Shown here one piece after another: positions 1-49,509 of a stretch of 49,509 bases of DNA; within the stretch, counting starts at the first letter, position 1; every line of letters starts with the position of its first letter. This DNA comes from Anaerolineae bacterium (lineage in GTDB: Bacteria > Chloroflexota > Anaerolineae > Anaerolineales > UBA11858): NCBI GenBank assembly GCA_014382605.1, contig JACNJM010000171.1, positions 1 to 49,509 on the forward strand. The letters run 5' to 3'. The notes under the pieces are model-generated. The model saw only the letters and a list, made by a program, of their open reading frames with translations. It was not told where the DNA came from and made no database searches. The position numbers and the translations under genes were made by a program.

Positions 1-2
1 GC

Positions 3-656
3 GGTATATTCTATTGCAGCCGCACGCTTCAAGGGCAGGCCCGCCAGACGATCTGTGCCCAGGCGCAGGCGGGGCAGCAACTGACGGTGGTAGGCCCGCT
101 CGATAGGCCGTTGCTCAAACGCTGGATTCAAGGCCGTTCCTTTCGCCGCATCCAGAAAGAAATTCAAACGCCCCTGCTCTATGTCAAAAAAAACTGGCGG
201 CAGATGCAGAAAATTCTTTTATGCATGGGCGGGTTGGGGTATGCCACTGATGCCGAAAATTGGGCTATATTTCTGACACACCAATTAAAGGCTGATTTGA
301 CCATTCTGCATGTGATTGAGCCGATTTCGTACACGTACCCCACCGCACAGTTGATGCAAGAAAACTGGATGGATATTCTTGCTACCGACACGCCTCAGGG
401 CGAAAATTTACGCCGCGGGTTAGCTTTGGCGCAAGCTGCCGGTATCGAGCCCCGGTTTAAAACCCGGCATGGTGATACGGTTCACGAAATTCTGGCCGAA
501 GTGGATCACGATGCTTATGATCTGGTTGTGCTGGGGTCGCCGCATAGCTCACAAAGTTTGCGCCACCTTTATATGCCCAATGTGACCGCCGAAGTCGCCG
601 AGCGTGTGCCGTGTCCGGTACTGACGGTGGAATATGGGCAAAAGTTGATTTTCTGA
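3..656 (+). CDS. Universal stress protein (UspA family), probably tandem-domain; 5' end cut by window edge
   Basis: Frame 3 is open from base 3, with no stop before the listed GTG at 87. Bases 3-200 encode ...LTVVGPLDRPLLKRWIQGRSFRRIQKEIQTPLLYVKK, which looks like the C-terminal end of a USP domain. A second complete USP domain starts at ATG 204 (MQKILLCMGG...DLVVLGSPHSS...VAERVPCPVLTV). Confidence 0.7.
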   Translation, partial: GIFYCSRTLQGQARQTICAQAQAGQQLTVVGPLDRPLLKRWIQGRSFRRIQKEIQTPLLYVKKNWRQMQKILLCMGGLGYATDAENWAIFLTHQLKADLTILHVIEPISYTYPTAQLMQENWMDILATDTPQGENLRRGLALAQAAGIEPRFKTRHGDTVHEILAEVDHDAYDLVVLGSPHSSQSLRHLYMPNVTAEVAERVPCPVLTVEYGQKLIF

Positions 657-660
657 CACG

Positions 661-3171
661 ATGCTTGATTTCTTTCTCTGGTATATCCTGATCTCTCTCC
701 TCGGTTTGCTCAGCTTTCCGTTGGCCTATTTTATGTTACCCAAACTGGCCGACCGCGGTTATGCGTTCAGCCGCGCTTTGGGATGGCTGTTGTGGGGTTA
801 TATTTTCTGGATACTTGGCTCGTTAGGGATACTGAAAAATGACTTGGGTGGACAGATATTTGCCCTGCTGCTTCTAATTGCTCTGAGTGGAGCAGTCCTG
901 CATCAGGTTGGCTGGAAGAATCTCAAAGATTGGCTGCGCGCCCAACGCCAGGTGATTCTGACTGTCGAGATTCTCTTTATTGCAACGTTTGGCCTGTGGA
1001 CAATTGTGCGGGCTGCCAACCCGGAGATTGTCGGCACCGAAAAGCCGATGGAGTTGGCTTTTATTAATTCCATTTTACGTTCACCCACCTTGCCGCCTAA
1101 TGATCCCTGGCTTTCGGGATACGCCATCTCGTATTACCATTTTGGCTTTATCCTGGTTGCCATGCTCGCCCGCCTGACCGCCACCGCTGGCAGTGTGGCC
1201 TTCAATCTGGGCGGCGCGCTGGTATTTGGGCTTGCAGCGATTGGCTCGTATGGGCTTCTGTATAATTTGCTCGCTTCTTTACAGGCCAACCGAAAACTGA
1301 AGACCGACGACCTGGAATCTTCCACCCATCTTCCGTCCTCCGTCCTTCGTCCGCTGTTAGCCCCCTTTTTTATTCTCATTGTTTCCAATTTCGGCGGCCT
1401 GCTGCATCTCTTACGCCTTACTGGCGTTTTCTGGCGCACGAATGAAGACGGACAATTATCTTCGCCGATCTGGGCCTGGCTCGATATGGGCAGTTTCAGC
1501 CAGCCCCCCCCCGCCGAGTCTTTCCCGCATTGGTGGTGGTGGCAGGCCTCGCGCGTCGTGCAGGATTTTGATTTTAATTGGGCCAACAAGGGAGACGTGA
1601 TTGACGAGTTTCCATTCTTCTCGTTTTTACTGGCCGATTTGCACCCGCATGTGCTGGCGATGCCCTTTGCTTTCCTGTTATTTGGTCTGATATTCAACTT
1701 CTTCATCAGTGATGAGCAGAAAAGCCTCCCCTGGCCGAATTTGCGCATTAGCCCATTGAATTTTGCTTTTAGCGCGGTTTTGATTGGCAGCCTGGGCTTT
1801 CTCAACACCTGGGATTTGCCCTTCTATATAGCGCTTTTCGCCGCCGCCTATGCCCTCCGTAGCTCATTCACCATTCAGCGTTCATCACTCATCATTCTGT
1901 TTAAAAATTTCTTCACTTTCGCCTTCGCCCTCGGGATTGCATCCATCTTGCTCTATCTGCCCTTCTATCTGAGTTTTTCTTCCCAGGCGGGCGGGATGTT
2001 ACCCAATTTGATTTACGTGACCCGCGGGATATACCTGTGGGTGATGTTTGTGCCATTCTTGCTGCCGTTGCTGGTTTTCAGTGTCTATCTCTGGCGCAAA
2101 CAACGGAATCATTCCTTGTTGAAGACTGCCCTGCTGACCACTGCCGGGTTGATTCTGCTGCTCTTACTGCTGTCTTGGCTGGTGGCCGGGATTATCGCTG
2201 CGCTGCATCTGTTCAGTACCATTAACCCCGAAGCGGCTTCGGCAACGCAACTCTTCCTTGGGTCTCTGGCTGCCCCGGGGTGGGTTGCTGCCATTGAGGA
2301 GGGTCTGCGGCGGCGCCTCATCGCCCCGGGGACATGGCTCACATTGGGGGCATTGCTCACCTTCGTGCTGGCAAGTTTGTGGCCGCGTCGCCTGGATGAA
2401 AATTTTCGCCCCATCGCTCCGGTACATACTTTTGTGTTGCTGCTCACGCTGGTTGCCGCACTACTCGTCCTCGGCCCGGAATTTCTTTTTCTGCGTGATA
2501 TGTTTGGCTATCGCATCAACACAATTTTTAAATTCTACTTCCTGGCCTGGTTGATGTGGGGCATTGCCGCAGCCTACGCCACAGCGATTTTATGGCAGCG
2601 ATTGCCCAAAAAGCCCCGGGCAGCGTTTCGCGTGATCATGTTGTTGATAATTTTCATCAGCCTGCTTTATCCGGCGATGGGCCTGTGGAGTAAGACCAAC
2701 CAATTTAACCCGCCCCAATGGACTCTGGACGGCGCGGCGTATATCCAAAACGGCGCGCCCGATGAGGCCGCGGCGATGGGTTGGCTGCGTGAGGCTCCGT
2801 TGGGCGTGGTCGCCGAAGCCGTGGGTGGTAGTTATTCATCCTTTGCGCGCATGGCAACCCACAGCGGGCAGCCCACTGTACTCGGCTGGGAATTTCACGA
2901 AATCCAATGGCGTGGTGGCACCGAGGAGATGGGTTCGCGTAAGGGTGACATAGAGCGCCTGTATTGCATCCCCAATTGGGCCGAAGCCGAAATGATCTTG
3001 CGCCAGTATAATATCCGCTACGTGGTTGTGGGCGAGCGCGAGCGTTTTGCCTACGGAGCGGGCAGCGCGCCCTGTCCCGCCGGGTTGAGCGAAACGAAAT
3101 TTGCCCTGAACTTGCAAACTGCTTTCCAGCAGGGTGATATAACTGTGTACCAATACACCCCAGGCGAGTAG
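661..3171 (+). CDS. Large polytopic membrane protein, DUF2298 / Chlor_Arch_YYY-type (GT-C-like fold suspected)
   Basis: 836-aa ORF beginning 4 nt after the USP stop. It has more than 15 hydrophobic segments, the motif GYAISYYHFGF (a YYY-type motif) and a soluble C-terminal domain (GWEFHEIQWRG...). Family assignment is from memory of the DUF2298/TIGR03662 signature, not from a search. Confidence 0.6.
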   Translation: MLDFFLWYILISLLGLLSFPLAYFMLPKLADRGYAFSRALGWLLWGYIFWILGSLGILKNDLGGQIFALLLLIALSGAVLHQVGWKNLKDWLRAQRQVILTVEILFIATFGLWTIVRAANPEIVGTEKPMELAFINSILRSPTLPPNDPWLSGYAISYYHFGFILVAMLARLTATAGSVAFNLGGALVFGLAAIGSYGLLYNLLASLQANRKLKTDDLESSTHLPSSVLRPLLAPFFILIVSNFGGLLHLLRLTGVFWRTNEDGQLSSPIWAWLDMGSFSQPPPAESFPHWWWWQASRVVQDFDFNWANKGDVIDEFPFFSFLLADLHPHVLAMPFAFLLFGLIFNFFISDEQKSLPWPNLRISPLNFAFSAVLIGSLGFLNTWDLPFYIALFAAAYALRSSFTIQRSSLIILFKNFFTFAFALGIASILLYLPFYLSFSSQAGGMLPNLIYVTRGIYLWVMFVPFLLPLLVFSVYLWRKQRNHSLLKTALLTTAGLILLLLLLSWLVAGIIAALHLFSTINPEAASATQLFLGSLAAPGWVAAIEEGLRRRLIAPGTWLTLGALLTFVLASLWPRRLDENFRPIAPVHTFVLLLTLVAALLVLGPEFLFLRDMFGYRINTIFKFYFLAWLMWGIAAAYATAILWQRLPKKPRAAFRVIMLLIIFISLLYPAMGLWSKTNQFNPPQWTLDGAAYIQNGAPDEAAAMGWLREAPLGVVAEAVGGSYSSFARMATHSGQPTVLGWEFHEIQWRGGTEEMGSRKGDIERLYCIPNWAEAEMILRQYNIRYVVVGERERFAYGAGSAPCPAGLSETKFALNLQTAFQQGDITVYQYTPGE

Positions 3172-3320
3172 GATTATAATCAGACCGCCGAGATTTTCGC
3201 CAATTTCTTGCGGCGCGGCGGAAGCCATATTAAAGCTACTTTCCAACAATCACTTAAGCACGCAGTTTGTGAAATCTCGGCGGTCTTGCTCACATTAGCT
3301 TGCGTCAAAACTGGAACAGT

Positions 3321-5048
3321 ATGATGAATTCACGGAAACTGACTCTCGAACATGGACTCTACGCCCTGGCCTTGATTCTGGCGCTGGGCGTGCGTCTGAT
3401 TAATTTGGGTGCGGCTCCCCTCGCCAACCCTGAAGCGGATGCCGCCTTACAAGCCTGGGATGTTGTCCGCGGCGCGCTGCCAATGGCGGTATCTCACCCG
3501 CTCTACATCTCGCTGACCAGTCTGAGCTTTGCACTTTTGGGCAGTACGAACTTCCTGGCGCGTCTGTGGCCCGCCCTGGCAGGAAGCGCCCTGGTGTTGC
3601 TTCCGCTGGCCTTACGCGAAAAGTTGGGACGCATTGCCTCCCTGGCGTTGGCCTTTGGCCTGGCGCTTGACCCCGGGTTGGTGGCGCTCGCTCGCATCGC
3701 CAATTCCCCAATGCTGGCCGTGACGTTCACTGTGCTGGCTCTGACGCTGGCGTATATCCGTATCCCGGCCTGGAGCGGCATTTTCGCCGGTCTGGCGCTG
3801 CTCTCCGGGCCAGGGGTGTGGATTGGCTGGCTCGGCTTGGGCATTGCCTGGGGCGCAGCGCATTTGGCAGGATTGTTCCGGGGGGCAGAATCCGTATTGT
3901 GGTTTGAATCACCCTCGCAGGAGTCCGCATCCACGCCACCTTTTAAAACTGGCCTCGTTTTCGCCGCGGCAACAGTCATCCTTGTCGGCACGCGCTTTTT
4001 TACCTTCCCGGCCGGTTTGGGCGCGTTGGCAACTTCGCTGGTTGAATTCTTGCGGGGCTGGGTTTCTCCATCCGGAATTCCGGCTTTGCGCGTCTTGGCG
4101 AGTTTGGGTGTTTATCAATTAATGGTGTTGATTTTTACAGGTGTGGCCTTGTTTTGGCCGCGAGTGCGCAATCGTTGGGTGATCGGTCTGGGCATCTGGG
4201 CGCTGACCGCCACCCTTCTGGCAATGGTGTATCCAGGGCGCAGCACAGATGATCTGATTTGGGCGTTGCTGCCTTTGTGGGGAATGGCGGCCCGGGCGCT
4301 GGGCGCTATATTTCAGGAAGATTTTCGCCAGCCCATCGCTATTGGGCAGGCTCTGGCATGGCTTGTGCTGCTGGTACTGGCCTGGATGACGCTTTCCGGC
4401 CTGCGCCTGACATTGCCGGAAGGCTACCTGCTGCGCTGGCTGATTCTGTTGGGGATTGTTATGCTCGGTGCGCTTTCAACGACTTTTGTGGGTCTGGGTT
4501 GGTCGTGGTCGCTTGCGCGCAGTGGCACATTGTTGGGTCTGCTGGCTGCTTTAGGCGTATATAGTATTGCCGTGCTGATGGGTGCAACGCAAATCCGCCC
4601 TAACAACCCAGCAGAGTTATGGGCTTCGCCGCCGCTCACCGGGGATGCCGATCTACTCCTGGATACGCTGCACGATCTGGCGCTAACCGATCAGGGGTTG
4701 TTTGATCAATTAGAAATTGTCTCGCTGGTGGATCAGGCGGCCATGCGCTGGGTTTTGCGCGACTTTTCGGATGTGCGCTACACCCCCGCGCTGGACGAAA
4801 CAGAACTTCCTTTGGTGGTGATTGCACCGCAAGAGAGCGAATTTGCCCCCTGGGCAGCAGCCTATCGCGGGCAGGATTTCGCCTGGAGTCTTTCGCCCGG
4901 ATGGGTAGGTGCGCTGCCCAATGCCTGGGTTGATTGGCTGATTTTCCGCAGCGCGCCAGTGGAACAAGAGAATATCATCCTATGGGCACGCGGCGATATA
5001 TTCCCCAACGATGGGGAAGCTGAAACACCCTCGCAATATGATGAATAG
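3321..5048 (+). CDS. Polytopic membrane protein, ArnT/PMT-like (GT-C) partner of the DUF2298 protein
   Basis: The long ORF is listed from TTG 3300; ATG 3321/3324 is more likely. The N-terminus LTLEHGLYALALILALGVRLINLGAAPLANPEAD resembles the first TM plus loop of GT-C glycosyltransferases. About 12 TM segments precede a soluble C-terminal domain. In my recollection, DUF2298 genes are usually paired with such a protein (TIGR03663-like). Confidence 0.5.
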   Translation: MMNSRKLTLEHGLYALALILALGVRLINLGAAPLANPEADAALQAWDVVRGALPMAVSHPLYISLTSLSFALLGSTNFLARLWPALAGSALVLLPLALREKLGRIASLALAFGLALDPGLVALARIANSPMLAVTFTVLALTLAYIRIPAWSGIFAGLALLSGPGVWIGWLGLGIAWGAAHLAGLFRGAESVLWFESPSQESASTPPFKTGLVFAAATVILVGTRFFTFPAGLGALATSLVEFLRGWVSPSGIPALRVLASLGVYQLMVLIFTGVALFWPRVRNRWVIGLGIWALTATLLAMVYPGRSTDDLIWALLPLWGMAARALGAIFQEDFRQPIAIGQALAWLVLLVLAWMTLSGLRLTLPEGYLLRWLILLGIVMLGALSTTFVGLGWSWSLARSGTLLGLLAALGVYSIAVLMGATQIRPNNPAELWASPPLTGDADLLLDTLHDLALTDQGLFDQLEIVSLVDQAAMRWVLRDFSDVRYTPALDETELPLVVIAPQESEFAPWAAAYRGQDFAWSLSPGWVGALPNAWVDWLIFRSAPVEQENIILWARGDIFPNDGEAETPSQYDE

Positions 5049-5173
5049 CTTGACAATGTCAATTTACAACCCAAATTTCGGGAATCTTTTCAAAGTTGAC
5101 ATTGCCGAAATAGACAGAGGACGGGGTGACGGGAGACCGAAACCTCCCCGCCATCCGTCTTTATGGAGTTCCC

Positions 5174-5857
5174 ATGAATGTACCTCACACAATTGCCATT
5201 GATGGCCCGGCAGCCTCAGGAAAATCGACACTGGCCAAGCGCATGGCCCATGCTCTGGATTATTTGTTTTTTGATACTGGCGTGATGTATCGGGCCATCA
5301 CCTGCGCGGCGCTGCGTGCGGGCCTGTCGATGGATGCAGAAGATCAGATCACTGCACTTTCAGAACGCGCCCAAATTGATGTTCAAACCGCCTCGGCCGA
5401 TGATGGCCGCGATAACGATATTCTGCTCGATGGCGTGGATATTACCTGGGATATTCGCAGCCCCGAAGTGGATTCTAATGTCTCGGTGGTTTCGGCGTAC
5501 CCCGGCGTGCGCGCCGCGCTCACGGCTCAACAACGTCGCATCGGTCAGCGCGGGCACGTGGTAATGGTCGGGCGCGATATTGGCACCGTGGTGCTGCCCG
5601 AAGCCGATCTCAAACTTTATCTGGATGCATCCGTAGAAGAACGCGCCCGTCGTCGCTATGATGAGCGTCTCAATCGTGGCGACGAAATTATGCTGGAAGT
5701 TGTGCTTGCCGATATGCGCATGCGCGATGAAATCGACTCCACCCGCGCGGTTGCCCCGCTACGCCCTGCCGAGGATGCCGTGATTCTCGATTCGGACAAT
5801 ATGAGCATCGATGAAGTTCTGGCGTATTCGTTAGGCCTGGCGCGAGGCGAAGGTTAA
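5174..5857 (+). CDS. cmk: Cytidylate kinase
   Basis: P-loop IAIDGPAASGKSTLAKRMA followed by FDTGVMYRA, with length and layout typical of Cmk. ATG 5174 is preferred over the listed 5126 because GGAG lies at 5166-5169. Confidence 0.9.
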   Translation: MNVPHTIAIDGPAASGKSTLAKRMAHALDYLFFDTGVMYRAITCAALRAGLSMDAEDQITALSERAQIDVQTASADDGRDNDILLDGVDITWDIRSPEVDSNVSVVSAYPGVRAALTAQQRRIGQRGHVVMVGRDIGTVVLPEADLKLYLDASVEERARRRYDERLNRGDEIMLEVVLADMRMRDEIDSTRAVAPLRPAEDAVILDSDNMSIDEVLAYSLGLARGEG

Positions 5858-5867
5858 TTGCTGCGCC

Positions 5868-6569
5868 ATGACTGATAATTATCGTCCATCTTTGGCCGCG
5901 CGTTTACTCCGTCCCGGGCTGCGAGCTGTATTGCGGGGAATTTTTCACCTTGTCAGCCGTGTGATCATCAACGGACTCGAGCATGTGCCCAAATCTGGCG
6001 CGTATCTAATTGCCATTAATCATATCTCGTTGTACGAAGCGCCTTTCGTGGCATCTTTTTGGCCTATTGCCCCCGAAGTGGCCGGGGCCGCCGATGTCTG
6101 GCAGCGCCCTGGTCAATCACTGCTGGCGCGCGGCTATGGGGGCATCAAAATTCACCGCGGCGAATACGATCGCCAAATGATTGATGCGACTCTCAATGTG
6201 CTGCGTTCCGGGCGACCTTTGTTGATCGCGCCCGAAGGGGGGCGTTCGCATATTCCGGGGATGCGCCGCGCCAGACCCGGGGTGGCCTATCTGATGGACA
6301 AAGCCGGGGTTCCAGTGATACCGGTGGGGGTAGTGGGCAGCACCGTCGATTTCTTGTCGCGCGGGCTGCGAGGGCAGCGTCCCTCCATTGAGATGCGCAT
6401 TGGCCCGCCGGTAGAACTGCCTCCCATTTCAGGCCGCGGCGAAGCGCGCCGCTTGGCGCGTCAGAAAAATGCCGATCAAGTGATGTTCGCCATCGCGGCT
6501 TTGCTACCGCCCGAATACCGCGGGCTTTACGGAGATGAGTTTAAGTATGAGCAAGCCTCGGAAGCGTGA
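5868..6569 (+). CDS. Lysophospholipid acyltransferase (PlsC/LPLAT family)
   Basis: Acyltransferase motif I INHISLYE (NHxxxxD/E) and motif III IAPEGGRS; motif IV VPVIPVGV. Confidence 0.75.
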   Translation: MTDNYRPSLAARLLRPGLRAVLRGIFHLVSRVIINGLEHVPKSGAYLIAINHISLYEAPFVASFWPIAPEVAGAADVWQRPGQSLLARGYGGIKIHRGEYDRQMIDATLNVLRSGRPLLIAPEGGRSHIPGMRRARPGVAYLMDKAGVPVIPVGVVGSTVDFLSRGLRGQRPSIEMRIGPPVELPPISGRGEARRLARQKNADQVMFAIAALLPPEYRGLYGDEFKYEQASEA

Positions 6570-7281
6570 AAAACGCACTACAATGCAGCCCTATAATCAC
6601 CATGCCTGGAAAAAAAAGCGTCGTTTTTTGCGTTTCTTGCTGAAGCGCGTAGGCTTTCCGTTGTGGGTGCGAATTGATCGTGTTCAGGGATATGAAAATA
6701 TCCCCGCGGGTGGGTCGCTTATTTTTATGATCAACCATATCTCTTTTGCCGATTCGCTGATTGTATTGCAACGGGTCTGGCGTGATATTACGCCGATGGC
6801 GAAAATTGAAGTTTATGAATATCCGGTAATTGGCATCTTCCCTAAATTATGGGGTGTGATTCCTGTGCGCCGCGAAGAAGTGGATCGCAAAGCCATTCGT
6901 CTAGCTCTCAATGTGCTAAAAAGTGGCGAGAGCATTCTGGTTGCCCCTGAAGGCACGCGCAGTCCCGCATTGCAACCTGCGAAGGAAGGCGTGGCTTATT
7001 TGGCGGCGCGTAGCGGGGCCGCCGTTGTGCCGGTGGGAATCTCCGGCACAGGCGGCTTTCCAATTTTTCGCACTTCGCCACGCTGGAAGGAACCAGGCGC
7101 ACAGGTTGTTTTCGGAAAACCTTTTCGCTACAAGGCCGAATTCCGCCATGCCAAAGGGCAGCAACTTAGCCTGATGACGAGCGAAGCCATGTACCAGTTA
7201 GCTGCGCTGTTGCCTGAAAAACACCGCGGTGTGTACGCCGATTTTAAAAACGCAACCCGGAATACCATTGAGATGCTATAA
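6547..7281 (+). CDS. Second lysophospholipid acyltransferase (PlsC/LPLAT family) paralog
   Basis: Motifs MINHISFADS and VAPEGTRS plus VVPVGI. The start is ambiguous (6535, 6547 or 6583); the previous gene stops at 6569. Confidence 0.7.
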   Translation: MSKPRKREKRTTMQPYNHHAWKKKRRFLRFLLKRVGFPLWVRIDRVQGYENIPAGGSLIFMINHISFADSLIVLQRVWRDITPMAKIEVYEYPVIGIFPKLWGVIPVRREEVDRKAIRLALNVLKSGESILVAPEGTRSPALQPAKEGVAYLAARSGAAVVPVGISGTGGFPIFRTSPRWKEPGAQVVFGKPFRYKAEFRHAKGQQLSLMTSEAMYQLAALLPEKHRGVYADFKNATRNTIEML

Positions 7282-7326
7282 GAAGTGCTATAATTTTTCT
7301 AAACCTTAGACACCTAGCGATCGTCC

Positions 7327-10300
7327 ATGTCTCTATTATTTAGCATTCTTTCCGAAACACCGTTTTTTATCTTTCCCGAGGGTTGGGAAGGATGGCTTGG
7401 CGCGTTGCTATGGTTGATTTTGATTTTCTTGCTACTCGCATTGTGGCGCAATTATCATAGACCGCGAGAACGCAATCGCAGCATTATTTTTAGCGTACTG
7501 CTCATCATTTCTCCGTTATCGGCCATACTCATTGGTATGAAAATCCCGGGGCTGAGCGCTATTCCCCTTTCGGGTGTTGTGATGGATAGTGGGGGCATGG
7601 CAGTGATGGTGTTGGCTGCGTTTTCTTGGGTATTGGCCGCTGGGTTATTGGGCACGTTGCCCGCCGCAGTTTTGGCCGCAATCTCTGGGTTGATCCTGGG
7701 TTTTTGGGGGACGCATAGTATTTTTACAGTTTTTGAATGGGTCACGCTGGCAATCCTATTATCGGCCATTAGCCAGCAGCGCTACCGTACACCCATATAT
7801 AAATTTGCACGCAATCCAATTGTTGCAATTTCTGTGATTAGCTTGTTGTATCCGCTCTTATATATTTTCAGTTCAATACTTACGATGGGGGGATCACTGG
7901 CCGTGCGCCTGGATTACGCGCTTGAGTATGTCAGACCGGCGACATTGGCGGTAATTAGCCCGGTGTTGATAGCCGCAGTGATGGCTCAGTTTGCCAAATT
8001 GGCTTTTCCTGAACAATGGGGTGGACAACCCCCATGGCGACCTTCACCCTCCGAGAGTAGCCTGGAATCTCGCTTTACGTACACATTGCTGCCCCTGCTG
8101 GCGCTCTTGCTGCTCGTTTTCGTCATTGGAGACTGGATCATTGCCGGAAACGCTGCCCGTGAAATGTTGCAATCGCGTATGGCTGCTGCTACTGAAGTTG
8201 CCGCAGATGGTGTCCCATTTTTATTGAATACAGGGCAGAATCTAATTTTACAAATCGCTCAAGAAATTGATTTGCAAGATATTGGTGACGAGCAATTACA
8301 GCATAAATTATCGGTGGGGTATCAATCTACACCCTTTTTTCATCAGTTATACATTCTGGATACTGAGAGAAAAGCGCTCACCGGATATCCAGCACAAGAA
8401 TATGAAAAACTTACCCAAACGGTAGAAGAATTGCTGGGCATTGAACTGGCATTCGATGGCATTCCCGTGCAGGTTTATATTATTCCTGATCCTGAAGGTC
8501 TGAATGCTACGCAAATATCTTTTATTGCTGCCATCTTCGATGAAGAGCAAATTGTCCAGGGAGTACTTTTGGGGCGTACCGATTTTATTAGCAATCCCTT
8601 CGCACAGGCGATTTTTACGAATTTGAACAGTACCACCGATTTAGATGGCGTTGGCCTACTGGTAGATGAGAATGGGCAAATTCTATATCAATCTAAAACC
8701 AGTTGGCGTTTTCAGCGCTATAGTGGACAGGTCAGCGATTCCCCGATTTTTTATGATGATTCCGCTCCGGATGGTACGCGTCATCTCATCTATGTTCGTC
8801 CTACCATCGGTCGGCCCTGGTTTACTGTAATGATGGTGCCTGCGCGTGAAGCTCAACAATTAGCGCTCAATATTGCGGCGCCAGTATTGGGCATGATTTT
8901 TTTGTTGGTAAGTATTGCTGCAATATTAATCCGTTTGAGTTTGCGGATGGTTACATCTTCACTTAAATCATTGACCACAGAAGCGGAGCGTATTGCACAA
9001 GGGCAATTGGATCATGTACTCAAACCGGCTGGGGCTGATGAGGCCGGGCGCTTGCGTAGCGCCTTTGAAAAAATGCGCCTGAGCTTGAAGGCGCGTCTTG
9101 ATGAATTGAATCGTTTGTTGCTGGTTAGCCAGGGGGTTGCATCTCATTTGAATATTGCCGAAGCGTTACAACCCATTATTACATCGGCCCTTACAGCTGG
9201 GGTAAGCTCTGCCCGCATTGTTCTATCGCCTGAAATCGTACCAGATAGCGGCATGAATGACGAAATTGCGTCCCGCTACGGTGTTGGGAAAGATACGCAG
9301 CTATTCAGTTATTTTGATGATCAAATTCTGGCGTTGATGCAAACGCATCCCAAAGATCAAATTGTGCTGACGAACCCGATACGTACGCCATTATTAAGTT
9401 TTGGCACAGGGGCGCCACGTTTGGGAAGTATGATGGCAATTACCCTGCGCCACGAGCGACAGTATTATGGTGTGTTATGGCTGGGGAATGATGCCCCTCA
9501 CACCTTTGCAGATGAAGAAGTGCAATTTTTATCAACATTAGGTGGGCAGGCAGCAATGGCTGCGGCAAATGCGCGTCTGTTTATGACGGCTGAATTTGAG
9601 CGTGAACGCTTGTCAGCAATTTTGGCATCCACGCCTGACCCTGTGTTGGTAACCGATTTTCACGATCGCCTCCTACTAATTAACGAACGCGCCTGGCAGA
9701 CTTTGAATCTCGATGGCAAAGCCAGTATTGGTAAGCCGGTTGCGGAAATGGTGCAGCAACCCGAGTTGGCCGATTTATTATGTTTGTCGTACGACATTCA
9801 GGATTCTGTTGAAGTAGAAGTGCCCGACGGGCGCATATTTATGGCGACCGCATCGACCATTCGAGTGGATGACCATAATATCGGGCGAGTTTGTGTCCTA
9901 AAAGACATTACCCATTTCAAAGAATTGGACGCACTTAAATCTGACTTTGTTTCAACTGTAAGCCATGATTTGCGCTCTCCGCTGACGCTGATGCGCGGTT
10001 ATGCAACGATGCTGGAAATGGTGGGGGATCTCAACCAGCAGCAAGACGAATATGTTCGCAAAATCATTATTGGGGTTGAGAATATCACCCTGCTGGTGAC
10101 AAATTTGCTCGATTTGGGTCGTATTGAGGCCGGAGTTGGTTTGCAGGTCGAAAAGTTGCTCGTGCGTGATATTGTAGATTGGGTTGTGGATGCTTTCCAA
10201 CTTCAAGCTACGCAAAAGCGCATCGAACTGCACGCCCACATCGCGGAAGAAAGTACACCCCTTATCGAGGCCGATCAAGCCTTGTTGCAACAAGCCCTTC

Positions 10301-10623
10301 ACAATCTGGTCGAAAATGCAATCAAATATACTCCGGATGGTGGAAAAGTGACCGTTCGGGTTCAGCAACGCAATCAGGCTTTGTTATTCTCTGTTCAGGA
10401 TACTGGTATTGGTATTTCGCCGGTGGACCAACCGCGGCTGTTTGAAAAATTCTATCGCAGTTCCGAACGCAAGGCCAAGAGCCAGCGGGGTACGGGTTTG
10501 GGGTTGGCGATTGTGAAATCGATTGTTGAACGTCATGGGGGGAATATTGGTGTGGAAAGTAATTTGGGTGAGGGGAGTATCTTTTACTTTGAGATTCCCT
10601 TGCGCCAGGAAGCCAGCGAGTAG
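7327..10623 (+). CDS. Membrane sensor histidine kinase (multi-TM, extracytoplasmic Cache-like domain, HAMP, GAF, PAS, HisKA, HATPase_c)
   Basis: 1098-aa ORF. It has an N-terminal block of TM helices, a roughly 270-aa loop, then a TM plus HAMP-like segment (AERIAQGQLDH...). The H-box is FVSTVSHDLRSPLT, the N-box LVENAIKYTP, G1 DTGIGI and G2 GTGLGLAIVK. No response regulator is adjacent. Confidence 0.85.
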   Translation: MSLLFSILSETPFFIFPEGWEGWLGALLWLILIFLLLALWRNYHRPRERNRSIIFSVLLIISPLSAILIGMKIPGLSAIPLSGVVMDSGGMAVMVLAAFSWVLAAGLLGTLPAAVLAAISGLILGFWGTHSIFTVFEWVTLAILLSAISQQRYRTPIYKFARNPIVAISVISLLYPLLYIFSSILTMGGSLAVRLDYALEYVRPATLAVISPVLIAAVMAQFAKLAFPEQWGGQPPWRPSPSESSLESRFTYTLLPLLALLLLVFVIGDWIIAGNAAREMLQSRMAAATEVAADGVPFLLNTGQNLILQIAQEIDLQDIGDEQLQHKLSVGYQSTPFFHQLYILDTERKALTGYPAQEYEKLTQTVEELLGIELAFDGIPVQVYIIPDPEGLNATQISFIAAIFDEEQIVQGVLLGRTDFISNPFAQAIFTNLNSTTDLDGVGLLVDENGQILYQSKTSWRFQRYSGQVSDSPIFYDDSAPDGTRHLIYVRPTIGRPWFTVMMVPAREAQQLALNIAAPVLGMIFLLVSIAAILIRLSLRMVTSSLKSLTTEAERIAQGQLDHVLKPAGADEAGRLRSAFEKMRLSLKARLDELNRLLLVSQGVASHLNIAEALQPIITSALTAGVSSARIVLSPEIVPDSGMNDEIASRYGVGKDTQLFSYFDDQILALMQTHPKDQIVLTNPIRTPLLSFGTGAPRLGSMMAITLRHERQYYGVLWLGNDAPHTFADEEVQFLSTLGGQAAMAAANARLFMTAEFERERLSAILASTPDPVLVTDFHDRLLLINERAWQTLNLDGKASIGKPVAEMVQQPELADLLCLSYDIQDSVEVEVPDGRIFMATASTIRVDDHNIGRVCVLKDITHFKELDALKSDFVSTVSHDLRSPLTLMRGYATMLEMVGDLNQQQDEYVRKIIIGVENITLLVTNLLDLGRIEAGVGLQVEKLLVRDIVDWVVDAFQLQATQKRIELHAHIAEESTPLIEADQALLQQALHNLVENAIKYTPDGGKVTVRVQQRNQALLFSVQDTGIGISPVDQPRLFEKFYRSSERKAKSQRGTGLGLAIVKSIVERHGGNIGVESNLGEGSIFYFEIPLRQEASE

Positions 10624-10658
10624 CCCAAAATGCCCTGACTCCTTGCCAGATTTGTGCC

Positions 10659-10687
10659 TTGACGATCGATGGGGCTTCCTGTATAAT
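10659..10687 (+). promoter_or_regulatory. Sigma-70-type promoter upstream of rpoC
   Basis: TTGACG (10659-10664), a 17-nt spacer, then TATAAT (10682-10687). It lies about 140 nt upstream of the rpoC GTG. Confidence 0.6.
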
Positions 10688-10827
10688 TCCGTTCGCATGC
10701 AAAATAGTGATGAAGATAATTTTTCGGCGAGCGCCTGAGGTCAGAGAACTCATGCGCTTGCTTTTGTTTGCATATGTATAGCATACTTTTTAAAAAGTAA
10801 TTTTGTGATCCTCGGGAGGCGCGCGCT

Positions 10828-13800
10828 GTGGAAACTAAGGGGCTAGTATCACTTAGAATTGGATTAGCTTCACCAGCTACGATTCGTAGCTGGTCTTACG
10901 GTGAGGTTCTAAAACCGGAAACGATCAACTACCGTCGATTACGTCCAGAAAAAGATGGTCTATTTTGTGAGGCAATTTTTGGGCCACAGCGTGATTGGCA
11001 ATGTTATTGTGGAAAATATAAGAATGTCCGCTACAAAGGAATTGTATGCGATAAATGTGGGGTAGAAGTTACCCGTGCTTCCGTGCGTCGCGAGCGCATG
11101 GGGCATATCGAGTTAGCTGCTCCGGTTGCGCATATCTGGTATGCCCGGCGGCTTCCTTCGCATTTAGGGTTATTGCTTGATATTTCTCGCCGCAATCTTG
11201 ACCGGGTGCTCTACTTTGCGCAATATGTGGTCACTTATGTGGACGAAGATGCACGCCAGCGTGCCCTAAAGCGCCTGGAAGAAGAATATGCGGGCGGCGG
11301 CGAGGATGTTGCCGATGATACCAACACCCATTTAGAAGAATTGAAACAGGGGCGCGATGATCTACTTGATGCGCTGAGCGAGCGCGAAGAAGAGATCAAG
11401 TTGCGTTATGATGAATTAATTGCTGCCGAACTTGAGCCGATTATGCAAAAGGGTCAGCAGCTCGAAATGGACCTGCAAGAAAAGATCGGCAAGACTGAGC
11501 GCCGGGCGATTACCTTCCCGGGGAGCGATATTATAATTGTTGAGGCCGGCGAAGAAATTACCAATCAAAATCTTGGTAGTGTGCAGCAGGTTGTAAAAGA
11601 GCGTCTCGAGGAAATCGAAAAAGACCTGCGAGAGCAACGTCAGCGCGAATTGGAACATATCAAGCTGGATATGGCGCGTTTGCGAGCCGAGACAGAACAG
11701 AAAATTACCGGTTTGCGCAGCGACCTTGAAGATGAGATTGTGGCTTCACGCACTGAGTACCGGCGTATGCGCGACGAGTTGATGGATTTGCAACCGCTCA
11801 CCTATATGGGTGAATTGCGTTACCGTGAATTAAAATCGCGTTGGGGGCAGGTTTTTCAGGCCGATATGGGCGCAGAAGCTATTCTTGATATTCTCCGGCG
11901 CCTTGATATGGATACTCTGGTCGTTGAATTACGGCATACTTTGCGTACTTCTGGCAGCAAACAGAAGCGTATGAAAGCTACCCGGCGCTTGAAGATTGCG
12001 GAAGCATTTCGTCGCTCTGGCAACAAGCCGGAGTGGATGGTAATGACCGTGCTGCCTGTTATTCCACCTGATTTGCGCCCGATGGTGCAGTTGGATGGCG
12101 GCCGTTTCGCAACATCTGATCTGAACGACCTGTATCGCCGTGTGATCAATCGCAATAATCGCCTTAAGCGTTTGCTTGAATTAGGCGCACCAGATGTCAT
12201 TGTGCGGAATGAAAAACGCATGCTTCAAGAAGCGGTTGACTCGTTGATTGATAATTCTCAACGTGGCAAAGCGCGTTCGCGCCGTGGCCGCCGTGAGTTG
12301 AAATCATTGAGCGATATGCTCAAAGGGAAGAAAGGGCGTTTCCGCCGTAACCTGCTCGGGAAGCGCGTGGATTATTCTGGTCGATCGGTGATTGTGGCTG
12401 GGCCCAAATTGCATATCCATCAGTGTGGTTTGCCCAAAACAATGGCGCTGGAACTTTTCCGCCCCTTCGTAATTTCGCGTTTGGTGCAGAATGGGTATGC
12501 TACCAATGTTAAGGGCGCCAAACGCCTCATTGAGCGCAGCCGCCCCGAAGTTTGGGAAGCGCTTGAAGAAGCGATCAAGGAACGCCCTGTGTTGCTCAAT
12601 CGTGCGCCAACGCTGCACCGTTTGGGTATTCAGGCCTTTGAACCGATTCTTGTTGAGGGCAAGGCGATTCACCTCCACCCCCTGGTTTGTACCGCATTTA
12701 ATGCTGATTTTGATGGCGATCAGATGGCGGTTTATGTGCCACTATCTGATAAAGCTGTTATTGAAGCGCGTACTCTGATGCTCTCAAGTCGCAATTTGCT
12801 CAAGCCTGCCAGTGGTGAGCCGATTGTTAGCCCATCCAAGGATATGGTTTTGGGTGTGTATTACCTCACCAAGACCGATAACCGCCCGCATAAAGGGGAT
12901 GGCAGAGCGTTTTCATCATTTGATGAAGTTGAAATGGTCTACCGTCTCGACCAGGTAGATATCCCGACCGAGATCAAGCTGTACACGAAAACCTGGTACG
13001 ATGAAGATGGAAGTTGGCTCAAGGAACCGCAGGAGCGGTTGATTGATACAACGGTTGGACGGGTGCTTTTCAATCGAATTTTGCCGGACGGTGTACACTT
13101 TGTCAATGAGACCCTGGAGAAAGGCGGTATCAAGGACTTGATTGCCGACATCTATGAGGTTTGTGGCGAAGAAGCAACCGTTAACGCTGCGGATGCGATT
13201 AAGGATATTGGCTTTTCTTATGCCACGCGTTCGGGTTTCACCATTGCAGTCGCTGACATAACCATTCCAGCGAATAAAGAAGAAATTATCAATAAAGCGT
13301 TGGAAGAAGTTGAAGTCGTTGAACGAAACTTCCGGCGTGGTTTGCTCACCGAGCAAGAACAACATGAACGTGTGATTGAAGTTTGGCAGAGCACAACCTC
13401 GAAAGTTGGTAGCGCTGTACGCGAATATATGGACCCGCACGGCGATTTGGCAACAATGGCGGATTCTGGAGCGACTAAAGGTGGCTTTGGGCAGCTTTCT
13501 CAGTTGGCAGGCATGCGCGGCCTGATGGCTGATCCTTCGGGGCGCATTATTCCGTATCCGATTCGTTCAAATTTCCGCGAGGGTTTGACCTCCCTTGAAT
13601 ATTTCATCTCCTCTCACGGGGCGCGTAAGGGCCTCGCCGATACTGCGTTGCGTACAGCAGACGCCGGGTATCTAACTCGTCGCCTGGTTGACGTCGCTCA
13701 GGACCTCATCGTCAATGCTGAAGAGTGTGAAACCACCAATGGGTTTACCCTCCGCCGGGCAGATGACGTTGCCGGTCAGTCTTTTGGCAACCGCTTGTAT

Positions 13801-15132
13801 AGCCGGATTGTCGCGGAACGCGTGATTGATCCCAATACTGGCGAAGTGCTGTTGGAATCAGGCGCTCTGATTGACCGTGAAGAAACACGCGCAATTGTGA
13901 ATGCGGGTGTTGAGAGTGTGAAAGTTTTCTCGCCATTAACCTGTGAAATGGAGCATGGTGTTTGTGCCCGATGCTACGGTCTCGATTTGGGGCGCGGGCA
14001 AATGGTCGAAATAGGCTCGGCAGTTGGCATCGTAGCAGCTCAGTCGATTGGAGAGCCGGGTACACAGTTGACGTTGCGCACTTTCCATACGGGTGGTGTG
14101 GCCGCAGGCACCGATATTACAACCGGTCTCCCGCGTGTAGAAGAAATTTTTGAAGCCCGCAAAGCCCCGAAAGGGGAAGCCGTGGTTAGTGAGATTGCCG
14201 GTGTGGTTAGTATTGAGCAATCAGAGCGTTATGATGATATTCGCATTGTGCGTGTGACGCATAGCGAAATGACGAGTGATGCGTATACCATCGCTGATGG
14301 CTGGGAAGTGGTTGTGAAAGATGAAGATGAAATTGACCGCGGGGATGCTGTTTTGGTCAATCTCGAAAATCGCGAAAATATTCTTTCCACTGAACACGAA
14401 GGCCGGGTACGCATTGAGAATGGCAAAGTGATTGTTTCTCGTGAAATTCGGGATGAAGAAGAATATGAGATTCCCAGCAACGCCCGCCTGACGGTGAAAG
14501 AAGGTGAGCGCGTTGAACCGGGTCAATCGTTGACCGAAGGATCCCTGAACACACACGACTTGCTGCGCATTCGCGGCCGCGAAGTAACGCAAATGTACTT
14601 GCTGGCTGAAGTACAAAATGTGTATCGCTCCCAGGGTCAAAATATCCATGACAAGCACTTTGAGGTCATTATTCGCAAAATGATGTCTCGGGTTGTTGTC
14701 AGTAATCCAGGCGATAGCGAATTTTTGCCAGGTGATGCTGTCAATCGACAAGAATTGCTAGAAGGAAATGAGGCTCTGCTACAGGAGGGCATGCGTCCCG
14801 CCAAGTATAAAGAAATCTTGCTTGGGATTACAAAAGCTTCCTTGAGTACAGATTCTTTCCTCTCGGCAGCATCCTTCCAGCATACCATCCGTGTGCTGAC
14901 ACGTGCGGCTGCCAGCGGCGACGAAGATCCGCTGTATGGCTTGAAGGAAAATGTGATCATCGGCAAGTTGATCCCCGCGGGTACTGGTTTTGAACATGGG
15001 CCGTTTTCTCCAAAACCACTGGTTGAAGATTATAGTGATCTTCCCGTTGCATCTATTGTAGATGAAGAAATCGACGCGGTTGAAGACAGCCTAGGTGATG
15101 ATCTGGAGACTGAAATTTTGCCCTCAGAATAG
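10828..15132 (+). CDS. rpoC: DNA-directed RNA polymerase subunit beta'
   Basis: Zn-binding [23 protein letters not shown], catalytic [35 protein letters not shown], and bridge-helix/trigger-loop regions ([23 protein letters not shown]). GTG start with GGGAGG 8 nt upstream. Confidence 0.97.
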
Positions 15133-15168
15133 CCTTGCTCTGTTTAGGGGGCAGGGGTATTTTACGAA

Positions 15169-15210
15169 AGTCCTCTCTTACTATATTCCGGTAAGAGAGG
15201 ACTTTTTTTG
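15169..15210 (+). terminator. Intrinsic terminator after rpoC
   Basis: 13-bp perfect stem AGTCCTCTCTTAC (15169-15181) / GTAAGAGAGGACT (15191-15203) followed by TTTTTT. Confidence 0.75.
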
Positions 15211-15286
15211 TACATGTTATAATTACTGTACAAATGTTTCAATTATTTTAGTGGCTTTTGACATTGAATCATGCGCGGACCAAGTC

Positions 15287-15340
15287 CCAAAATTGGGGGT
15301 GCGAGCAGGGCTTTTGCCCCGCTCACACCCCCAATTTTGG
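15287..15340. repeat. GC-rich palindromic repeat, family member E
   Basis: CCAAAATTGGGGGTGCGAGCAGGGC-TTTT-GCCCCGCTCACACCCCCAATTTTGG: 25-nt arms with 2 mismatches. The core motif (A-tract, GGGGTGTG-like, GC stem) is shared with the copies at 17898, 36540, 39585 and 27041. Confidence 0.6.
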
Positions 15341-15406
15341 CGTTCTCCTTCGTTTGTGATATTGTCTAGGTAAACTACTGTAGTATGTTGGAAACTGGAG
15401 TCTTTT

Positions 15407-17854
15407 ATGGAAATCGGTTTGGTTCGTAAAATTGACGTTGATAAAGAAATGCAGCAATCCTATCTGGATTATGCGATGAGTGTAATTGTCTCTCGTGCTT
15501 TACCCGATGCGCGCGACGGTTTAAAACCAGTCCATCGTCGCATTTTATACGCCATGCACGACATGGGCATCCGTCCGGATACAGCATATAAAAAATCGGC
15601 TCGTATTGTTGGTGAAGTGTTGGGGAAATACCACCCTCACGGTGATATGGCCGTCTATGATGCGATGGCGCGTATGGCGCAAGATTTTTCAATGCGCTAT
15701 TTGTTGGTAGATGGGCAAGGTAACTTTGGCAGCATGGATGGCGATTCTCCGGCAGCGATGCGTTATACTGAAGCTCGTTTGGCCGCATTGGCTTCACATA
15801 TGTTGTCGGATATTGATAAAGACACAGTCAGTTTTTCGAGCAATTTTGACGATACACTGAAAGAACCGAATGTGTTGCCCGCAGCTTTGCCTAATTTGCT
15901 GGTCAATGGGATTACCGGCATTGCGGTGGGGATGTCGACCAGCATTCCGCCACACAATTTAGGAGAAGTTGTGGATGCGCTGGGTTATATGCTGGAGCAC
16001 TGGAAGAACCTGGATGACGTCAGTGTGGAAGATTTGATGAAGTTTATCAAAGGACCTGATTTTCCTACCGGGGGTATTATCGTAGATCAGGTTGAACAAG
16101 GTGGGCTTCAAAAAGCGTATGGAACCGGCCGTGGTCGTATTCGCGTGCGTGCGCGCGCTCATATTGAAGAAATGAGCCGCGGTCGTAACCGCATTGTGGT
16201 GACAGAAATCCCCTATATGGTGAACAAAACCACTTTGTTGGAACGCATCGCCTCGTTAGCTCGTGAGGAAAAAGTTGAAGGGATCGCCGACTTGCGCGAT
16301 GAATCGGATCGCCAGGGCGTGCGCGTGGTGATTGAACTCACCAAAACCGCACTGCCCGAAAAAATATTGGAAGATCTGTATAAATATAGCTCCATGCGCA
16401 CCACTTTTAGTTTGATAATGCTGGCGTTAGTGGATGGCGAGCCGCGCATGCTCAATCTCAAACAAGCCTTGCGGGTATATCTCAATCATCGCCAAGAAGT
16501 TGTTCGCCGCCGTAGTGAGTACGAGTTGGCGCGCGCGCGCAAGCGTGAGCACATCCTCGCTGGGCTAATCATTGCGCTGGCAAATCTTGATGATGTGATC
16601 GACACAATTCGCCGTTCGCGCAATGTGGAAACCGCACACAAGAATCTTCGCAAGCGTTTTAAACTGAGTGATGTGCAAGCCCGGGCGATTCTGGATATGC
16701 CGCTGCGCCGTCTGGCGGGACTGGAGCGCGCTAAACTGGAGCAAGAGTATAAAGAAACCAAAAAACGCATAAAGGAATTGGTTGCGCTGCTTAAATCTCC
16801 GGTCAAGATGCGCGCAGTGATCTCGAGTGAATTGCAGAAAGTAAAAGAAAATTTCGATGATCAACGCCGTACACAAATTGTCTCGGTGGAAGGCGATCAG
16901 ACTGAAATTCCGGTGCGTTTGAGTGATTTGGCTCCCGATACATTAGTTTGGGTTTCGCTAACCCATGATGGCAAAGTTTCTCGCACACGGCAAGATAACC
17001 GTCCGCGCATCAGTGGTAACTTGGCCCCCGAGCAATTAATTCGGGTTAATACACGTGATACGCTCTATTTCGTTACTAAAGACGGGCAGGCAGCCTCACT
17101 ACCAGTGACATCGCTGCCCGAAGCGGAGAAGCCTAACGACGGTGTACCCTTCCACCAGGTATCGCCGCTTACTAGCAAAGACCATATAGCAACGATTTTT
17201 GCCTTGCCGCCCAAAGATCAGCTTGCTGATGGTTGGTATGTTCTGTCTGTTTCCCGTCAGGGAATGGTTAAAAAGAGCGCCGCAGAAGAATTGCCTGGCC
17301 CGGCGGCAACACCCTTTACGTTGGCGCGCATTAATGAAGGTGATTCACTGGGCTGGCTACGCCTTAGTGATGGGAAGAAAGATATTTTCCTGGTTGCGGC
17401 AAGTGGCATGGCGATCCGCTTCTCCGAAGAAGATGTACGCCCGATGGGGTTGGTTGCGGCGGGTGTAATGGGTATCAAACTTGATTCGGGGGATGAACTT
17501 GTTGGCGCGGATTTGTTGATCCAGCGTGGTGAAATATTCTTGCTGACTTCCAATGGACGTGGCAAACGTGTAGAGCAAGCCGATTTTCCTGTTCAGGGAC
17601 GTTATGGCAAAGGAGTGATTGCCTGGAAATTGTCCAAAGGGGTGCATTTATTAGGCTGCGCAGTTGGCACGAAAACGAAATCGATAACCCTGCATTTGAA
17701 GAAATATGCTGCCAAGATGATTGATTTGGGTTCTGCGCCGGTGCAAACCCGGGCAGCGACGCGCGGAAAAGAAGTTTATGAAATTCGTTCTGGGGATGAA
17801 ATTTTGGCGGTTACTGTTCCCGAAGATTTGCCGCGCCCGCTGAAGAAAGAATAA
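15407..17854 (+). CDS. gyrA: Type IIA topoisomerase subunit A (DNA gyrase subunit A family)
   Basis: N-terminus [36 protein letters not shown], active-site [10 protein letters not shown] (Tyr120), and a C-terminal beta-pinwheel repeat region. I could not find a canonical GyrA box, so ParC-like function cannot be excluded. Confidence 0.88.
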
Positions 17855-17860
17855 TGGCTC

Positions 17861-17981
17861 GTAACTGCTCAGGCTAACGCCTTTGCAGAGAGAATTCCGA
17901 AAAAAGGGGGTGTGCGTGGGGGCATACGCCCCCACGCACACCCCCTTTTTTCGACCTCTTTTTGTTCGAGGCTGAACAGTC
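17861..17981. mobile_element. MITE-like element, copy A (also a likely bidirectional terminator between gyrA and the convergent gene)
   Basis: Perfect 10-bp direct repeat ATAATGGCTC at 17851-17860 and 17982-17991. Imperfect TIRs GTAACTGCTCAGGCT / AGGCTGAACAGTC. The internal palindrome has perfect 26-bp arms (17898-17923 / 17928-17953) flanked by A6 and T6. Confidence 0.65.
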
Positions 17982-18029
17982 ATAATGGCTCTATGAATAT
18001 TTCACGCCAGTACACCCTGCTTTGTGATT

Positions 18030-19139
18030 TTAAGAAACGGTAAAGTGGGAGTAGTGATATGTTATTTTCTCGCCAATCAACCCCAGGGTATCGTTCCCAT
18101 CGTTCACGTTTCCGGCATTACTGCGCGCCACCCAGGAAAAGTGGCGTGAATTCCCCGTTCCCGAAAATCCGGATAATGTAAACGTGCCATTGGGCAATAA
18201 CTGTCCGAAGAAAGTTTGATACCAGGCGCGAATGCGCTCTTTACCTACAATCGTTCGTGCGGCGGTTACATGCACCGCCCGATCACTGTATAGTTCAACA
18301 ACTTTATTGGCATCGCGCGTGTTGTAAGCTTGTACCAAACGGGCGGTAATATCTGTTGGGGGCATTGAGCCGCTGTCCCAATCGAAAGCGGCAATTGTAT
18401 TCCAGGCTTGTCGTGATGGTTTCAGTACGTTGCGTGCGTTATACCATTCCCAGAAGTTCGCCGCGCTAAGCTTGAGGGCGCGCGCCGTTACCAGAAATTC
18501 TTGCACTTCAGCCGCAGTTGCCGACCATCCATGTTCGGTGAAGGCTGCCCCGGTGGGGATAATCGGTGGTCGATAGGGAAAATTCTGGAATTCTTGTATT
18601 GTGCGGTTGAGTTGCGAGCCCGGGTTGTGCGCACCAATCCAGTAAACCTGTGGCATGTTAATATCACACTTTTTGAGGAATTCATTCCAGGGAATAGGGT
18701 GCAGCGAAGGATAGCGGTAGGATGATAAGGCCAGCGGGTAATTATTCCCTACGCCGCTGCGCAACTCGCTCATAAAGGTTTTGGCTGCGCTGGCTTTGCC
18801 CGATTCTTTATAGGGCGCTTCGGCATCTATAACAAAGCCATCTAAATTGAGTTCACGAATGCGTTTAATGGCGATGCGCGCCTCGCCTGAAGGGTCATTG
18901 CCATAGACATAATGCCAACCCCAAGCTTGTATGCCCAACGAATGCAGCGCATTGACCAACGGTGGCACCAGGTCTATCTGTTTGTTCCAGTCGTAGTTAT
19001 AGGGGTAAACGCCACCGGCCACTTTGATGAGTACGTGGCTCAGGCCCGCTTCTTGAGCTTCCAATGCGATCTGAGTTGTATTGCCGCCTTCACAGTTTTT
19101 AATTTGCCACAGAAAAAAGCCTTTGCCTTGTAAAGTCAT
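18030..19139 (-). CDS. Putative glycan hydrolase (GH25-like TIM barrel) fused to a C-terminal SnoaL/NTF2-like domain
   Basis: 369-aa ORF with AAGGAGG 6 nt upstream. The N-terminal pattern GFFLWQI...GLSHVLIKV...GWHYVYG...DGFVIDAE resembles the alternating strand/acidic pattern of lysozyme-like TIM barrels. The C-terminal 110 aa (LVQAYNTRDANKVVELYSDRAVH...) resemble SnoaL-like folds. The assignment is tentative. Confidence 0.4.
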   Translation of the reverse strand: MTLQGKGFFLWQIKNCEGGNTTQIALEAQEAGLSHVLIKVAGGVYPYNYDWNKQIDLVPPLVNALHSLGIQAWGWHYVYGNDPSGEARIAIKRIRELNLDGFVIDAEAPYKESGKASAAKTFMSELRSGVGNNYPLALSSYRYPSLHPIPWNEFLKKCDINMPQVYWIGAHNPGSQLNRTIQEFQNFPYRPPIIPTGAAFTEHGWSATAAEVQEFLVTARALKLSAANFWEWYNARNVLKPSRQAWNTIAAFDWDSGSMPPTDITARLVQAYNTRDANKVVELYSDRAVHVTAARTIVGKERIRAWYQTFFGQLLPNGTFTLSGFSGTGNSRHFSWVARSNAGNVNDGNDTLGLIGEKITYHYSHFTVS

Positions 19140-19187
19140 AGTTGGAGCCTCCTTGCGGATTATTGTTACTATAGTTATAGCATATTT

Positions 19188-20246
19188 TCAGGGAACTCCC
19201 ACGGCTTGCTGAAGCACCGCCCGGATAGCAGCTTCTTGCGGCAGCAATACCATGGCTCCGCCGGGCGTTGTCCACGGGATAACTTGCCCCGGTCCGATAT
19301 AGTATTGTTGGATTGTGTCGGGATTGCCAATTTCTGCGGCCAGTGGTACCAGAGGGGCCAGGTTGACCCAGCGCAGATCTGAACTTACATTTTTATGATA
19401 AATATCGTAGAGTTCATCAGCTTTTTGCAGCCCGTCCAGGCTTAACATGCGCCGCGCGATTGCCGAAATCACCTCTTGTTGGCGGCGGGTGCGGTCAAAG
19501 TCGCTGGTGGTATAACGCGAGCGCGCGTACCACAGAGCGGTTGAGCCATCCATGTGAACGGTGCCCGCTTTCACTGTGTAATATCCAAACGCGGTGCGGT
19601 GGTCGCTGAGTGTTTGCCCTACCTGCACGTCAATCCCGCCCAAGCTATCTATGGTCTGGATGAAAGCATCCAGACCGATCAGAATATAATGATCTACACT
19701 GACGTCGAAATTATATTCCAGTGTTTCAGCCAGGGTCGCAAAGCCGCCATAGTACATGGCGGTGTTAATGCGCTGATACACCCATCCTGGAATATAGACG
19801 TACAAATCGCGCGGGAATGAGGTCATGCTGACTTTTTTTGTGCGCGTATTAATGCTGAGCAATATGATTGTGTCGGTACGAAAACCGATTTCTCCAGGAC
19901 GCTGATCCGAACCGAGCAGGAGAATATTTACTTGCTCTTGTGAATAGTCGATTTCATCGGATGAGGGAAAATCTTTGGTGGGCCGCGGGGTGGGAGGTGG
20001 TTCAGGTGTCGCCGTGGGGATAGGGGTGGGGAATGCGGTGGGAATGTACGTAGGGGTGGGAGGCACCGGCATAAAGGGGGTGGGAGTCGCACTGGCATCG
20101 GGCGCGATGGTTGCCAGCGAGGTAGCACTTCCTTGGGGAGTAGTTTGTGCTAGTCCCCGCGCGCCCACACCGATTAAGCCCGTTGAGCAGCCCACCAATA
20201 GTAGCGCGAAGATAAGAATCCGAAGAAAATGTTTTAAATAGACCAT
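19188..20246 (-). CDS. LytR-CpsA-Psr (LCP) family cell-wall glycopolymer transferase
   Basis: N-terminal signal/lipobox LLLVGCS, a Pro/Thr-rich linker, then the LCP core NILLLGSDQRPGE...RTDTIILLSIN...MTSFPRDLYVYIPG...INTA. Confidence 0.85.
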   Translation of the reverse strand: MVYLKHFLRILIFALLLVGCSTGLIGVGARGLAQTTPQGSATSLATIAPDASATPTPFMPVPPTPTYIPTAFPTPIPTATPEPPPTPRPTKDFPSSDEIDYSQEQVNILLLGSDQRPGEIGFRTDTIILLSINTRTKKVSMTSFPRDLYVYIPGWVYQRINTAMYYGGFATLAETLEYNFDVSVDHYILIGLDAFIQTIDSLGGIDVQVGQTLSDHRTAFGYYTVKAGTVHMDGSTALWYARSRYTTSDFDRTRRQQEVISAIARRMLSLDGLQKADELYDIYHKNVSSDLRWVNLAPLVPLAAEIGNPDTIQQYYIGPGQVIPWTTPGGAMVLLPQEAAIRAVLQQAVGVP

Positions 20247-20274
20247 ATTAACGGTGGGCTATCCCCCCAGAAAG

Positions 20275-21132
20275 TTACGGCCCGGGCGATGATGTGAGCG
20301 TTGGTACAGGGGTATTCGTTGCCGTCGGCGGCACGGTTGTTGGTGTGGGTGATGCTGTTGGCAGTGGTGACGCGCTGGCAGTGGGCGATGGTGGAGCTGT
20401 CGTATTGGTGGCTGTGGGTGGTACCGTGGTTGCTGTAGCCGTTGATATTTTTGTCGCAGTGGGTGGGGCTGCCGTTGCCGTGGGGGTTGGTGTAGCAGTG
20501 TTGGTGAGAGTGGCGATTGCGTAAGGCACCAAAAGTTGTTGGCCCGCGTAGATGGTGCTTGTATTCAAACAATTCGCCTGCTGGAGTTGGGCTACTGTGA
20601 TGCCATGGGCGCTGGCAATTTTGAATAGGGTATCGCCTGATTTCACCAGATAAGAAACCCAGCCATAGCGGGGGGTGCATACGAGTGGAATAATTGGCGT
20701 GACTATCTTGGTGGGGGTTTTGGTTGCGGGGATGGGCGGTACGTAGAGTTTTGCGCCGCCGGGCAGACTCTCGCCGAGCAGGCAATTGGCCTCCGATAAT
20801 TCTTGTGTTGATGTATGATAGGTTTCAGCCAAACTCTCTAGCGTTTCGCCCGCGCCGATAGTAATTTGATTCCATCCATTGGGGGCCGGGCAAGTTGTAG
20901 GGGGAATGATGGTAGGTGTATTTGTAGGCAGCGGTGTAACGGAAGGGGTATAAGTAGGTTCACCGGGCAGTGTGGTGGGCAATGGGGTTGCCGTTGCGGT
21001 TGACGTTGATGTATTGTTCAGCGCGGTTGCTACATCTCCCTCGCTGATCGATAAAACCAGGCTGCCACCCAGAATGAAGGTAGAAAAAAATGCTGTCAAC
21101 AGGCCTGCAATCAGTTCACGCCCCAGGCTCAT
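20275..21132 (-). CDS. Secreted/anchored protein with two LysM domains and Pro/Thr-rich low-complexity regions
   Basis: Two LysM-like units (ITIGAGETLESLAETYHTSTQELSEANCL and YLVKSGDTLFKIASAHGITVAQLQQANCL). The N-terminal TM is ELIAGLLTAFFSTFILGG, and the C-terminal tail is long and PT-rich. ATG 21132 overlaps the upstream gene's stop (ATGA), so it is preferred over the listed 21222. Confidence 0.8.
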   Translation of the reverse strand: MSLGRELIAGLLTAFFSTFILGGSLVLSISEGDVATALNNTSTSTATATPLPTTLPGEPTYTPSVTPLPTNTPTIIPPTTCPAPNGWNQITIGAGETLESLAETYHTSTQELSEANCLLGESLPGGAKLYVPPIPATKTPTKIVTPIIPLVCTPRYGWVSYLVKSGDTLFKIASAHGITVAQLQQANCLNTSTIYAGQQLLVPYAIATLTNTATPTPTATAAPPTATKISTATATTVPPTATNTTAPPSPTASASPLPTASPTPTTVPPTATNTPVPTLTSSPGP

Positions 21133-23546
21133 TTTGCACGCTCTCGGGGTCGTGGAGTTCCGTTTGAGAGGGGCAGTAAAACATTGAACGCAGAGCCTGT
21201 GCCGATTTCGGTATCGACCCAAATGCGGCCCTGGTGGGCTTCGACTAGCGTTTTTGCAATCGATAGGCCTACACCGGTATCGCCAATTCCTTCGATCCCA
21301 GGATTGTCGGTGCGATACAGGCGCGAAAAGACCCGCGGTAAATCTTCTTTGGGGATGCCGCCGCCCTGGTCGGCGATTTGGATTAAGATGAAATCTTGAG
21401 CGCTATTCGAGGCCTGAATTTCAGCTCGCAGGAAAATTTCTCCTTCAGCCGGAGAAACCATCCCGGCATTTTGCAGCAAGTGGATGAGAATTTGCTGCAA
21501 GGCATCCCGATCGGCATGAACGTGTGGCATCGGGTCGGGCAGGTCAACGCGTAAGCTAATTCTCTTTTCGCGCAGTTGCTGGCGTGTATCAGCGATAGCT
21601 TTGTCGATTGCATGGCCGAGATTCACAGCTTCCGGATTGAGTTTATATTGCTCTCCATCGAGTATTGTTACTCGCGTTAGATCATCCAGCAGGACCGCCA
21701 TGCGCTCCGTTGAGACCTGAATGCGCTCGACAAATTTGCGTTGCAATGCACCCAGAATGCCGATTGATTCACCCATCAGCAAATCGGTATACCCAACGAT
21801 GGATGACATCGGTTGGCGTAAATCTTGTGCGATGGATGAAAAAACTTCGCTTTGCATCTCTGTCATGCCGCTGGCCTGTTTTGGGCGTTCCTCCGTCGAT
21901 AAATCTTGTTGGAAACCATGTTTTTCCATTTCCACGATATGGTTTTTTAGCCGTGAAATTTCCTCCAGGGATTGCTTGAGCTCCCGTTTGAGTTGCCCAG
22001 ATGTGGTCAACTCATGTGTGTCGGCATCGCTAATCAGACTTTCAACCATTTCGCCCAGCCGCCGGTTCTCAACTTGTAGCCGGGCAATCGTATCTTCGGC
22101 TTTCTTTAAACGATCAGGTTGTTTTTCTTCCTTTTGGATTCTTGTGCTGGCTGCTTCAACAGCGATTTCTTGCGGGTGTGCGTTTAGTTCAATTTGCAAG
22201 GTTTCATTCTGCGCTTGCGCATTTTCCAAAAGCTTCTGGATGCTTGCCAGATTTTCCTGTGTTTTTTTTAGTTCATCGTGAAGCGACTGGTCTTGTTGTG
22301 TTTGTTGCAAGATCGGGGCCACGCCGCGGGCGATTTGCTCGAGATAATTCTGATCATCGCGACTCCAGCGCCGGTCGGAATGGGGTGAGAGCACAATAAG
22401 CCCCAGGGAGGTCTCCCCCTCCGGGGTGGGGACGAAACCAGCTAAAAGGTGGCCGGTGGTCCCCAGGCCGAGTTTATCTCCGAGGCTGGACAAATCTTGC
22501 GAAGTGCTGCTGGCCGGTAACCGTAATGGGCGGCACTTGTTCATCGCAGCCGTCAATAGGGGAAGCTGATCTGAGTTGAGCGCCATCCCCGGTAAAACTT
22601 GTTGTTGGATAAGATCGTAGCCGCACAAAATGGTCACTTGCCCACGCGAGTCGGGTGGGTAAATAATGAGACAAATATCTGCCAGCATTGTTTCGGCAAT
22701 CGCCCGGGTGATTGCCTGACACCGTTTGGGTAATGGCGCATTATCCATCATCGCCAGAATCAGACTAAATCGGGCCGGGTCAATACCGTAACGCGGCCGT
22801 TCTTGGAATGTCGGCCAGGCAGCGATCTGTTTCGGTGCCTCTGTCAGGGAGATAAGGCCATCCTGAGGAGGGCGCGCAAAGCGCCGTGGCAACGTGAAGA
22901 GCAGCGGATAGGCTGCCATTTGAGCCAGACGCACAAACCCGGGGAAATCGCTCTCGGTGAGCGGGGTGGTGAGATGAAGGCCGTGACCAATCGCACTGAT
23001 GAGCAACATGCTCAATCCATACGGCCAGCCATTTGGACGGCGAATGAGTAATAAGGCTATGCCGAAAAGAATCAGCACCAGCGCATAGAGTTCCCAGCCC
23101 GCATCCAGCCATAGAACATTAAAGGTCGAAGTCGTATAGTGATCTGCCCACCATACCATGCCCAGTGCTGCGGCAATTATGGTTAGTGCGCCGAATAACC
23201 CACTGGCAACATCGGCCAGGCGCACAGGTTCAGGAAAAACCCACAGCCAAAGAATGATGAGCAAACCCAGCAATGTGGCCGCGCGGTCGAGCATGGGTAA
23301 GATAATGTGGGGGTTTGCCAATCCCTGATGCGTAAGCCCCGCGCTGATGAATAACACAAAGCGAATTCCAAGCAACAGCCCCAGCCCAATTACCGTCCGG
23401 CGGCCTTGTGGAAATTGGGTATCACGCCAGGTTGACAGGGCGGTTTGCAACGCTCCGGCTATTGAGAATGCCAAAGCCATGTGATAAATCAAATTGCCGG
23501 GGTAAGTCGTTAATGTAGTTAAAATTTGTTGTATAGTTGTGCCCAT
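21129..23546 (-). CDS. Membrane histidine-kinase-like protein (multi-TM, GAF, long coiled coil, degenerate HisKA, intact HATPase_c)
   Basis: HATPase motifs LLQNAG, DQGGGI and GDTGVGLSIAK are present. The H-box reads SSIAQDLRQPM, with Gln in place of the phospho-acceptor His. ATG 23546 (GAGGG 8 nt upstream, TATAAT at 23573-23568) is preferred over the listed GTG 23603. Confidence 0.8.
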   Translation of the reverse strand: MGTTIQQILTTLTTYPGNLIYHMALAFSIAGALQTALSTWRDTQFPQGRRTVIGLGLLLGIRFVLFISAGLTHQGLANPHIILPMLDRAATLLGLLIILWLWVFPEPVRLADVASGLFGALTIIAAALGMVWWADHYTTSTFNVLWLDAGWELYALVLILFGIALLLIRRPNGWPYGLSMLLISAIGHGLHLTTPLTESDFPGFVRLAQMAAYPLLFTLPRRFARPPQDGLISLTEAPKQIAAWPTFQERPRYGIDPARFSLILAMMDNAPLPKRCQAITRAIAETMLADICLIIYPPDSRGQVTILCGYDLIQQQVLPGMALNSDQLPLLTAAMNKCRPLRLPASSTSQDLSSLGDKLGLGTTGHLLAGFVPTPEGETSLGLIVLSPHSDRRWSRDDQNYLEQIARGVAPILQQTQQDQSLHDELKKTQENLASIQKLLENAQAQNETLQIELNAHPQEIAVEAASTRIQKEEKQPDRLKKAEDTIARLQVENRRLGEMVESLISDADTHELTTSGQLKRELKQSLEEISRLKNHIVEMEKHGFQQDLSTEERPKQASGMTEMQSEVFSSIAQDLRQPMSSIVGYTDLLMGESIGILGALQRKFVERIQVSTERMAVLLDDLTRVTILDGEQYKLNPEAVNLGHAIDKAIADTRQQLREKRISLRVDLPDPMPHVHADRDALQQILIHLLQNAGMVSPAEGEIFLRAEIQASNSAQDFILIQIADQGGGIPKEDLPRVFSRLYRTDNPGIEGIGDTGVGLSIAKTLVEAHQGRIWVDTEIGTGSAFNVLLPLSNGTPRPRERAK

Positions 23547-23640
23547 ATCAAATGCCCTCGCCCAGAAATTATAGCACGCTAAGCCTAAAAAAAGTCCATA
23601 CACAACTGCGCTTCAGTAACGCATAAGAGTAACAAGATTT

Positions 23641-23665
23641 GTAACTGCTCAGGCTAAGCAGTCGC
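23641..23665. mobile_element. Minimal MITE-family copy C (two fused TIRs only)
   Basis: GTAACTGCTCAGGCTAAGCAGTCGC equals a left TIR overlapping a right TIR. It is flanked by CAAGATTT (23633-23640) and CAAAATTT (23666-23673), a 7/8 direct repeat. Confidence 0.4.
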
Positions 23666-23738
23666 CAAAATTTTCGCTGCTTTCAATAGCGAAGTAGGGT
23701 TTCTCACAGCAGATCCCAAAGAGCCAATTTTAATTCCG

Positions 23739-23766
23739 TTGACAAAACGCTGAAACGGAGTAAAAT
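23739..23766 (+). promoter_or_regulatory. Promoter of tRNA-Leu
   Basis: TTGACA (23739-23744), a 16-nt spacer, then TAAAAT (23761-23766). The mature tRNA 5' end is 14 nt downstream. Confidence 0.55.
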
Positions 23767-23780
23767 AGCGCCTGTGATAA

Positions 23781-23864
23781 GCCGAAGTGGCGGAATAGGC
23801 AGACGCGCTACGTTCAGGGCGTAGTTCCCGTACGGGAGTGTGGGTTCGACTCCCACCTTCGGCA
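23781..23864 (+). tRNA. tRNA-Leu, anticodon CAG (class II, long variable arm)
   Basis: Folded by hand. Acceptor GCCGAAG/CTTCGGC plus discriminator A; D arm GCG..CGC. Anticodon stem CTACG/CGTAG with loop TTCAGGG (anticodon CAG). Variable arm has the CCCG-TA-CGGG stem. T arm GTGGG-TTCGACT-CCCAC. CCA is not encoded. Confidence 0.93.
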
Positions 23865-23865
23865 C

Positions 23866-23898
23866 AAGCTCTTGATTGCAAAATCAAGAGCTTTTTTG
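23866..23898 (+). terminator. Intrinsic terminator after tRNA-Leu
   Basis: AAGCTCTTGATT-GCAA-AATCAAGAGCTT followed by TTTTT. Confidence 0.75.
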
Positions 23899-23976
23899 TT
23901 ATGTTTTTCGCGCGCAAAAGGGCGAGTCAGGGTATCATTTGTCTCTCGCTTTACTGAGATCAATTGGAGTAGCACT

Positions 23977-25173
23977 GTGTTCACACCCGAAAAAATCAAC
24001 GCGTGGCTCAAAGAAGTTGAAGAACGCCCAGGCTCCGCTCAAGTCATTATTCAATATATTGCCAACCGCTTGAACGACCTGAGCGAATGGAATGAAAAAT
24101 TGCACGCCGAGAATATCGCCCTGCGCACGGGCAAGAAGGTAGCGGGTTACGAACGCCAGATTGCCCACCTGCAATATCAGCTTGATTTGATCAAACGCCA
24201 ATATGGCGGACAGTTGCCAGCCACCGAGCAGATTGAAATACCCAACGCGCCAGATGAAACTCAACGATTATGCGTGTTGATTTACACCCGCGATGGGCGT
24301 TTGCTGCGTCTCGAAGTTGCTCCTGCTGATTTGGCAGATGGGCGCACAATTGGAATTTTGAGTGGGTTGCCATTTCCCGATGAATCGCCGCGTCTTTTAG
24401 TGATTCCAGCCAATGAAGAACTGCTTTTGGTGTTTGCATCAGGCCGTATTGCAGCGCTGCCGGTTTCGAGTGTGCCCGTTCAGGCTGTGAGCGCGGATGC
24501 CCCCCTGGAATGGGATGAAATCCCCATTCCCAATCCTCCTGTGGCGGGAGATACCCTGTCATCCCTGACCCCTATTTCCAGGCTGGCGCTGGCCGACTAT
24601 TTTGTCCAGTTTAGCCAGCGCGGGTTTATCAAGAAAATTCGCATGGCGTTAGCGCCCTCTATTATGGAAAATCGCTACATTGGCACAGGCGCGAATATTT
24701 CACACGACCGCCCCTTTGATCTGGCCCTGTGCAGCAAAGCTGAACGCTATGTATTGGTCAGCAGAGATGGCTATTTGCGCTACACTCCGGTTGACGCATC
24801 GCCTTACGCCATTGTTGAAGCGATTCGCCTCAAATCTGCCGACCGCCTGGCTGCAACCGTTGCCATGTCGCAAGAGAAGATATTATTGGTGATGACACAG
24901 ATTGGCAAGGTAATTCAGCACACAGAAGATACCCTGGAATTGGTCGCGGATCTGGGGCGCGTGGGTAAGGCGCTCTACTCGAAAGCGCGCCGCGAAGCCG
25001 GAGTGCGCGTGGTTGGAGCCGCCGCGGTGGCAGAATCCGATTGGGGTCTGGCAATCCACACCGGGGGTCAGATCAGCGTCCACGCCGTTTCACAGATCCT
25101 CGCCAGTGGCACCATCCCCGTTGAGGGGGAGCTGCTATCCTTCACCGCTTTTTCCACACAAGGCAACCCATGA
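23977..25173 (+). CDS. Hypothetical protein: N-terminal coiled coil plus six beta-strand repeats resembling GyrA/ParC C-terminal beta-pinwheel blades
   Basis: The listed start 23872 lies inside the tRNA terminator. GTG 23977 has GGAG 7 nt upstream. There is a heptad-rich helix LNDLSEWNEKLHAENIALRTGKKVAGYERQIAHLQYQLDLIKRQYG. Six repeats follow: CVLIYTRDGRLLRL, LLLVFASGRIAALPV, YFVQFSQRGFIKKI, YVLVSRDGYLRYT, ILLVMTQIGKVIQH, WGLAIHTGGQISVH. The stop overlaps the next gene's start (ATGA). Confidence 0.6.
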   Translation: MFTPEKINAWLKEVEERPGSAQVIIQYIANRLNDLSEWNEKLHAENIALRTGKKVAGYERQIAHLQYQLDLIKRQYGGQLPATEQIEIPNAPDETQRLCVLIYTRDGRLLRLEVAPADLADGRTIGILSGLPFPDESPRLLVIPANEELLLVFASGRIAALPVSSVPVQAVSADAPLEWDEIPIPNPPVAGDTLSSLTPISRLALADYFVQFSQRGFIKKIRMALAPSIMENRYIGTGANISHDRPFDLALCSKAERYVLVSRDGYLRYTPVDASPYAIVEAIRLKSADRLAATVAMSQEKILLVMTQIGKVIQHTEDTLELVADLGRVGKALYSKARREAGVRVVGAAAVAESDWGLAIHTGGQISVHAVSQILASGTIPVEGELLSFTAFSTQGNP

Positions 25174-26519
25174 GCCTGAAAATCGGACTCGACTTTGGTA
25201 CATCCAACTCTGGCGTTGCCATCAGCGACGGCAATGGCGTGCATTTGTTGCCGATTGACCCAGACAATTCCATTCCCGAAGTGGTTAAAACCATCTTGTA
25301 TGTCACGCGGGATCACCGAACCTATATTGGTCAGGAAGCGATTGAGTTATATTACCAGCATAATGTCAACCGCGTGCGGCGTTACGAGCGCAGGTGGGCT
25401 GGGGCGCTGCGTGTGATTGCCTCTGAAGTGGATTATTTGCACGATGTTTTCGTGAGTGTGGACGTGCTCAAACCGGGCCGCCTGATGCAATATTTAAAAA
25501 CCGCCTTGCGTAAAAGCGGTGGGGTCAGTGATATGGCGGGTACGCTGATTTTCGAGCGCTATTTTAGCGTAGGGGAGTTGATTCAATTCTATTTGGGCCA
25601 TCTCAAGCGCAGAGCGGAAGCAATTTTGGGCGAAACAATTACCGGCGTGACCCTGGGCCGCCCGGTGAAATTTTCTGAAAATCCTGATTTGGACCGCCAG
25701 GCTGAGGATGTGCTGCGCCGGGCTGCTTATGATGCCGGTTTTGAGATTGTAGATTTCGAGCTGGAACCCATCGCCGCGGCGTTGTTTTATGAAAAGTCGC
25801 TGGATAAACCCGAAAATGTGCTGATCTTCGATTTTGGCGGCGGTACTCTTGATATCACAATGATGCGTCTCGGCGATAAGGGTAAGCGCCAGGTGTTTGC
25901 CAATGGCGGTATTGACATCGCCGGAGCCGACTTTGACCGGGCAATCATCGAGAAACGCCTGTTGCATCACTTTGGGCAGGGCCAAATTCAACACATGCCC
26001 GAAATTTCCGAGTTGATTGAAGCCGTTCCAGATTGGATGGCGCTACCCGATTTGAGTACTCCGGTGATCAATAATTACCTGGAAAAAGCTATCCAGCGTG
26101 GCATCGCTCCTGTGCGCATGAAGACGCTGCAATCTTTAATTTTCAACGACCTGGCTTTCCCTTTTTATAATCAGGTTGAGATGGCGAAAATGTCTCTCTC
26201 TGAAGAAAACGCCACGGTGATTGAACTGAACGGCAAAGATTTCAATCTGTGGGAATTATATACCCGCGTGCAATTTGAAGATGATATTGGGGAAGCCTAC
26301 CTGAAAATTGAGCAAGTTTTGCAAGATACGCTCGCGGCCTCGGGGTTGAATGCAGCGCAAATTGATGCCGTGGTTAAAACGGGGGGATCATCGAATATTC
26401 CCGCGTTTTCCGGGATGTTGGCGCGTATCTTTGGGAAAGAAAAAATTAAGCAAGCAAATGTTTTCAGCAGTGTGACGGCGGGGTTGGCGATCCGCGCACA
26501 GGAAGATGCTCGAAAATAA
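25170..26519 (+). CDS. Hsp70/actin-fold ATPase, nucleotide-binding-domain only (YegD-like)
   Basis: Phosphate-1 IGLDFGTSNSGVA, phosphate-2 LIFDFGGGTLDITMM, and adenosine motif VVKTGGSSNIP...SSVTAGLA. At 449 aa it has no substrate-binding domain, the same architecture as E. coli YegD. Confidence 0.85.
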   Translation: MSLKIGLDFGTSNSGVAISDGNGVHLLPIDPDNSIPEVVKTILYVTRDHRTYIGQEAIELYYQHNVNRVRRYERRWAGALRVIASEVDYLHDVFVSVDVLKPGRLMQYLKTALRKSGGVSDMAGTLIFERYFSVGELIQFYLGHLKRRAEAILGETITGVTLGRPVKFSENPDLDRQAEDVLRRAAYDAGFEIVDFELEPIAAALFYEKSLDKPENVLIFDFGGGTLDITMMRLGDKGKRQVFANGGIDIAGADFDRAIIEKRLLHHFGQGQIQHMPEISELIEAVPDWMALPDLSTPVINNYLEKAIQRGIAPVRMKTLQSLIFNDLAFPFYNQVEMAKMSLSEENATVIELNGKDFNLWELYTRVQFEDDIGEAYLKIEQVLQDTLAASGLNAAQIDAVVKTGGSSNIPAFSGMLARIFGKEKIKQANVFSSVTAGLAIRAQEDARK

Positions 26520-26553
26520 AAATGTATCGGTTAAAGCAACCGATACATTTTTA
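26517..26553. terminator. Bidirectional intrinsic terminator shared by the Hsp70-like gene and tmRNA
   Basis: AAAA-AATGTATCGGTT-AAAGC-AACCGATACATT-TTTT: a 12-bp perfect stem with an A-tract upstream and a T-tract downstream. Confidence 0.7.
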
Positions 26554-26559
26554 TTGGAG

Positions 26560-26959
26560 TGGAGATGGCGGGAATCGAACCCGCGTCCGAAAGATTAGAA
26601 CCTCGAACATCTACGAGCGTAGTCACATGTTTCTGATCGTTGAGTGGCCTACAGGTGACCAAAGCTCCAACTCAACCAGCCATTGGAACCCGAAAGTTCC
26701 GCTTGGGCGTACTTAATGGCGTCGTACGCGGCACTCTGGCTTTTGTGTCGTCCAGCCTGCCCCCGGCCAGAGGGCGGTGATCGGTGGACGTGACCCGTTG
26801 GGTCAGTTTGCGCTCAGGCGCTCACTGCATTAGGCAGCGAGAGGAAGAGCAGCATAGTCAGTGCGATTGGCACTTAAGGGTTTGCGCTGAGTTTTCGAGT
26901 TCGGCGCCTCTCGGCTCGCAGTCCGGGCACAGCCTCCTCCGTCGAAGCCTGTCATCCCC
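26560..26959 (-). ncRNA. ssrA: tmRNA (transfer-messenger RNA)
   Basis: The reverse complement starts GGGGATGACAGGCTTCGACGG and ends GCGGGTTCGATTCCCGCCATCTCCA. The acceptor stem has a G3-U70 pair, and the T arm is GCGGG-TTCGATT-CCCGC. Tag ORF GCC AAT CGC ACT GAC TAT GCT GCT CTT CCT CTC GCT GCC TAA (26871..26830) encodes ANRTDYAALPLAA. CCA is not encoded. Confidence 0.9.
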
Positions 26960-26970
26960 GAGTTGCGACC

Positions 26971-26979
26971 ATTATAACA
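26971..26979 (-). promoter_or_regulatory. Extended -10 promoter element for tmRNA
   Basis: The minus strand reads TGTTATAAT (TGnTATAAT), ending 11 nt upstream of the mature 5' G. No good -35 element is present. Confidence 0.4.
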
Positions 26980-27040
26980 TGGGATGAAATATAAGGGCGC
27001 ATGATATACTTCACCATAATCCATATTTAACCTTGAAATA

Positions 27041-27082
27041 GAAAAGGGTGTGCAGGGGGGCTGCCTCCCGAACACCCTTTTC
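27041..27082. repeat. Degenerate member (F) of the GC-rich palindromic repeat family
   Basis: GAAAAGGGTGTGCAGGGGGG-CTG-CCTCCCGAACACCCTTTTC. It sits between the divergent tmRNA and sigma-factor genes, so it is not positioned as a terminator. Confidence 0.4.
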
Positions 27083-27141
27083 TTGTGAAAACTGCAGCAT
27101 TTGCAAGTGCTGAGAAGAAACTTTTTTATCAGGATGGTGTT

Positions 27142-27747
27142 ATGTTAGGTAACTCCACAACTGCGGAACGATATTCAACCCTCGCAACATACACGGAGTT
27201 TAGTGATGATCAGGTCGTGGAGCGCGCTTCTCTGGGCGACCTCCAGGCTTTTGGCGAATTATATGATCGGTATGTTCAGCGAATCTACAATTATATCTAT
27301 TTCCGCACTGGCAATACTTTCGACGCGGAAGATTTAACGGAGCGAGTATTTTTTCGGGCAATTCAGCATATTAAAAAGTATGAAAATCGCGGCTTGCCCA
27401 TCGCCGCCTGGCTATACCGAATCGCACACAACCTGGTGGCAAACTGGTATCGGGATAACAGCCGCCGTCAGGAAATACCGCTGGATGCATTTGAGTTTTC
27501 GCTCACATTTCCTGGCGATTTGCCTGAGACTGCGATGCTCAAAGCTGAAGAACAAAATGATTTGTTGTGTGTCATTCGCCAATTGCCTGAAGAGCGCCAA
27601 CAATTGCTGATCTTGAAATTCGTTGAGCAGCTTACCAATGCAGAAATCGGCCAGATTATGGGTCGCACGGAAGGCGCTATAAAGAGCCTCTATCATCGCA
27701 CGTTACTGGCCTTGCGAAAAGAATACAATATTGTTGGTGTTGAATAA
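27142..27747 (+). CDS. ECF-type RNA polymerase sigma-70 family factor
   Basis: Region 2: FGELYDRYVQRIYNYIYFRTGNTFDAEDLTERVFFRA ... AWLYRIAHNLVANWYRD. Region 4 HTH: LPEERQQLLILKFVEQLTNAEIGQIMGRTEGAIKSLYHRTLLALR. ATG 27142 is preferred over the listed GTG 27085. Confidence 0.85.
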   Translation: MLGNSTTAERYSTLATYTEFSDDQVVERASLGDLQAFGELYDRYVQRIYNYIYFRTGNTFDAEDLTERVFFRAIQHIKKYENRGLPIAAWLYRIAHNLVANWYRDNSRRQEIPLDAFEFSLTFPGDLPETAMLKAEEQNDLLCVIRQLPEERQQLLILKFVEQLTNAEIGQIMGRTEGAIKSLYHRTLLALRKEYNIVGVE

Positions 27748-27757
27748 GGAAAACAAT

Positions 27758-28600
27758 ATGTTGCGAATCGTATTAGATACTGCGGGTGATATTCCTCAAG
27801 AGTGGATTGACGAATATGAAGTGCAAATGATTCCTATCAATATTCATTTTGGGGAGCAAACTTTTTATCAAGGCATTGATCTTGATAATGAGGGCTTCTA
27901 TCGTTTGGTGGATGAATCTGGCGTGATCCCCAAGACCAGCCAGCCCACACCCCAGCAGTTTAAAACATTTTATCGTCAAATTGCTGACCCCGGGGATACG
28001 GTATTATCCATTCATGTAACTGGTAAACTCTCTGGCACAATGGCCTCTGCCGAGATGGCCGCGCGCGAACTCGAAGGCGAGATTAATGTGATTCCGTTTG
28101 ATTCTGCTGCAGGCTCGGCGGCGCAAGGTTACATGGCTAAGGAAGCCCGCTTGCTGGATCATGCCGGGGCTTCGATAGAGAGAATTGTCGAGCGGCTTGA
28201 GCGTATACGCGCCAATATCCAGGTAATTCTTACCCTCGATACGCTTGAATATGCCCGCATGAGTGGGCGCGTCAAAACGCTTCAGGCAGCGCTGGCCTCG
28301 GTATTGAATGTTAAGCCGATTGTCCTGTTGCAAGAAGGTATGCTGGATATGTTTGACAAAGTTCGCACCCGTGGGCGATCACTGGAACATGTGCTCTCGT
28401 TAATTGCAGAACGGATTGGCGATCGCCGTGCGAATGTAGCCGTCGTGCATGCTCGTGATTTGCAGGCCGGTGAGGCATTACTTAAACGAGTGCAGGAAGT
28501 ACTCCATTGTGAATCACTCATTCTCACAGAGCTATCGATTGGGATTGCCGCAAATCTTGGCCCTGGGACCGTGGGTATTATTGCTTATCCTGTTGAATAG
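27758..28600 (+). CDS. DegV family fatty-acid-binding protein
   Basis: IVLDTAGDIP...TSQPTPQQFKTFYRQI...LSIHVTGKLSGTMASAEMAA...LDTLEYARMSGR. AAGGA lies 7 nt upstream of ATG 27758. Confidence 0.85.
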   Translation: MLRIVLDTAGDIPQEWIDEYEVQMIPINIHFGEQTFYQGIDLDNEGFYRLVDESGVIPKTSQPTPQQFKTFYRQIADPGDTVLSIHVTGKLSGTMASAEMAARELEGEINVIPFDSAAGSAAQGYMAKEARLLDHAGASIERIVERLERIRANIQVILTLDTLEYARMSGRVKTLQAALASVLNVKPIVLLQEGMLDMFDKVRTRGRSLEHVLSLIAERIGDRRANVAVVHARDLQAGEALLKRVQEVLHCESLILTELSIGIAANLGPGTVGIIAYPVE

Positions 28601-28611
28601 GTAGGTAGAAA

Positions 28612-28953
28612 ATGAATTTTCTAAAGCGAAAAAATAAATATATTGAAATATCGGTTATCGAAGCGCATTTGAAGACGGCATTGCACCCTGTTATGCCGCG
28701 CCAGGCATTTGTGAGCGGCTTGCGCGAACGTCTGATGGTTCAGGCAGCGAGCGCTGCTGCCCCTGAGCTGATCATCCGTGAGGAACCGCGCAATGTATCC
28801 CGCGGTTGGATTTTAGCTGGTGGGGTATTTGGCAGTCTGGTGATGCTGGCAGTCAGCGTCCGTGGGCTGATTTCGATGTTTGAAGTAGCGGGCTCATTGC
28901 TAAAGCGTTCTGGCACTGGTGCACATGGTCGAGCTTCGCAGCCAGCGCATTAA
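28612..28953 (+). CDS. Small single-pass membrane protein, unknown function
   Basis: 113-aa ORF 11 nt after degV. It has one hydrophobic helix (GWILAGGVFGSLVMLAVSV) and no motif I recognised. Confidence 0.45.
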   Translation: MNFLKRKNKYIEISVIEAHLKTALHPVMPRQAFVSGLRERLMVQAASAAAPELIIREEPRNVSRGWILAGGVFGSLVMLAVSVRGLISMFEVAGSLLKRSGTGAHGRASQPAH

Positions 28954-28965
28954 CGTATAATAAAT

Positions 28966-29008
28966 TAAAAAAGGCGTGTGCAGAATCTTCCTGTACACGC
29001 CTTTTTTT
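28966..29008. terminator. Bidirectional intrinsic terminator between convergent genes
   Basis: AAAAAA-GGCGTGTGCAG-AATCTTC-CTGTACACGCC-TTTTTTT. Confidence 0.7.
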
Positions 29009-29009
29009 G

Positions 29010-29774
29010 TTAATCGTTACGTTTTCCGGGGCTTATATAGCGCGTTTTTTTGAAAGGTTTGATTTGATCGCCAATATTATCTTTTAGTACATGCCCGGAT
29101 TCGTGCATCAGCGTATCATGGTTGAAATCATTGAGCTTGGTCATACTGGCAAGACAGGGAAAATGATGGTGCAGCAACCCGGCTTTTTCTTCGGCTTCAT
29201 CCACTGAGATTCCGACTAGATTTTCAGCAACGTGCCGGGCGCAGCCGCAGACAGCATCGCGTGTCACTTGGATCGTAGCAATCGTTCGGGTATCTGGATC
29301 AACTTCGAGTTGGAACGTCGGCTTGCCAAAATAGCGCGCGAATTCTGAAATGCGCGCATCCTCATATTGAACACGGTCACGGCGGGTGATGCCATAATCC
29401 GTTTCGGTGAGCGAGCACAGGGGTTTGGGGGTTACGCAGGTTACATGGATGCGTTCAAGCCAGCCGATCAATTGTCGGGCGAGTCCGCGGGGCAGCCAGG
29501 TTTCATCATCTACGGCGACCAGCACCGAGTGCGCGCCGGTCATTTGTGCGATGTCGGGCAGCAGTTCGGCTACGCCTTTGTGCTCGGCGAAGGAGAGAAT
29601 CAAATCGCTTTGTGGTAGATTTTCGGGGATATGATCTTCAGGATAATCAATGACGAGCGGAAAGGCTTTTGGGGCCTGCCAGGTTTCGATGTGCCAGCTT
29701 CTGGGGGCATGTTGTTTAAGATTGGCTACATGCCGTTCACCGTATTCACCATTAATGATTGCTAAAATGCGCAT
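29010..29774 (-). CDS. Hypothetical protein, DUF166-like (tentative), with a Cys/His cluster
   Basis: ATG 29774 has GAAAGG upstream. The N-terminus MRILAIINGEYGERHVANL and the motif PKPLCSL resemble my recollection of the archaeal/bacterial DUF166 family. The Cys/His cluster is DAVCGCARHV...HHHFPCLASM...HESGH. Confidence 0.45.
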   Translation of the reverse strand: MRILAIINGEYGERHVANLKQHAPRSWHIETWQAPKAFPLVIDYPEDHIPENLPQSDLILSFAEHKGVAELLPDIAQMTGAHSVLVAVDDETWLPRGLARQLIGWLERIHVTCVTPKPLCSLTETDYGITRRDRVQYEDARISEFARYFGKPTFQLEVDPDTRTIATIQVTRDAVCGCARHVAENLVGISVDEAEEKAGLLHHHFPCLASMTKLNDFNHDTLMHESGHVLKDNIGDQIKPFKKTRYISPGKRND

Positions 29775-29925
29775 AGAGACCTTTCTCACTTTTAGGGATG
29801 GAATGCTCTATTGTACTCGATCTGTAAAGGAAGTGGGCCAGACGCGCACAACCCCCGGGTTGGTTTGGCCGAAATAGATTATCTCTGCGCCCAGGGGTTG
29901 GTTAGATTTTCAAAGCGTTAAAAAA

Positions 29926-30858
29926 TCAGGGACTCCAGTCGGGGAAGCCGTCGTAGTATTCGTCATCGGTGAGTTGTGTCAGTTCGCTTCCATCCGCATT
30001 GACGACCCACAAATCCCAGTTGCCGCTGCGATTAGATGCGAAGACAATACTCTCCCCATCGGGCGAGTATGCTGGGGCTGTATTTGAGAATTCGTCGTCG
30101 GTGAGGCGCACAACGCTGTCGGCAGCTCCATCTTTGTTAATCGTGTAAAGATCCGTGTTTGGCCCTTTGCCAGATACAAAGACAATCTGTTCGCCATCGG
30201 GCGACCAGGTTGCTCCACTGATCGGATCGTCTCCGTCCGTAATTTGGGTGATTTCACTCCCATCCGGGTTCATGTAGAAGATTTCCATACTGCCGGAGTT
30301 ATTTGAAATGAAAAGAATCTGGCTGCCATCGGGAGACCAGCGCGGGTTGTAGTCAATTAAGTCAGGCGCATCCAGCAACTCGGAAAGCTCTTCTTCGGCC
30401 AGGTTCCACACATAAATATCGGGCGTATCCTGTGGCTCGTTTTGATGATCGGACTGGAAGACCAACTGGCTGCCATCGGGCGACCAATCGGGGTTGTTGC
30501 TGCGGAAGTCAGTCACCTGAGCGAGGTTTGTTCCGTCAGCGTAGACGGTGTAGAGATTCCACACACCCGCCAAAGCGAAAGCGATCTGATTTCCATCTGG
30601 AGACCAGCTTGGCAGAATTGCGGCATCAAGGCCTGTGTTGATGGGCGTGATTTCGGCGCTTTCGGGGTCAATCAAATAAAGATCAAGTTTATTGGGGTCA
30701 TCCCCGCGATTCGATGAAAAAACAATCCGCGACGGGCCGTCGTAGGCGGCGACGGTTGGGAGCGGTTCTCCTGCGGGGGTGGGTATCTCTGCAGGGCTAT
30801 CAAAGGCCGCCAACAGTATTACCAGCATCAACACAATAACAATCGTGCGTCGTTTCAT
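29926..30858 (-). CDS. Secreted PD40/TolB-like beta-propeller repeat protein
   Basis: The signal peptide is MKRRTIVIVLMLVILLAAF. Repeated units WSPDGxQIVF...DIY..N.DGS....T recur about 6 times (SWSPDGNQIAF, DWSPDGSQLVF, RWSPDGSQILF, TWSPDGEQIVF, AYSPDGESIVF). Confidence 0.8.
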   Translation of the reverse strand: MKRRTIVIVLMLVILLAAFDSPAEIPTPAGEPLPTVAAYDGPSRIVFSSNRGDDPNKLDLYLIDPESAEITPINTGLDAAILPSWSPDGNQIAFALAGVWNLYTVYADGTNLAQVTDFRSNNPDWSPDGSQLVFQSDHQNEPQDTPDIYVWNLAEEELSELLDAPDLIDYNPRWSPDGSQILFISNNSGSMEIFYMNPDGSEITQITDGDDPISGATWSPDGEQIVFVSGKGPNTDLYTINKDGAADSVVRLTDDEFSNTAPAYSPDGESIVFASNRSGNWDLWVVNADGSELTQLTDDEYYDGFPDWSP

Positions 30859-30906
30859 GGGGTTCTCCTTTTGTATGAGTCTGACTTGTGAATATGTTCT
30901 GGAAAT

Positions 30907-30936
30907 TAAAAAGCTGCCAGATTTTTGGCAGCTTTT
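30907..30936. terminator. Hairpin terminator downstream of the SRPBCC-PDZ-DinB gene
   Basis: AAAAGCTGCCA-GATTT-TTGGCAGCTTTT, with A/T tracts on both sides. Confidence 0.6.
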
Positions 30937-31029
30937 CGATGGAAGTTTAGCAGTGCAGCAGTAATTATTTGTTCGATGGAAAGTGCTGCCAACCTTTTAT
31001 ATCATTATAGATGCAAGTATTTCCTGTGT

Positions 31030-32253
31030 CTATCCATCTGCGGTATGAGCGCGGGCGGCCTCAATAGCAGCCTGGATCTGCGGGAAGTGGCTGCGCGTGT
31101 GCAGGGCAAAACCGTATTCGCCGACATTTTGTACCAATTCCATCAGACGGCGTTTGTCGGCCATAAACTCATCTGGCAATTCTCGCACTGCTGCCACGGT
31201 AATCGCTTCACAGCATTTGAGTTCAGCAATTAAATCGGGCAGGGAATAAGCATTGGCGATAGCCGTGTGCATTCCCAGATCGTTGTGGAATCCCCCCGTG
31301 CGATAATTTCCGATAAAGCAGGTGACTGCCAGATGCAGCCAGCGTTCAGAATAGATCAGGTGCGCCAGAGTCTCTTTTGCGCTCCACTCCTCAGGAGCCG
31401 GACGAGCGGCGGCTTCTTTTTCGCTGACTCCCTCGAATAGTGTGTCTAATTCGATGTCTACTTCTGCGTAGATTGCGGCTGTTTGCTGTGCAAGTTCTGC
31501 CGCAGATGATGGCAGTTCAGGAGCAGGACGCCCGGAGAGTACCATTTCGACAGTATTTGCTTCGCTCCCGCGATAGAAAACTACTTCTACACTGTCACCG
31601 GCCTGCTTGCCAGTTATGGCCTTGCCAAAATCTGGGAAGGTTTTTAGCTCGTGGCCGTTAATGCTGAAAATTACGTCATCTCCTTGTAAACCGGCGGATT
31701 CTGCTGACATGCCTGACAGCACGCCGCTGATACGCACGCCGGTTTCGATGGGTAAATCCAGCTCCGCGATCATCTTCTCGTCTACCAGCGCGGCAGGGAA
31801 AACGCCCAACATGGGGAGGTCAAAGATGCGTTTGTCCAGGCCGGTTTCGAGTACCGATTTTAAATTTGCCAGGGCGCGCTGCCATCCATCACTGATCTGT
31901 TGGCTGTTGTCATCCGTCCAGGAAGCCTCTTTTCCCACGCCCTTGTGTTTGATTTTTGCATGGGTGGCATTGTCTTTTTCTTCGAGGGAAATAATCACCT
32001 TCGTGGATTCCGGTTCTCCCTTACCAAGCCACGAGAGTTTAATTTCCTCATTGGGTTTGCATGTTTTTACCGTTCCAACAGCATAATACCCCGTATTCCA
32101 CCAGGCATAAAATTGGCCGCCTTTCGTGGCATTAATTTCGGCGAAGTCGGCAAACCAGCTTTGGAGCGCGGTCGAATTTGTCAGCGCCCGATAAACCTGA
32201 TCTGCGGGAGCTTGAATTATTTCCTCAAATTTCAGGGATGGGGATTTGGACAT
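31030..32253 (-). CDS. Three-domain fusion protein: SRPBCC (AHSA1-like) + PDZ + DinB-like four-helix bundle
   Basis: ATG 32253 has AAAGGAG 7 nt upstream. N-terminus: IQAPADQVYRALTNSTALQSWFADFAEINATKGGQFYAWW (SRPBCC). Middle: GVRISGVLSGMSAESAGLQGDDVIFSINGHEL (PDZ). C-terminus: WSAKETLAHLIYSERWLHLAV...HTRSHFPQI (DinB-like His triad pattern). Confidence 0.65.
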   Translation of the reverse strand: MSKSPSLKFEEIIQAPADQVYRALTNSTALQSWFADFAEINATKGGQFYAWWNTGYYAVGTVKTCKPNEEIKLSWLGKGEPESTKVIISLEEKDNATHAKIKHKGVGKEASWTDDNSQQISDGWQRALANLKSVLETGLDKRIFDLPMLGVFPAALVDEKMIAELDLPIETGVRISGVLSGMSAESAGLQGDDVIFSINGHELKTFPDFGKAITGKQAGDSVEVVFYRGSEANTVEMVLSGRPAPELPSSAAELAQQTAAIYAEVDIELDTLFEGVSEKEAAARPAPEEWSAKETLAHLIYSERWLHLAVTCFIGNYRTGGFHNDLGMHTAIANAYSLPDLIAELKCCEAITVAAVRELPDEFMADKRRLMELVQNVGEYGFALHTRSHFPQIQAAIEAARAHTADG

Positions 32254-32361
32254 GCGACTACTCCTTTGGACGAACATCTCTTGTTAGCATGGGTAAACCC
32301 TTACTATTATAGTACGGTGGAGCAGCGGGAGAGGTTCAAGTTGGCGCGCCGACAAGCGATA

Positions 32362-32697
32362 TTAGTGTGTCTCGAGGAGATAGGCAACCAATTGGCGCGC
32401 TTCGGCGATCAAATCAATCTGGGTGGGTAATCTAAATTCTTCGTTGACGCGTAATATTAGGTGTTGGGCAATTTCTCGAAAGCGTGGATCAATCTCGGAT
32501 GCAGACGCTAAAATATGCAAGCGATCATAGGCGCTGGGGCCGGGGTCGGGCAACGCGTGGAGGCGAAAATATTCCCCGGCGGCGATGCCAGCCGCGCGGC
32601 GCGCGCAAACCCTTGCCCGGCCCTCATTCCCCGCTTGCCGAGATTCATTTGCCGTTTGGAGTTCTTTTTCGATGCTGGTGTAGATATTTATCGCCAC
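32362..32697 (-). CDS. Small all-helical protein, possible HEPN-like fold
   Basis: 111-aa ORF 54 nt downstream of malQ. It contains the Rx4H motif REIAQH (residues 74-79) in a predicted C-terminal helix. No adjacent nucleotidyltransferase (MNT) gene is present. Confidence 0.4.
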   Translation of the reverse strand: MAINIYTSIEKELQTANESRQAGNEGRARVCARRAAGIAAGEYFRLHALPDPGPSAYDRLHILASASEIDPRFREIAQHLILRVNEEFRLPTQIDLIAEARQLVAYLLETH

Positions 32698-32750
32698 GCT
32701 TTAGACCTGTTCCGGAATAAAATTGATCGCGAAGGCGCAAGCCTGAGCAA

Positions 32751-34250
32751 TCAATTTTTCGCAAATCGCCCGTAGAGTTGATTTTGTTCTCTCAGGCGGA
32801 CTGCTAGCGATTTCGTCAACGCGTCGGGCTTCATGCGCCATTCCCAGTTTCCACCCAATGTGCTGGGGAAATTCATGCGCGCGGTATTATCCAGGCTGAG
32901 CAAATCTTGCATCGGCGCCAGCGCGAAAACAGCTACTGACCCCCAGGCGGCGCGGATCAAATCCCAGGTGATGTCGCGACCATCGCGTGCCAGATAGCGC
33001 CGGGCGAAGTCGCTCGCTTTTTCGTCGGCGCGCTGATACCAGCCCAGAGTGGTGTCGTTGTCGTGGGTGCCCGTGTAGACAACAGAATTGGGCGTGTAAT
33101 TGTGGGGCAAGAAGGGATTTTCGCTATCGCCATCAAAGGCGAAGACCAGGATTTTCATGCCGGGGAAGCCAAATTTCTCACGAAGATCGTCAACATCGGG
33201 GGTGATTTCACCCAGGTCTTCGGCGACGATGGGCAACTCTCCCAGGGCGGCCTCAACGCTTTGGAAAAGCGCCTCACCGGGGGCAGGTACCCAGCGTCCA
33301 TTGATAGCGGTTTCTTCGTCGCCAGGAATCTCCCAATATCCGGCGAAGCCGCGAAAGTGATCCAGACGAATAATATCCACCATCGAGAATATTGCCGTGA
33401 AGCGATCAATCCACCAGGAAAAGTTCTGAGTTTGGTGCACATCCCAGCGATAGATGGGGTTGCCCCAACGTTGCCCGGTGGGCGAGAAATAATCTGGCGG
33501 CACTCCGGCGACGACCGTTGGCTGCCCGATTTCGTCCAGGTAGAATAATTCGCGCTTGGCCCATACATCGGCGCTATCGTGGGCAACGAAGATGGGCATG
33601 TCGCCCAAAATTTGGACACCGTTCTGATTGGCGTAGGCGCGTAGCTCGTTCCATTGTTGGAAGAACAGGAACTGGAAGTAGGTGTGGCGTTCAATGGCGA
33701 AGGCATACGCCCCGCGAAAATCTTGCAGGGCTTGTTTGTTGCGATCGCGCAAGGGTGCAGGCCACTCCACCCAGGAATGACTTTTCTGGGTTTCTTTGAT
33801 CGCCATAAAAAGCGCGTAATCGGGCAGCCAATGGGTCTGCGCGGCTTGAAAAGCTTCAAATTCCTGTTGTATCTGGGACGAGGGATTATTCTTGAAACGG
33901 ATGAAGGAACGTTCTAAAATGCCGAGTTTGAAGGGGATTACTCGGCCAAAATCTACCTGTTCAGCAGGTAAATTAGGCGCTTCGATGATGTCGTCGCTGT
34001 GCAAAAGCCCATTTTTGAGCAGCGCCTCGGGGCTGATGAGGTAGGGATTTCCGGCGAAGGCTGAAAAACACTGGTAAGGTGAGTCGCCGTACCCGGTTGG
34101 GCCGAGCGGTAGGATTTGCCACAAGCCGGTTCCGGTTTCTGCCAGAAACTCGATCCACTGTTGGGCTTGGGGGCCAATATCGCCAATGCCATAGGGACTG
34201 GGTAGGCTGGATGGGTGCAATAATATTCCTGAGGCGCGTTGAAAGCTCAT
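32751..34250 (-). CDS. malQ: 4-alpha-glucanotransferase (amylomaltase, GH77)
   Basis: N-terminus RASGILLHPSSLPSPYGIGDIG, plus GDSPYQCFSAFAGNP, DMPIFVAHDSADVW, RLDHFRGF and YTGTHDNDT. Confidence 0.92.
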   Translation of the reverse strand: MSFQRASGILLHPSSLPSPYGIGDIGPQAQQWIEFLAETGTGLWQILPLGPTGYGDSPYQCFSAFAGNPYLISPEALLKNGLLHSDDIIEAPNLPAEQVDFGRVIPFKLGILERSFIRFKNNPSSQIQQEFEAFQAAQTHWLPDYALFMAIKETQKSHSWVEWPAPLRDRNKQALQDFRGAYAFAIERHTYFQFLFFQQWNELRAYANQNGVQILGDMPIFVAHDSADVWAKRELFYLDEIGQPTVVAGVPPDYFSPTGQRWGNPIYRWDVHQTQNFSWWIDRFTAIFSMVDIIRLDHFRGFAGYWEIPGDEETAINGRWVPAPGEALFQSVEAALGELPIVAEDLGEITPDVDDLREKFGFPGMKILVFAFDGDSENPFLPHNYTPNSVVYTGTHDNDTTLGWYQRADEKASDFARRYLARDGRDITWDLIRAAWGSVAVFALAPMQDLLSLDNTARMNFPSTLGGNWEWRMKPDALTKSLAVRLREQNQLYGRFAKN

Positions 34251-36469
34251 TGTGTGGGTCTCAGTACGGGTTGGGGCTTTATTCTTGCGCCGGTTAGGAA
34301 GCCTTCGGGTAAGGGGATCGGCTCATATTGGGCGCTGGTGCCGATGGAGCCAACGGAGACGAGATAGAGCTGGCTGGCAGCTCCAGCCTCGTAGGGTTGG
34401 TGCGCAAAAATCAGGTAATGCCCATCGGGGCTAAACGCGGGATCGCGATAACAGCATTTGCCGTTGATCGGATTGACTTGTGTATCGGCGCGGTGCAGAT
34501 TGGAGTTGTAAAGATAGAGTTGCCCGAAACCATCATTGCGGGTATAGCTAGTGATTGCATAAAGGTAATTGCCATCGTAGCCAAAATTCTGAATATAGGG
34601 GGTATCTTTGAAATTCTCCATATCGAAGCGCGGCGGCGGAAATTCGTCAAGCAGATCGGGCAAAACCTGGCAACTGCGGGTTTCGTAAATCTTAATCAGA
34701 TCGCCCTGTATGCCGTTGAGCGCGGCCAGCAGCATAATCGACAAACGTGAACCATCTTCCGACCAGCGAACCACTTTGGCGTGAATGATTACCTCAGCGC
34801 CACTGACCATTGGAGCATAAGTTTCGCATTCGCTCATCGCGCGTAAATCAGATGAGAAGCGGGCAACCTGGAGCTGTTCTTTGTCGAAGGGGACGATATA
34901 TAATTCGCGGTTGATCGCGATGGCGGCCTGTGTGCTATCTGGCGAAATGGCAAAGGATTCAAGTTCGCTGGCCGTTTCAAAGCAGGCGATATAATCCAGA
35001 CGGCCCGTTTCATATTCGGCCAGCCAGATGCATTTGCCAGAAATATAGGTCAGGGCTGAACCGTCGGGCGTCCAAGAAAGGTCTGCTTTTTCAGTGCCAT
35101 CAAACGTAATTTGTTCCAGATCGCTGCCATCTACATTCATCACCCAGATATTATTAGTTTCAATAAAAGCGATTTTATCCGCGCCGCCCAGAGTAGGCAA
35201 TTCTGGCGCCGGGGTAAAGGTGGGTTCGGGCGTATTCGTGGGTGGGGCTGCTGCAGTTGCTGTGGCTTGTGCAGGTGCTGGCGTGTTGGTCGTTAACGCA
35301 ACGGCGGTTTCACTGGTGGGGCTGACATCTAGCAGCGGTGCTTCGGTGGTCGCGGCTGGTTCAATTGCAGCCATTGTTGGGGATGCCAGCATTGCCAGAG
35401 GGCCTTGTCCGCGATAGCCCATAAAAGCCGTTGCCAGAAGGATAGCTGCGCCAACGCCGAATAGCAGGAAAGCGCCAATTGCAAGGGGAAGTAAATTGCG
35501 TTTAGGTTTGGCTGCGGCCAATGGAACTGGCGTAGCGAACGGGGGCGGAGTGTGGGGAGGCGGAGTCGATGGGGGTGGGGCAATTTCCGCGGTGGCTTGC
35601 GCGCTGATGCGTGTAGCCGCGACCACGGGTGTTGCTTGCAGGGTGGCATGTCGCTCGCCGCGCAACGCCAATTGCAAAGCCGCCGACATTTCAGCCGCAT
35701 TGGCAAAGCGTTCATCAGGGTCTTTGAGGAGCAATTTTTGCAGCCACAGATCTATCTCGGCGGGAATCTCCGGATTGAGCGTTGTAATATTCGGCACAGG
35801 CTCCAGAATGTGCATCATCATTACTTTAGCCGGAGTTGTGGCCTGGAATGGTGTATGCCCTGTGAGCATGTGATAGAAAATAATCCCCAGAGCATACAAA
35901 TCGCTACGCCCATCCAACCCTTTTTCACCCTGAACTTGTTCAGGACTCATATACGCGGGCGTTCCGATGATATTCTCACCCGTTAGCGTGTGCCCTCCGT
36001 GAGCCAGGCGGGCGATTCCAAAATCAGAAAGATAAGCATTATTATATTGGTCGAAAAGTATATTGCCGGGTTTGAGATCGCGGTGGATAATGCCTTTGGA
36101 ATGTGCAGCATCCAGAGCATCAGCCAATCGGAGAATAATTTTTCCGGCTTCCTGATAGGATAGCGCGCCTTGTTTGAGTTTGTCTGACAGATCCCCGCCG
36201 GACATCATGCGCATAACAATATAGGGTTGCCCATCATCCTCGCCGAAATCGTAAACCGGCACAATTGCTGAGTGTTCCAACGTGGCGACAGTTTTTGCTT
36301 CCCGTTCAAAGCGTGTCCGGAATTGAGGGTCATGCAGGAAGGCGCGTGGCAGAACCTTTAGAGCTACATCGCGCTCAAAATTTGGATCATAGGCCTGGTA
36401 AACCGTCGCCATTCCACCCCGGCCGAGTTCTTTTCTAATTTGATAGCGTCCAATTTTTTCGGGGGACAT
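34247..36469 (-). CDS. Transmembrane Ser/Thr protein kinase with extracytoplasmic beta-propeller domain
   Basis: Hanks kinase motifs GRGGMATVY, VALKV, HRDLKPGNIL, DFG and TPAYMSPEQ. A Pro-rich linker and a TM (LLPLAIGAFLLFGVGAAILLATAF) follow. After a PT/A-rich spacer there is a PD40-like propeller (WTPDGSALTY, FSPDGHYLIF). The stop overlaps the malQ start (ATGA at 34247-34250). Confidence 0.9.
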   Translation of the reverse strand: MSPEKIGRYQIRKELGRGGMATVYQAYDPNFERDVALKVLPRAFLHDPQFRTRFEREAKTVATLEHSAIVPVYDFGEDDGQPYIVMRMMSGGDLSDKLKQGALSYQEAGKIILRLADALDAAHSKGIIHRDLKPGNILFDQYNNAYLSDFGIARLAHGGHTLTGENIIGTPAYMSPEQVQGEKGLDGRSDLYALGIIFYHMLTGHTPFQATTPAKVMMMHILEPVPNITTLNPEIPAEIDLWLQKLLLKDPDERFANAAEMSAALQLALRGERHATLQATPVVAATRISAQATAEIAPPPSTPPPHTPPPFATPVPLAAAKPKRNLLPLAIGAFLLFGVGAAILLATAFMGYRGQGPLAMLASPTMAAIEPAATTEAPLLDVSPTSETAVALTTNTPAPAQATATAAAPPTNTPEPTFTPAPELPTLGGADKIAFIETNNIWVMNVDGSDLEQITFDGTEKADLSWTPDGSALTYISGKCIWLAEYETGRLDYIACFETASELESFAISPDSTQAAIAINRELYIVPFDKEQLQVARFSSDLRAMSECETYAPMVSGAEVIIHAKVVRWSEDGSRLSIMLLAALNGIQGDLIKIYETRSCQVLPDLLDEFPPPRFDMENFKDTPYIQNFGYDGNYLYAITSYTRNDGFGQLYLYNSNLHRADTQVNPINGKCCYRDPAFSPDGHYLIFAHQPYEAGAASQLYLVSVGSIGTSAQYEPIPLPEGFLTGARIKPQPVLRPTQ

Positions 36470-36503
36470 ATTATGGCTTCCCTGTAAAATGTGAAGAGTA
36501 ATG

Positions 36504-36578
36504 ATAACTGCTCAGGCTAACGCCTCCGCAGCGAGAATTCCGAAATATAGGGGTGTGCGTGCGAGGCTGAGCAGTCAC
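36504..36578. mobile_element. MITE-like element, copy B (internally deleted)
   Basis: Perfect 8-bp direct repeat GAGTAATG at 36496-36503 and 36579-36586. TIRs ATAACTGCTCAGGCT / AGGCTGAGCAGTCAC. The interior is nearly identical to the left half of copy A (AACGCCTCCGCAGCGAGAATTCCGAAATATAGGGGTGTGCGTG) but lacks the right palindrome arm. Confidence 0.6.
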
Positions 36579-36635
36579 GAGTAATGTAAATATCAAAGCA
36601 CCTATCACCAGAATTATACAACAAATGTTTGCACC

Positions 36636-36664
36636 TTGCCGAGATAAAGCCAATTCATTACAAT
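36636..36664 (+). promoter_or_regulatory. Candidate promoter of the NusG-paralog / nonulosonic-acid operon
   Basis: TTGCCG (36636-36641), a 17-nt spacer, then TACAAT (36659-36664), 33 nt upstream of ATG 36698 (RBS AAGGTGA). Confidence 0.45.
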
Positions 36665-36697
36665 ACGGGCCTATTTGAAGAAATAAAAAGGTGATCG

Positions 36698-37207
36698 ATG
36701 TCCTTACAGTGGTACGTTTTGCGTAGCAAACCCAAAAAAGAAGATGTTGTATACCAGCAGCTTCGAGCGCAAGAATTCGAGAGCTATTTCCCTCGCATTC
36801 GGGTGCATCCAAAAAATCCGCGCGCACGTAAATATAAACCTTATTTTCCAGGTTATATGTTTGTGCGAATCGATCTCGAAGATGTCGGCATGTCTGTATT
36901 CAAATGGATGCCGCATACCCTGGGATTTGTCACCTTTGACGATCAGCCTGCCGCAGTTCAAGAACACATGATTCGAGATATGCAAGGGCGCATACAAGAA
37001 ATTAACGATGCGGGTGGCGAAGTGTTTGATGGATTGAAAGCCGGTGATGCGATTCGCATCGAGCATGGCCCATTTTCGGGATATGAGGCTGTTTTCGACA
37101 CCCGCCTGCCCGGCACAGAGCGGGTACGCGTGTTATTGCAATTACTAAACGATAAACGCATGATCCCCATGGAATTACGTACTTCGCAAATCCGGAAGAT
37201 GGGCTAG
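36698..37207 (+). CDS. Specialised NusG paralog (RfaH/LoaP/UpxY-like transcription antiterminator)
   Basis: NGN-domain start WYVLRSKPKKEDVVYQQL...YFPGYMFVRI and C-terminal KOW GDAIRIEHGPFSGYEAVF. It is not in the secE-nusG-rplK context. It sits 5 nt upstream of a sugar-biosynthesis operon. Confidence 0.8.
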   Translation: MSLQWYVLRSKPKKEDVVYQQLRAQEFESYFPRIRVHPKNPRARKYKPYFPGYMFVRIDLEDVGMSVFKWMPHTLGFVTFDDQPAAVQEHMIRDMQGRIQEINDAGGEVFDGLKAGDAIRIEHGPFSGYEAVFDTRLPGTERVRVLLQLLNDKRMIPMELRTSQIRKMG

Positions 37208-37212
37208 TTGGG

Positions 37213-37908
37213 ATGATATCTGTCTTGGCGCTTATTCCTGCCCGTGGCGGTTCTAAAGGTGTTCCCAATAAGAATATTGCCCGGGTGGGTGGCAAACCAT
37301 TAGTTGCCTGGACGATCTTAGCTGCCAAGCAGGTAAGATCGGTTGATCGAATTGTAGTGACAACCGATTCGCCTGAGATTGCTCGGGTTGCGAGAGATTA
37401 TCAGGCTGAAGTACCCTTTATACGCCCACCAGAATTAGCGCTGGATGATACCCCCGGGATGCCCCCCATTCTCCATGCTATTCAATGGCTGGAAACTAAT
37501 CAGAGTTATTGTCCAGATTATATAATGTGCCTGCAACCGACATCTCCGTTGCGAAGTTCTCAAGATATTGATGCTGTGATTCGCATCGCACTGGATAAGG
37601 ATGCCGATAGTATTGTCAGCGTTTCCTCCGTACAACAGCACCCACAATGGATGAAATATGTGGATGCTGAAGGGCGCATGGCTGATTATTTTCCGGCTGC
37701 GGATTTGATTATGCGTCGTCAAGATTTGCCGCCGGTTTACGCGCTGAATGGGGCGATATACCTGACGCGTCGTAATATTTTACTCGAAAAAGAAACTTGG
37801 TATGCGCCAGAAACTTATGCCTACATCATGCCACCTGAGCGTTCTATAGATATTGATACGTCCTGGGACCTGTACTTGACCAATTTGCTTTTACTGAATC
37901 AGGAATAA
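37213..37908 (+). CDS. neuA: CMP-nonulosonic acid synthetase (acylneuraminate cytidylyltransferase family; NeuA/LegF-like)
   Basis: ALIPARGGSKGVPNKNI...LQPTSPLR...YALNGAIYL are the typical CMP-NeuAc/CMP-Leg synthetase motifs. Confidence 0.85.
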   Translation: MISVLALIPARGGSKGVPNKNIARVGGKPLVAWTILAAKQVRSVDRIVVTTDSPEIARVARDYQAEVPFIRPPELALDDTPGMPPILHAIQWLETNQSYCPDYIMCLQPTSPLRSSQDIDAVIRIALDKDADSIVSVSSVQQHPQWMKYVDAEGRMADYFPAADLIMRRQDLPPVYALNGAIYLTRRNILLEKETWYAPETYAYIMPPERSIDIDTSWDLYLTNLLLLNQE

Positions 37909-38033
37909 TACGTACGAATGAAATATATTACAATTTCTGATCGCAAAATAGGTGTAGACCAGTATCTTTTTATTTCAAAAAATTCTTCAGTGGAGCCTAG
38001 AATATTTTTGCTCTTCCGCCCAAGGATCAAAAT

Positions 38034-39437
38034 ATGTTAACTGCCAAATCAAAAATTTCCTATGGCGTTGGAATAGTGTTAGTTTTAATTGTTTTTTGGG
38101 TTATTTTTGGGATTAGCATGAACAGTAAATTGCTAGACCCAGAAAATCTTTTTGCAGTCACGCTGATAAGTGAACGTACCTATGGGGAGTTTTGGAGCGA
38201 ATCTACATATTCTCATTTTGTTACCTATCGACCTATTATAGCCACGATATTTAAGCTGGAATATGATCTCTTGGGTTTTAGTCCTAAGGTTCTGAATTTT
38301 ACATCACTGGTTCTGTTAGCTGTGCTTTCCTGCCAAATTTACGATATTGTCTTTAGGCGTTCTAAAAATATGCTGACGGCAGTAATACCGGCTTTATTTT
38401 TCGTTACAGATTGGAGACTTCAAGAGAATGTAGACACTTTTATTGGTGCACAAGATACGTTAGCGGGCATTTTTGGTTTATGGGCATTATGGGTTTTGTG
38501 GTTTAGTCAAACTAAATATAAAGCTGGGATTACATTTTTATTATTACTAGCATCTTTTATGAGTAAAGAATTTGGAATGGCTTTTGCGTTAGCTGTGCTT
38601 GTTTTTGCTTTGTACGAGAAACCAAAACAATGGAAATCAATAGTTATGGCATCTTTTGGTGCAGTTGCGGTTTTCGTTGCGATTAGATTAGTCCTGGGTT
38701 TAATTCCGTTGCCTGGAGAATATCCATCCTTTATGAACAGAGCAAAATGGAGCCTAATTAATATTGCAAGCGGTTTTATTTTTACATTTCTCCCTTCCTT
38801 TACTGGTTCAGATGGAGAGTTGCCCTTATTCAACAATATTAATCTTCCGCCGACGAATCATTTCCAACTGAACGATTCAACGATAATTTTATTTCAGGTT
38901 ATTCCGATTGTGGTTTTGTTTTTATTGGGGTTTAGCAATAAAAAAGAGCGCAAATTATATCTCCCGTTATTTTTTTTGATTATCGGAAATTCTGTACTGT
39001 TTTTCTATAAATATGCTTATCGGTTTCATTTCATAGGAATTATTGGCATGTATTTGATTGTAGGGCTTGGAATTGATTTTCTTTATAATAAATTGACCCG
39101 GAAATTACAATTAGTCGAAATTTCCACCATATTTTTAATACTTTTAGCAATGATATTGCAACAACGTGGTTTATATTTACATGATTATTTCAGGAGCTAT
39201 CTGGAATGGAATGATCCTAGTCAATGCACTAGTGATTTAGGTTATAGTCCGGCAGAAATCGAGAGGTGCTTAACGTATAGGAGTCTCTGCATTCCTACTG
39301 AAGAATATTATTTACGAGAAGATTTTCACGGATATTATTCAGCAACTACACCCGACACTGTACGTTTAGTGATGCAATATTATGAAATTCCTGCTGAATA
39401 CTGTACTTGTTTAAATCCAAGTCCAAAATGTGAATAA
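38034..39437 (+). CDS. Polytopic GT-C-like membrane protein (PMT_2/TMTC-like N-terminal signature) with Cys-rich C-terminal domain; paralog P1
   Basis: 467-aa ORF with AAGGA 7 nt upstream. It has LDPENL...HFVTYRPIIATIFKLEYDLLGFSP...FFVTDWRL, about 11 TM segments, and a C-terminal QC..ERC..LCIPTEEYYL...EYCTCLNPSPKC. It is clearly homologous along its whole length to the ORF at 47874..49310. The DNA is visibly AT-rich (about one-third GC in sampled lines). Confidence 0.7.
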   Translation: MLTAKSKISYGVGIVLVLIVFWVIFGISMNSKLLDPENLFAVTLISERTYGEFWSESTYSHFVTYRPIIATIFKLEYDLLGFSPKVLNFTSLVLLAVLSCQIYDIVFRRSKNMLTAVIPALFFVTDWRLQENVDTFIGAQDTLAGIFGLWALWVLWFSQTKYKAGITFLLLLASFMSKEFGMAFALAVLVFALYEKPKQWKSIVMASFGAVAVFVAIRLVLGLIPLPGEYPSFMNRAKWSLINIASGFIFTFLPSFTGSDGELPLFNNINLPPTNHFQLNDSTIILFQVIPIVVLFLLGFSNKKERKLYLPLFFLIIGNSVLFFYKYAYRFHFIGIIGMYLIVGLGIDFLYNKLTRKLQLVEISTIFLILLAMILQQRGLYLHDYFRSYLEWNDPSQCTSDLGYSPAEIERCLTYRSLCIPTEEYYLREDFHGYYSATTPDTVRLVMQYYEIPAEYCTCLNPSPKCE

Positions 39438-39555
39438 TTCTGAGTTCAATATAAAGTGTAACTTGGAGTGCGATGATGCGCACTTGTTTGTAGAATCAAC
39501 CCATCGAAGCTATATATCCGCCTTTTTTCCGAGAAATGGTTATGGATATAAGTAC

Positions 39556-39666
39556 AGGACTTACGCACTTTCGCAAAAGAAAGCCCGAAAATAGGGGTGT
39601 GTGGGGCGCAAAGCGCCCCACACACCCCTATTTTCGGCATATTTTTCATCGTTTTGCGTAAGTCCT
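39556..39666. repeat. Palindromic repeat element, copy D (own 12-bp TIRs; possible intra-operon terminator)
   Basis: Outer inverted repeat AGGACTTACGCA (39556-39567) / TGCGTAAGTCCT (39655-39666). The inner palindrome has perfect 25-bp arms: CCGAAAATAGGGGTGTGTGGGGCGC-AAA-GCGCCCCACACACCCCTATTTTCGG (39585-39637), followed by CATATTTTT. Confidence 0.6.
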
Positions 39667-39690
39667 AAAGTATATTGCGAGAGTGACGTA

Positions 39691-40746
39691 ATGGTTTCAT
39701 TCATAGAAATTCATGATCGCGTTATTGGGGATGGAAATCCCTGTTTTATCATCGCTGAAGCCGGTGTAAATCATAATGGTGATATTGCTCTGGCGAAAAA
39801 ACTGATAAATGTTGCCGTTGATGCTGGCGCGGATGCGGTTAAATTTCAGACTTTTAAGGCCGATCAATTGGTCAGCCCGGATACACCTAAAGCTGCCTAT
39901 CAGAAAGGAACTACCAGCGGCGCTGAATCTCAATTCGAAATGCTGCGCCGTTTAGAGCTATCTCTCGAAGCGCATCGCGAACTAAAAAATTATTGTTTTG
40001 AGAGTGGTGTTCTGTATATGTCCACTCCCTTTGACGAAACCAGCGCCGATTTTTTAGCTGAACTGGGCCTGGAAGTATATAAAACTTCATCAGGTGATAT
40101 AACCAATTTGCCTCTCTTGACGCATATTGCGTGCAAAGCCAAACCGATGATTATCTCTACTGGAATGGCAACGCTGGAAGAAGTAGATAAAGCTGTACGC
40201 ACGGTACGCGATTCAGGCAACCAGAAGTTGGTGCTATTGCATTGTGTCAGCAACTATCCAACACACCCAGTAGATGTTAATTTGCGTGCCATGCACACAC
40301 TTGCCAGAGAATTTGATGTCCCCGTGGGATTTTCGGATCATACCACTGGGATTGATATCGCCATTGCCGCAGTAGCGTTGGGGGCGAGAGTTCTGGAGAA
40401 ACACTTCACGCTTGATCGTAACCTCCCGGGACCGGATCACCAGGCGTCTGTGGAACCGGATGAATTGACCGCCATGGTTGCCAGCATCCGCCGCGTGGAA
40501 GCCGCGCTGGGCGATGGTATCAAGCAGCCAGTTGCGTCAGAACTCCTCATTGCCGATGTGGGCCGTCGAAGTTTGCATTGGAATGAGATGCTTTCTCCGG
40601 GCACAATCATTGTCCGGGATCATCTGATTGCTCTGCGCCCTGGAACCGGAATATCACCCGCCAGAATAATGGATTTTATAGGCTGTCGTTTGTGCAGGTC
40701 TGTGCAACCGGGCGAGATGGTTTTTGAGGATGATGTGGAAAAATGA
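39691..40746 (+). CDS. neuB: Nonulosonic acid synthase (NeuB/LegI family, with C-terminal SAF domain)
   Basis: CFIIAEAGVNHNGDIALAKKLINVAVDAGADAVKFQTFKA plus HCVSNYPT and FSDHT. ATG 39691 is preferred because the listed start 39601 lies inside repeat D. Confidence 0.9.
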   Translation: MVSFIEIHDRVIGDGNPCFIIAEAGVNHNGDIALAKKLINVAVDAGADAVKFQTFKADQLVSPDTPKAAYQKGTTSGAESQFEMLRRLELSLEAHRELKNYCFESGVLYMSTPFDETSADFLAELGLEVYKTSSGDITNLPLLTHIACKAKPMIISTGMATLEEVDKAVRTVRDSGNQKLVLLHCVSNYPTHPVDVNLRAMHTLAREFDVPVGFSDHTTGIDIAIAAVALGARVLEKHFTLDRNLPGPDHQASVEPDELTAMVASIRRVEAALGDGIKQPVASELLIADVGRRSLHWNEMLSPGTIIVRDHLIALRPGTGISPARIMDFIGCRLCRSVQPGEMVFEDDVEK

Positions 40747-41912
40747 GAACTGTAGGCGTTGTTACCGTCGGGCGCTCGGATTATGGCATTTATTTGCCAC
40801 TATTGCGCGCCATTAAAGCTGATCCTGATTTGCAGTTGCATCTCTTCGTTTCCGGCATGCACCTTTCCCCCGAGTATGGCCTGACCGTTGAAGATATTGA
40901 AGCTGATGGTTTTGAAATCACTTCGCGTGTCGAGATGCTCCTTTCATCCGACACGCCCGAAGGGATTTCAAAATCTATGGGGATGGGCGCACTGGGCTTT
41001 GCTCAAGCTTACACAAACACACGTCCAGACATTTTAGTAGTTTTGGGTGATCGTTTCGAGATGCACGCCGCAGCTCTGGCAGCATTGCCTTTCAAAATAC
41101 CGGTGGCCCATATTCACGGCGGCGAAATCACTCAGGGCGCCATCGATGATGCCCTGCGACACTCGATGACCAAGTTGAGTCATTTGCATTTTGTCAGTAC
41201 GCGAGAATACGCTCAACGGGTAATCCAACTTGGCGAGGAGCCGTGGCGTGTCGTTGTTTCGGGAGCGCCCGGTTTGGACAACTTGGCGCATACACCGTTG
41301 TTGACCCGTGAAGAATTTTTCACGCAGTTTGAAATCCAGTGGGGTGATGCACCATTTCTATTGGTCACCTACCATCCGGTTACATTGGAATATGAGCGCG
41401 CAGAATGGCAGACGGCAGAATTACTGGCGGCACTGGAGATGGTGAACTTGCCCGTGATTTTTACTCAACCCAACGCTGATACGGGGGGGCGCGTCATAGC
41501 GCAAATGATAGCGGATTTTGTTGATGCTCACCCGAATGCTCAATTGATTAATAACTTAGGCACACAGGGTTATTTCAGTGTGATGGCTCATGCAGCAGCT
41601 ATGATTGGCAACTCATCGAGTGGTATTATTGAAGCGGCATCATTCGAACTCCCGGTGGTTAATCTAGGATCACGTCAGGCCGGGCGCGTGCGCGGAGCAA
41701 ATGTCATTGATGTGGATCATCCCCGAGAAGCTGTACTAGAAGGTATTCGGCTGGCGCTTTCGCCGCGCTTCCGCACTGATTTGAGCGGGATGAAGAATCC
41801 CTATAGCGAGGGTGAAGCAGCCCAAACCATCATCACAGCGCTCAAACAGGCCCAGCTCGATGAAAGGTTAATTGTCAAACACTTTTATGATCTGGGGGGG
41901 AAAACCGGATAG
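40743..41912 (+). CDS. neuC: UDP/GDP-N-acetylhexosamine 2-epimerase, hydrolysing (NeuC/LegG family)
   Basis: VVTVGRSDYGIYLPLLRAI...VLGDRFEMHAAALAA...PVAHIHGGE. The start overlaps the neuB stop (ATGA). Confidence 0.88.
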   Translation: MRTVGVVTVGRSDYGIYLPLLRAIKADPDLQLHLFVSGMHLSPEYGLTVEDIEADGFEITSRVEMLLSSDTPEGISKSMGMGALGFAQAYTNTRPDILVVLGDRFEMHAAALAALPFKIPVAHIHGGEITQGAIDDALRHSMTKLSHLHFVSTREYAQRVIQLGEEPWRVVVSGAPGLDNLAHTPLLTREEFFTQFEIQWGDAPFLLVTYHPVTLEYERAEWQTAELLAALEMVNLPVIFTQPNADTGGRVIAQMIADFVDAHPNAQLINNLGTQGYFSVMAHAAAMIGNSSSGIIEAASFELPVVNLGSRQAGRVRGANVIDVDHPREAVLEGIRLALSPRFRTDLSGMKNPYSEGEAAQTIITALKQAQLDERLIVKHFYDLGGKTG

Positions 41913-41984
41913 TTTTTAAAAGTATCATACCTGCGGGCAATTTTGAATTGTTTATTTGGAGTGCGCCATTATAAAGGATATGCT

Positions 41985-42635
41985 ATGGCTGTGAAGGCAA
42001 TCGGATTTGGGGCGGGGGGACACGCCAGGGTTATTATTGAGATTCTGCGTTTTGATGGCTCCTATGATTTGGTGGGACTCCTGGACCCCGGGCCGGAATT
42101 ACGCGGCCTTGACGTTTTGGGTGTCCCTGTTCTAGGAGGCGATGACTTGCTTCCTGAGTTGGTACAGCATGGTATCGTACATTTCTTTGTCGGCCTGGGC
42201 GGTGCGGGCAATAATCTGCCGCGCCAACATCTCTATGAAAAAGCATTGCAACATATCATGCAGCCGCTTCAAGCGATCCATCCTCGCGCTATTATCTCTC
42301 CTTTTGCAGAAATTGGCGTGGGGGCAATAATCATGGCCGGGGCTGTTGTCAACACCTGCTCACGCTTAGGCCAGAATGTGATTGTTAATACCAATGCAGT
42401 TGTTGAACATGATTGTATAATCGGAGATCATGTGCATATTGCCCCAGGCGCGTTGTTGGCGAGCGCGGTTCGAGTGGAGAGTGGCGCACATGTTGGCATT
42501 GGTGCAGTTATCCACCAAGGGCTTACGATTGGTGAGAAGGCTGTTATCGGAGCTGGAGCGGTGGTAGTGGAAGATGTTTTACCCAATACGGTTGTGGTGG
42601 GTGTTCCGGCACGTCGTTTATACGGAGAAAAGTAG
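41985..42635 (+). CDS. Sugar N/O-acetyltransferase, NeuD/PglD/LegH-like (left-handed beta-helix)
   Basis: The N-terminal Rossmann-like segment is IGFGAGGHARVIIEILRFDGSYDLVGLLD. Hexapeptide repeats IGDHVHIAPGALLASAVRVESGAHVGIGAVI follow. AAAGGA lies upstream of ATG 41985. Confidence 0.75.
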   Translation: MAVKAIGFGAGGHARVIIEILRFDGSYDLVGLLDPGPELRGLDVLGVPVLGGDDLLPELVQHGIVHFFVGLGGAGNNLPRQHLYEKALQHIMQPLQAIHPRAIISPFAEIGVGAIIMAGAVVNTCSRLGQNVIVNTNAVVEHDCIIGDHVHIAPGALLASAVRVESGAHVGIGAVIHQGLTIGEKAVIGAGAVVVEDVLPNTVVVGVPARRLYGEK

Positions 42636-43514
42636 TTGAATCTTCGCATCATACCCAGACTGGATATTAAAGGCCCCAATTTAGTAAAAGGCGTTCATCT
42701 GGAAGGATTGCGTGTATTGGGCCGTCCTGAAGATTTTGCACGCTTTTATTACCAAAACGGGGCTGATGAACTGATCTATCAGGATGCGGTGGCCAGTCTT
42801 TATGGCCGGAACAGCTTGCTGGAGATCATTGAACGTACCGCAAGCGAAATTTTTATCCCCCTGACGGTAGGTGGTGGCCTGCGAAGTGTGGAAGATATTC
42901 GCACTGTATTGCGCGCCGGAGCAGATAAAGTTGCAATCAACACCGCGGCAGTCAACACCCCGGAACTGATTCGAGATGCAGCGCTGGCTTTTGGTTCATC
43001 AACCATTGTAGTTTCGATCGAGGCGATTAAACAGGCAAATGGAAAATACGAAACCTATGTTGATTATGGTCGGGAGAGTACCGGAGTTGATGCTGTTGAA
43101 TGGGCCTCGCGAGCCGCTGATCTGGGCGCAGGTGAACTGCTGGTTACCTCAATTGGTCAAGAAGGCACAGGCAAGGGCTACGATCTGGAATTAACCCGTC
43201 AGATTGCACAGGCAGTAGCCATTCCCGTGATTGCCCTGGGCGGTGCTGGCCAACTGGAGCATATTTATGATGTTATCGCTGATGGCTATGCTGATGCGGT
43301 CAGCCTAGCTTCAATGTTGCATTATGAATTTATCCATAAATATCAATTTCGCCAAGGCGATTATCAGATAGAAGGTAATATTGAATTTTTGCTAGGTAAA
43401 CGCGGTGAATTTGGGCGTAAGAATATTACGGGGACAACGATTCGTAAAATCAAAGAATATTTGTTAGAGCATGGGGTCGACTGCCGAATGGAAAAGGGAG
43501 CCGCTGGTGTCTAA
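42636..43514 (+). CDS. HisF-like cyclase subunit of a glutamine amidotransferase (WbuZ-like, sugar acetamidino pathway)
   Basis: RIIPRLDIKGPNLVKGVHLEG...ADELIYQD...GGGLRSVEDI...GADKVAINTAA is HisF fold. There are no other his genes nearby, and it is linked to HisH-like and WbuX-like genes. TTG start directly after the neuD-like stop. Confidence 0.85.
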   Translation: MNLRIIPRLDIKGPNLVKGVHLEGLRVLGRPEDFARFYYQNGADELIYQDAVASLYGRNSLLEIIERTASEIFIPLTVGGGLRSVEDIRTVLRAGADKVAINTAAVNTPELIRDAALAFGSSTIVVSIEAIKQANGKYETYVDYGRESTGVDAVEWASRAADLGAGELLVTSIGQEGTGKGYDLELTRQIAQAVAIPVIALGGAGQLEHIYDVIADGYADAVSLASMLHYEFIHKYQFRQGDYQIEGNIEFLLGKRGEFGRKNITGTTIRKIKEYLLEHGVDCRMEKGAAGV

Positions 43515-44187
43515 TCGCGACGTGTGCATTGCTATTGTAGATTATGGATTGGGCAACTTGTTTAGTGTAAAACAGGCCTGTGAGTATGCCGGGATGGATG
43601 CTCAGATTACATCCTCCAAACAAGAGCTTTTTGATGCTGACGCTGTAATCTTGCCTGGGGTTGGCGCTTTCGCTGACGCAATGAGCGAGTTGAAAAAATT
43701 GGATTTGATTGTCCCCCTGCAAGATTACAGCCAAACCGGAAAATCGTTGTTTGGCATCTGTTTGGGGATGCAACTTTTAATGTCGGAAAGTTATGAATTC
43801 GGAATGCACAAAGGTTTGGGTATCGTTGATGGGGATGTTGTGCCTCTGGAAAATATATCATCCTTTTTTAACGGTGTTCCCCGAATGCTGAAGGTTCCCC
43901 AAGTTGGCTGGAATCAAATCCGGCGTAGGGCAGATCATAATAACTGGGTCGGAACACCGTTCGATGGTCTATCTGATGGTGAATATATGTATTTTGTACA
44001 CTCTTTTTACGTACGCCCGCAAGAGGATGCGCTGGTACTCTCCCGTACGCGCTATGGGCAAATGGAGTTTTGCTCCAGTCTAAAGTATAATAACGTCTTC
44101 GCTTGTCAGTTTCATCCAGAGCGGAGCGGACGACAAGGTTTATTGGTGTACGAAAACATTGCGAAAATTGTAGCAACAACTCAATAA
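43507..44187 (+). CDS. HisH-like class-I glutaminase subunit (WbuY-like)
   Basis: IAIVDYGLGNLFSV...ILPGVGAFADAM...GICLGMQLL (catalytic Cys)...CQFHPERSG. GTG 43507 has AAGGGAG upstream and overlaps the hisF-like stop by 8 nt. Confidence 0.85.
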   Translation: MSNRDVCIAIVDYGLGNLFSVKQACEYAGMDAQITSSKQELFDADAVILPGVGAFADAMSELKKLDLIVPLQDYSQTGKSLFGICLGMQLLMSESYEFGMHKGLGIVDGDVVPLENISSFFNGVPRMLKVPQVGWNQIRRRADHNNWVGTPFDGLSDGEYMYFVHSFYVRPQEDALVLSRTRYGQMEFCSSLKYNNVFACQFHPERSGRQGLLVYENIAKIVATTQ

Positions 44188-44278
44188 AGCGTAGGAAAAG
44201 CCTGAAAAGCCGATGTGAATAAAGGATAATGCTCCGACAGACAACATCGCTTGGATCGTGTATTTTTTGGAGTAACTT

Positions 44279-45499
44279 ATGACTGGTGAAATAAAACCTT
44301 TATATGGTCTTCCTGAGAAGGTTATTTATTGCAAGCGCTGTGTTATGTCGAATCAGAGACCTTCATCCTACCCGGAATTCAAGCACACCAAAGACCGTCA
44401 AACTCCTACGTTGAATATCGGTGCTGATGGCATTTGTGATGCTTGCCGATATGCCGATGTAAAAGAAGGTATAAATTGGGAAACTCGCGAGAAAGAGTTA
44501 GCCCATTTGTGCGATCAGCATCGTCGCGATGATGGGTATTATGACTGCATTGTGCCCGGTAGTGGCGGAAAGGATAGCGTCTACGCAGCGCATATCTTGA
44601 AGTATAAATACGGGATGCATCCGCTGACCGTGACTTGGCCTCCTATCATGTATACCGATTATGGCTATCACAACTTCCGTAACTGGATCGAGGTTGGTGG
44701 CTTTGATAATGTGAGTATGAACCAGAACGGCCGCGTTATGAAACTGCTCACACGGCTGGCAATCGAAAATCTATTGCATCCATTTCAGACTTTTATTTTG
44801 GGACAAAAGAACTTGGCTCCGAAGATGGCGTTGCGCTATAACATCCCATTGGTGTTTTATGGTGAAAACGAAGCTGAGTATGGCAACCCTATTGCCGAAA
44901 ACGCATCTTCGCTACGCGATAAATCGTATTATACGATGCAAAATTTTAAGAATATGTTCTTGGGTGGTGTTTCAGTACAGGAACTGATCGAACACTACGA
45001 CGTTTCTTTGGTTGATTTGATGACCTATCTGCCCGCCGATTACCGCGAGATTGAAAAGTCACAAATCGAAATCCACTACCTGGGCTACTATCTGAAGTGG
45101 ATCCCGCAAGAAGCTTATTATTATGCCGTTGATAACACCGGTTTTCAGGCGCGGCCCTTTCGCACCCAGGGGACATATAGCAAATACAATAGTATCGATG
45201 ATAAGATCGACGATTTGCATTACTATACAACCCATGCCAAGTTTGGGCTGGGGCGGGCTTCTTACGATTCATCGCAAGAAGTGAGAAACAAGCATCTTAC
45301 CCGTGACGAGGCAGTGACCCTGGTGAAACGTTATGACGGCGAGTTTCCCGACCGTTACTTCGCTGAAGTGATGGAGTATATTAGCATGGATCCAGAGCAT
45401 TTCATCGAATTATGTGATAGGGCCAGATCGCAGCATCTGTGGACGAAAGAGAGTGGTGAGTGGAAGTTGCGCTACCCAGTTTGGGAAGTAGAAGCGTAA
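44279..45499 (+). CDS. N-acetyl sugar amidotransferase (PP-loop ATPase, WbuX/PseA-like)
   Basis: N-terminal Zn-ribbon CKRCVMSNQRPS...GICDAC and PP-loop VPGSGGKDS. Size and order match WbuX-type enzymes that work with HisH/HisF paralogs. Confidence 0.8.
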   Translation: MTGEIKPLYGLPEKVIYCKRCVMSNQRPSSYPEFKHTKDRQTPTLNIGADGICDACRYADVKEGINWETREKELAHLCDQHRRDDGYYDCIVPGSGGKDSVYAAHILKYKYGMHPLTVTWPPIMYTDYGYHNFRNWIEVGGFDNVSMNQNGRVMKLLTRLAIENLLHPFQTFILGQKNLAPKMALRYNIPLVFYGENEAEYGNPIAENASSLRDKSYYTMQNFKNMFLGGVSVQELIEHYDVSLVDLMTYLPADYREIEKSQIEIHYLGYYLKWIPQEAYYYAVDNTGFQARPFRTQGTYSKYNSIDDKIDDLHYYTTHAKFGLGRASYDSSQEVRNKHLTRDEAVTLVKRYDGEFPDRYFAEVMEYISMDPEHFIELCDRARSQHLWTKESGEWKLRYPVWEVEA

Positions 45500-45544
45500 C
45501 CGAGGGATACTCCGATTACCATTTTCTTGAGAAGAGACCGGGTA

Positions 45545-45790
45545 ATGGAATATCCGGAATGGATTGAGAGAGAACGGCGCATACGCACCAGAATACTTTT
45601 GGATTGGCCTGAGGCCCGCGACGATGGAGTTTTTCGAATTTGCCAGTCCTGCGGGGAAATTTGTTTATGCTCCGAGAAAACTTGCCCAAATTGCAATGTC
45701 GCTGAGATTACTAAAGAAAGAATTGATTTGGCGGAGTTACTAAGCGGAAGCCGGATTCGTTGTCAATATCGGTTTGAGAATTTGCCCTGA
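45545..45790 (+). CDS. Small zinc-ribbon protein, unknown function
   Basis: Short ORF (81 aa from ATG 45545) with CQSCGEICLCSEKTCPNC (CxxC...CxxC). It lies between wbuX-like and the CBS-NTP transferase gene on the same strand. Coding status is uncertain. Confidence 0.35.
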   Translation: MEYPEWIERERRIRTRILLDWPEARDDGVFRICQSCGEICLCSEKTCPNCNVAEITKERIDLAELLSGSRIRCQYRFENLP

Positions 45791-45804
45791 CCCGAGTAAT
45801 AAAT

Positions 45805-46890
45805 ATGGCAGTTGACCTTTCAGATTTGTGCATTTCTTCTGGTAGCGTAATTCGACAGGTGATTGAGAAGATCAATCTCAATGGGCTGGGAATTGCACTC
45901 GTTGTGGATGATAAACGGATTTTAATTGGCACGATCACCGATGGCGATGTGCGCCGTGCAATTCTTGTTGGGAACGACCTTGATTCTCCCGTAGATGAAT
46001 TACTAAAAAACAAAGCCTCAATTTACTCTCCGAAACCGATCACGGTCTCGCCGCGGGCAGAGCGGAGTGAAATGCTGCGCCTGATGAAAGAATATGTTAT
46101 TCATCAATTGCCTGTATTGGATGATGACGGGCGTGTGATTGCCCTGGTCACGATGGATGACCTGTTGACCGAAGAAGAACAGCAAAAACTGCCCTTGCAG
46201 GCGGTTGTGATGGCGGGCGGCTTTGGCACGCGTTTGCGCCCCCTGACCGAAGAATTGCCTAAACCGCTGCTTCCAGTGGGCGACCGCCCTTTATTGGAAC
46301 GCACCATCGAGCAGTTGCGACAGGCCGGAATTCGCAATGTGAGTATCACTACGCATTTCATGGCTGAAAAAATCAAACAGCATTTTGGCGATGGTAATGT
46401 GTTTGGCGTCGATATTAACTATGTGGAAGAGATCACTCCACTGGGAACGGCGGGCGCGCTGGGTTTGATGGATACTCCCAAAGACCCGTTGTTGGTAATT
46501 AATGGCGATATTCTCACACAAGTAAATTTTCGAGCTATGCTGGCTTTCCATCGGCAAAATCAGGCTGCCCTTACGGTGGCAGTACGGCGTTTTGAGTTCA
46601 AGGTTCCCTATGGTGTTATTAAAAGCGAAGGGCCTTTTGTGAAGGGTCTGAGCGAAAAACCCGTGTTGAATTTTTTTGTCAATGCCGGAATCTATTTATT
46701 AGAACCATCGGTTTATGAATATATTCATTCAGACCAGCACCTGGATATGACCGAGTTGATCCAAATTCTTTTGGATAATGATTGCAAGGTTGCCAGTTTC
46801 CCGATTGTTGAATACTGGCTGGATATTGGGCAACACACCGACTACGAACAGGCGCAACAAGATATAAAGGATGGGAGGCTTCATTCTTGA
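45805..46890 (+). CDS. CBS-pair + sugar-1-phosphate nucleotidyltransferase (PtmE-like)
   Basis: The N-terminal tandem CBS region is (GTITDGDVRRAIL... / HQLPVLDDDGRVIALVTMDDLL). The NTP-transferase motif AVVMAGGFGTRLRPLTEELPKPLLPV follows. Confidence 0.8.
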   Translation: MAVDLSDLCISSGSVIRQVIEKINLNGLGIALVVDDKRILIGTITDGDVRRAILVGNDLDSPVDELLKNKASIYSPKPITVSPRAERSEMLRLMKEYVIHQLPVLDDDGRVIALVTMDDLLTEEEQQKLPLQAVVMAGGFGTRLRPLTEELPKPLLPVGDRPLLERTIEQLRQAGIRNVSITTHFMAEKIKQHFGDGNVFGVDINYVEEITPLGTAGALGLMDTPKDPLLVINGDILTQVNFRAMLAFHRQNQAALTVAVRRFEFKVPYGVIKSEGPFVKGLSEKPVLNFFVNAGIYLLEPSVYEYIHSDQHLDMTELIQILLDNDCKVASFPIVEYWLDIGQHTDYEQAQQDIKDGRLHS

Positions 46891-47870
46891 ACTGGCAAAC
46901 AAAAAGAGTTTTAGTTACAGGGGCCGGGGGCTTTATTGGTAGTCATCTTGCAGAAGAACTGGCGCGCCGTGGCGCGCGGGTGCGCGCCTTTGTTCATTAT
47001 AATGCTCTTGGACGATGGGGTTGGCTTGATACCTCTCCACTGAAAGATGAGATTGAAGTTATTGCCGGGGATATCGCCGACCGGGATAGCGTGCGCGGTG
47101 CTGTCAAGGGAGTCGATGTTGTTTTTCACTTGGCGGCACTGATTGGCATTCCCTACTCATACCAGGCTCCGTCATCGTATGTGCAGACCAATATCGTAGG
47201 CACGCTGAATGTACTACAATCTGCCCTCGAGCAGAGTGTGGAGCGCGTGGTGCATACTTCTACCAGCGAAGCCTATGGCACAGCGCAATACGTGCCGATT
47301 GATGAGGCCCATCCCTTGCAAGGTCAGTCGCCATACTCGGCGACCAAGATTGGCGCCGATAAGCTGGCCGAGTCATTTTATCGCTCGTTTGAGTTGCCGG
47401 TTGCAACCATTCGCCCTTTTAATACCTATGGGCCACGGCAGTCGGCGCGGGCGGTTATTCCCACCATTATCACGCAGGCGCTCACAAGGCCAGAAATTAA
47501 CCTCGGCAATCTCATCCCCACCCGCGATCTGAATTTCGTTCTCGATACTGTGGCGGGCTTTATCCGCATGGCAGAAGAGCACCGGGCAGTCGGCCAGGTT
47601 ATTAATATCGGTTCAGGAAATGAGATTTCAATCGGTGATCTGGCTGCATTAATCTTGAAATTGATGGGGAAGGATATCCCCATTTTTACCGAAGATCAGC
47701 GCTTGCGCCCTGAAGCCAGCGAGGTGGATCGCTTATGCGCGGATAATACAAAAGCCCAGAAACTTCTGGGCTGGGAACCAATATTCACCCTGACAGAGGG
47801 GTTGATGCAAACCATCGATTGGGTAAGGGCGAATGCCGCTTTGTATCACCCATCGGTTTACACTGTATAG
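46887..47870 (+). CDS. legB: NAD-dependent sugar-nucleotide 4,6-dehydratase (SDR; LegB-like)
   Basis: VLVTGAGGFIGSHL, HLAALIGIPYSY, TSTSEAYG, SPYSATK and RPFNTYGPRQSARAVIPTIITQ closely match my recollection of the Campylobacter LegB family. TTG start with GGGAGG 8 nt upstream; it overlaps the previous stop. Confidence 0.8.
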   Translation: MNWQTKRVLVTGAGGFIGSHLAEELARRGARVRAFVHYNALGRWGWLDTSPLKDEIEVIAGDIADRDSVRGAVKGVDVVFHLAALIGIPYSYQAPSSYVQTNIVGTLNVLQSALEQSVERVVHTSTSEAYGTAQYVPIDEAHPLQGQSPYSATKIGADKLAESFYRSFELPVATIRPFNTYGPRQSARAVIPTIITQALTRPEINLGNLIPTRDLNFVLDTVAGFIRMAEEHRAVGQVINIGSGNEISIGDLAALILKLMGKDIPIFTEDQRLRPEASEVDRLCADNTKAQKLLGWEPIFTLTEGLMQTIDWVRANAALYHPSVYTV

Positions 47871-47873
47871 CGA

Positions 47874-49310
47874 TTATTCAGGCGGCGGTTGAATACACGT
47901 CGGGTAAGGCTCAAGACAGGTGCAGTATTCTTGGGGTATATTGTAGTATTCCATCACAGATTGAACTGTCTCTTGATCGGTGCTGGTATAAAAGCCGTTG
48001 TAATTTTCCTGTAAATAGTATTCATTAGTTGGAATACAAAGGCTTCTTTTTTGGATGCAGATGAGCCGCTCTCTGTCGCTATACTGGCCCTGATCGTCAC
48101 AGATGCTGCTATCATTTTTGGAAACCAATTCGCCGAGATAGGCGCGTAATTCTGAGCCGCGCCATAAAATGATTGCTGCTGCAAACATAAAAACAAGCAT
48201 TAAAAGATTCAACAACTTCAAACGATTTTTCCATTGTTGGAATAGATCATTTAATCCGATCCCCGCGATGATATACAAACTCACATTGCCAAGAAAGTGA
48301 AACCGATAGGCATATCGCCAGAAAAAGAGAAAAGAATTTCCCAGGATGATGAAGAGCAAGGGAATTGTGAGAGAACGTGTCTCTTTTTTGCGAAAACCAT
48401 ACACAGAAACGATAATGATTGGCAGAATTTGTAGAAAAATGATTTGCCAGGCTTCAGCATAGGAATAACGCAGGTTCATCCGGTTGGGCAAATCGCCATC
48501 CGATACCGGGCGAAAAAGATTGAAAAACGTAAAGATAAAACCGCTGGAAATATTGGTGATATAGTTTACGATTAAATCTTTGAAAGCAGAGGGTTCACCC
48601 GTGGCAGGTAAGGCCACTCCCAGGGAAAGCCTGAGAATAAAATAAGTGGCCACGGCGCCGAGGGCGATTTTGGCATATTTTCTGTCCGTTGCTTTGTTAA
48701 GAAACGCGTTGACGAAAACAGCCAGCGCGAAGGCCAGACCAAATTCTTTGCTGAGCGCCGACAATAATAACAAGAAAAATATCAAAAAAGGTTTAAACTT
48801 ACCTTTGCCAAACCAAAGCAGCCAGAGCGCACCCAAACCAAAGATCGCTGCTAACGTGATTTGAACTTCGCCAATTACAAAAATATTGGGCGTTAGCCGC
48901 CAGTCTGTCACGAAAAACAGTGTGGCCACCAGCGCAGGCAACATTTCATGGCTGGCCCGGTAGATGATCTCAAATATAAGAACCGCTACAATAATGAGTA
49001 GAATCAGGTTCACTGTAAAAAAGGCCGGAGGATTTATCCCGAATAGCAGATATTCTATTCGCAGCAAAGATGCTGTGATTGGACGATAGGTAACAAAATG
49101 TTCGGGTGCGGTTTCCCCGGTCCAGATATCCGTCAAAGTTAGTTCACTCATCAATCGGAAATTTACCAATGCTTCCGGATCGATTGCCTTACGGGTAACG
49201 ATGATTCCAATTACTAAAATCGAAATTATGATAATTATAATAATTCCGAAAATATAAGCAAAATTTATTTTATCTCTGCCCAGAAACTTTACATGGATAT
49301 TCTCTGACAT
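47874..49310 (-). CDS. Polytopic GT-C-like membrane protein with Cys-rich C-terminal domain; paralog P2
   Basis: 478-aa ORF with AAGGAAA 8 nt upstream. It has IDPEAL...HFVTYRPITASLLRIEYLLFGINP...FFVTDWRL, and C-terminal SICDD...LICIQKRSLCIPTNEYYL...EYCTCLEPYPTC. It is collinear with P1 (38034..39437). Its stop is only 3 nt from the convergent legB-like stop. Confidence 0.7.
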   Translation of the reverse strand: MSENIHVKFLGRDKINFAYIFGIIIIIIISILVIGIIVTRKAIDPEALVNFRLMSELTLTDIWTGETAPEHFVTYRPITASLLRIEYLLFGINPPAFFTVNLILLIIVAVLIFEIIYRASHEMLPALVATLFFVTDWRLTPNIFVIGEVQITLAAIFGLGALWLLWFGKGKFKPFLIFFLLLLSALSKEFGLAFALAVFVNAFLNKATDRKYAKIALGAVATYFILRLSLGVALPATGEPSAFKDLIVNYITNISSGFIFTFFNLFRPVSDGDLPNRMNLRYSYAEAWQIIFLQILPIIIVSVYGFRKKETRSLTIPLLFIILGNSFLFFWRYAYRFHFLGNVSLYIIAGIGLNDLFQQWKNRLKLLNLLMLVFMFAAAIILWRGSELRAYLGELVSKNDSSICDDQGQYSDRERLICIQKRSLCIPTNEYYLQENYNGFYTSTDQETVQSVMEYYNIPQEYCTCLEPYPTCIQPPPE

Positions 49311-49509
49311 TGCTAAATTTCCTTGAATGCGAGGAGCGAGGCTCAGACTTCTTTAATGGTATCGAGCAAACCTGACCGGGCACGAATTCTATCATAATTT
49401 TGATTGAATCGGATTCTTGTTGATGGTTGGGCCATCCTTCGTGATACAGTTCAACCAGGGCAATTGCATCTAAATAGATTTTTAGTGAAATTTTCACCGC
49501 GAAGACGCG

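Follow-up and report, generated by a model that had tools for sequence, protein, structure and literature searches.

The locus lies in a 49,509-nucleotide stretch of an Anaerolineae bacterium genome (GCA_014382605.1, JACNJM010000171.1:1-49509; hereafter the window, with positions counted from its first letter). Two genes, ORF1 and ORF2, occupy the interval between a tRNA-Leu gene and the tmRNA gene (Table 1), and the ATGA stop/start overlap reported earlier from the sequence was confirmed. The GTG start of ORF1 at 23977 has a GGAG 8 nt ahead of it (23966-23969) and is supported by 30 homologues that begin at the same residue; a longer, TTG-initiated version from 23872 was rejected, as it overlaps the tRNA terminator and has no support. 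Both ORFs are real genes, since ORF1 has 175 homologues, all in Chloroflexota/Anaerolineae, and ORF2 has more than 3000 database matches (E <= 1e-3; the best 120 of them 64-100% identical).

Table 1. Features of the ORF1-ORF2 locus, in window coordinates.
Feature	Coordinates	Strand	Description
tRNA-Leu(CAG)	23781..23865	+	ARAGORN; Rfam tRNA 52 bits; context, outside the module
Terminator-like hairpin 3' of tRNA-Leu	23866..23898	+	12-bp stem, then TTTTGTT
ORF1	23977..25173	+	398 aa, GTG start; partner protein with coiled coil and beta-pinwheel
ORF1 residues 1-76	23977..24204	+	Conserved helical head and leucine-zipper-like hairpin
ORF1 residues 77-97	24205..24267	+	Variable, low-confidence linker
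ORF1 residues 98-398	24268..25170	+	Six-bladed beta-pinwheel, GyrA/ParC CTD-derived, without GyrA-box
ATGA start/stop overlap	25170..25173	+	ORF2 ATG over ORF1 TGA
ORF2	25170..26519	+	449 aa; YegD-type NBD-only Hsp70 ATPase
Bidirectional intrinsic-terminator hairpin	26518..26553	.	Common to ORF2 (+) and tmRNA (-); direct sequence reading
tmRNA (ssrA)	26559..26959	-	ARAGORN; Rfam RF00023 150.8 bits; context only

The sequence-only reading placed the pair between the 3' ends of tRNA-Leu and tmRNA, each with its own terminator. Both RNA genes do flank the pair, but ORF2 and tmRNA have a single hairpin in common (AAAAA, ATGTATCGGTT, loop AAAGC, AACCGATACAT, TTTTT), with its stem at 26522-26532 and 26538-26548 and the A-run and T-run on its sides. 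This hairpin was seen by direct reading only and was absent from the consensus scan. Because tRNA-Leu or tmRNA was found beside the pair in none of 60 other related loci, the arrangement is incidental, and the significance formerly attached to it does not hold. The remaining neighbors of the pair in the window encode a histidine kinase, an ECF sigma factor, and DegV. The window's gyrA gene is 6 kb from the pair, a distance that is not a conserved feature. A promoter-like site lies by tRNA-Leu (23739-23766), and about 80 nt, in which no repeats were seen, are left after the tRNA-Leu hairpin for a promoter of ORF1's own. Across 79 regions upstream of ORF1, no CIRCE element or other heat-shock operator was found; the most recurrent 8-mers were -10-like elements (TGGTAnAAT, GTATAAT), and GTATAATT occurred in 20 of these regions.

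We evaluated the conservation of the pair among related genomes. An ORF2 homolog was directly downstream of ORF1 in all 83 loci analyzed, among them 80 retrieved species-level genomes, and this adjacency was also kept in a divergent clade (L084). The gaps between the genes were mostly -4 to about 60 nt; of the 67 loci with both ORFs called, just 13 had the 4-nt ATGA overlap itself, the others having short gaps, mostly of 0-60 nt. Pairwise divergences of ORF1 and ORF2 were correlated (r = 0.90, 58 pairs). No third conserved gene was found near the pair, with no other family in more than 11 of the 80 loci, and the flanks varied within a context that was single-copy, housekeeping, and chromosomal. 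Two apparent in-frame fusions of ORF1 and ORF2 (L069 and P0100) occur in assemblies that also show frameshifts, and a third (L068) was set aside as a likely artifact. A single, very remote relative of ORF1 (P0227, L085) lacks an Hsp70 gene beside it. No plasmid or viral relatives of either gene were found. The pair forms an operon of two genes that is passed on vertically and is found mostly in Anaerolineae, and the earlier proposal of a dedicated two-component module, for which co-occurrence in related genomes had been suggested as a check, is borne out by this synteny.

The same data bear on whether the genes are merely co-transcribed neighbors with unrelated functions, or part of an anti-phage or conflict system. 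E. coli yegD is found beside a kinase/phosphatase/vWA cluster, which would favor such a reading. However, adjacency in every locus despite variable flanks, its persistence in the divergent clade, the co-divergence of the two proteins, and the apparently vertical inheritance in a single-copy housekeeping context make it highly improbable. A known defense system was rejected specifically, given the lack of PADLOC matches for ORF1 or ORF2, the vertical conserved inheritance, and the housekeeping neighbors.

ORF2 carries all three Hsp70/actin nucleotide-binding motifs noted earlier, IGLDFGTSNSGVA at residue 5, FDFGGGTLD at 220, and KTGGSSNIP at 403, and its last residue is 449. It matched Pfam HSP70 with an E-value of 1.3e-28, compared with a weak match to MreB (E 4.6e-7), and the top Foldseek matches of its AlphaFold2 (AF2) model were all Hsp70 nucleotide-binding domains (NBDs; E 3e-21). 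Residues 1-444 aligned with DnaK residues 1-380 only (hhalign, 99.3%); the interdomain linker and substrate-binding domain are absent, and the protein stops at the NBD boundary. The best NCBIfam match was the YegD model PRK11678 (163.7 bits), and JGI gives the homologs a yegD-type name. These results uphold the description of ORF2 as a YegD-like, NBD-only ATPase. Because its score falls under the PRK11678 cut-off of 331, ORF2 is a diverged relative and not an equivalog.

The equivalents of DnaK D8, E171 (E199 in ORF2), D194 (D221), and T199 (T226) are invariant. The equivalent of the catalytic Lys70 of DnaK is ambiguous, as hhalign places an invariant Arg70 at this position and an invariant Lys110 is found in the next helix. 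R167, N170, and T173 of DnaK are J-domain interface residues of the NBD; the corresponding ORF2 residues are D195, L198, and I201. The J-domain HPD motif is in neither ORF1 nor ORF2 and no J-domain or GrpE gene is near the pair, in agreement with what had been read from the sequence.

Such a protein could assist canonical DnaK as a co-chaperone or in nucleotide exchange, with ORF1 regulating or localizing this activity. The ORF2 fold is a complete NBD, and the NBD-NBD pairing by which Hsp110 acts as a nucleotide-exchange factor is a suggestive parallel in a 2026 review, which describes the roles of DnaK-derived paralogs with truncated or missing domains, including YegD, as open (PMC13580251). 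However, the pair showed no linkage to dnaK, dnaJ, or grpE in the 80 loci or among its window neighbors, no heat-shock operator lies upstream, and the pinwheel partner would be left unexplained, so we regard this role as quite unlikely.

The sequence-only reading had also offered an analogy to ParM/ParR, in which ORF2 would be an actin-like ATPase and ORF1 its adaptor for segregation or a cytoskeleton. The fold is common to actin and Hsp70, a MreB match exists, an adaptor and ATPase gene pair is a familiar layout, and Anaerolineae are filamentous. The analogy nevertheless fared poorly: the Hsp70 match far outweighs the actin-like one (1e-28 vs 5e-7), placing ORF2 firmly in the Hsp70 clade together with its Foldseek matches; both genes reside on the chromosome and are inherited vertically, lack homologs in plasmids and viruses, and run in the opposite order to parMR; only about 80 nt, with no repeats seen in them, lie upstream, leaving no room for a centromere; and ORF1, as the adaptor, is no small RHH/HTH protein. 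We consider this reading very doubtful.

For ORF1, the AF2 model (pLDDT 84) placed helices within residues 4-75 (4-16, 18-50, and 53-75) and a beta domain at 98-392. Together with the positions of six blade motifs (hydrophobic strand, T/S-x-x-G, strand; residues 99, 149, 208, 257, 301, and 356), the model agrees with the helical N-terminus followed by six beta repeats described previously. Column identity was highest in the N-terminal module (0.76), followed by the beta domain (0.60) and the linker (0.34), the last of which differs in length among homologs and has pLDDT < 50 at residues 80-94. The N-terminal module gave only generic coiled-coil matches and resembled neither GyrA nor the DnaK lid, and a detached Hsp70 lid was rejected on the latter ground.

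The beta domain is homologous to the C-terminal domains (CTDs) of GyrA and ParC. All of the top 20 PDB matches in Foldseek were GyrA/ParC CTDs (E 1.3e-16 to 2.7e-7, target TM-score up to 0.75), and the pinwheel was matched by hhalign to both the GyrA encoded in the window (94%, E 1.3e-7) and that of E. coli (95%, E 2.4e-8). A PDB sequence match to 1wp5 (E 2.5e-5) and a match to NCBIfam GyrA (E 7e-5, far under that model's cut-off) were also found, and Pfam DNA_gyraseA_C gave no match at E <= 1. The GyrA-CTD blade signature and the six-bladed pinwheel had both been anticipated from the sequence. Also as expected, the protein fits no well-characterized family: it has no Pfam family, and its homologs are annotated 'hypothetical protein' or 'DNA gyrase/topoisomerase IV subunit A'.

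The earlier suggestion that the pinwheel wraps DNA finds no support in the residues that gyrase uses. The GyrA-box (QRRGGKG), which is specific to gyrase and belongs to blade 1, was not found in ORF1, and the RRGG of E. coli GyrA falls in a 4-residue gap. The basic perimeter of a GyrA CTD has one DNA-contacting arginine in each blade, and mutation of two of the perimeter arginines abolishes DNA binding by the Salmonella domain (PMC7210945). These positions were mapped by a profile alignment at 20-24% identity, which makes the assignments moderately reliable: the site matching R612 is variable, an invariant Ile stands in for R667 and Leu for R766, and the R712/R716 loop is shortened. Throughout blades 2-6 the perimeter arginines have been lost by substitution or deletion, and the two that Salmonella needs for DNA binding are among them. 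The median pI of the pinwheel family is 5.75, compared with 9.0 for the CTD of the GyrA encoded in the window, and net charge is negative in 26 of 30 family members. Judged from these alignments, the pinwheel appears to have lost the DNA-wrapping determinants of gyrase.

The pinwheel may nonetheless still bind DNA, like the ParC CTD or the Borrelia GyrA-CTD protein Gac, with the ATPase loading, releasing, or remodeling it on the chromosome in nucleoid organization or transcription control. DNA binding and bending are the characterized activity of the fold (PMC7210945), and conserved basic residues are kept in blades 1, 3, and 5 (R111, R215, K219, K220, K311, R338, and R339), with basic stretches persisting in blades 3 and 5 (RRGFxKKIR, LKRKG, and RRE) and the blade 3 'GxxKK' strand common to ORF1 and GyrA. 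Against the missing GyrA-box, the altered perimeter of blades 2-6, and the predominantly negative domain, we find a DNA- or nucleoid-directed role rather unlikely.

Retention of the fold with loss of the DNA-contact residues would also fit a decoy. The pinwheel might compete for protein partners of the GyrA/ParC CTDs as a topoisomerase-directed regulator or mimic, with the ATPase driving exchange; diol dehydratase reactivase is an example of a subunit-mimicking Hsp70-fold protein. The homology to the genome's own GyrA CTD is consistent with this, as is the use of the ParC CTD as an interaction surface for MukB (PDB 4mn4, among the Foldseek matches). However, gyrB, parE, and smc genes were not linked to the pair in the 80 loci, the proximity to gyrA is not conserved, and the analogy is purely structural. 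We give mimicry only a small chance of being correct.

Since the pinwheel lacks the GyrA-box, has other residues in place of the perimeter arginines, and is acidic, we favor a target- or client-binding platform rather than DNA wrapping or an analog of ParM/ParR. We tentatively propose, with a little less than even confidence, that ORF1 and ORF2 form a heteromeric, ATP-driven 'split Hsp70' machine in which the pinwheel is the target-binding platform in trans. ORF2 would be the motor, an Hsp70 NBD alone, lacking the linker, substrate-binding domain, and J-protein interface, and ORF1 would be its dedicated partner. We infer that the leucine-zipper-like module of ORF1 dimerizes and docks onto ORF2, and that the flexible linker joins this helical module to the pinwheel. 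The nucleotide cycle of ORF2 could then control engagement of a target by the pinwheel, which would replace the missing substrate-binding domain.

The pair is a real, conserved, and undescribed two-protein module of Hsp70-like machinery. As the sequence-only reading had supposed, no published description of this architecture was found in the literature. The pair gives a concrete starting point for learning what Hsp70s without a substrate domain do.

Several known systems resemble parts of this module. ParM/ParR likewise consists of two genes, for an actin-fold ATPase and an adaptor, but ORF2 is of the Hsp70 clade, the fold of ORF1 is unrelated, and the pair is chromosomal, vertical, and reversed in order, with no centromere repeats. 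The ATPase domain of ORF2 is homologous to that of DnaK in the DnaK-DnaJ-GrpE system, with the phosphate-binding and catalytic acidic residues conserved, whereas the linker and substrate-binding domain are absent, the J-interface residues are replaced, and neither J-domain and GrpE genes nor a CIRCE operator accompany the pair. E. coli YegD, an Hsp70 family protein (NCBIfam PRK11678) with a KEGG-type 'hypothetical chaperone protein' name, is also NBD-only, is nearly identical in length (450 vs 449 aa), and is collinear with ORF2 from end to end (27% identity, E 2e-33). Its gene, flanked by alkA and by the kinase gene yegI, has no ORF1-like neighbor, whereas ORF2 has an obligate upstream partner. 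The GyrA/ParC CTDs share with ORF1 the six-bladed pinwheel, detectable sequence homology, and the blade motif; ORF1, however, is free-standing, with a coiled-coil module in front in place of a breakage-reunion domain, and is acidic, without the GyrA-box and perimeter arginines. Gac of Borrelia burgdorferi is reportedly a free-standing, DNA-binding GyrA CTD with a non-topoisomerase role, its translation beginning at a start site inside gyrA. Gac and ORF1 are alike in that a GyrA-CTD pinwheel stands alone as a protein, but ORF1 has a gene of its own that has diverged, its pinwheel is acidic, and it adds an N-terminal module and is paired with an ATPase.

An ORF2 homologue (57-82% identical) lay directly downstream of the ORF1 gene, on the same strand, in 83 of 83 loci, as the sequence-only reading of the two genes as a dedicated module had anticipated for related genomes. 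The 175 database homologues of ORF1 came exclusively from Chloroflexota/Anaerolineae, and 1.84 billion representatives, searched exhaustively by HMM, contained 476 relatives at E <= 1e-3 (123 at E <= 1e-30). When one genome was scanned for each species, the ORF1 gene turned up in 124 species; the 80 of these loci that were fetched were labeled, nearly without exception, as Anaerolineales, Anaerolineae or Chloroflexota metagenome-assembled genomes (MAGs), and all relatives come from such assemblies. The ATGA stop/start overlap described for the window is present and was found in 13 of the 67 loci with both ORFs called, other gaps being mostly 0-60 nt. At one locus (L012) the homologues are about 1 kb apart, with a 138-aa ORF (6731-7147) between them that looks, by eye, GNAT-acetyltransferase-like. 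No third gene was conserved, the commonest neighbor family occurring in 11 of 80 loci.

Pairwise divergences of ORF1 and ORF2 were correlated (r = 0.90, 58 intact pairs), with ORF1 evolving about 1.7 times faster. A metagenome scan for a divergent clade, only about 30% identical in the N-terminal module, yielded one locus only, and an Hsp70-like gene lay downstream there as well. The single exception was P0227 (L085 6001-7095), a 364-aa protein with no Hsp70 neighbor within its 8.4-kb contig; it is a very distant relative of ORF1, high in GC (68%), with a DinB-like gene on one side and a convergent gene of uncertain type on the other. A chance association of unrelated neighbors sits poorly with the adjacency and correlated divergence; like membership in a defense system, it strikes us as very improbable. 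Single frames spanning ORF1 and ORF2 were found in L069 5001-7523 (840 aa), P0100 (587 aa) and L068 5001-7535 (844 aa). The first two are in-frame read-throughs with an intact ORF1 C-terminus in error-prone assemblies, and the third already departs from the ORF1 sequence ahead of the junction and looks like a frameshift artefact; natural fusions are thus weak evidence of interaction. Broken ORF2 copies were also seen in three long-read MAG loci (L026, L034, L067).

The GTG assigned to ORF1 is the start position in 30 of 30 aligned homologues. A longer version (433 aa) would start from TTG 23872, within the hairpin that terminates the tRNA; this and the start shared by the homologues led us to reject it. 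The genes adjoining the pair encode a histidine kinase, an ECF sigma factor and DegV; as had been noted from the sequence, no J-domain or GrpE gene occurs among the neighboring genes and the HPD motif is absent. Two earlier claims about the flanks did not hold. The pair had been described as boxed in by tRNA-Leu and tmRNA, an arrangement carried by 0 of 60 other loci, and we do not count these RNAs as parts of the system. Each flank had been credited with its own terminator, and we found one hairpin between ORF2 and tmRNA, likely a bidirectional terminator common to both. A consensus terminator scan did not report this hairpin. Rfam matches were the tRNA and tmRNA only, and an RNA leader or riboswitch was set aside.

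Coordinates of the gene pair, its flanks and other features of the window
Feature	Position	Strand	Description
ORF1	23977 (GTG, 8 nt past GGAG) to TGA 25171-25173	+	398 aa
ORF2	ATG 25170 to TAA 26517-26519	+	449 aa
tRNA-Leu(CAG)	23781-23865	+	12-bp hairpin, then T-run, 3' of gene
tmRNA	26559-26959	-	3' end faces ORF2 stop
Hairpin between ORF2 stop and tmRNA 3' end	26518-26553		perfect 11-bp stem, A-run and T-run at sides
rpoC	10828-15132
gyrA	15407-17854
Chlor_Arch_YYY protein	661-3171		836 aa; domain TIGR03662 (E 1e-140), named for Chloroflexi and Archaea
AHSA1 protein	31030-32277		414 aa; AHSA1 (activator of Hsp90 ATPase-like) + PDZ + DinB_2, unusual architecture

The window comes from a housekeeping part of the chromosome. 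The most recurrent 8-mers 5' of ORF1 were -10-like elements (TGGTAnAAT, GTATAAT), with GTATAATT in 20 of 79 upstream regions; a CIRCE-like element was found in none of the 79, and heat-shock regulation was discarded. Neither protein had a PADLOC match, and viral or plasmid relatives, which a mobile element might have, were absent. Taken together, these observations argue for a constitutive, lineage-specific cellular function and against a stress-only chaperone, a defense system or a mobile partition cassette.

The nucleotide-binding motifs quoted for ORF2 in the sequence-only reading were located at residues 5, 220, and 403. Pfam matched ORF2 to HSP70 (E 1.3e-28) and much more weakly to MreB (4.6e-7). 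A ParM/ParR-like system, one option in the original reading, would suit the two-gene layout and the MreB match, but the far stronger HSP70 score and the absence of viral or plasmid relatives leave it very little likelihood. The top NCBIfam model was the YegD equivalog PRK11678, and ORF2 scored 163.7 bits against a cut-off of 331; we therefore classify it, by sequence, as a diverged YegD-type protein and not as an equivalog by the NCBI cut-off. Over its whole length it is collinear with E. coli YegD (449 vs 450 aa, 27% identity, E 2e-33), and its homologues are publicly annotated as "Hsp70 family protein" or "hypothetical chaperone protein."

A profile of 30 ORF2 orthologues matched E. coli DnaK residues 1-380, exactly the nucleotide-binding domain (NBD), at 99.3% probability, and this alignment contained no counterpart of the DnaK linker or substrate-binding domain. 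The closest PDB structures to the AF2 model (pLDDT 78.6) were Hsp70 NBDs (E about 3e-21). Equivalents of DnaK D8, E171, D194, and T199 are invariant across the family, and Lys70 has two candidate equivalents, invariant Arg70 or invariant Lys110. DnaK contacts the J-domain through R167, N170, and T173, and these positions are D, L, and I in ORF2. An exchange-factor role toward DnaK appears improbable. Residues 102-130 of ORF2 (window 25470-25562; LKPGRLLQYLKTALRK...GT.IFERYY) are almost invariant in the family and have AF2 pLDDT <50; this segment may order only upon nucleotide or partner binding.

No Pfam family matched ORF1. Its sequence links to GyrA/ParC C-terminal domains (CTDs) were weak but consistent: NCBIfam GyrA (E 7e-5), the ParC CTD 1wp5 in the PDB (E 2.5e-5), and hhalign matches of 94% to the GyrA encoded in the window and 95% to E. 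coli GyrA. The GyrA of the window scores barely above its NCBIfam cut-off (922.8 bits vs 902), and no canonical GyrA-box (QRRGGKG-type) turned up in it by pattern search. The AF2 model of ORF1, built on a 30-sequence alignment (pLDDT 84), places helices at residues 4-16, 18-50, and 53-75; a disordered linker follows (pLDDT <50 at residues 80-94) and leads into a beta domain spanning 98-392. In a Foldseek search of the PDB, GyrA/ParC CTD pinwheels took all of the top 20 places (E 1.3e-16 to 2.7e-7; next E 0.4), bearing out the predicted fold, and the six strand/T-S-x-x-G/strand repeats first recognized from the sequence begin at residues 99, 149, 208, 257, 301, and 356. ORF1 thus represents a new family whose fold is known.

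Column identity in ORF1 was highest in the N-terminal module (0.76), followed by the pinwheel (0.60) and linker (0.34), and the signature W10, P18, R31, N39, L42, L65 is kept even in the most divergent relatives. The module matched generic leucine-zipper and coiled-coil models only, all below threshold (bZIP_2, Shugoshin_N, YabA, designed helical bundles). Its likeness to the GyrA coiled coil in a full-length alignment spans 13 residues (QYQLDLIKRQYGG vs REELELVREQFGD) and is not significant alone. We found no relation to a detached DnaK lid, and short database matches that might have represented other architectures were fragments or frameshifted copies.

The first interpretation had also suggested that the pinwheel might wrap DNA. 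Experiments on the GyrA CTD assign DNA binding to the GyrA-box and to an arginine on the perimeter of each blade, and mutation of R667 or R716 in the Salmonella protein abolishes binding (PMC7210945). We placed these determinants on ORF1 by hhalign alignment to E. coli GyrA. The GyrA-box RRGG falls opposite a four-residue gap, R612 opposite a variable position, R667 opposite nearly invariant Ile235 and R766 opposite Leu326, and the R712/R716 loop is five residues shorter. Across the family the pinwheel is acidic (median pI 5.75, net charge negative in 26 of 30 members), and the GyrA CTD of the source genome has a pI of 9.0. Gyrase-style wrapping is thus unlikely, a conclusion of only moderate strength because the alignment is 20-24% identical. 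Basic residues are kept in an RRGFxKKIR strand (blade 3) and in LKRKG and RRE (blade 5), so the pinwheel may bind nucleic acid in some other way. A role directed at DNA or the nucleoid, which these residues would suit and the acidic domain would not, seems to us rather unlikely. A decoy or regulator directed at topoisomerases would draw on the fold shared with GyrA/ParC CTDs, and we give it a slim chance.

The best-supported model, which we hold tentatively and with somewhat less than even confidence, is that ORF2 acts as an ATP-driven switch to which ORF1 is docked. The conserved N-terminal module of ORF1 would bind ORF2, the zipper would probably mediate dimerization, and the flexible tether would hold the pinwheel out to a target, so that the pinwheel serves in trans for the missing cis substrate-binding domain. 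The analysis establishes the folds, homology, synteny, correlated divergence and missing DNA-wrapping motifs; the complex, its docking site, the target and a coupling to ATP turnover are what we infer. More doubtful is the broader proposal of a previously unrecognized "split Hsp70" class of remodeler, in which a dedicated coiled-coil docking module couples an NBD-only Hsp70 to a topoisomerase-derived pinwheel that takes the place, in trans, of the substrate-binding domain. Such a remodeler might act on type IIA topoisomerases or on some other cellular structure specific to Anaerolineae.

If true, "split Hsp70" would give YegD-type orphan ATPases their first defined partner and mechanism. A 2026 review describes YegD as an NBD-only protein whose role is not established (PMC13580251); judged by titles and abstract openings, none of the papers found to mention YegD addresses its function, and these widespread NBD-only Hsp70s are assigned neither function nor partner there. 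Here, one lineage ties such an ATPase to one structurally distinctive partner throughout a bacterial class, which offers a concrete hypothesis, testable by purification, on the ATPase binder, the binding module and the pinwheel's recognition target. The pinwheel also represents a second evolutionary fate of the GyrA/ParC CTD, off the topoisomerase, without DNA-wrapping residues and reused as an accessory domain. ORF1 defines an unannotated family, now labeled "hypothetical protein" or, misleadingly, "DNA gyrase subunit A."

Among indexed open-access texts, we found nothing relevant on an Hsp70 paired with a pinwheel or GyrA-like partner; we regard the pair as Hsp70-like ATPase machinery whose dedicated partner is new. 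The nearest free-standing-pinwheel analogue of ORF1 is Borrelia Gac, which binds DNA and is made from a start codon internal to gyrA. Unlike ORF2, E. coli yegD has no ORF1-like neighbor. In E. coli K-12 (2147674-2153128, locus L086) it is convergent to yegI (Ser/Thr kinase), yegJ, pphC (PP2C phosphatase) and yegL (vWA-type domain), which raises the possibility that enterobacterial YegD works with other partners.

Follow-up and report, generated by a model that had tools for sequence, protein, structure and literature searches.

ArnT (family GT83; PDB 5EZM/5F15), the enzyme of lipid A aminoarabinosylation, is the GT-C transferase of the Arn system, which also includes ArnA, ArnB and ArnC. A GT2 enzyme, a GtrA flippase and a GT-C protein together form the common logic of the GtrA/GtrB/GtrC systems of enterobacterial phages, of CsbB/GtcA/YfhO and of the Pgf protein-glycosylation system of Streptococcus mutans (PgfS/PgfM1/PgfM2; PMC5856776). 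The eukaryotic TMTC1-4 O-mannosyltransferases, the bacterial TMTC-like proteins and the oligosaccharyltransferases PglB, AglB and STT3 are further points of comparison. Very few enzymes are known for the building of legionaminic acid (Leg) or pseudaminic acid glycans past the CMP-sugar stage, and next to nothing has been established about the envelope glycans of Chloroflexota.

Here, a 49,509-nucleotide stretch of DNA from an Anaerolineae bacterium (the window) was analysed. It carries a Leg locus encoding two paralogous membrane proteins, designated P1 and P2, and the reading favoured on balance is that these act outside the cytoplasm, in the manner of the Arn and Gtr systems, to glycosylate a surface glycoconjugate that contains Leg. 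P1 and P2 share the GT-C fold with ArnT (TMq 0.44), the GT2 partner of P2 aligns over its full length with ArnC (9hwj), and the gene module includes a sugar aminotransferase and, in locus L003, a formyltransferase (compare ArnB/ArnA/ArnC). The predicted donor is likewise a polyprenyl-phosphate-linked 4-(acyl)amino sugar, which would be transferred at the outer face of the membrane. Unlike ArnT, however, P1 and P2 have 11 transmembrane (TM) helices rather than 13 and a small Cys-rich tail in place of the ArnT periplasmic domain, and there is no sequence match between them; moreover, the aminotransferase of the P2 locus is not ArnB-like but of the WecE type (dTDP-4-amino-4,6-dideoxyhexose). Chloroflexota are, to our knowledge, without lipid A, and therefore the acceptor must differ from that of ArnT.

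The closest named relatives of P1 and P2 are the bacterial TMTC-like proteins and TMTC1-4, with which they share the first-loop and YRP/KE-type motifs; unlike those proteins, their soluble part is a 6-Cys module of ~85 amino acids and their context is nonulosonate (NulO) loci. The three-component logic of the Gtr systems is seen in two relatives (L058 and L063), in which the GT2, GtrA and GT-C genes are all adjacent. In contrast to the Gtr systems, the GT-C protein is of a different, unnamed family, the GtrA gene lies elsewhere in this genome (contig C320), an amino-dideoxyhexose probably takes the place of glucose as the donor sugar, and the setting is a legionaminic acid locus. PglB, AglB and STT3 rank highest in the Foldseek search (E ~1e-3, TMq 0.46-0.55) and share the GT-C core and an acidic first-loop motif; unlike P1 and P2, to which they are only 12-14% identical, they possess a WWDYG motif and a large C-terminal periplasmic domain, and the partner genes of the P1/P2 family indicate monophosphate-linked single-sugar donors.

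The legionaminic acid locus and its paralogous pair

The features of the locus are collected in Table 1. An earlier note, made from the sequence of the window alone, had P1 and P2 bracketing the sugar locus. This arrangement is an assembly artefact. P1 is an internal gene of the operon, flanked by those for the CMP-NulO synthetase and NeuB, and P2 seems to close the locus only because the window comprises contig C295 in full, which ends 199 bp beyond the P2 start. A metagenome contig, L020, which is 99.88% identical to window positions 39689-49509 and 99.69% identical to C171, a 3.9-kb contig of the same genome, continues past P2 with six further glycan genes. These encode, in order, a 316-amino-acid GT2, WbqC, a methyltransferase, a WecE-type transaminase (598 bits, above cut-off), LegC (477 bits, above cut-off) and a TagF-like protein. 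In this MAG an assembly gap of 2.55 kb separates C295 from C171, and the ArnC-like GT2, WbqC and methyltransferase genes are predicted to be present in this genome too. The assembly breaks at a dispersed repeat in the intergenic region between the divergent P2 and ArnC-like GT2 genes; a full copy is present at L020 6265-6468, and a search of the repeat upstream of P2 for inverted repeats gave no perfect arms.

Table 1. Features of the legionaminic acid locus in the window.
Feature	Coordinates	Strand	Evidence and remarks
NusG-family paralogue, head of locus	36698..37207	+	Pfam NusG, 66 bits
CMP-nonulosonate synthetase (CTP_transf_3)	37213..37908	+	PseF-like, 159 bits, under equivalog cut-off
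P1, predicted GT-C-fold membrane glycosyltransferase	38034..39437	+	11 predicted TM helices; extracytoplasmic 6-Cys C-terminal domain (~382-467)
NeuB/LegI-type nonulosonate synthase	39601..40746	+	TIGR03569, 450 bits, above cut-off
Hydrolysing NDP-HexNAc 2-epimerase (NeuC/LegG type)	40743..41912	+	TIGR03568, 453 bits, above cut-off
PglD/LegH-type N-acetyltransferase	41943..42635	+	PglD_N, Hexapep
HisF-like, HisH-like and WbuX N-acetyl-sugar amidotransferase triad	42636..45499	+	TIGR03573, 350 bits, above cut-off
CBS-nucleotidyltransferase (PtmE-like) and NDP-HexNAc 4,6-dehydratase (LegB-like)	45805..47870	+	Pfam
P2, paralogue of P1	47874..49310	-	478 aa, 44% identity to P1
Dispersed repeat, first 55 bases of ~200 bp	49455..49509		At least 20 copies on other contigs, 96-100% identical

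Within the operon, the HisF-like/HisH-like/WbuX triad is assigned to acetamidino formation, and the true start of the NeuB/LegI-type synthase is probably position 39691, which gives the 351-amino-acid protein called on related contigs (L025). The NusG-family paralogue occupies the same place in two other loci (L004 and L024) and is a probable operon-specific antiterminator. P1 is preceded by an AAGGA ribosome-binding site 8 nt 5' of its ATG, and a scan for promoters and terminators around it gave counts no higher than the shuffled expectation. P2 is convergent with the last gene of the operon, with 3 nt between the stop codons.

Both P1 and P2 are intact open reading frames, the former of 467 amino acids. 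Pairwise alignment bore out their proposed end-to-end similarity (44% identity and 62% positives over 438 amino acids, E 3e-115), and all of the shared motifs quoted in the earlier note were found (HFVTYRP, FFVTDWRL, SKEFG, SSGFIFTF, YAYRFHF, LCIPT..EYY and EYCTCL.P.P.C). The C-terminal block indeed contains six cysteines within the last ~70 residues of each protein, at positions 398/412/419/457/459/466 of P1 and 404/418/425/463/465/472 of P2, with no cysteine in the other loops.

An orthologue of P1 that is 90% identical and likewise adjoins the NeuA and NusG genes is present in a genome of the same genus (G070), and a positional orthologue of P2 (P0008, 68% identical) is present in a related Anaerolineales MAG (L004). 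The dN/dS ratios for these pairs are 0.13 and 0.09, respectively, which shows that purifying selection acts on both proteins. At the position of P1 in the syntenic loci L004, L003 and L027 there is no GT-C gene. Recent tandem or segmental duplication was considered as the origin of the pair and rejected on the basis of the tree, in which P1 and its G070 orthologue fall outside a clade formed by P2 and four other lineages. P1 and P2 are best regarded as two members of a small family, as yet without a name, in the GT-C superfamily, and their divergence is ancient.

Predicted fold, topology and conserved residues

On the evidence of profile searches, P1 and P2 fall outside every Pfam and NCBIfam family. 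P1 matched Pfam PMT_2 (PF13231) at 17.3 bits (E 0.0056), under the gathering threshold of 26.1, and the same search with P2 gave no match. PMT_2 or PMT matches were obtained for six of 48 family members (best E 2e-6 for PMT_2 and 2e-4 for PMT), with PMT_2 at E ≤ 0.1 in only three; Pfam searches of ten relatives that are 25-30% identical gave nothing useful. In P1 and P2, no Pfam match was found to TMTC_DUF1736 or TPR, or to Wzy_C at E ≤ 1; an NCBIfam search returned no family, the WWD(YG) motif is absent, and a search of PDB sequences, ArnT chains included, with either P1 or a 48-sequence profile found no match. The suggested resemblance to PMT_2/TMTC-type transferases is nevertheless real at a remote level, as phmmer matches P1 to proteins with TMTC_DUF1736/PMT_2 and TPR domains (E 1e-8 to 1e-5 over residues ~50-220). 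At E ≤ 1e-3 and 50% identity the family resolves into about 210 clusters, close members being only a handful, and for annotation purposes it deserves a name; the deep alignment was built from an exhaustive representative search, to which a word-indexed profile search added almost no members.

An AlphaFold2 model computed on 48 sequences (pLDDT 86.2, pTM 0.90) superseded an earlier model on seven sequences (pLDDT 64). In a Foldseek search of the PDB with the former, the top 22 matches were all GT-C proteins (TMq 0.44-0.55, probability 0.99-1.00), among them PglB, AglB, STT3, ArnT, DPY19, Pmt4, Emb and AftB, and the seven-sequence model likewise placed GT-C proteins on top. There were no WaaL or SEDS structures among the matches. 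As judged from these models, the earlier suggestion of a GT-C-like transferase is well founded at the level of predicted fold.

The predicted topology comprises 11 hydrophobic helices with the N-terminus inside, the loops being by turns short and K/R-rich or long and acidic, and the AlphaFold2 secondary structure concurs. This agrees with the GT-C superfamily, whose members have 8-13 TM helices and a cytoplasmic N-terminus. By TM count and the positive-inside rule, the Cys-rich tail is predicted to be extracytoplasmic, as had been presumed; the C-terminal domain is modelled with moderate confidence (pLDDT 49-88). Directly after TM1, in the first outer loop, P1 carries D35-P-E37, a D-x-(D/E) motif, to which D44 and E46 of P2 correspond. 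Position 37 is acidic in 47/48 family members, and D35 is present in all nine close members and in 20 of 39 distant ones. Moreover, R66, P67, E179, R218 and R330 are invariant in the 48 members, and conservation reaches 95% or more at D126, R128, Q140 and K178. In the predicted topology all of the conserved polar residues are located in outer loops or at outer-leaflet helix ends.

Gene neighbourhoods and donor supply

GT-C enzymes use lipid-linked donors, and it had seemed puzzling that such proteins should sit in a locus whose sugar is CMP-activated. P2 is divergently paired with the 316-amino-acid GT2, an ArnC/GtrB-type polyprenyl-phosphate sugar synthase (L020 5291-6241), and with amino-sugar enzymes. 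The apparent paradox dissolves because a synthase of this type would give an ordinary lipid-linked donor, and it had arisen solely from the truncation of the contig. The GT2 of locus L004, a 79% identical orthologue, aligns with ArnC (E 2e-53) and with GtrB sll0501 (E 1e-45) and has two C-terminal TM helices. The pairing of a P2-type GT-C gene with an ArnC-like gene recurs in L004 and in L003, in the latter with the formyltransferase gene, and a further family locus (L013) adds FdtA, DegT and a methyltransferase. GtrA-like genes adjoin the ArnC-like gene in L058 and L063, and the present genome has one GtrA_DPMS_TM gene. No ArnC-like GT2 gene is found beside P1, the partner was not seen in L001, L026, L027 or L064-L075, and G070, a P1-only genome, has no P2-linked ArnC-like module.

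The earlier statement that the locus lacks a conventional GT-A/GT-B transferase holds within the window, but not beyond it, since the TagF-like protein encoded ~5 kb past the window end is a TagF/Glyphos_transf-like GT-B. This 490-amino-acid protein is weakly similar to the NulO-transferase family of Tannerella BFO_1060 and is a candidate CMP-Leg transferase. Across the wider family it was seen only in close Anaerolineales loci, and therefore it is not a family-wide partner.

A survey of homologues showed that the family is strongly linked to NulO loci. Thus, of the two outcomes by which the earlier claim would have failed, assignment to a fold other than that of a glycosyltransferase and homologues unconnected with sugar loci, neither was observed. 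NulO genes are present in 5/5 close-family loci, and NeuB and/or NeuA are encoded within 10 kb in seven of the nine distant-family metagenome loci having at least 7 kb of sequence. This adjacency is far above chance in the family, including members of other lineages that are 25% identical, and in an Omnitrophota locus the family gene overlaps both neuB and neuC. Genes for an ArnC/GtrB-type synthase, a GtrA-like protein and amino-dideoxyhexose enzymes are frequent further neighbours. A third, distant paralogue in the present genome (C170) and loci L017-L019 are without NulO context. NulO genes are a more constant neighbour of the family than the ArnC-like gene, which could reflect a relation to NulO more direct than simple decoration.

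Possible roles of P1 and P2

P1 and P2 most likely add lipid-carried sugars to the surface glycan outside the cell, and in this they would represent a new enzyme family with a well-known mode of action. The paralogy, fold, topology, motif conservation and neighbourhoods are as described above; for the donor, the acceptor and the role of the tail we infer the following. A cytoplasmic ArnC/GtrB-type GT2, which for P2 would be its divergent neighbour, would load a nucleotide-activated sugar onto polyprenyl phosphate. For P2, this sugar is probably synthesised by the WecE-type aminotransferase, WbqC and the methyltransferase encoded alongside, and would be an N-modified 4-amino-4,6-dideoxyhexose. 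The lipid-linked sugar would then be flipped, possibly by a GtrA-like protein of the kind encoded once in this genome and adjacently in relatives, and the GT-C protein would move it, at the outer face, onto a glycoconjugate bearing the operon-made legionaminic acid (Leg5Am7Ac-type) residue. The probable enzyme for joining this residue to the glycoconjugate, in the cytoplasm, is the TagF-like GT-B. Catalysis would involve the D-x-(D/E) motif of the first outer loop, with R66, K178, E179, R218 and R330 at the outer membrane interface, and the tail, of ~85 residues and presumably disulfide-bonded, stands in the place of the TPR domain of the TMTC-like relatives and may aid acceptor binding. The disulfides predicted for P1 are C419-C457, as the ancestral pair, and C459-C466 and C398-C412 as additions to it. 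Experiments could thus address the hypothesis that lipid-linked amino sugars are used at the outer face to build part of a Leg-containing surface glycan.

PMT and PMT_2 proteins are, with TMTC-like proteins, the closest sequence relatives, and the PMT topology, with 11 TM helices, the N-terminus inside and the C-terminus outside, is the layout predicted for P1 and P2. It is conceivable, though unlikely, that these are PMT/TMTC/Pgf-type protein O-glycosyltransferases, which would take a single sugar from polyprenyl phosphate and place it on Ser/Thr residues of S-layer or other secreted proteins; the Leg glycan might then be built upon that sugar, or be unrelated to it. The ArnC-like partner scores 149 bits against PgfS of the S. 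mutans Pgf system, and many of the fold matches (PglB, STT3, DPY19 and Pmt4) act on proteins. However, P1 and P2 are without a MIR or TPR acceptor-binding domain, no Ser/Thr-rich or S-layer acceptor candidate recurs in the loci examined, and the constant neighbour is NulO biosynthesis rather than a protein substrate.

That oligosaccharyltransferases head the Foldseek matches could point instead to en-bloc transfer, with P1 and P2 acting as an oligosaccharyltransferase/ligase or polymerase on a polyprenyl-diphosphate-linked Leg oligosaccharide, which after flipping would be ligated to a protein or cell-wall acceptor or have its repeat units polymerised. A close association with NulO operons would be expected on this view, and the step is otherwise without a candidate in the ~20-kb contexts, where no Wzy, WaaL or PglL-type genes were seen. 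This reading is nonetheless improbable, as P1 and P2 lack both a WWDYG-type motif and a large periplasmic domain such as PglB and AglB have, their TM-scores to oligosaccharyltransferases are no better than those to ArnT/PMT after allowing for length, and neither an initiating phosphoglycosyltransferase nor a Wzx flippase was found in the loci examined. The recurring ArnC-like and GtrA-like partners, moreover, suggest monophosphate-linked single sugars.

A dedicated 'nonulosonate GT-C' family, in which Leg is transferred outside from polyprenyl-phosphate-Leg or the tail recognises a Leg acceptor, comes into consideration because the coupling to NeuB/NeuA extends over Anaerolineales, Omnitrophota and several metagenome lineages and in some cases is translational, within the NulO operon; we hold this to be quite improbable. 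A literature search found no functional work on WbqC, or on GT-C enzymes tied to legionaminic or nonulosonic acid, and were transfer from polyprenyl-phosphate-Leg true it would represent a new route of NulO glycosylation and a new CAZy family. In its specific form P1 and P2 would be direct NulO transferases, Leg being put on polyprenyl phosphate by the TagF-like GT-B or a GT2. The position of P1 between CMP-synthetase and synthase genes, the translational coupling of the Omnitrophota member to neuB and neuC, and the family-wide partnership with NeuB/NeuA in place of any single donor-synthesis module are all consistent with this. It is, however, very doubtful: we know of no system for which a polyprenyl-phosphate-linked NulO donor is established, and none was found in the literature. 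In addition, the locus contains a conventional candidate CMP-Leg transferase, and the ArnC-like partner has its own amino-sugar enzymes (WecE-type, FdtA and formyltransferase), which implies a non-NulO donor.

Finally, that P1 and P2 are non-enzymes (a structural protein, transporter or flippase) on a GT-C scaffold is scarcely credible, since, although matches to curated GT-C families are under threshold and no PDB sequence match was obtained even by profile, the acidic first-loop motif and outer-interface charges are invariant across relatives of ~25% identity in an active-site-like manner, and the Foldseek probability of transporter folds is ≤0.16.

Under the favoured Arn/Gtr-type reading, P1 would be a separately acquired paralogue, with low GC3 and missing from syntenic relatives, that differs in donor and/or acceptor specificity. 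Both genes are AT-rich, as had been noticed at the outset, with a GC content of 0.349 for P1 and 0.420 for P2 against 0.521 +/- 0.044 for the genome, which places them in the lowest 0.7% and 2.1%, respectively, of 1.4-kb genome windows. Horizontal acquisition of both genes, as a reading of this AT-richness, was rejected for P2, in which GC3 (0.463) is the same as in the neighbouring genes (0.41-0.54) and the low GC is thus mostly a matter of membrane-protein composition. A foreign-looking third-position bias is seen in P1 only (GC3 0.297). A GC content lower than that of the locus is common for polytopic glycan-locus genes, and the family genes all lie 2-10 GC points (0.02-0.10) under their loci.

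Family identity and fold of P1 and P2

Both reading frames of the paralogous membrane proteins P1 and P2 lie where the earlier note had placed them, each with an AAGGA ribosome-binding site 8-9 nt 5' of the ATG. The end-to-end paralogy it described was borne out by BLASTP, which aligned 438 residues with 9 gap positions (44% identical, 62% positives, E 3e-115), and all of the shared motifs it quoted are present. Purifying selection acts on both: dN/dS is 0.13 when P1 is compared with its ortholog (90% identical) from a genome of the same genus, and 0.09 for P2 and its positional ortholog (68% identical).

In Pfam, P1 matched only PMT_2 and scored below threshold (17.3 bits, E 0.0056), so that the pair are not members of that family; NCBIfam and the PDB sequences gave no match. 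The family is rare (7 clusters at 90% identity among 5.8 billion), and an exhaustive phmmer search of 1.84 billion representatives returned 210 matches at E <= 1e-3, 40 at E <= 1e-10 and 4 at E <= 1e-30. A close family, 40-50% identical, comes entirely from uncultured Anaerolineales; a wider family of 420-470-aa proteins (21-30% identity) is without a Pfam match; and remote matches over residues ~50-220 are TMTC-like proteins in which TPR repeats accompany a PMT_2 or TMTC_DUF1736 membrane domain, consistent with the PMT_2/TMTC resemblance noticed earlier. Full-length members occur in 5 of 301 genomes of the order. Of 48 aligned family members, 3 matched PMT_2 (best 2e-6) and 3 matched PMT (best 2e-4).

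An AlphaFold2 model was built from the 48-sequence alignment (pLDDT 86.2, pTM 0.90). Its best 22 Foldseek matches in the PDB were all GT-C enzymes, including PglB, AglB, STT3, ArnT, DPY19, Pmt4, EmbA/B and AftB (TMq 0.35-0.55, probability 0.99-1.00); transporters scored a probability of <=0.16, and an earlier, shallower model gave the same answer. P1 and P2 are thus almost certainly GT-C proteins, as had been proposed, and we regard them as a new, unnamed family and domain variant within a type of system already known.

Eleven hydrophobic helices are present. The short loops (108-112, 158-163, 196-201, 301-307 and 352-359) are K/R-rich and the long loops and tail acidic, which by the positive-inside rule places the N-terminus in the cytoplasm and the Cys-rich tail (382-467) outside, in agreement with the earlier presumption. 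Residues R66, P67, E179, R218 and R330 are invariant in all 48 sequences, and conservation is at least 95% for D126, R128, Q140 and K178. In 47 of the sequences the residue at position 37 is acidic (E in close-family members, D elsewhere), and with D35 it makes up a D-x-(D/E) motif directly after TM1. Such a motif in the first loop is a GT-C hallmark. The motif and the other conserved residues all lie in outer loops or outer-leaflet helix ends.

Each protein carries six Cys in its last ~70 residues (398, 412, 419, 457, 459 and 466 in P1; 404, 418, 425, 463, 465 and 472 in P2) and none in other loops. Nearly all members of the wide family have C419 and C457, which probably pair in a single ancestral disulfide. 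C459 and C466 are confined to the close family (9/9), and C398 and C412, found in seven of its nine members, were lost together. The six-Cys domain thus elaborates a family-wide mini-domain, ...PC...V..(I/L)K..Y.....C, for which no matching known domain was found.

Both genes had been described as AT-rich. Their GC is indeed low (P1 0.349, P2 0.420; genome 0.521 +/- 0.044), within the lowest 0.7% and 2.1% of 1.4-kb genome windows, respectively. However, only P1 (GC3 0.297) looks foreign in composition: the GC3 of P2 (0.463) resembles that of its neighbours (0.41-0.54), so its low GC resides in codon positions 1 and 2 and reflects a hydrophobic protein. Homologous genes in other genomes all fall below the GC of their own loci.

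Coordinates of the features discussed
Feature	Location	Strand	Product
P1	window 38034-39437	+	467 aa
P2	window 47874-49310	-	478 aa
Locus genes	window 36698-47870
NeuB, as listed	window, GTG start 39601		381 aa
Ser/Thr kinase-PD40 and 4-alpha-glucanotransferase genes	window 32751-36469; L027 4-5318
~200-bp repeat	window 49455-49509 (part); L020 6265-6468 (full copy)
WbqC	L020 4605-5294; L004 8147-8836
Methyltransferase beyond P2	L020 3974-4597		207 aa
Other SAM-methyltransferases	L013 1322-2128; L027 7553-8149; C170 9274-9957
TagB/TagF-like GT-B	L020 97-1569 = C171 2292-3764		490 aa
Third paralog	C170 9954-11333		459 aa
Protein upstream of P0004	L001 7535-9790		751 aa

True extent of the locus

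The locus geometry seen in the window is an assembly artefact. The window makes up the complete contig C295, one of 339 in the MAG, and ends 199 bp upstream of P2. The 16.2-kb metagenome contig L020, which carries exactly P2, is 99.88% identical to window positions 39689-49509. It also matches the 3.9-kb contig C171, from this MAG as well, along its whole length at 99.69% identity, and so bridges the two. Moving away from P2, a 2.55-kb gap (read from L020) and C171 encode a GT2 (316 aa, transcribed divergently from P2), WbqC (PF08889, 270 bits), a methyltransferase, a WecE-type dTDP-4-amino-4,6-dideoxyhexose transaminase (598 bits in NCBIfam against a cut-off of 375), an aminotransferase of the LegC family (477 bits against 420) and, adjoining it, a TagB/TagF-like GT-B. 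P2 therefore occupies a middle position in the glycan locus, and P1 lies inside the operon, between the CMP-nonulosonic acid (NulO) synthetase and NeuB; the two do not bracket the locus. The break was caused by a dispersed ~200-bp repeat in the divergent P2/GT2 intergenic (promoter) region; it has imperfect terminal inverted ends (GTTGAAC...GGGCAAT.GCATCT) and at least 20 genome copies (96-100% identity) on other contigs, several at contig ends.

The window part of the locus encodes a NusG paralog, the CMP-NulO synthetase, P1, a NeuB-type synthase, a NeuC-type hydrolysing epimerase, a PglD-type acetyltransferase, a HisF/HisH/WbuX amidotransferase triad, a CBS-nucleotidyltransferase and a 4,6-dehydratase. 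Together with LegC, and read against established pathway knowledge, this gene set indicates a legionaminic acid (Leg)-type pathway that includes an acetamidino module. On related contigs the NeuB product is called as 351 aa, and its real start is probably at ~39691, giving a P1-neuB spacer of ~250 bp.

The earlier statement that no conventional GT-A/GT-B sialyltransferase-like gene is present fails for the extended locus, where the GT2 and the TagF-like protein are conventional GT-A and GT-B candidates. The latter exceeds the Pfam Glyphos_transf (TagB/TagF) threshold (28.5 vs 22.1 bits), is weakly similar to NulO transferases of the Tannerella BFO_1060 family (28 bits, well short of the cut-off) and to TIGR04396, and is kept in L001 (86%) and in L004, from a related Anaerolineales MAG (44%). 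We regard it as a candidate CMP-legionaminate transferase.

NulO association, and a proposed donor supply and mechanism

A survey of homolog context upheld the association with NulO genes. Every close-family locus (window, L001, L003, L004, L010/L027) is in or beside a Leg-type locus, and in the distant family NeuB and/or NeuA lie within 10 kb in 7 of 9 metagenome loci of >=7 kb (L058, L060, L061, L064, L066, L072 and L075); by estimate rather than formal test, a random gene would be expected this close to neuB in far fewer than 1% of cases. In an Omnitrophota locus a 624-aa member overlaps neuB before it and neuC after it. Exceptions are L017-L019, L076, L063 (ArnC-like and GtrA only) and the paralog on C170, another contig of this MAG.

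The L004 ortholog of the L020 GT2 (79% identical) aligns full-length with ArnC structures (E 2e-53) and GtrB sll0501 (E 1e-45) and has two C-terminal TM helices and a GEYLAR motif; the best NCBIfam matches of the L020 GT2 itself are ArnC (186 bits) and PgfS (149 bits), both below equivalog cut-offs. The GT2 divergent from P2 is thus an ArnC/GtrB-type polyprenyl-phosphate glycosyltransferase. The pairing of such a GT2 with a family member is seen again in L004, where its companions are WbqC and a WecE-type aminotransferase, and in L003, where they are a formyltransferase and two aminotransferases, a gene-for-gene analogue of ArnC/ArnA-FT/ArnB. A distant member in the same genus (L013) has a methyltransferase, FdtA, DegT and an ArnC-like gene, and in L058 and L063 the gene after the ArnC-like one encodes a GtrA-family flippase; the single GtrA gene of the present genome is on a different contig. 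The congeneric genome G070 has no family member other than the P1 ortholog and is without the P2-linked GT2, which assigns the ArnC-like module to P2, not P1.

The simplest interpretation is an Arn/Gtr-type system of several components, working in the same way as ArnT/ArnC, GtrA/B/C, CsbB/YfhO or PgfS/PgfM. P1 and P2 are not ArnT members, as there is no sequence match. An N-modified amino-dideoxyhexose would be synthesised in the cytoplasm, placed on polyprenyl phosphate by the ArnC-like GT2, flipped, and passed by the GT-C at the outer face to a Leg-containing glycoconjugate. The TagF-like GT-B would probably attach Leg itself in the cytoplasm, and the Cys-rich tail, standing in for the TPR domain found in TMTC-like relatives, probably helps acceptor recognition. 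We consider a polyprenyl-monophosphate donor for P2 fairly probable; the Leg-glycan as acceptor is a more tentative proposal, somewhat short of even. Three rivals are less likely but keep some probability. Protein O-glycosylation of the PMT/TMTC/Pgf kind is the first, and the remote matches are TMTC-like; P1 and P2 themselves, without TPR or DUF1736, are not TMTC members. En-bloc ligation or polymerisation is another; PglB and STT3 are among the fold matches, but P1 and P2 lack the WWDYG motif and large domain of STT3/PglB and are not Wzy_C members. Direct transfer of lipid-linked NulO is a third, and the literature search found no paper connecting GT-C enzymes to legionaminic or other nonulosonic acids. 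The main value of P1 and P2 is as a handle on the finishing of Leg-containing glycans outside the cell.

In L020 and L004 the WbqC gene lies between those of the ArnC-like GT2 and WecE-type aminotransferase, the position of the formyltransferase in L003. From this swap, WbqC may act in N-acylation or N-modification; no functional literature on it was found. A small SAM-methyltransferase directly adjoins family members in four contexts (L013, L027, L020 and C170), which suggests that the sugar donor or product carries an N- or O-methyl group.

Paralogs and variation among genomes

In the tree, P1 and its G070 ortholog fall outside a clade of P2 and four other lineages, so that the two are old paralogs. 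Since P1 is absent from the syntenic loci L004, L003 and L027, its insertion between neuA and neuB is lineage-specific. The third, distant paralog, on C170, is ~22% identical to P1 and of the wide-family type; it has the ancestral Cys pair only, overlaps the stop of a 227-aa methyltransferase gene and is without NulO context.

Genomes of the genus differ in their GT-C complement, as is seen in serotype-type variation. Between L032 (G070) and window 36698-39437, protein identity over adjacent genes is mosaic (NusG 99%, CMP-synthetase 86%, P1 90%), a pattern suggestive of recombination breakpoints where the glycan locus begins. In L001, a 751-aa protein without a Pfam match is encoded immediately upstream of the P1-like homolog P0004, and no homolog of it was detected in this genome. 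The kinase-PD40 and 4-alpha-glucanotransferase genes adjoin the locus both in the window and in L027, where a GT-C gene directly abuts the kinase gene; the glycan island therefore has a conserved left border and variable content.
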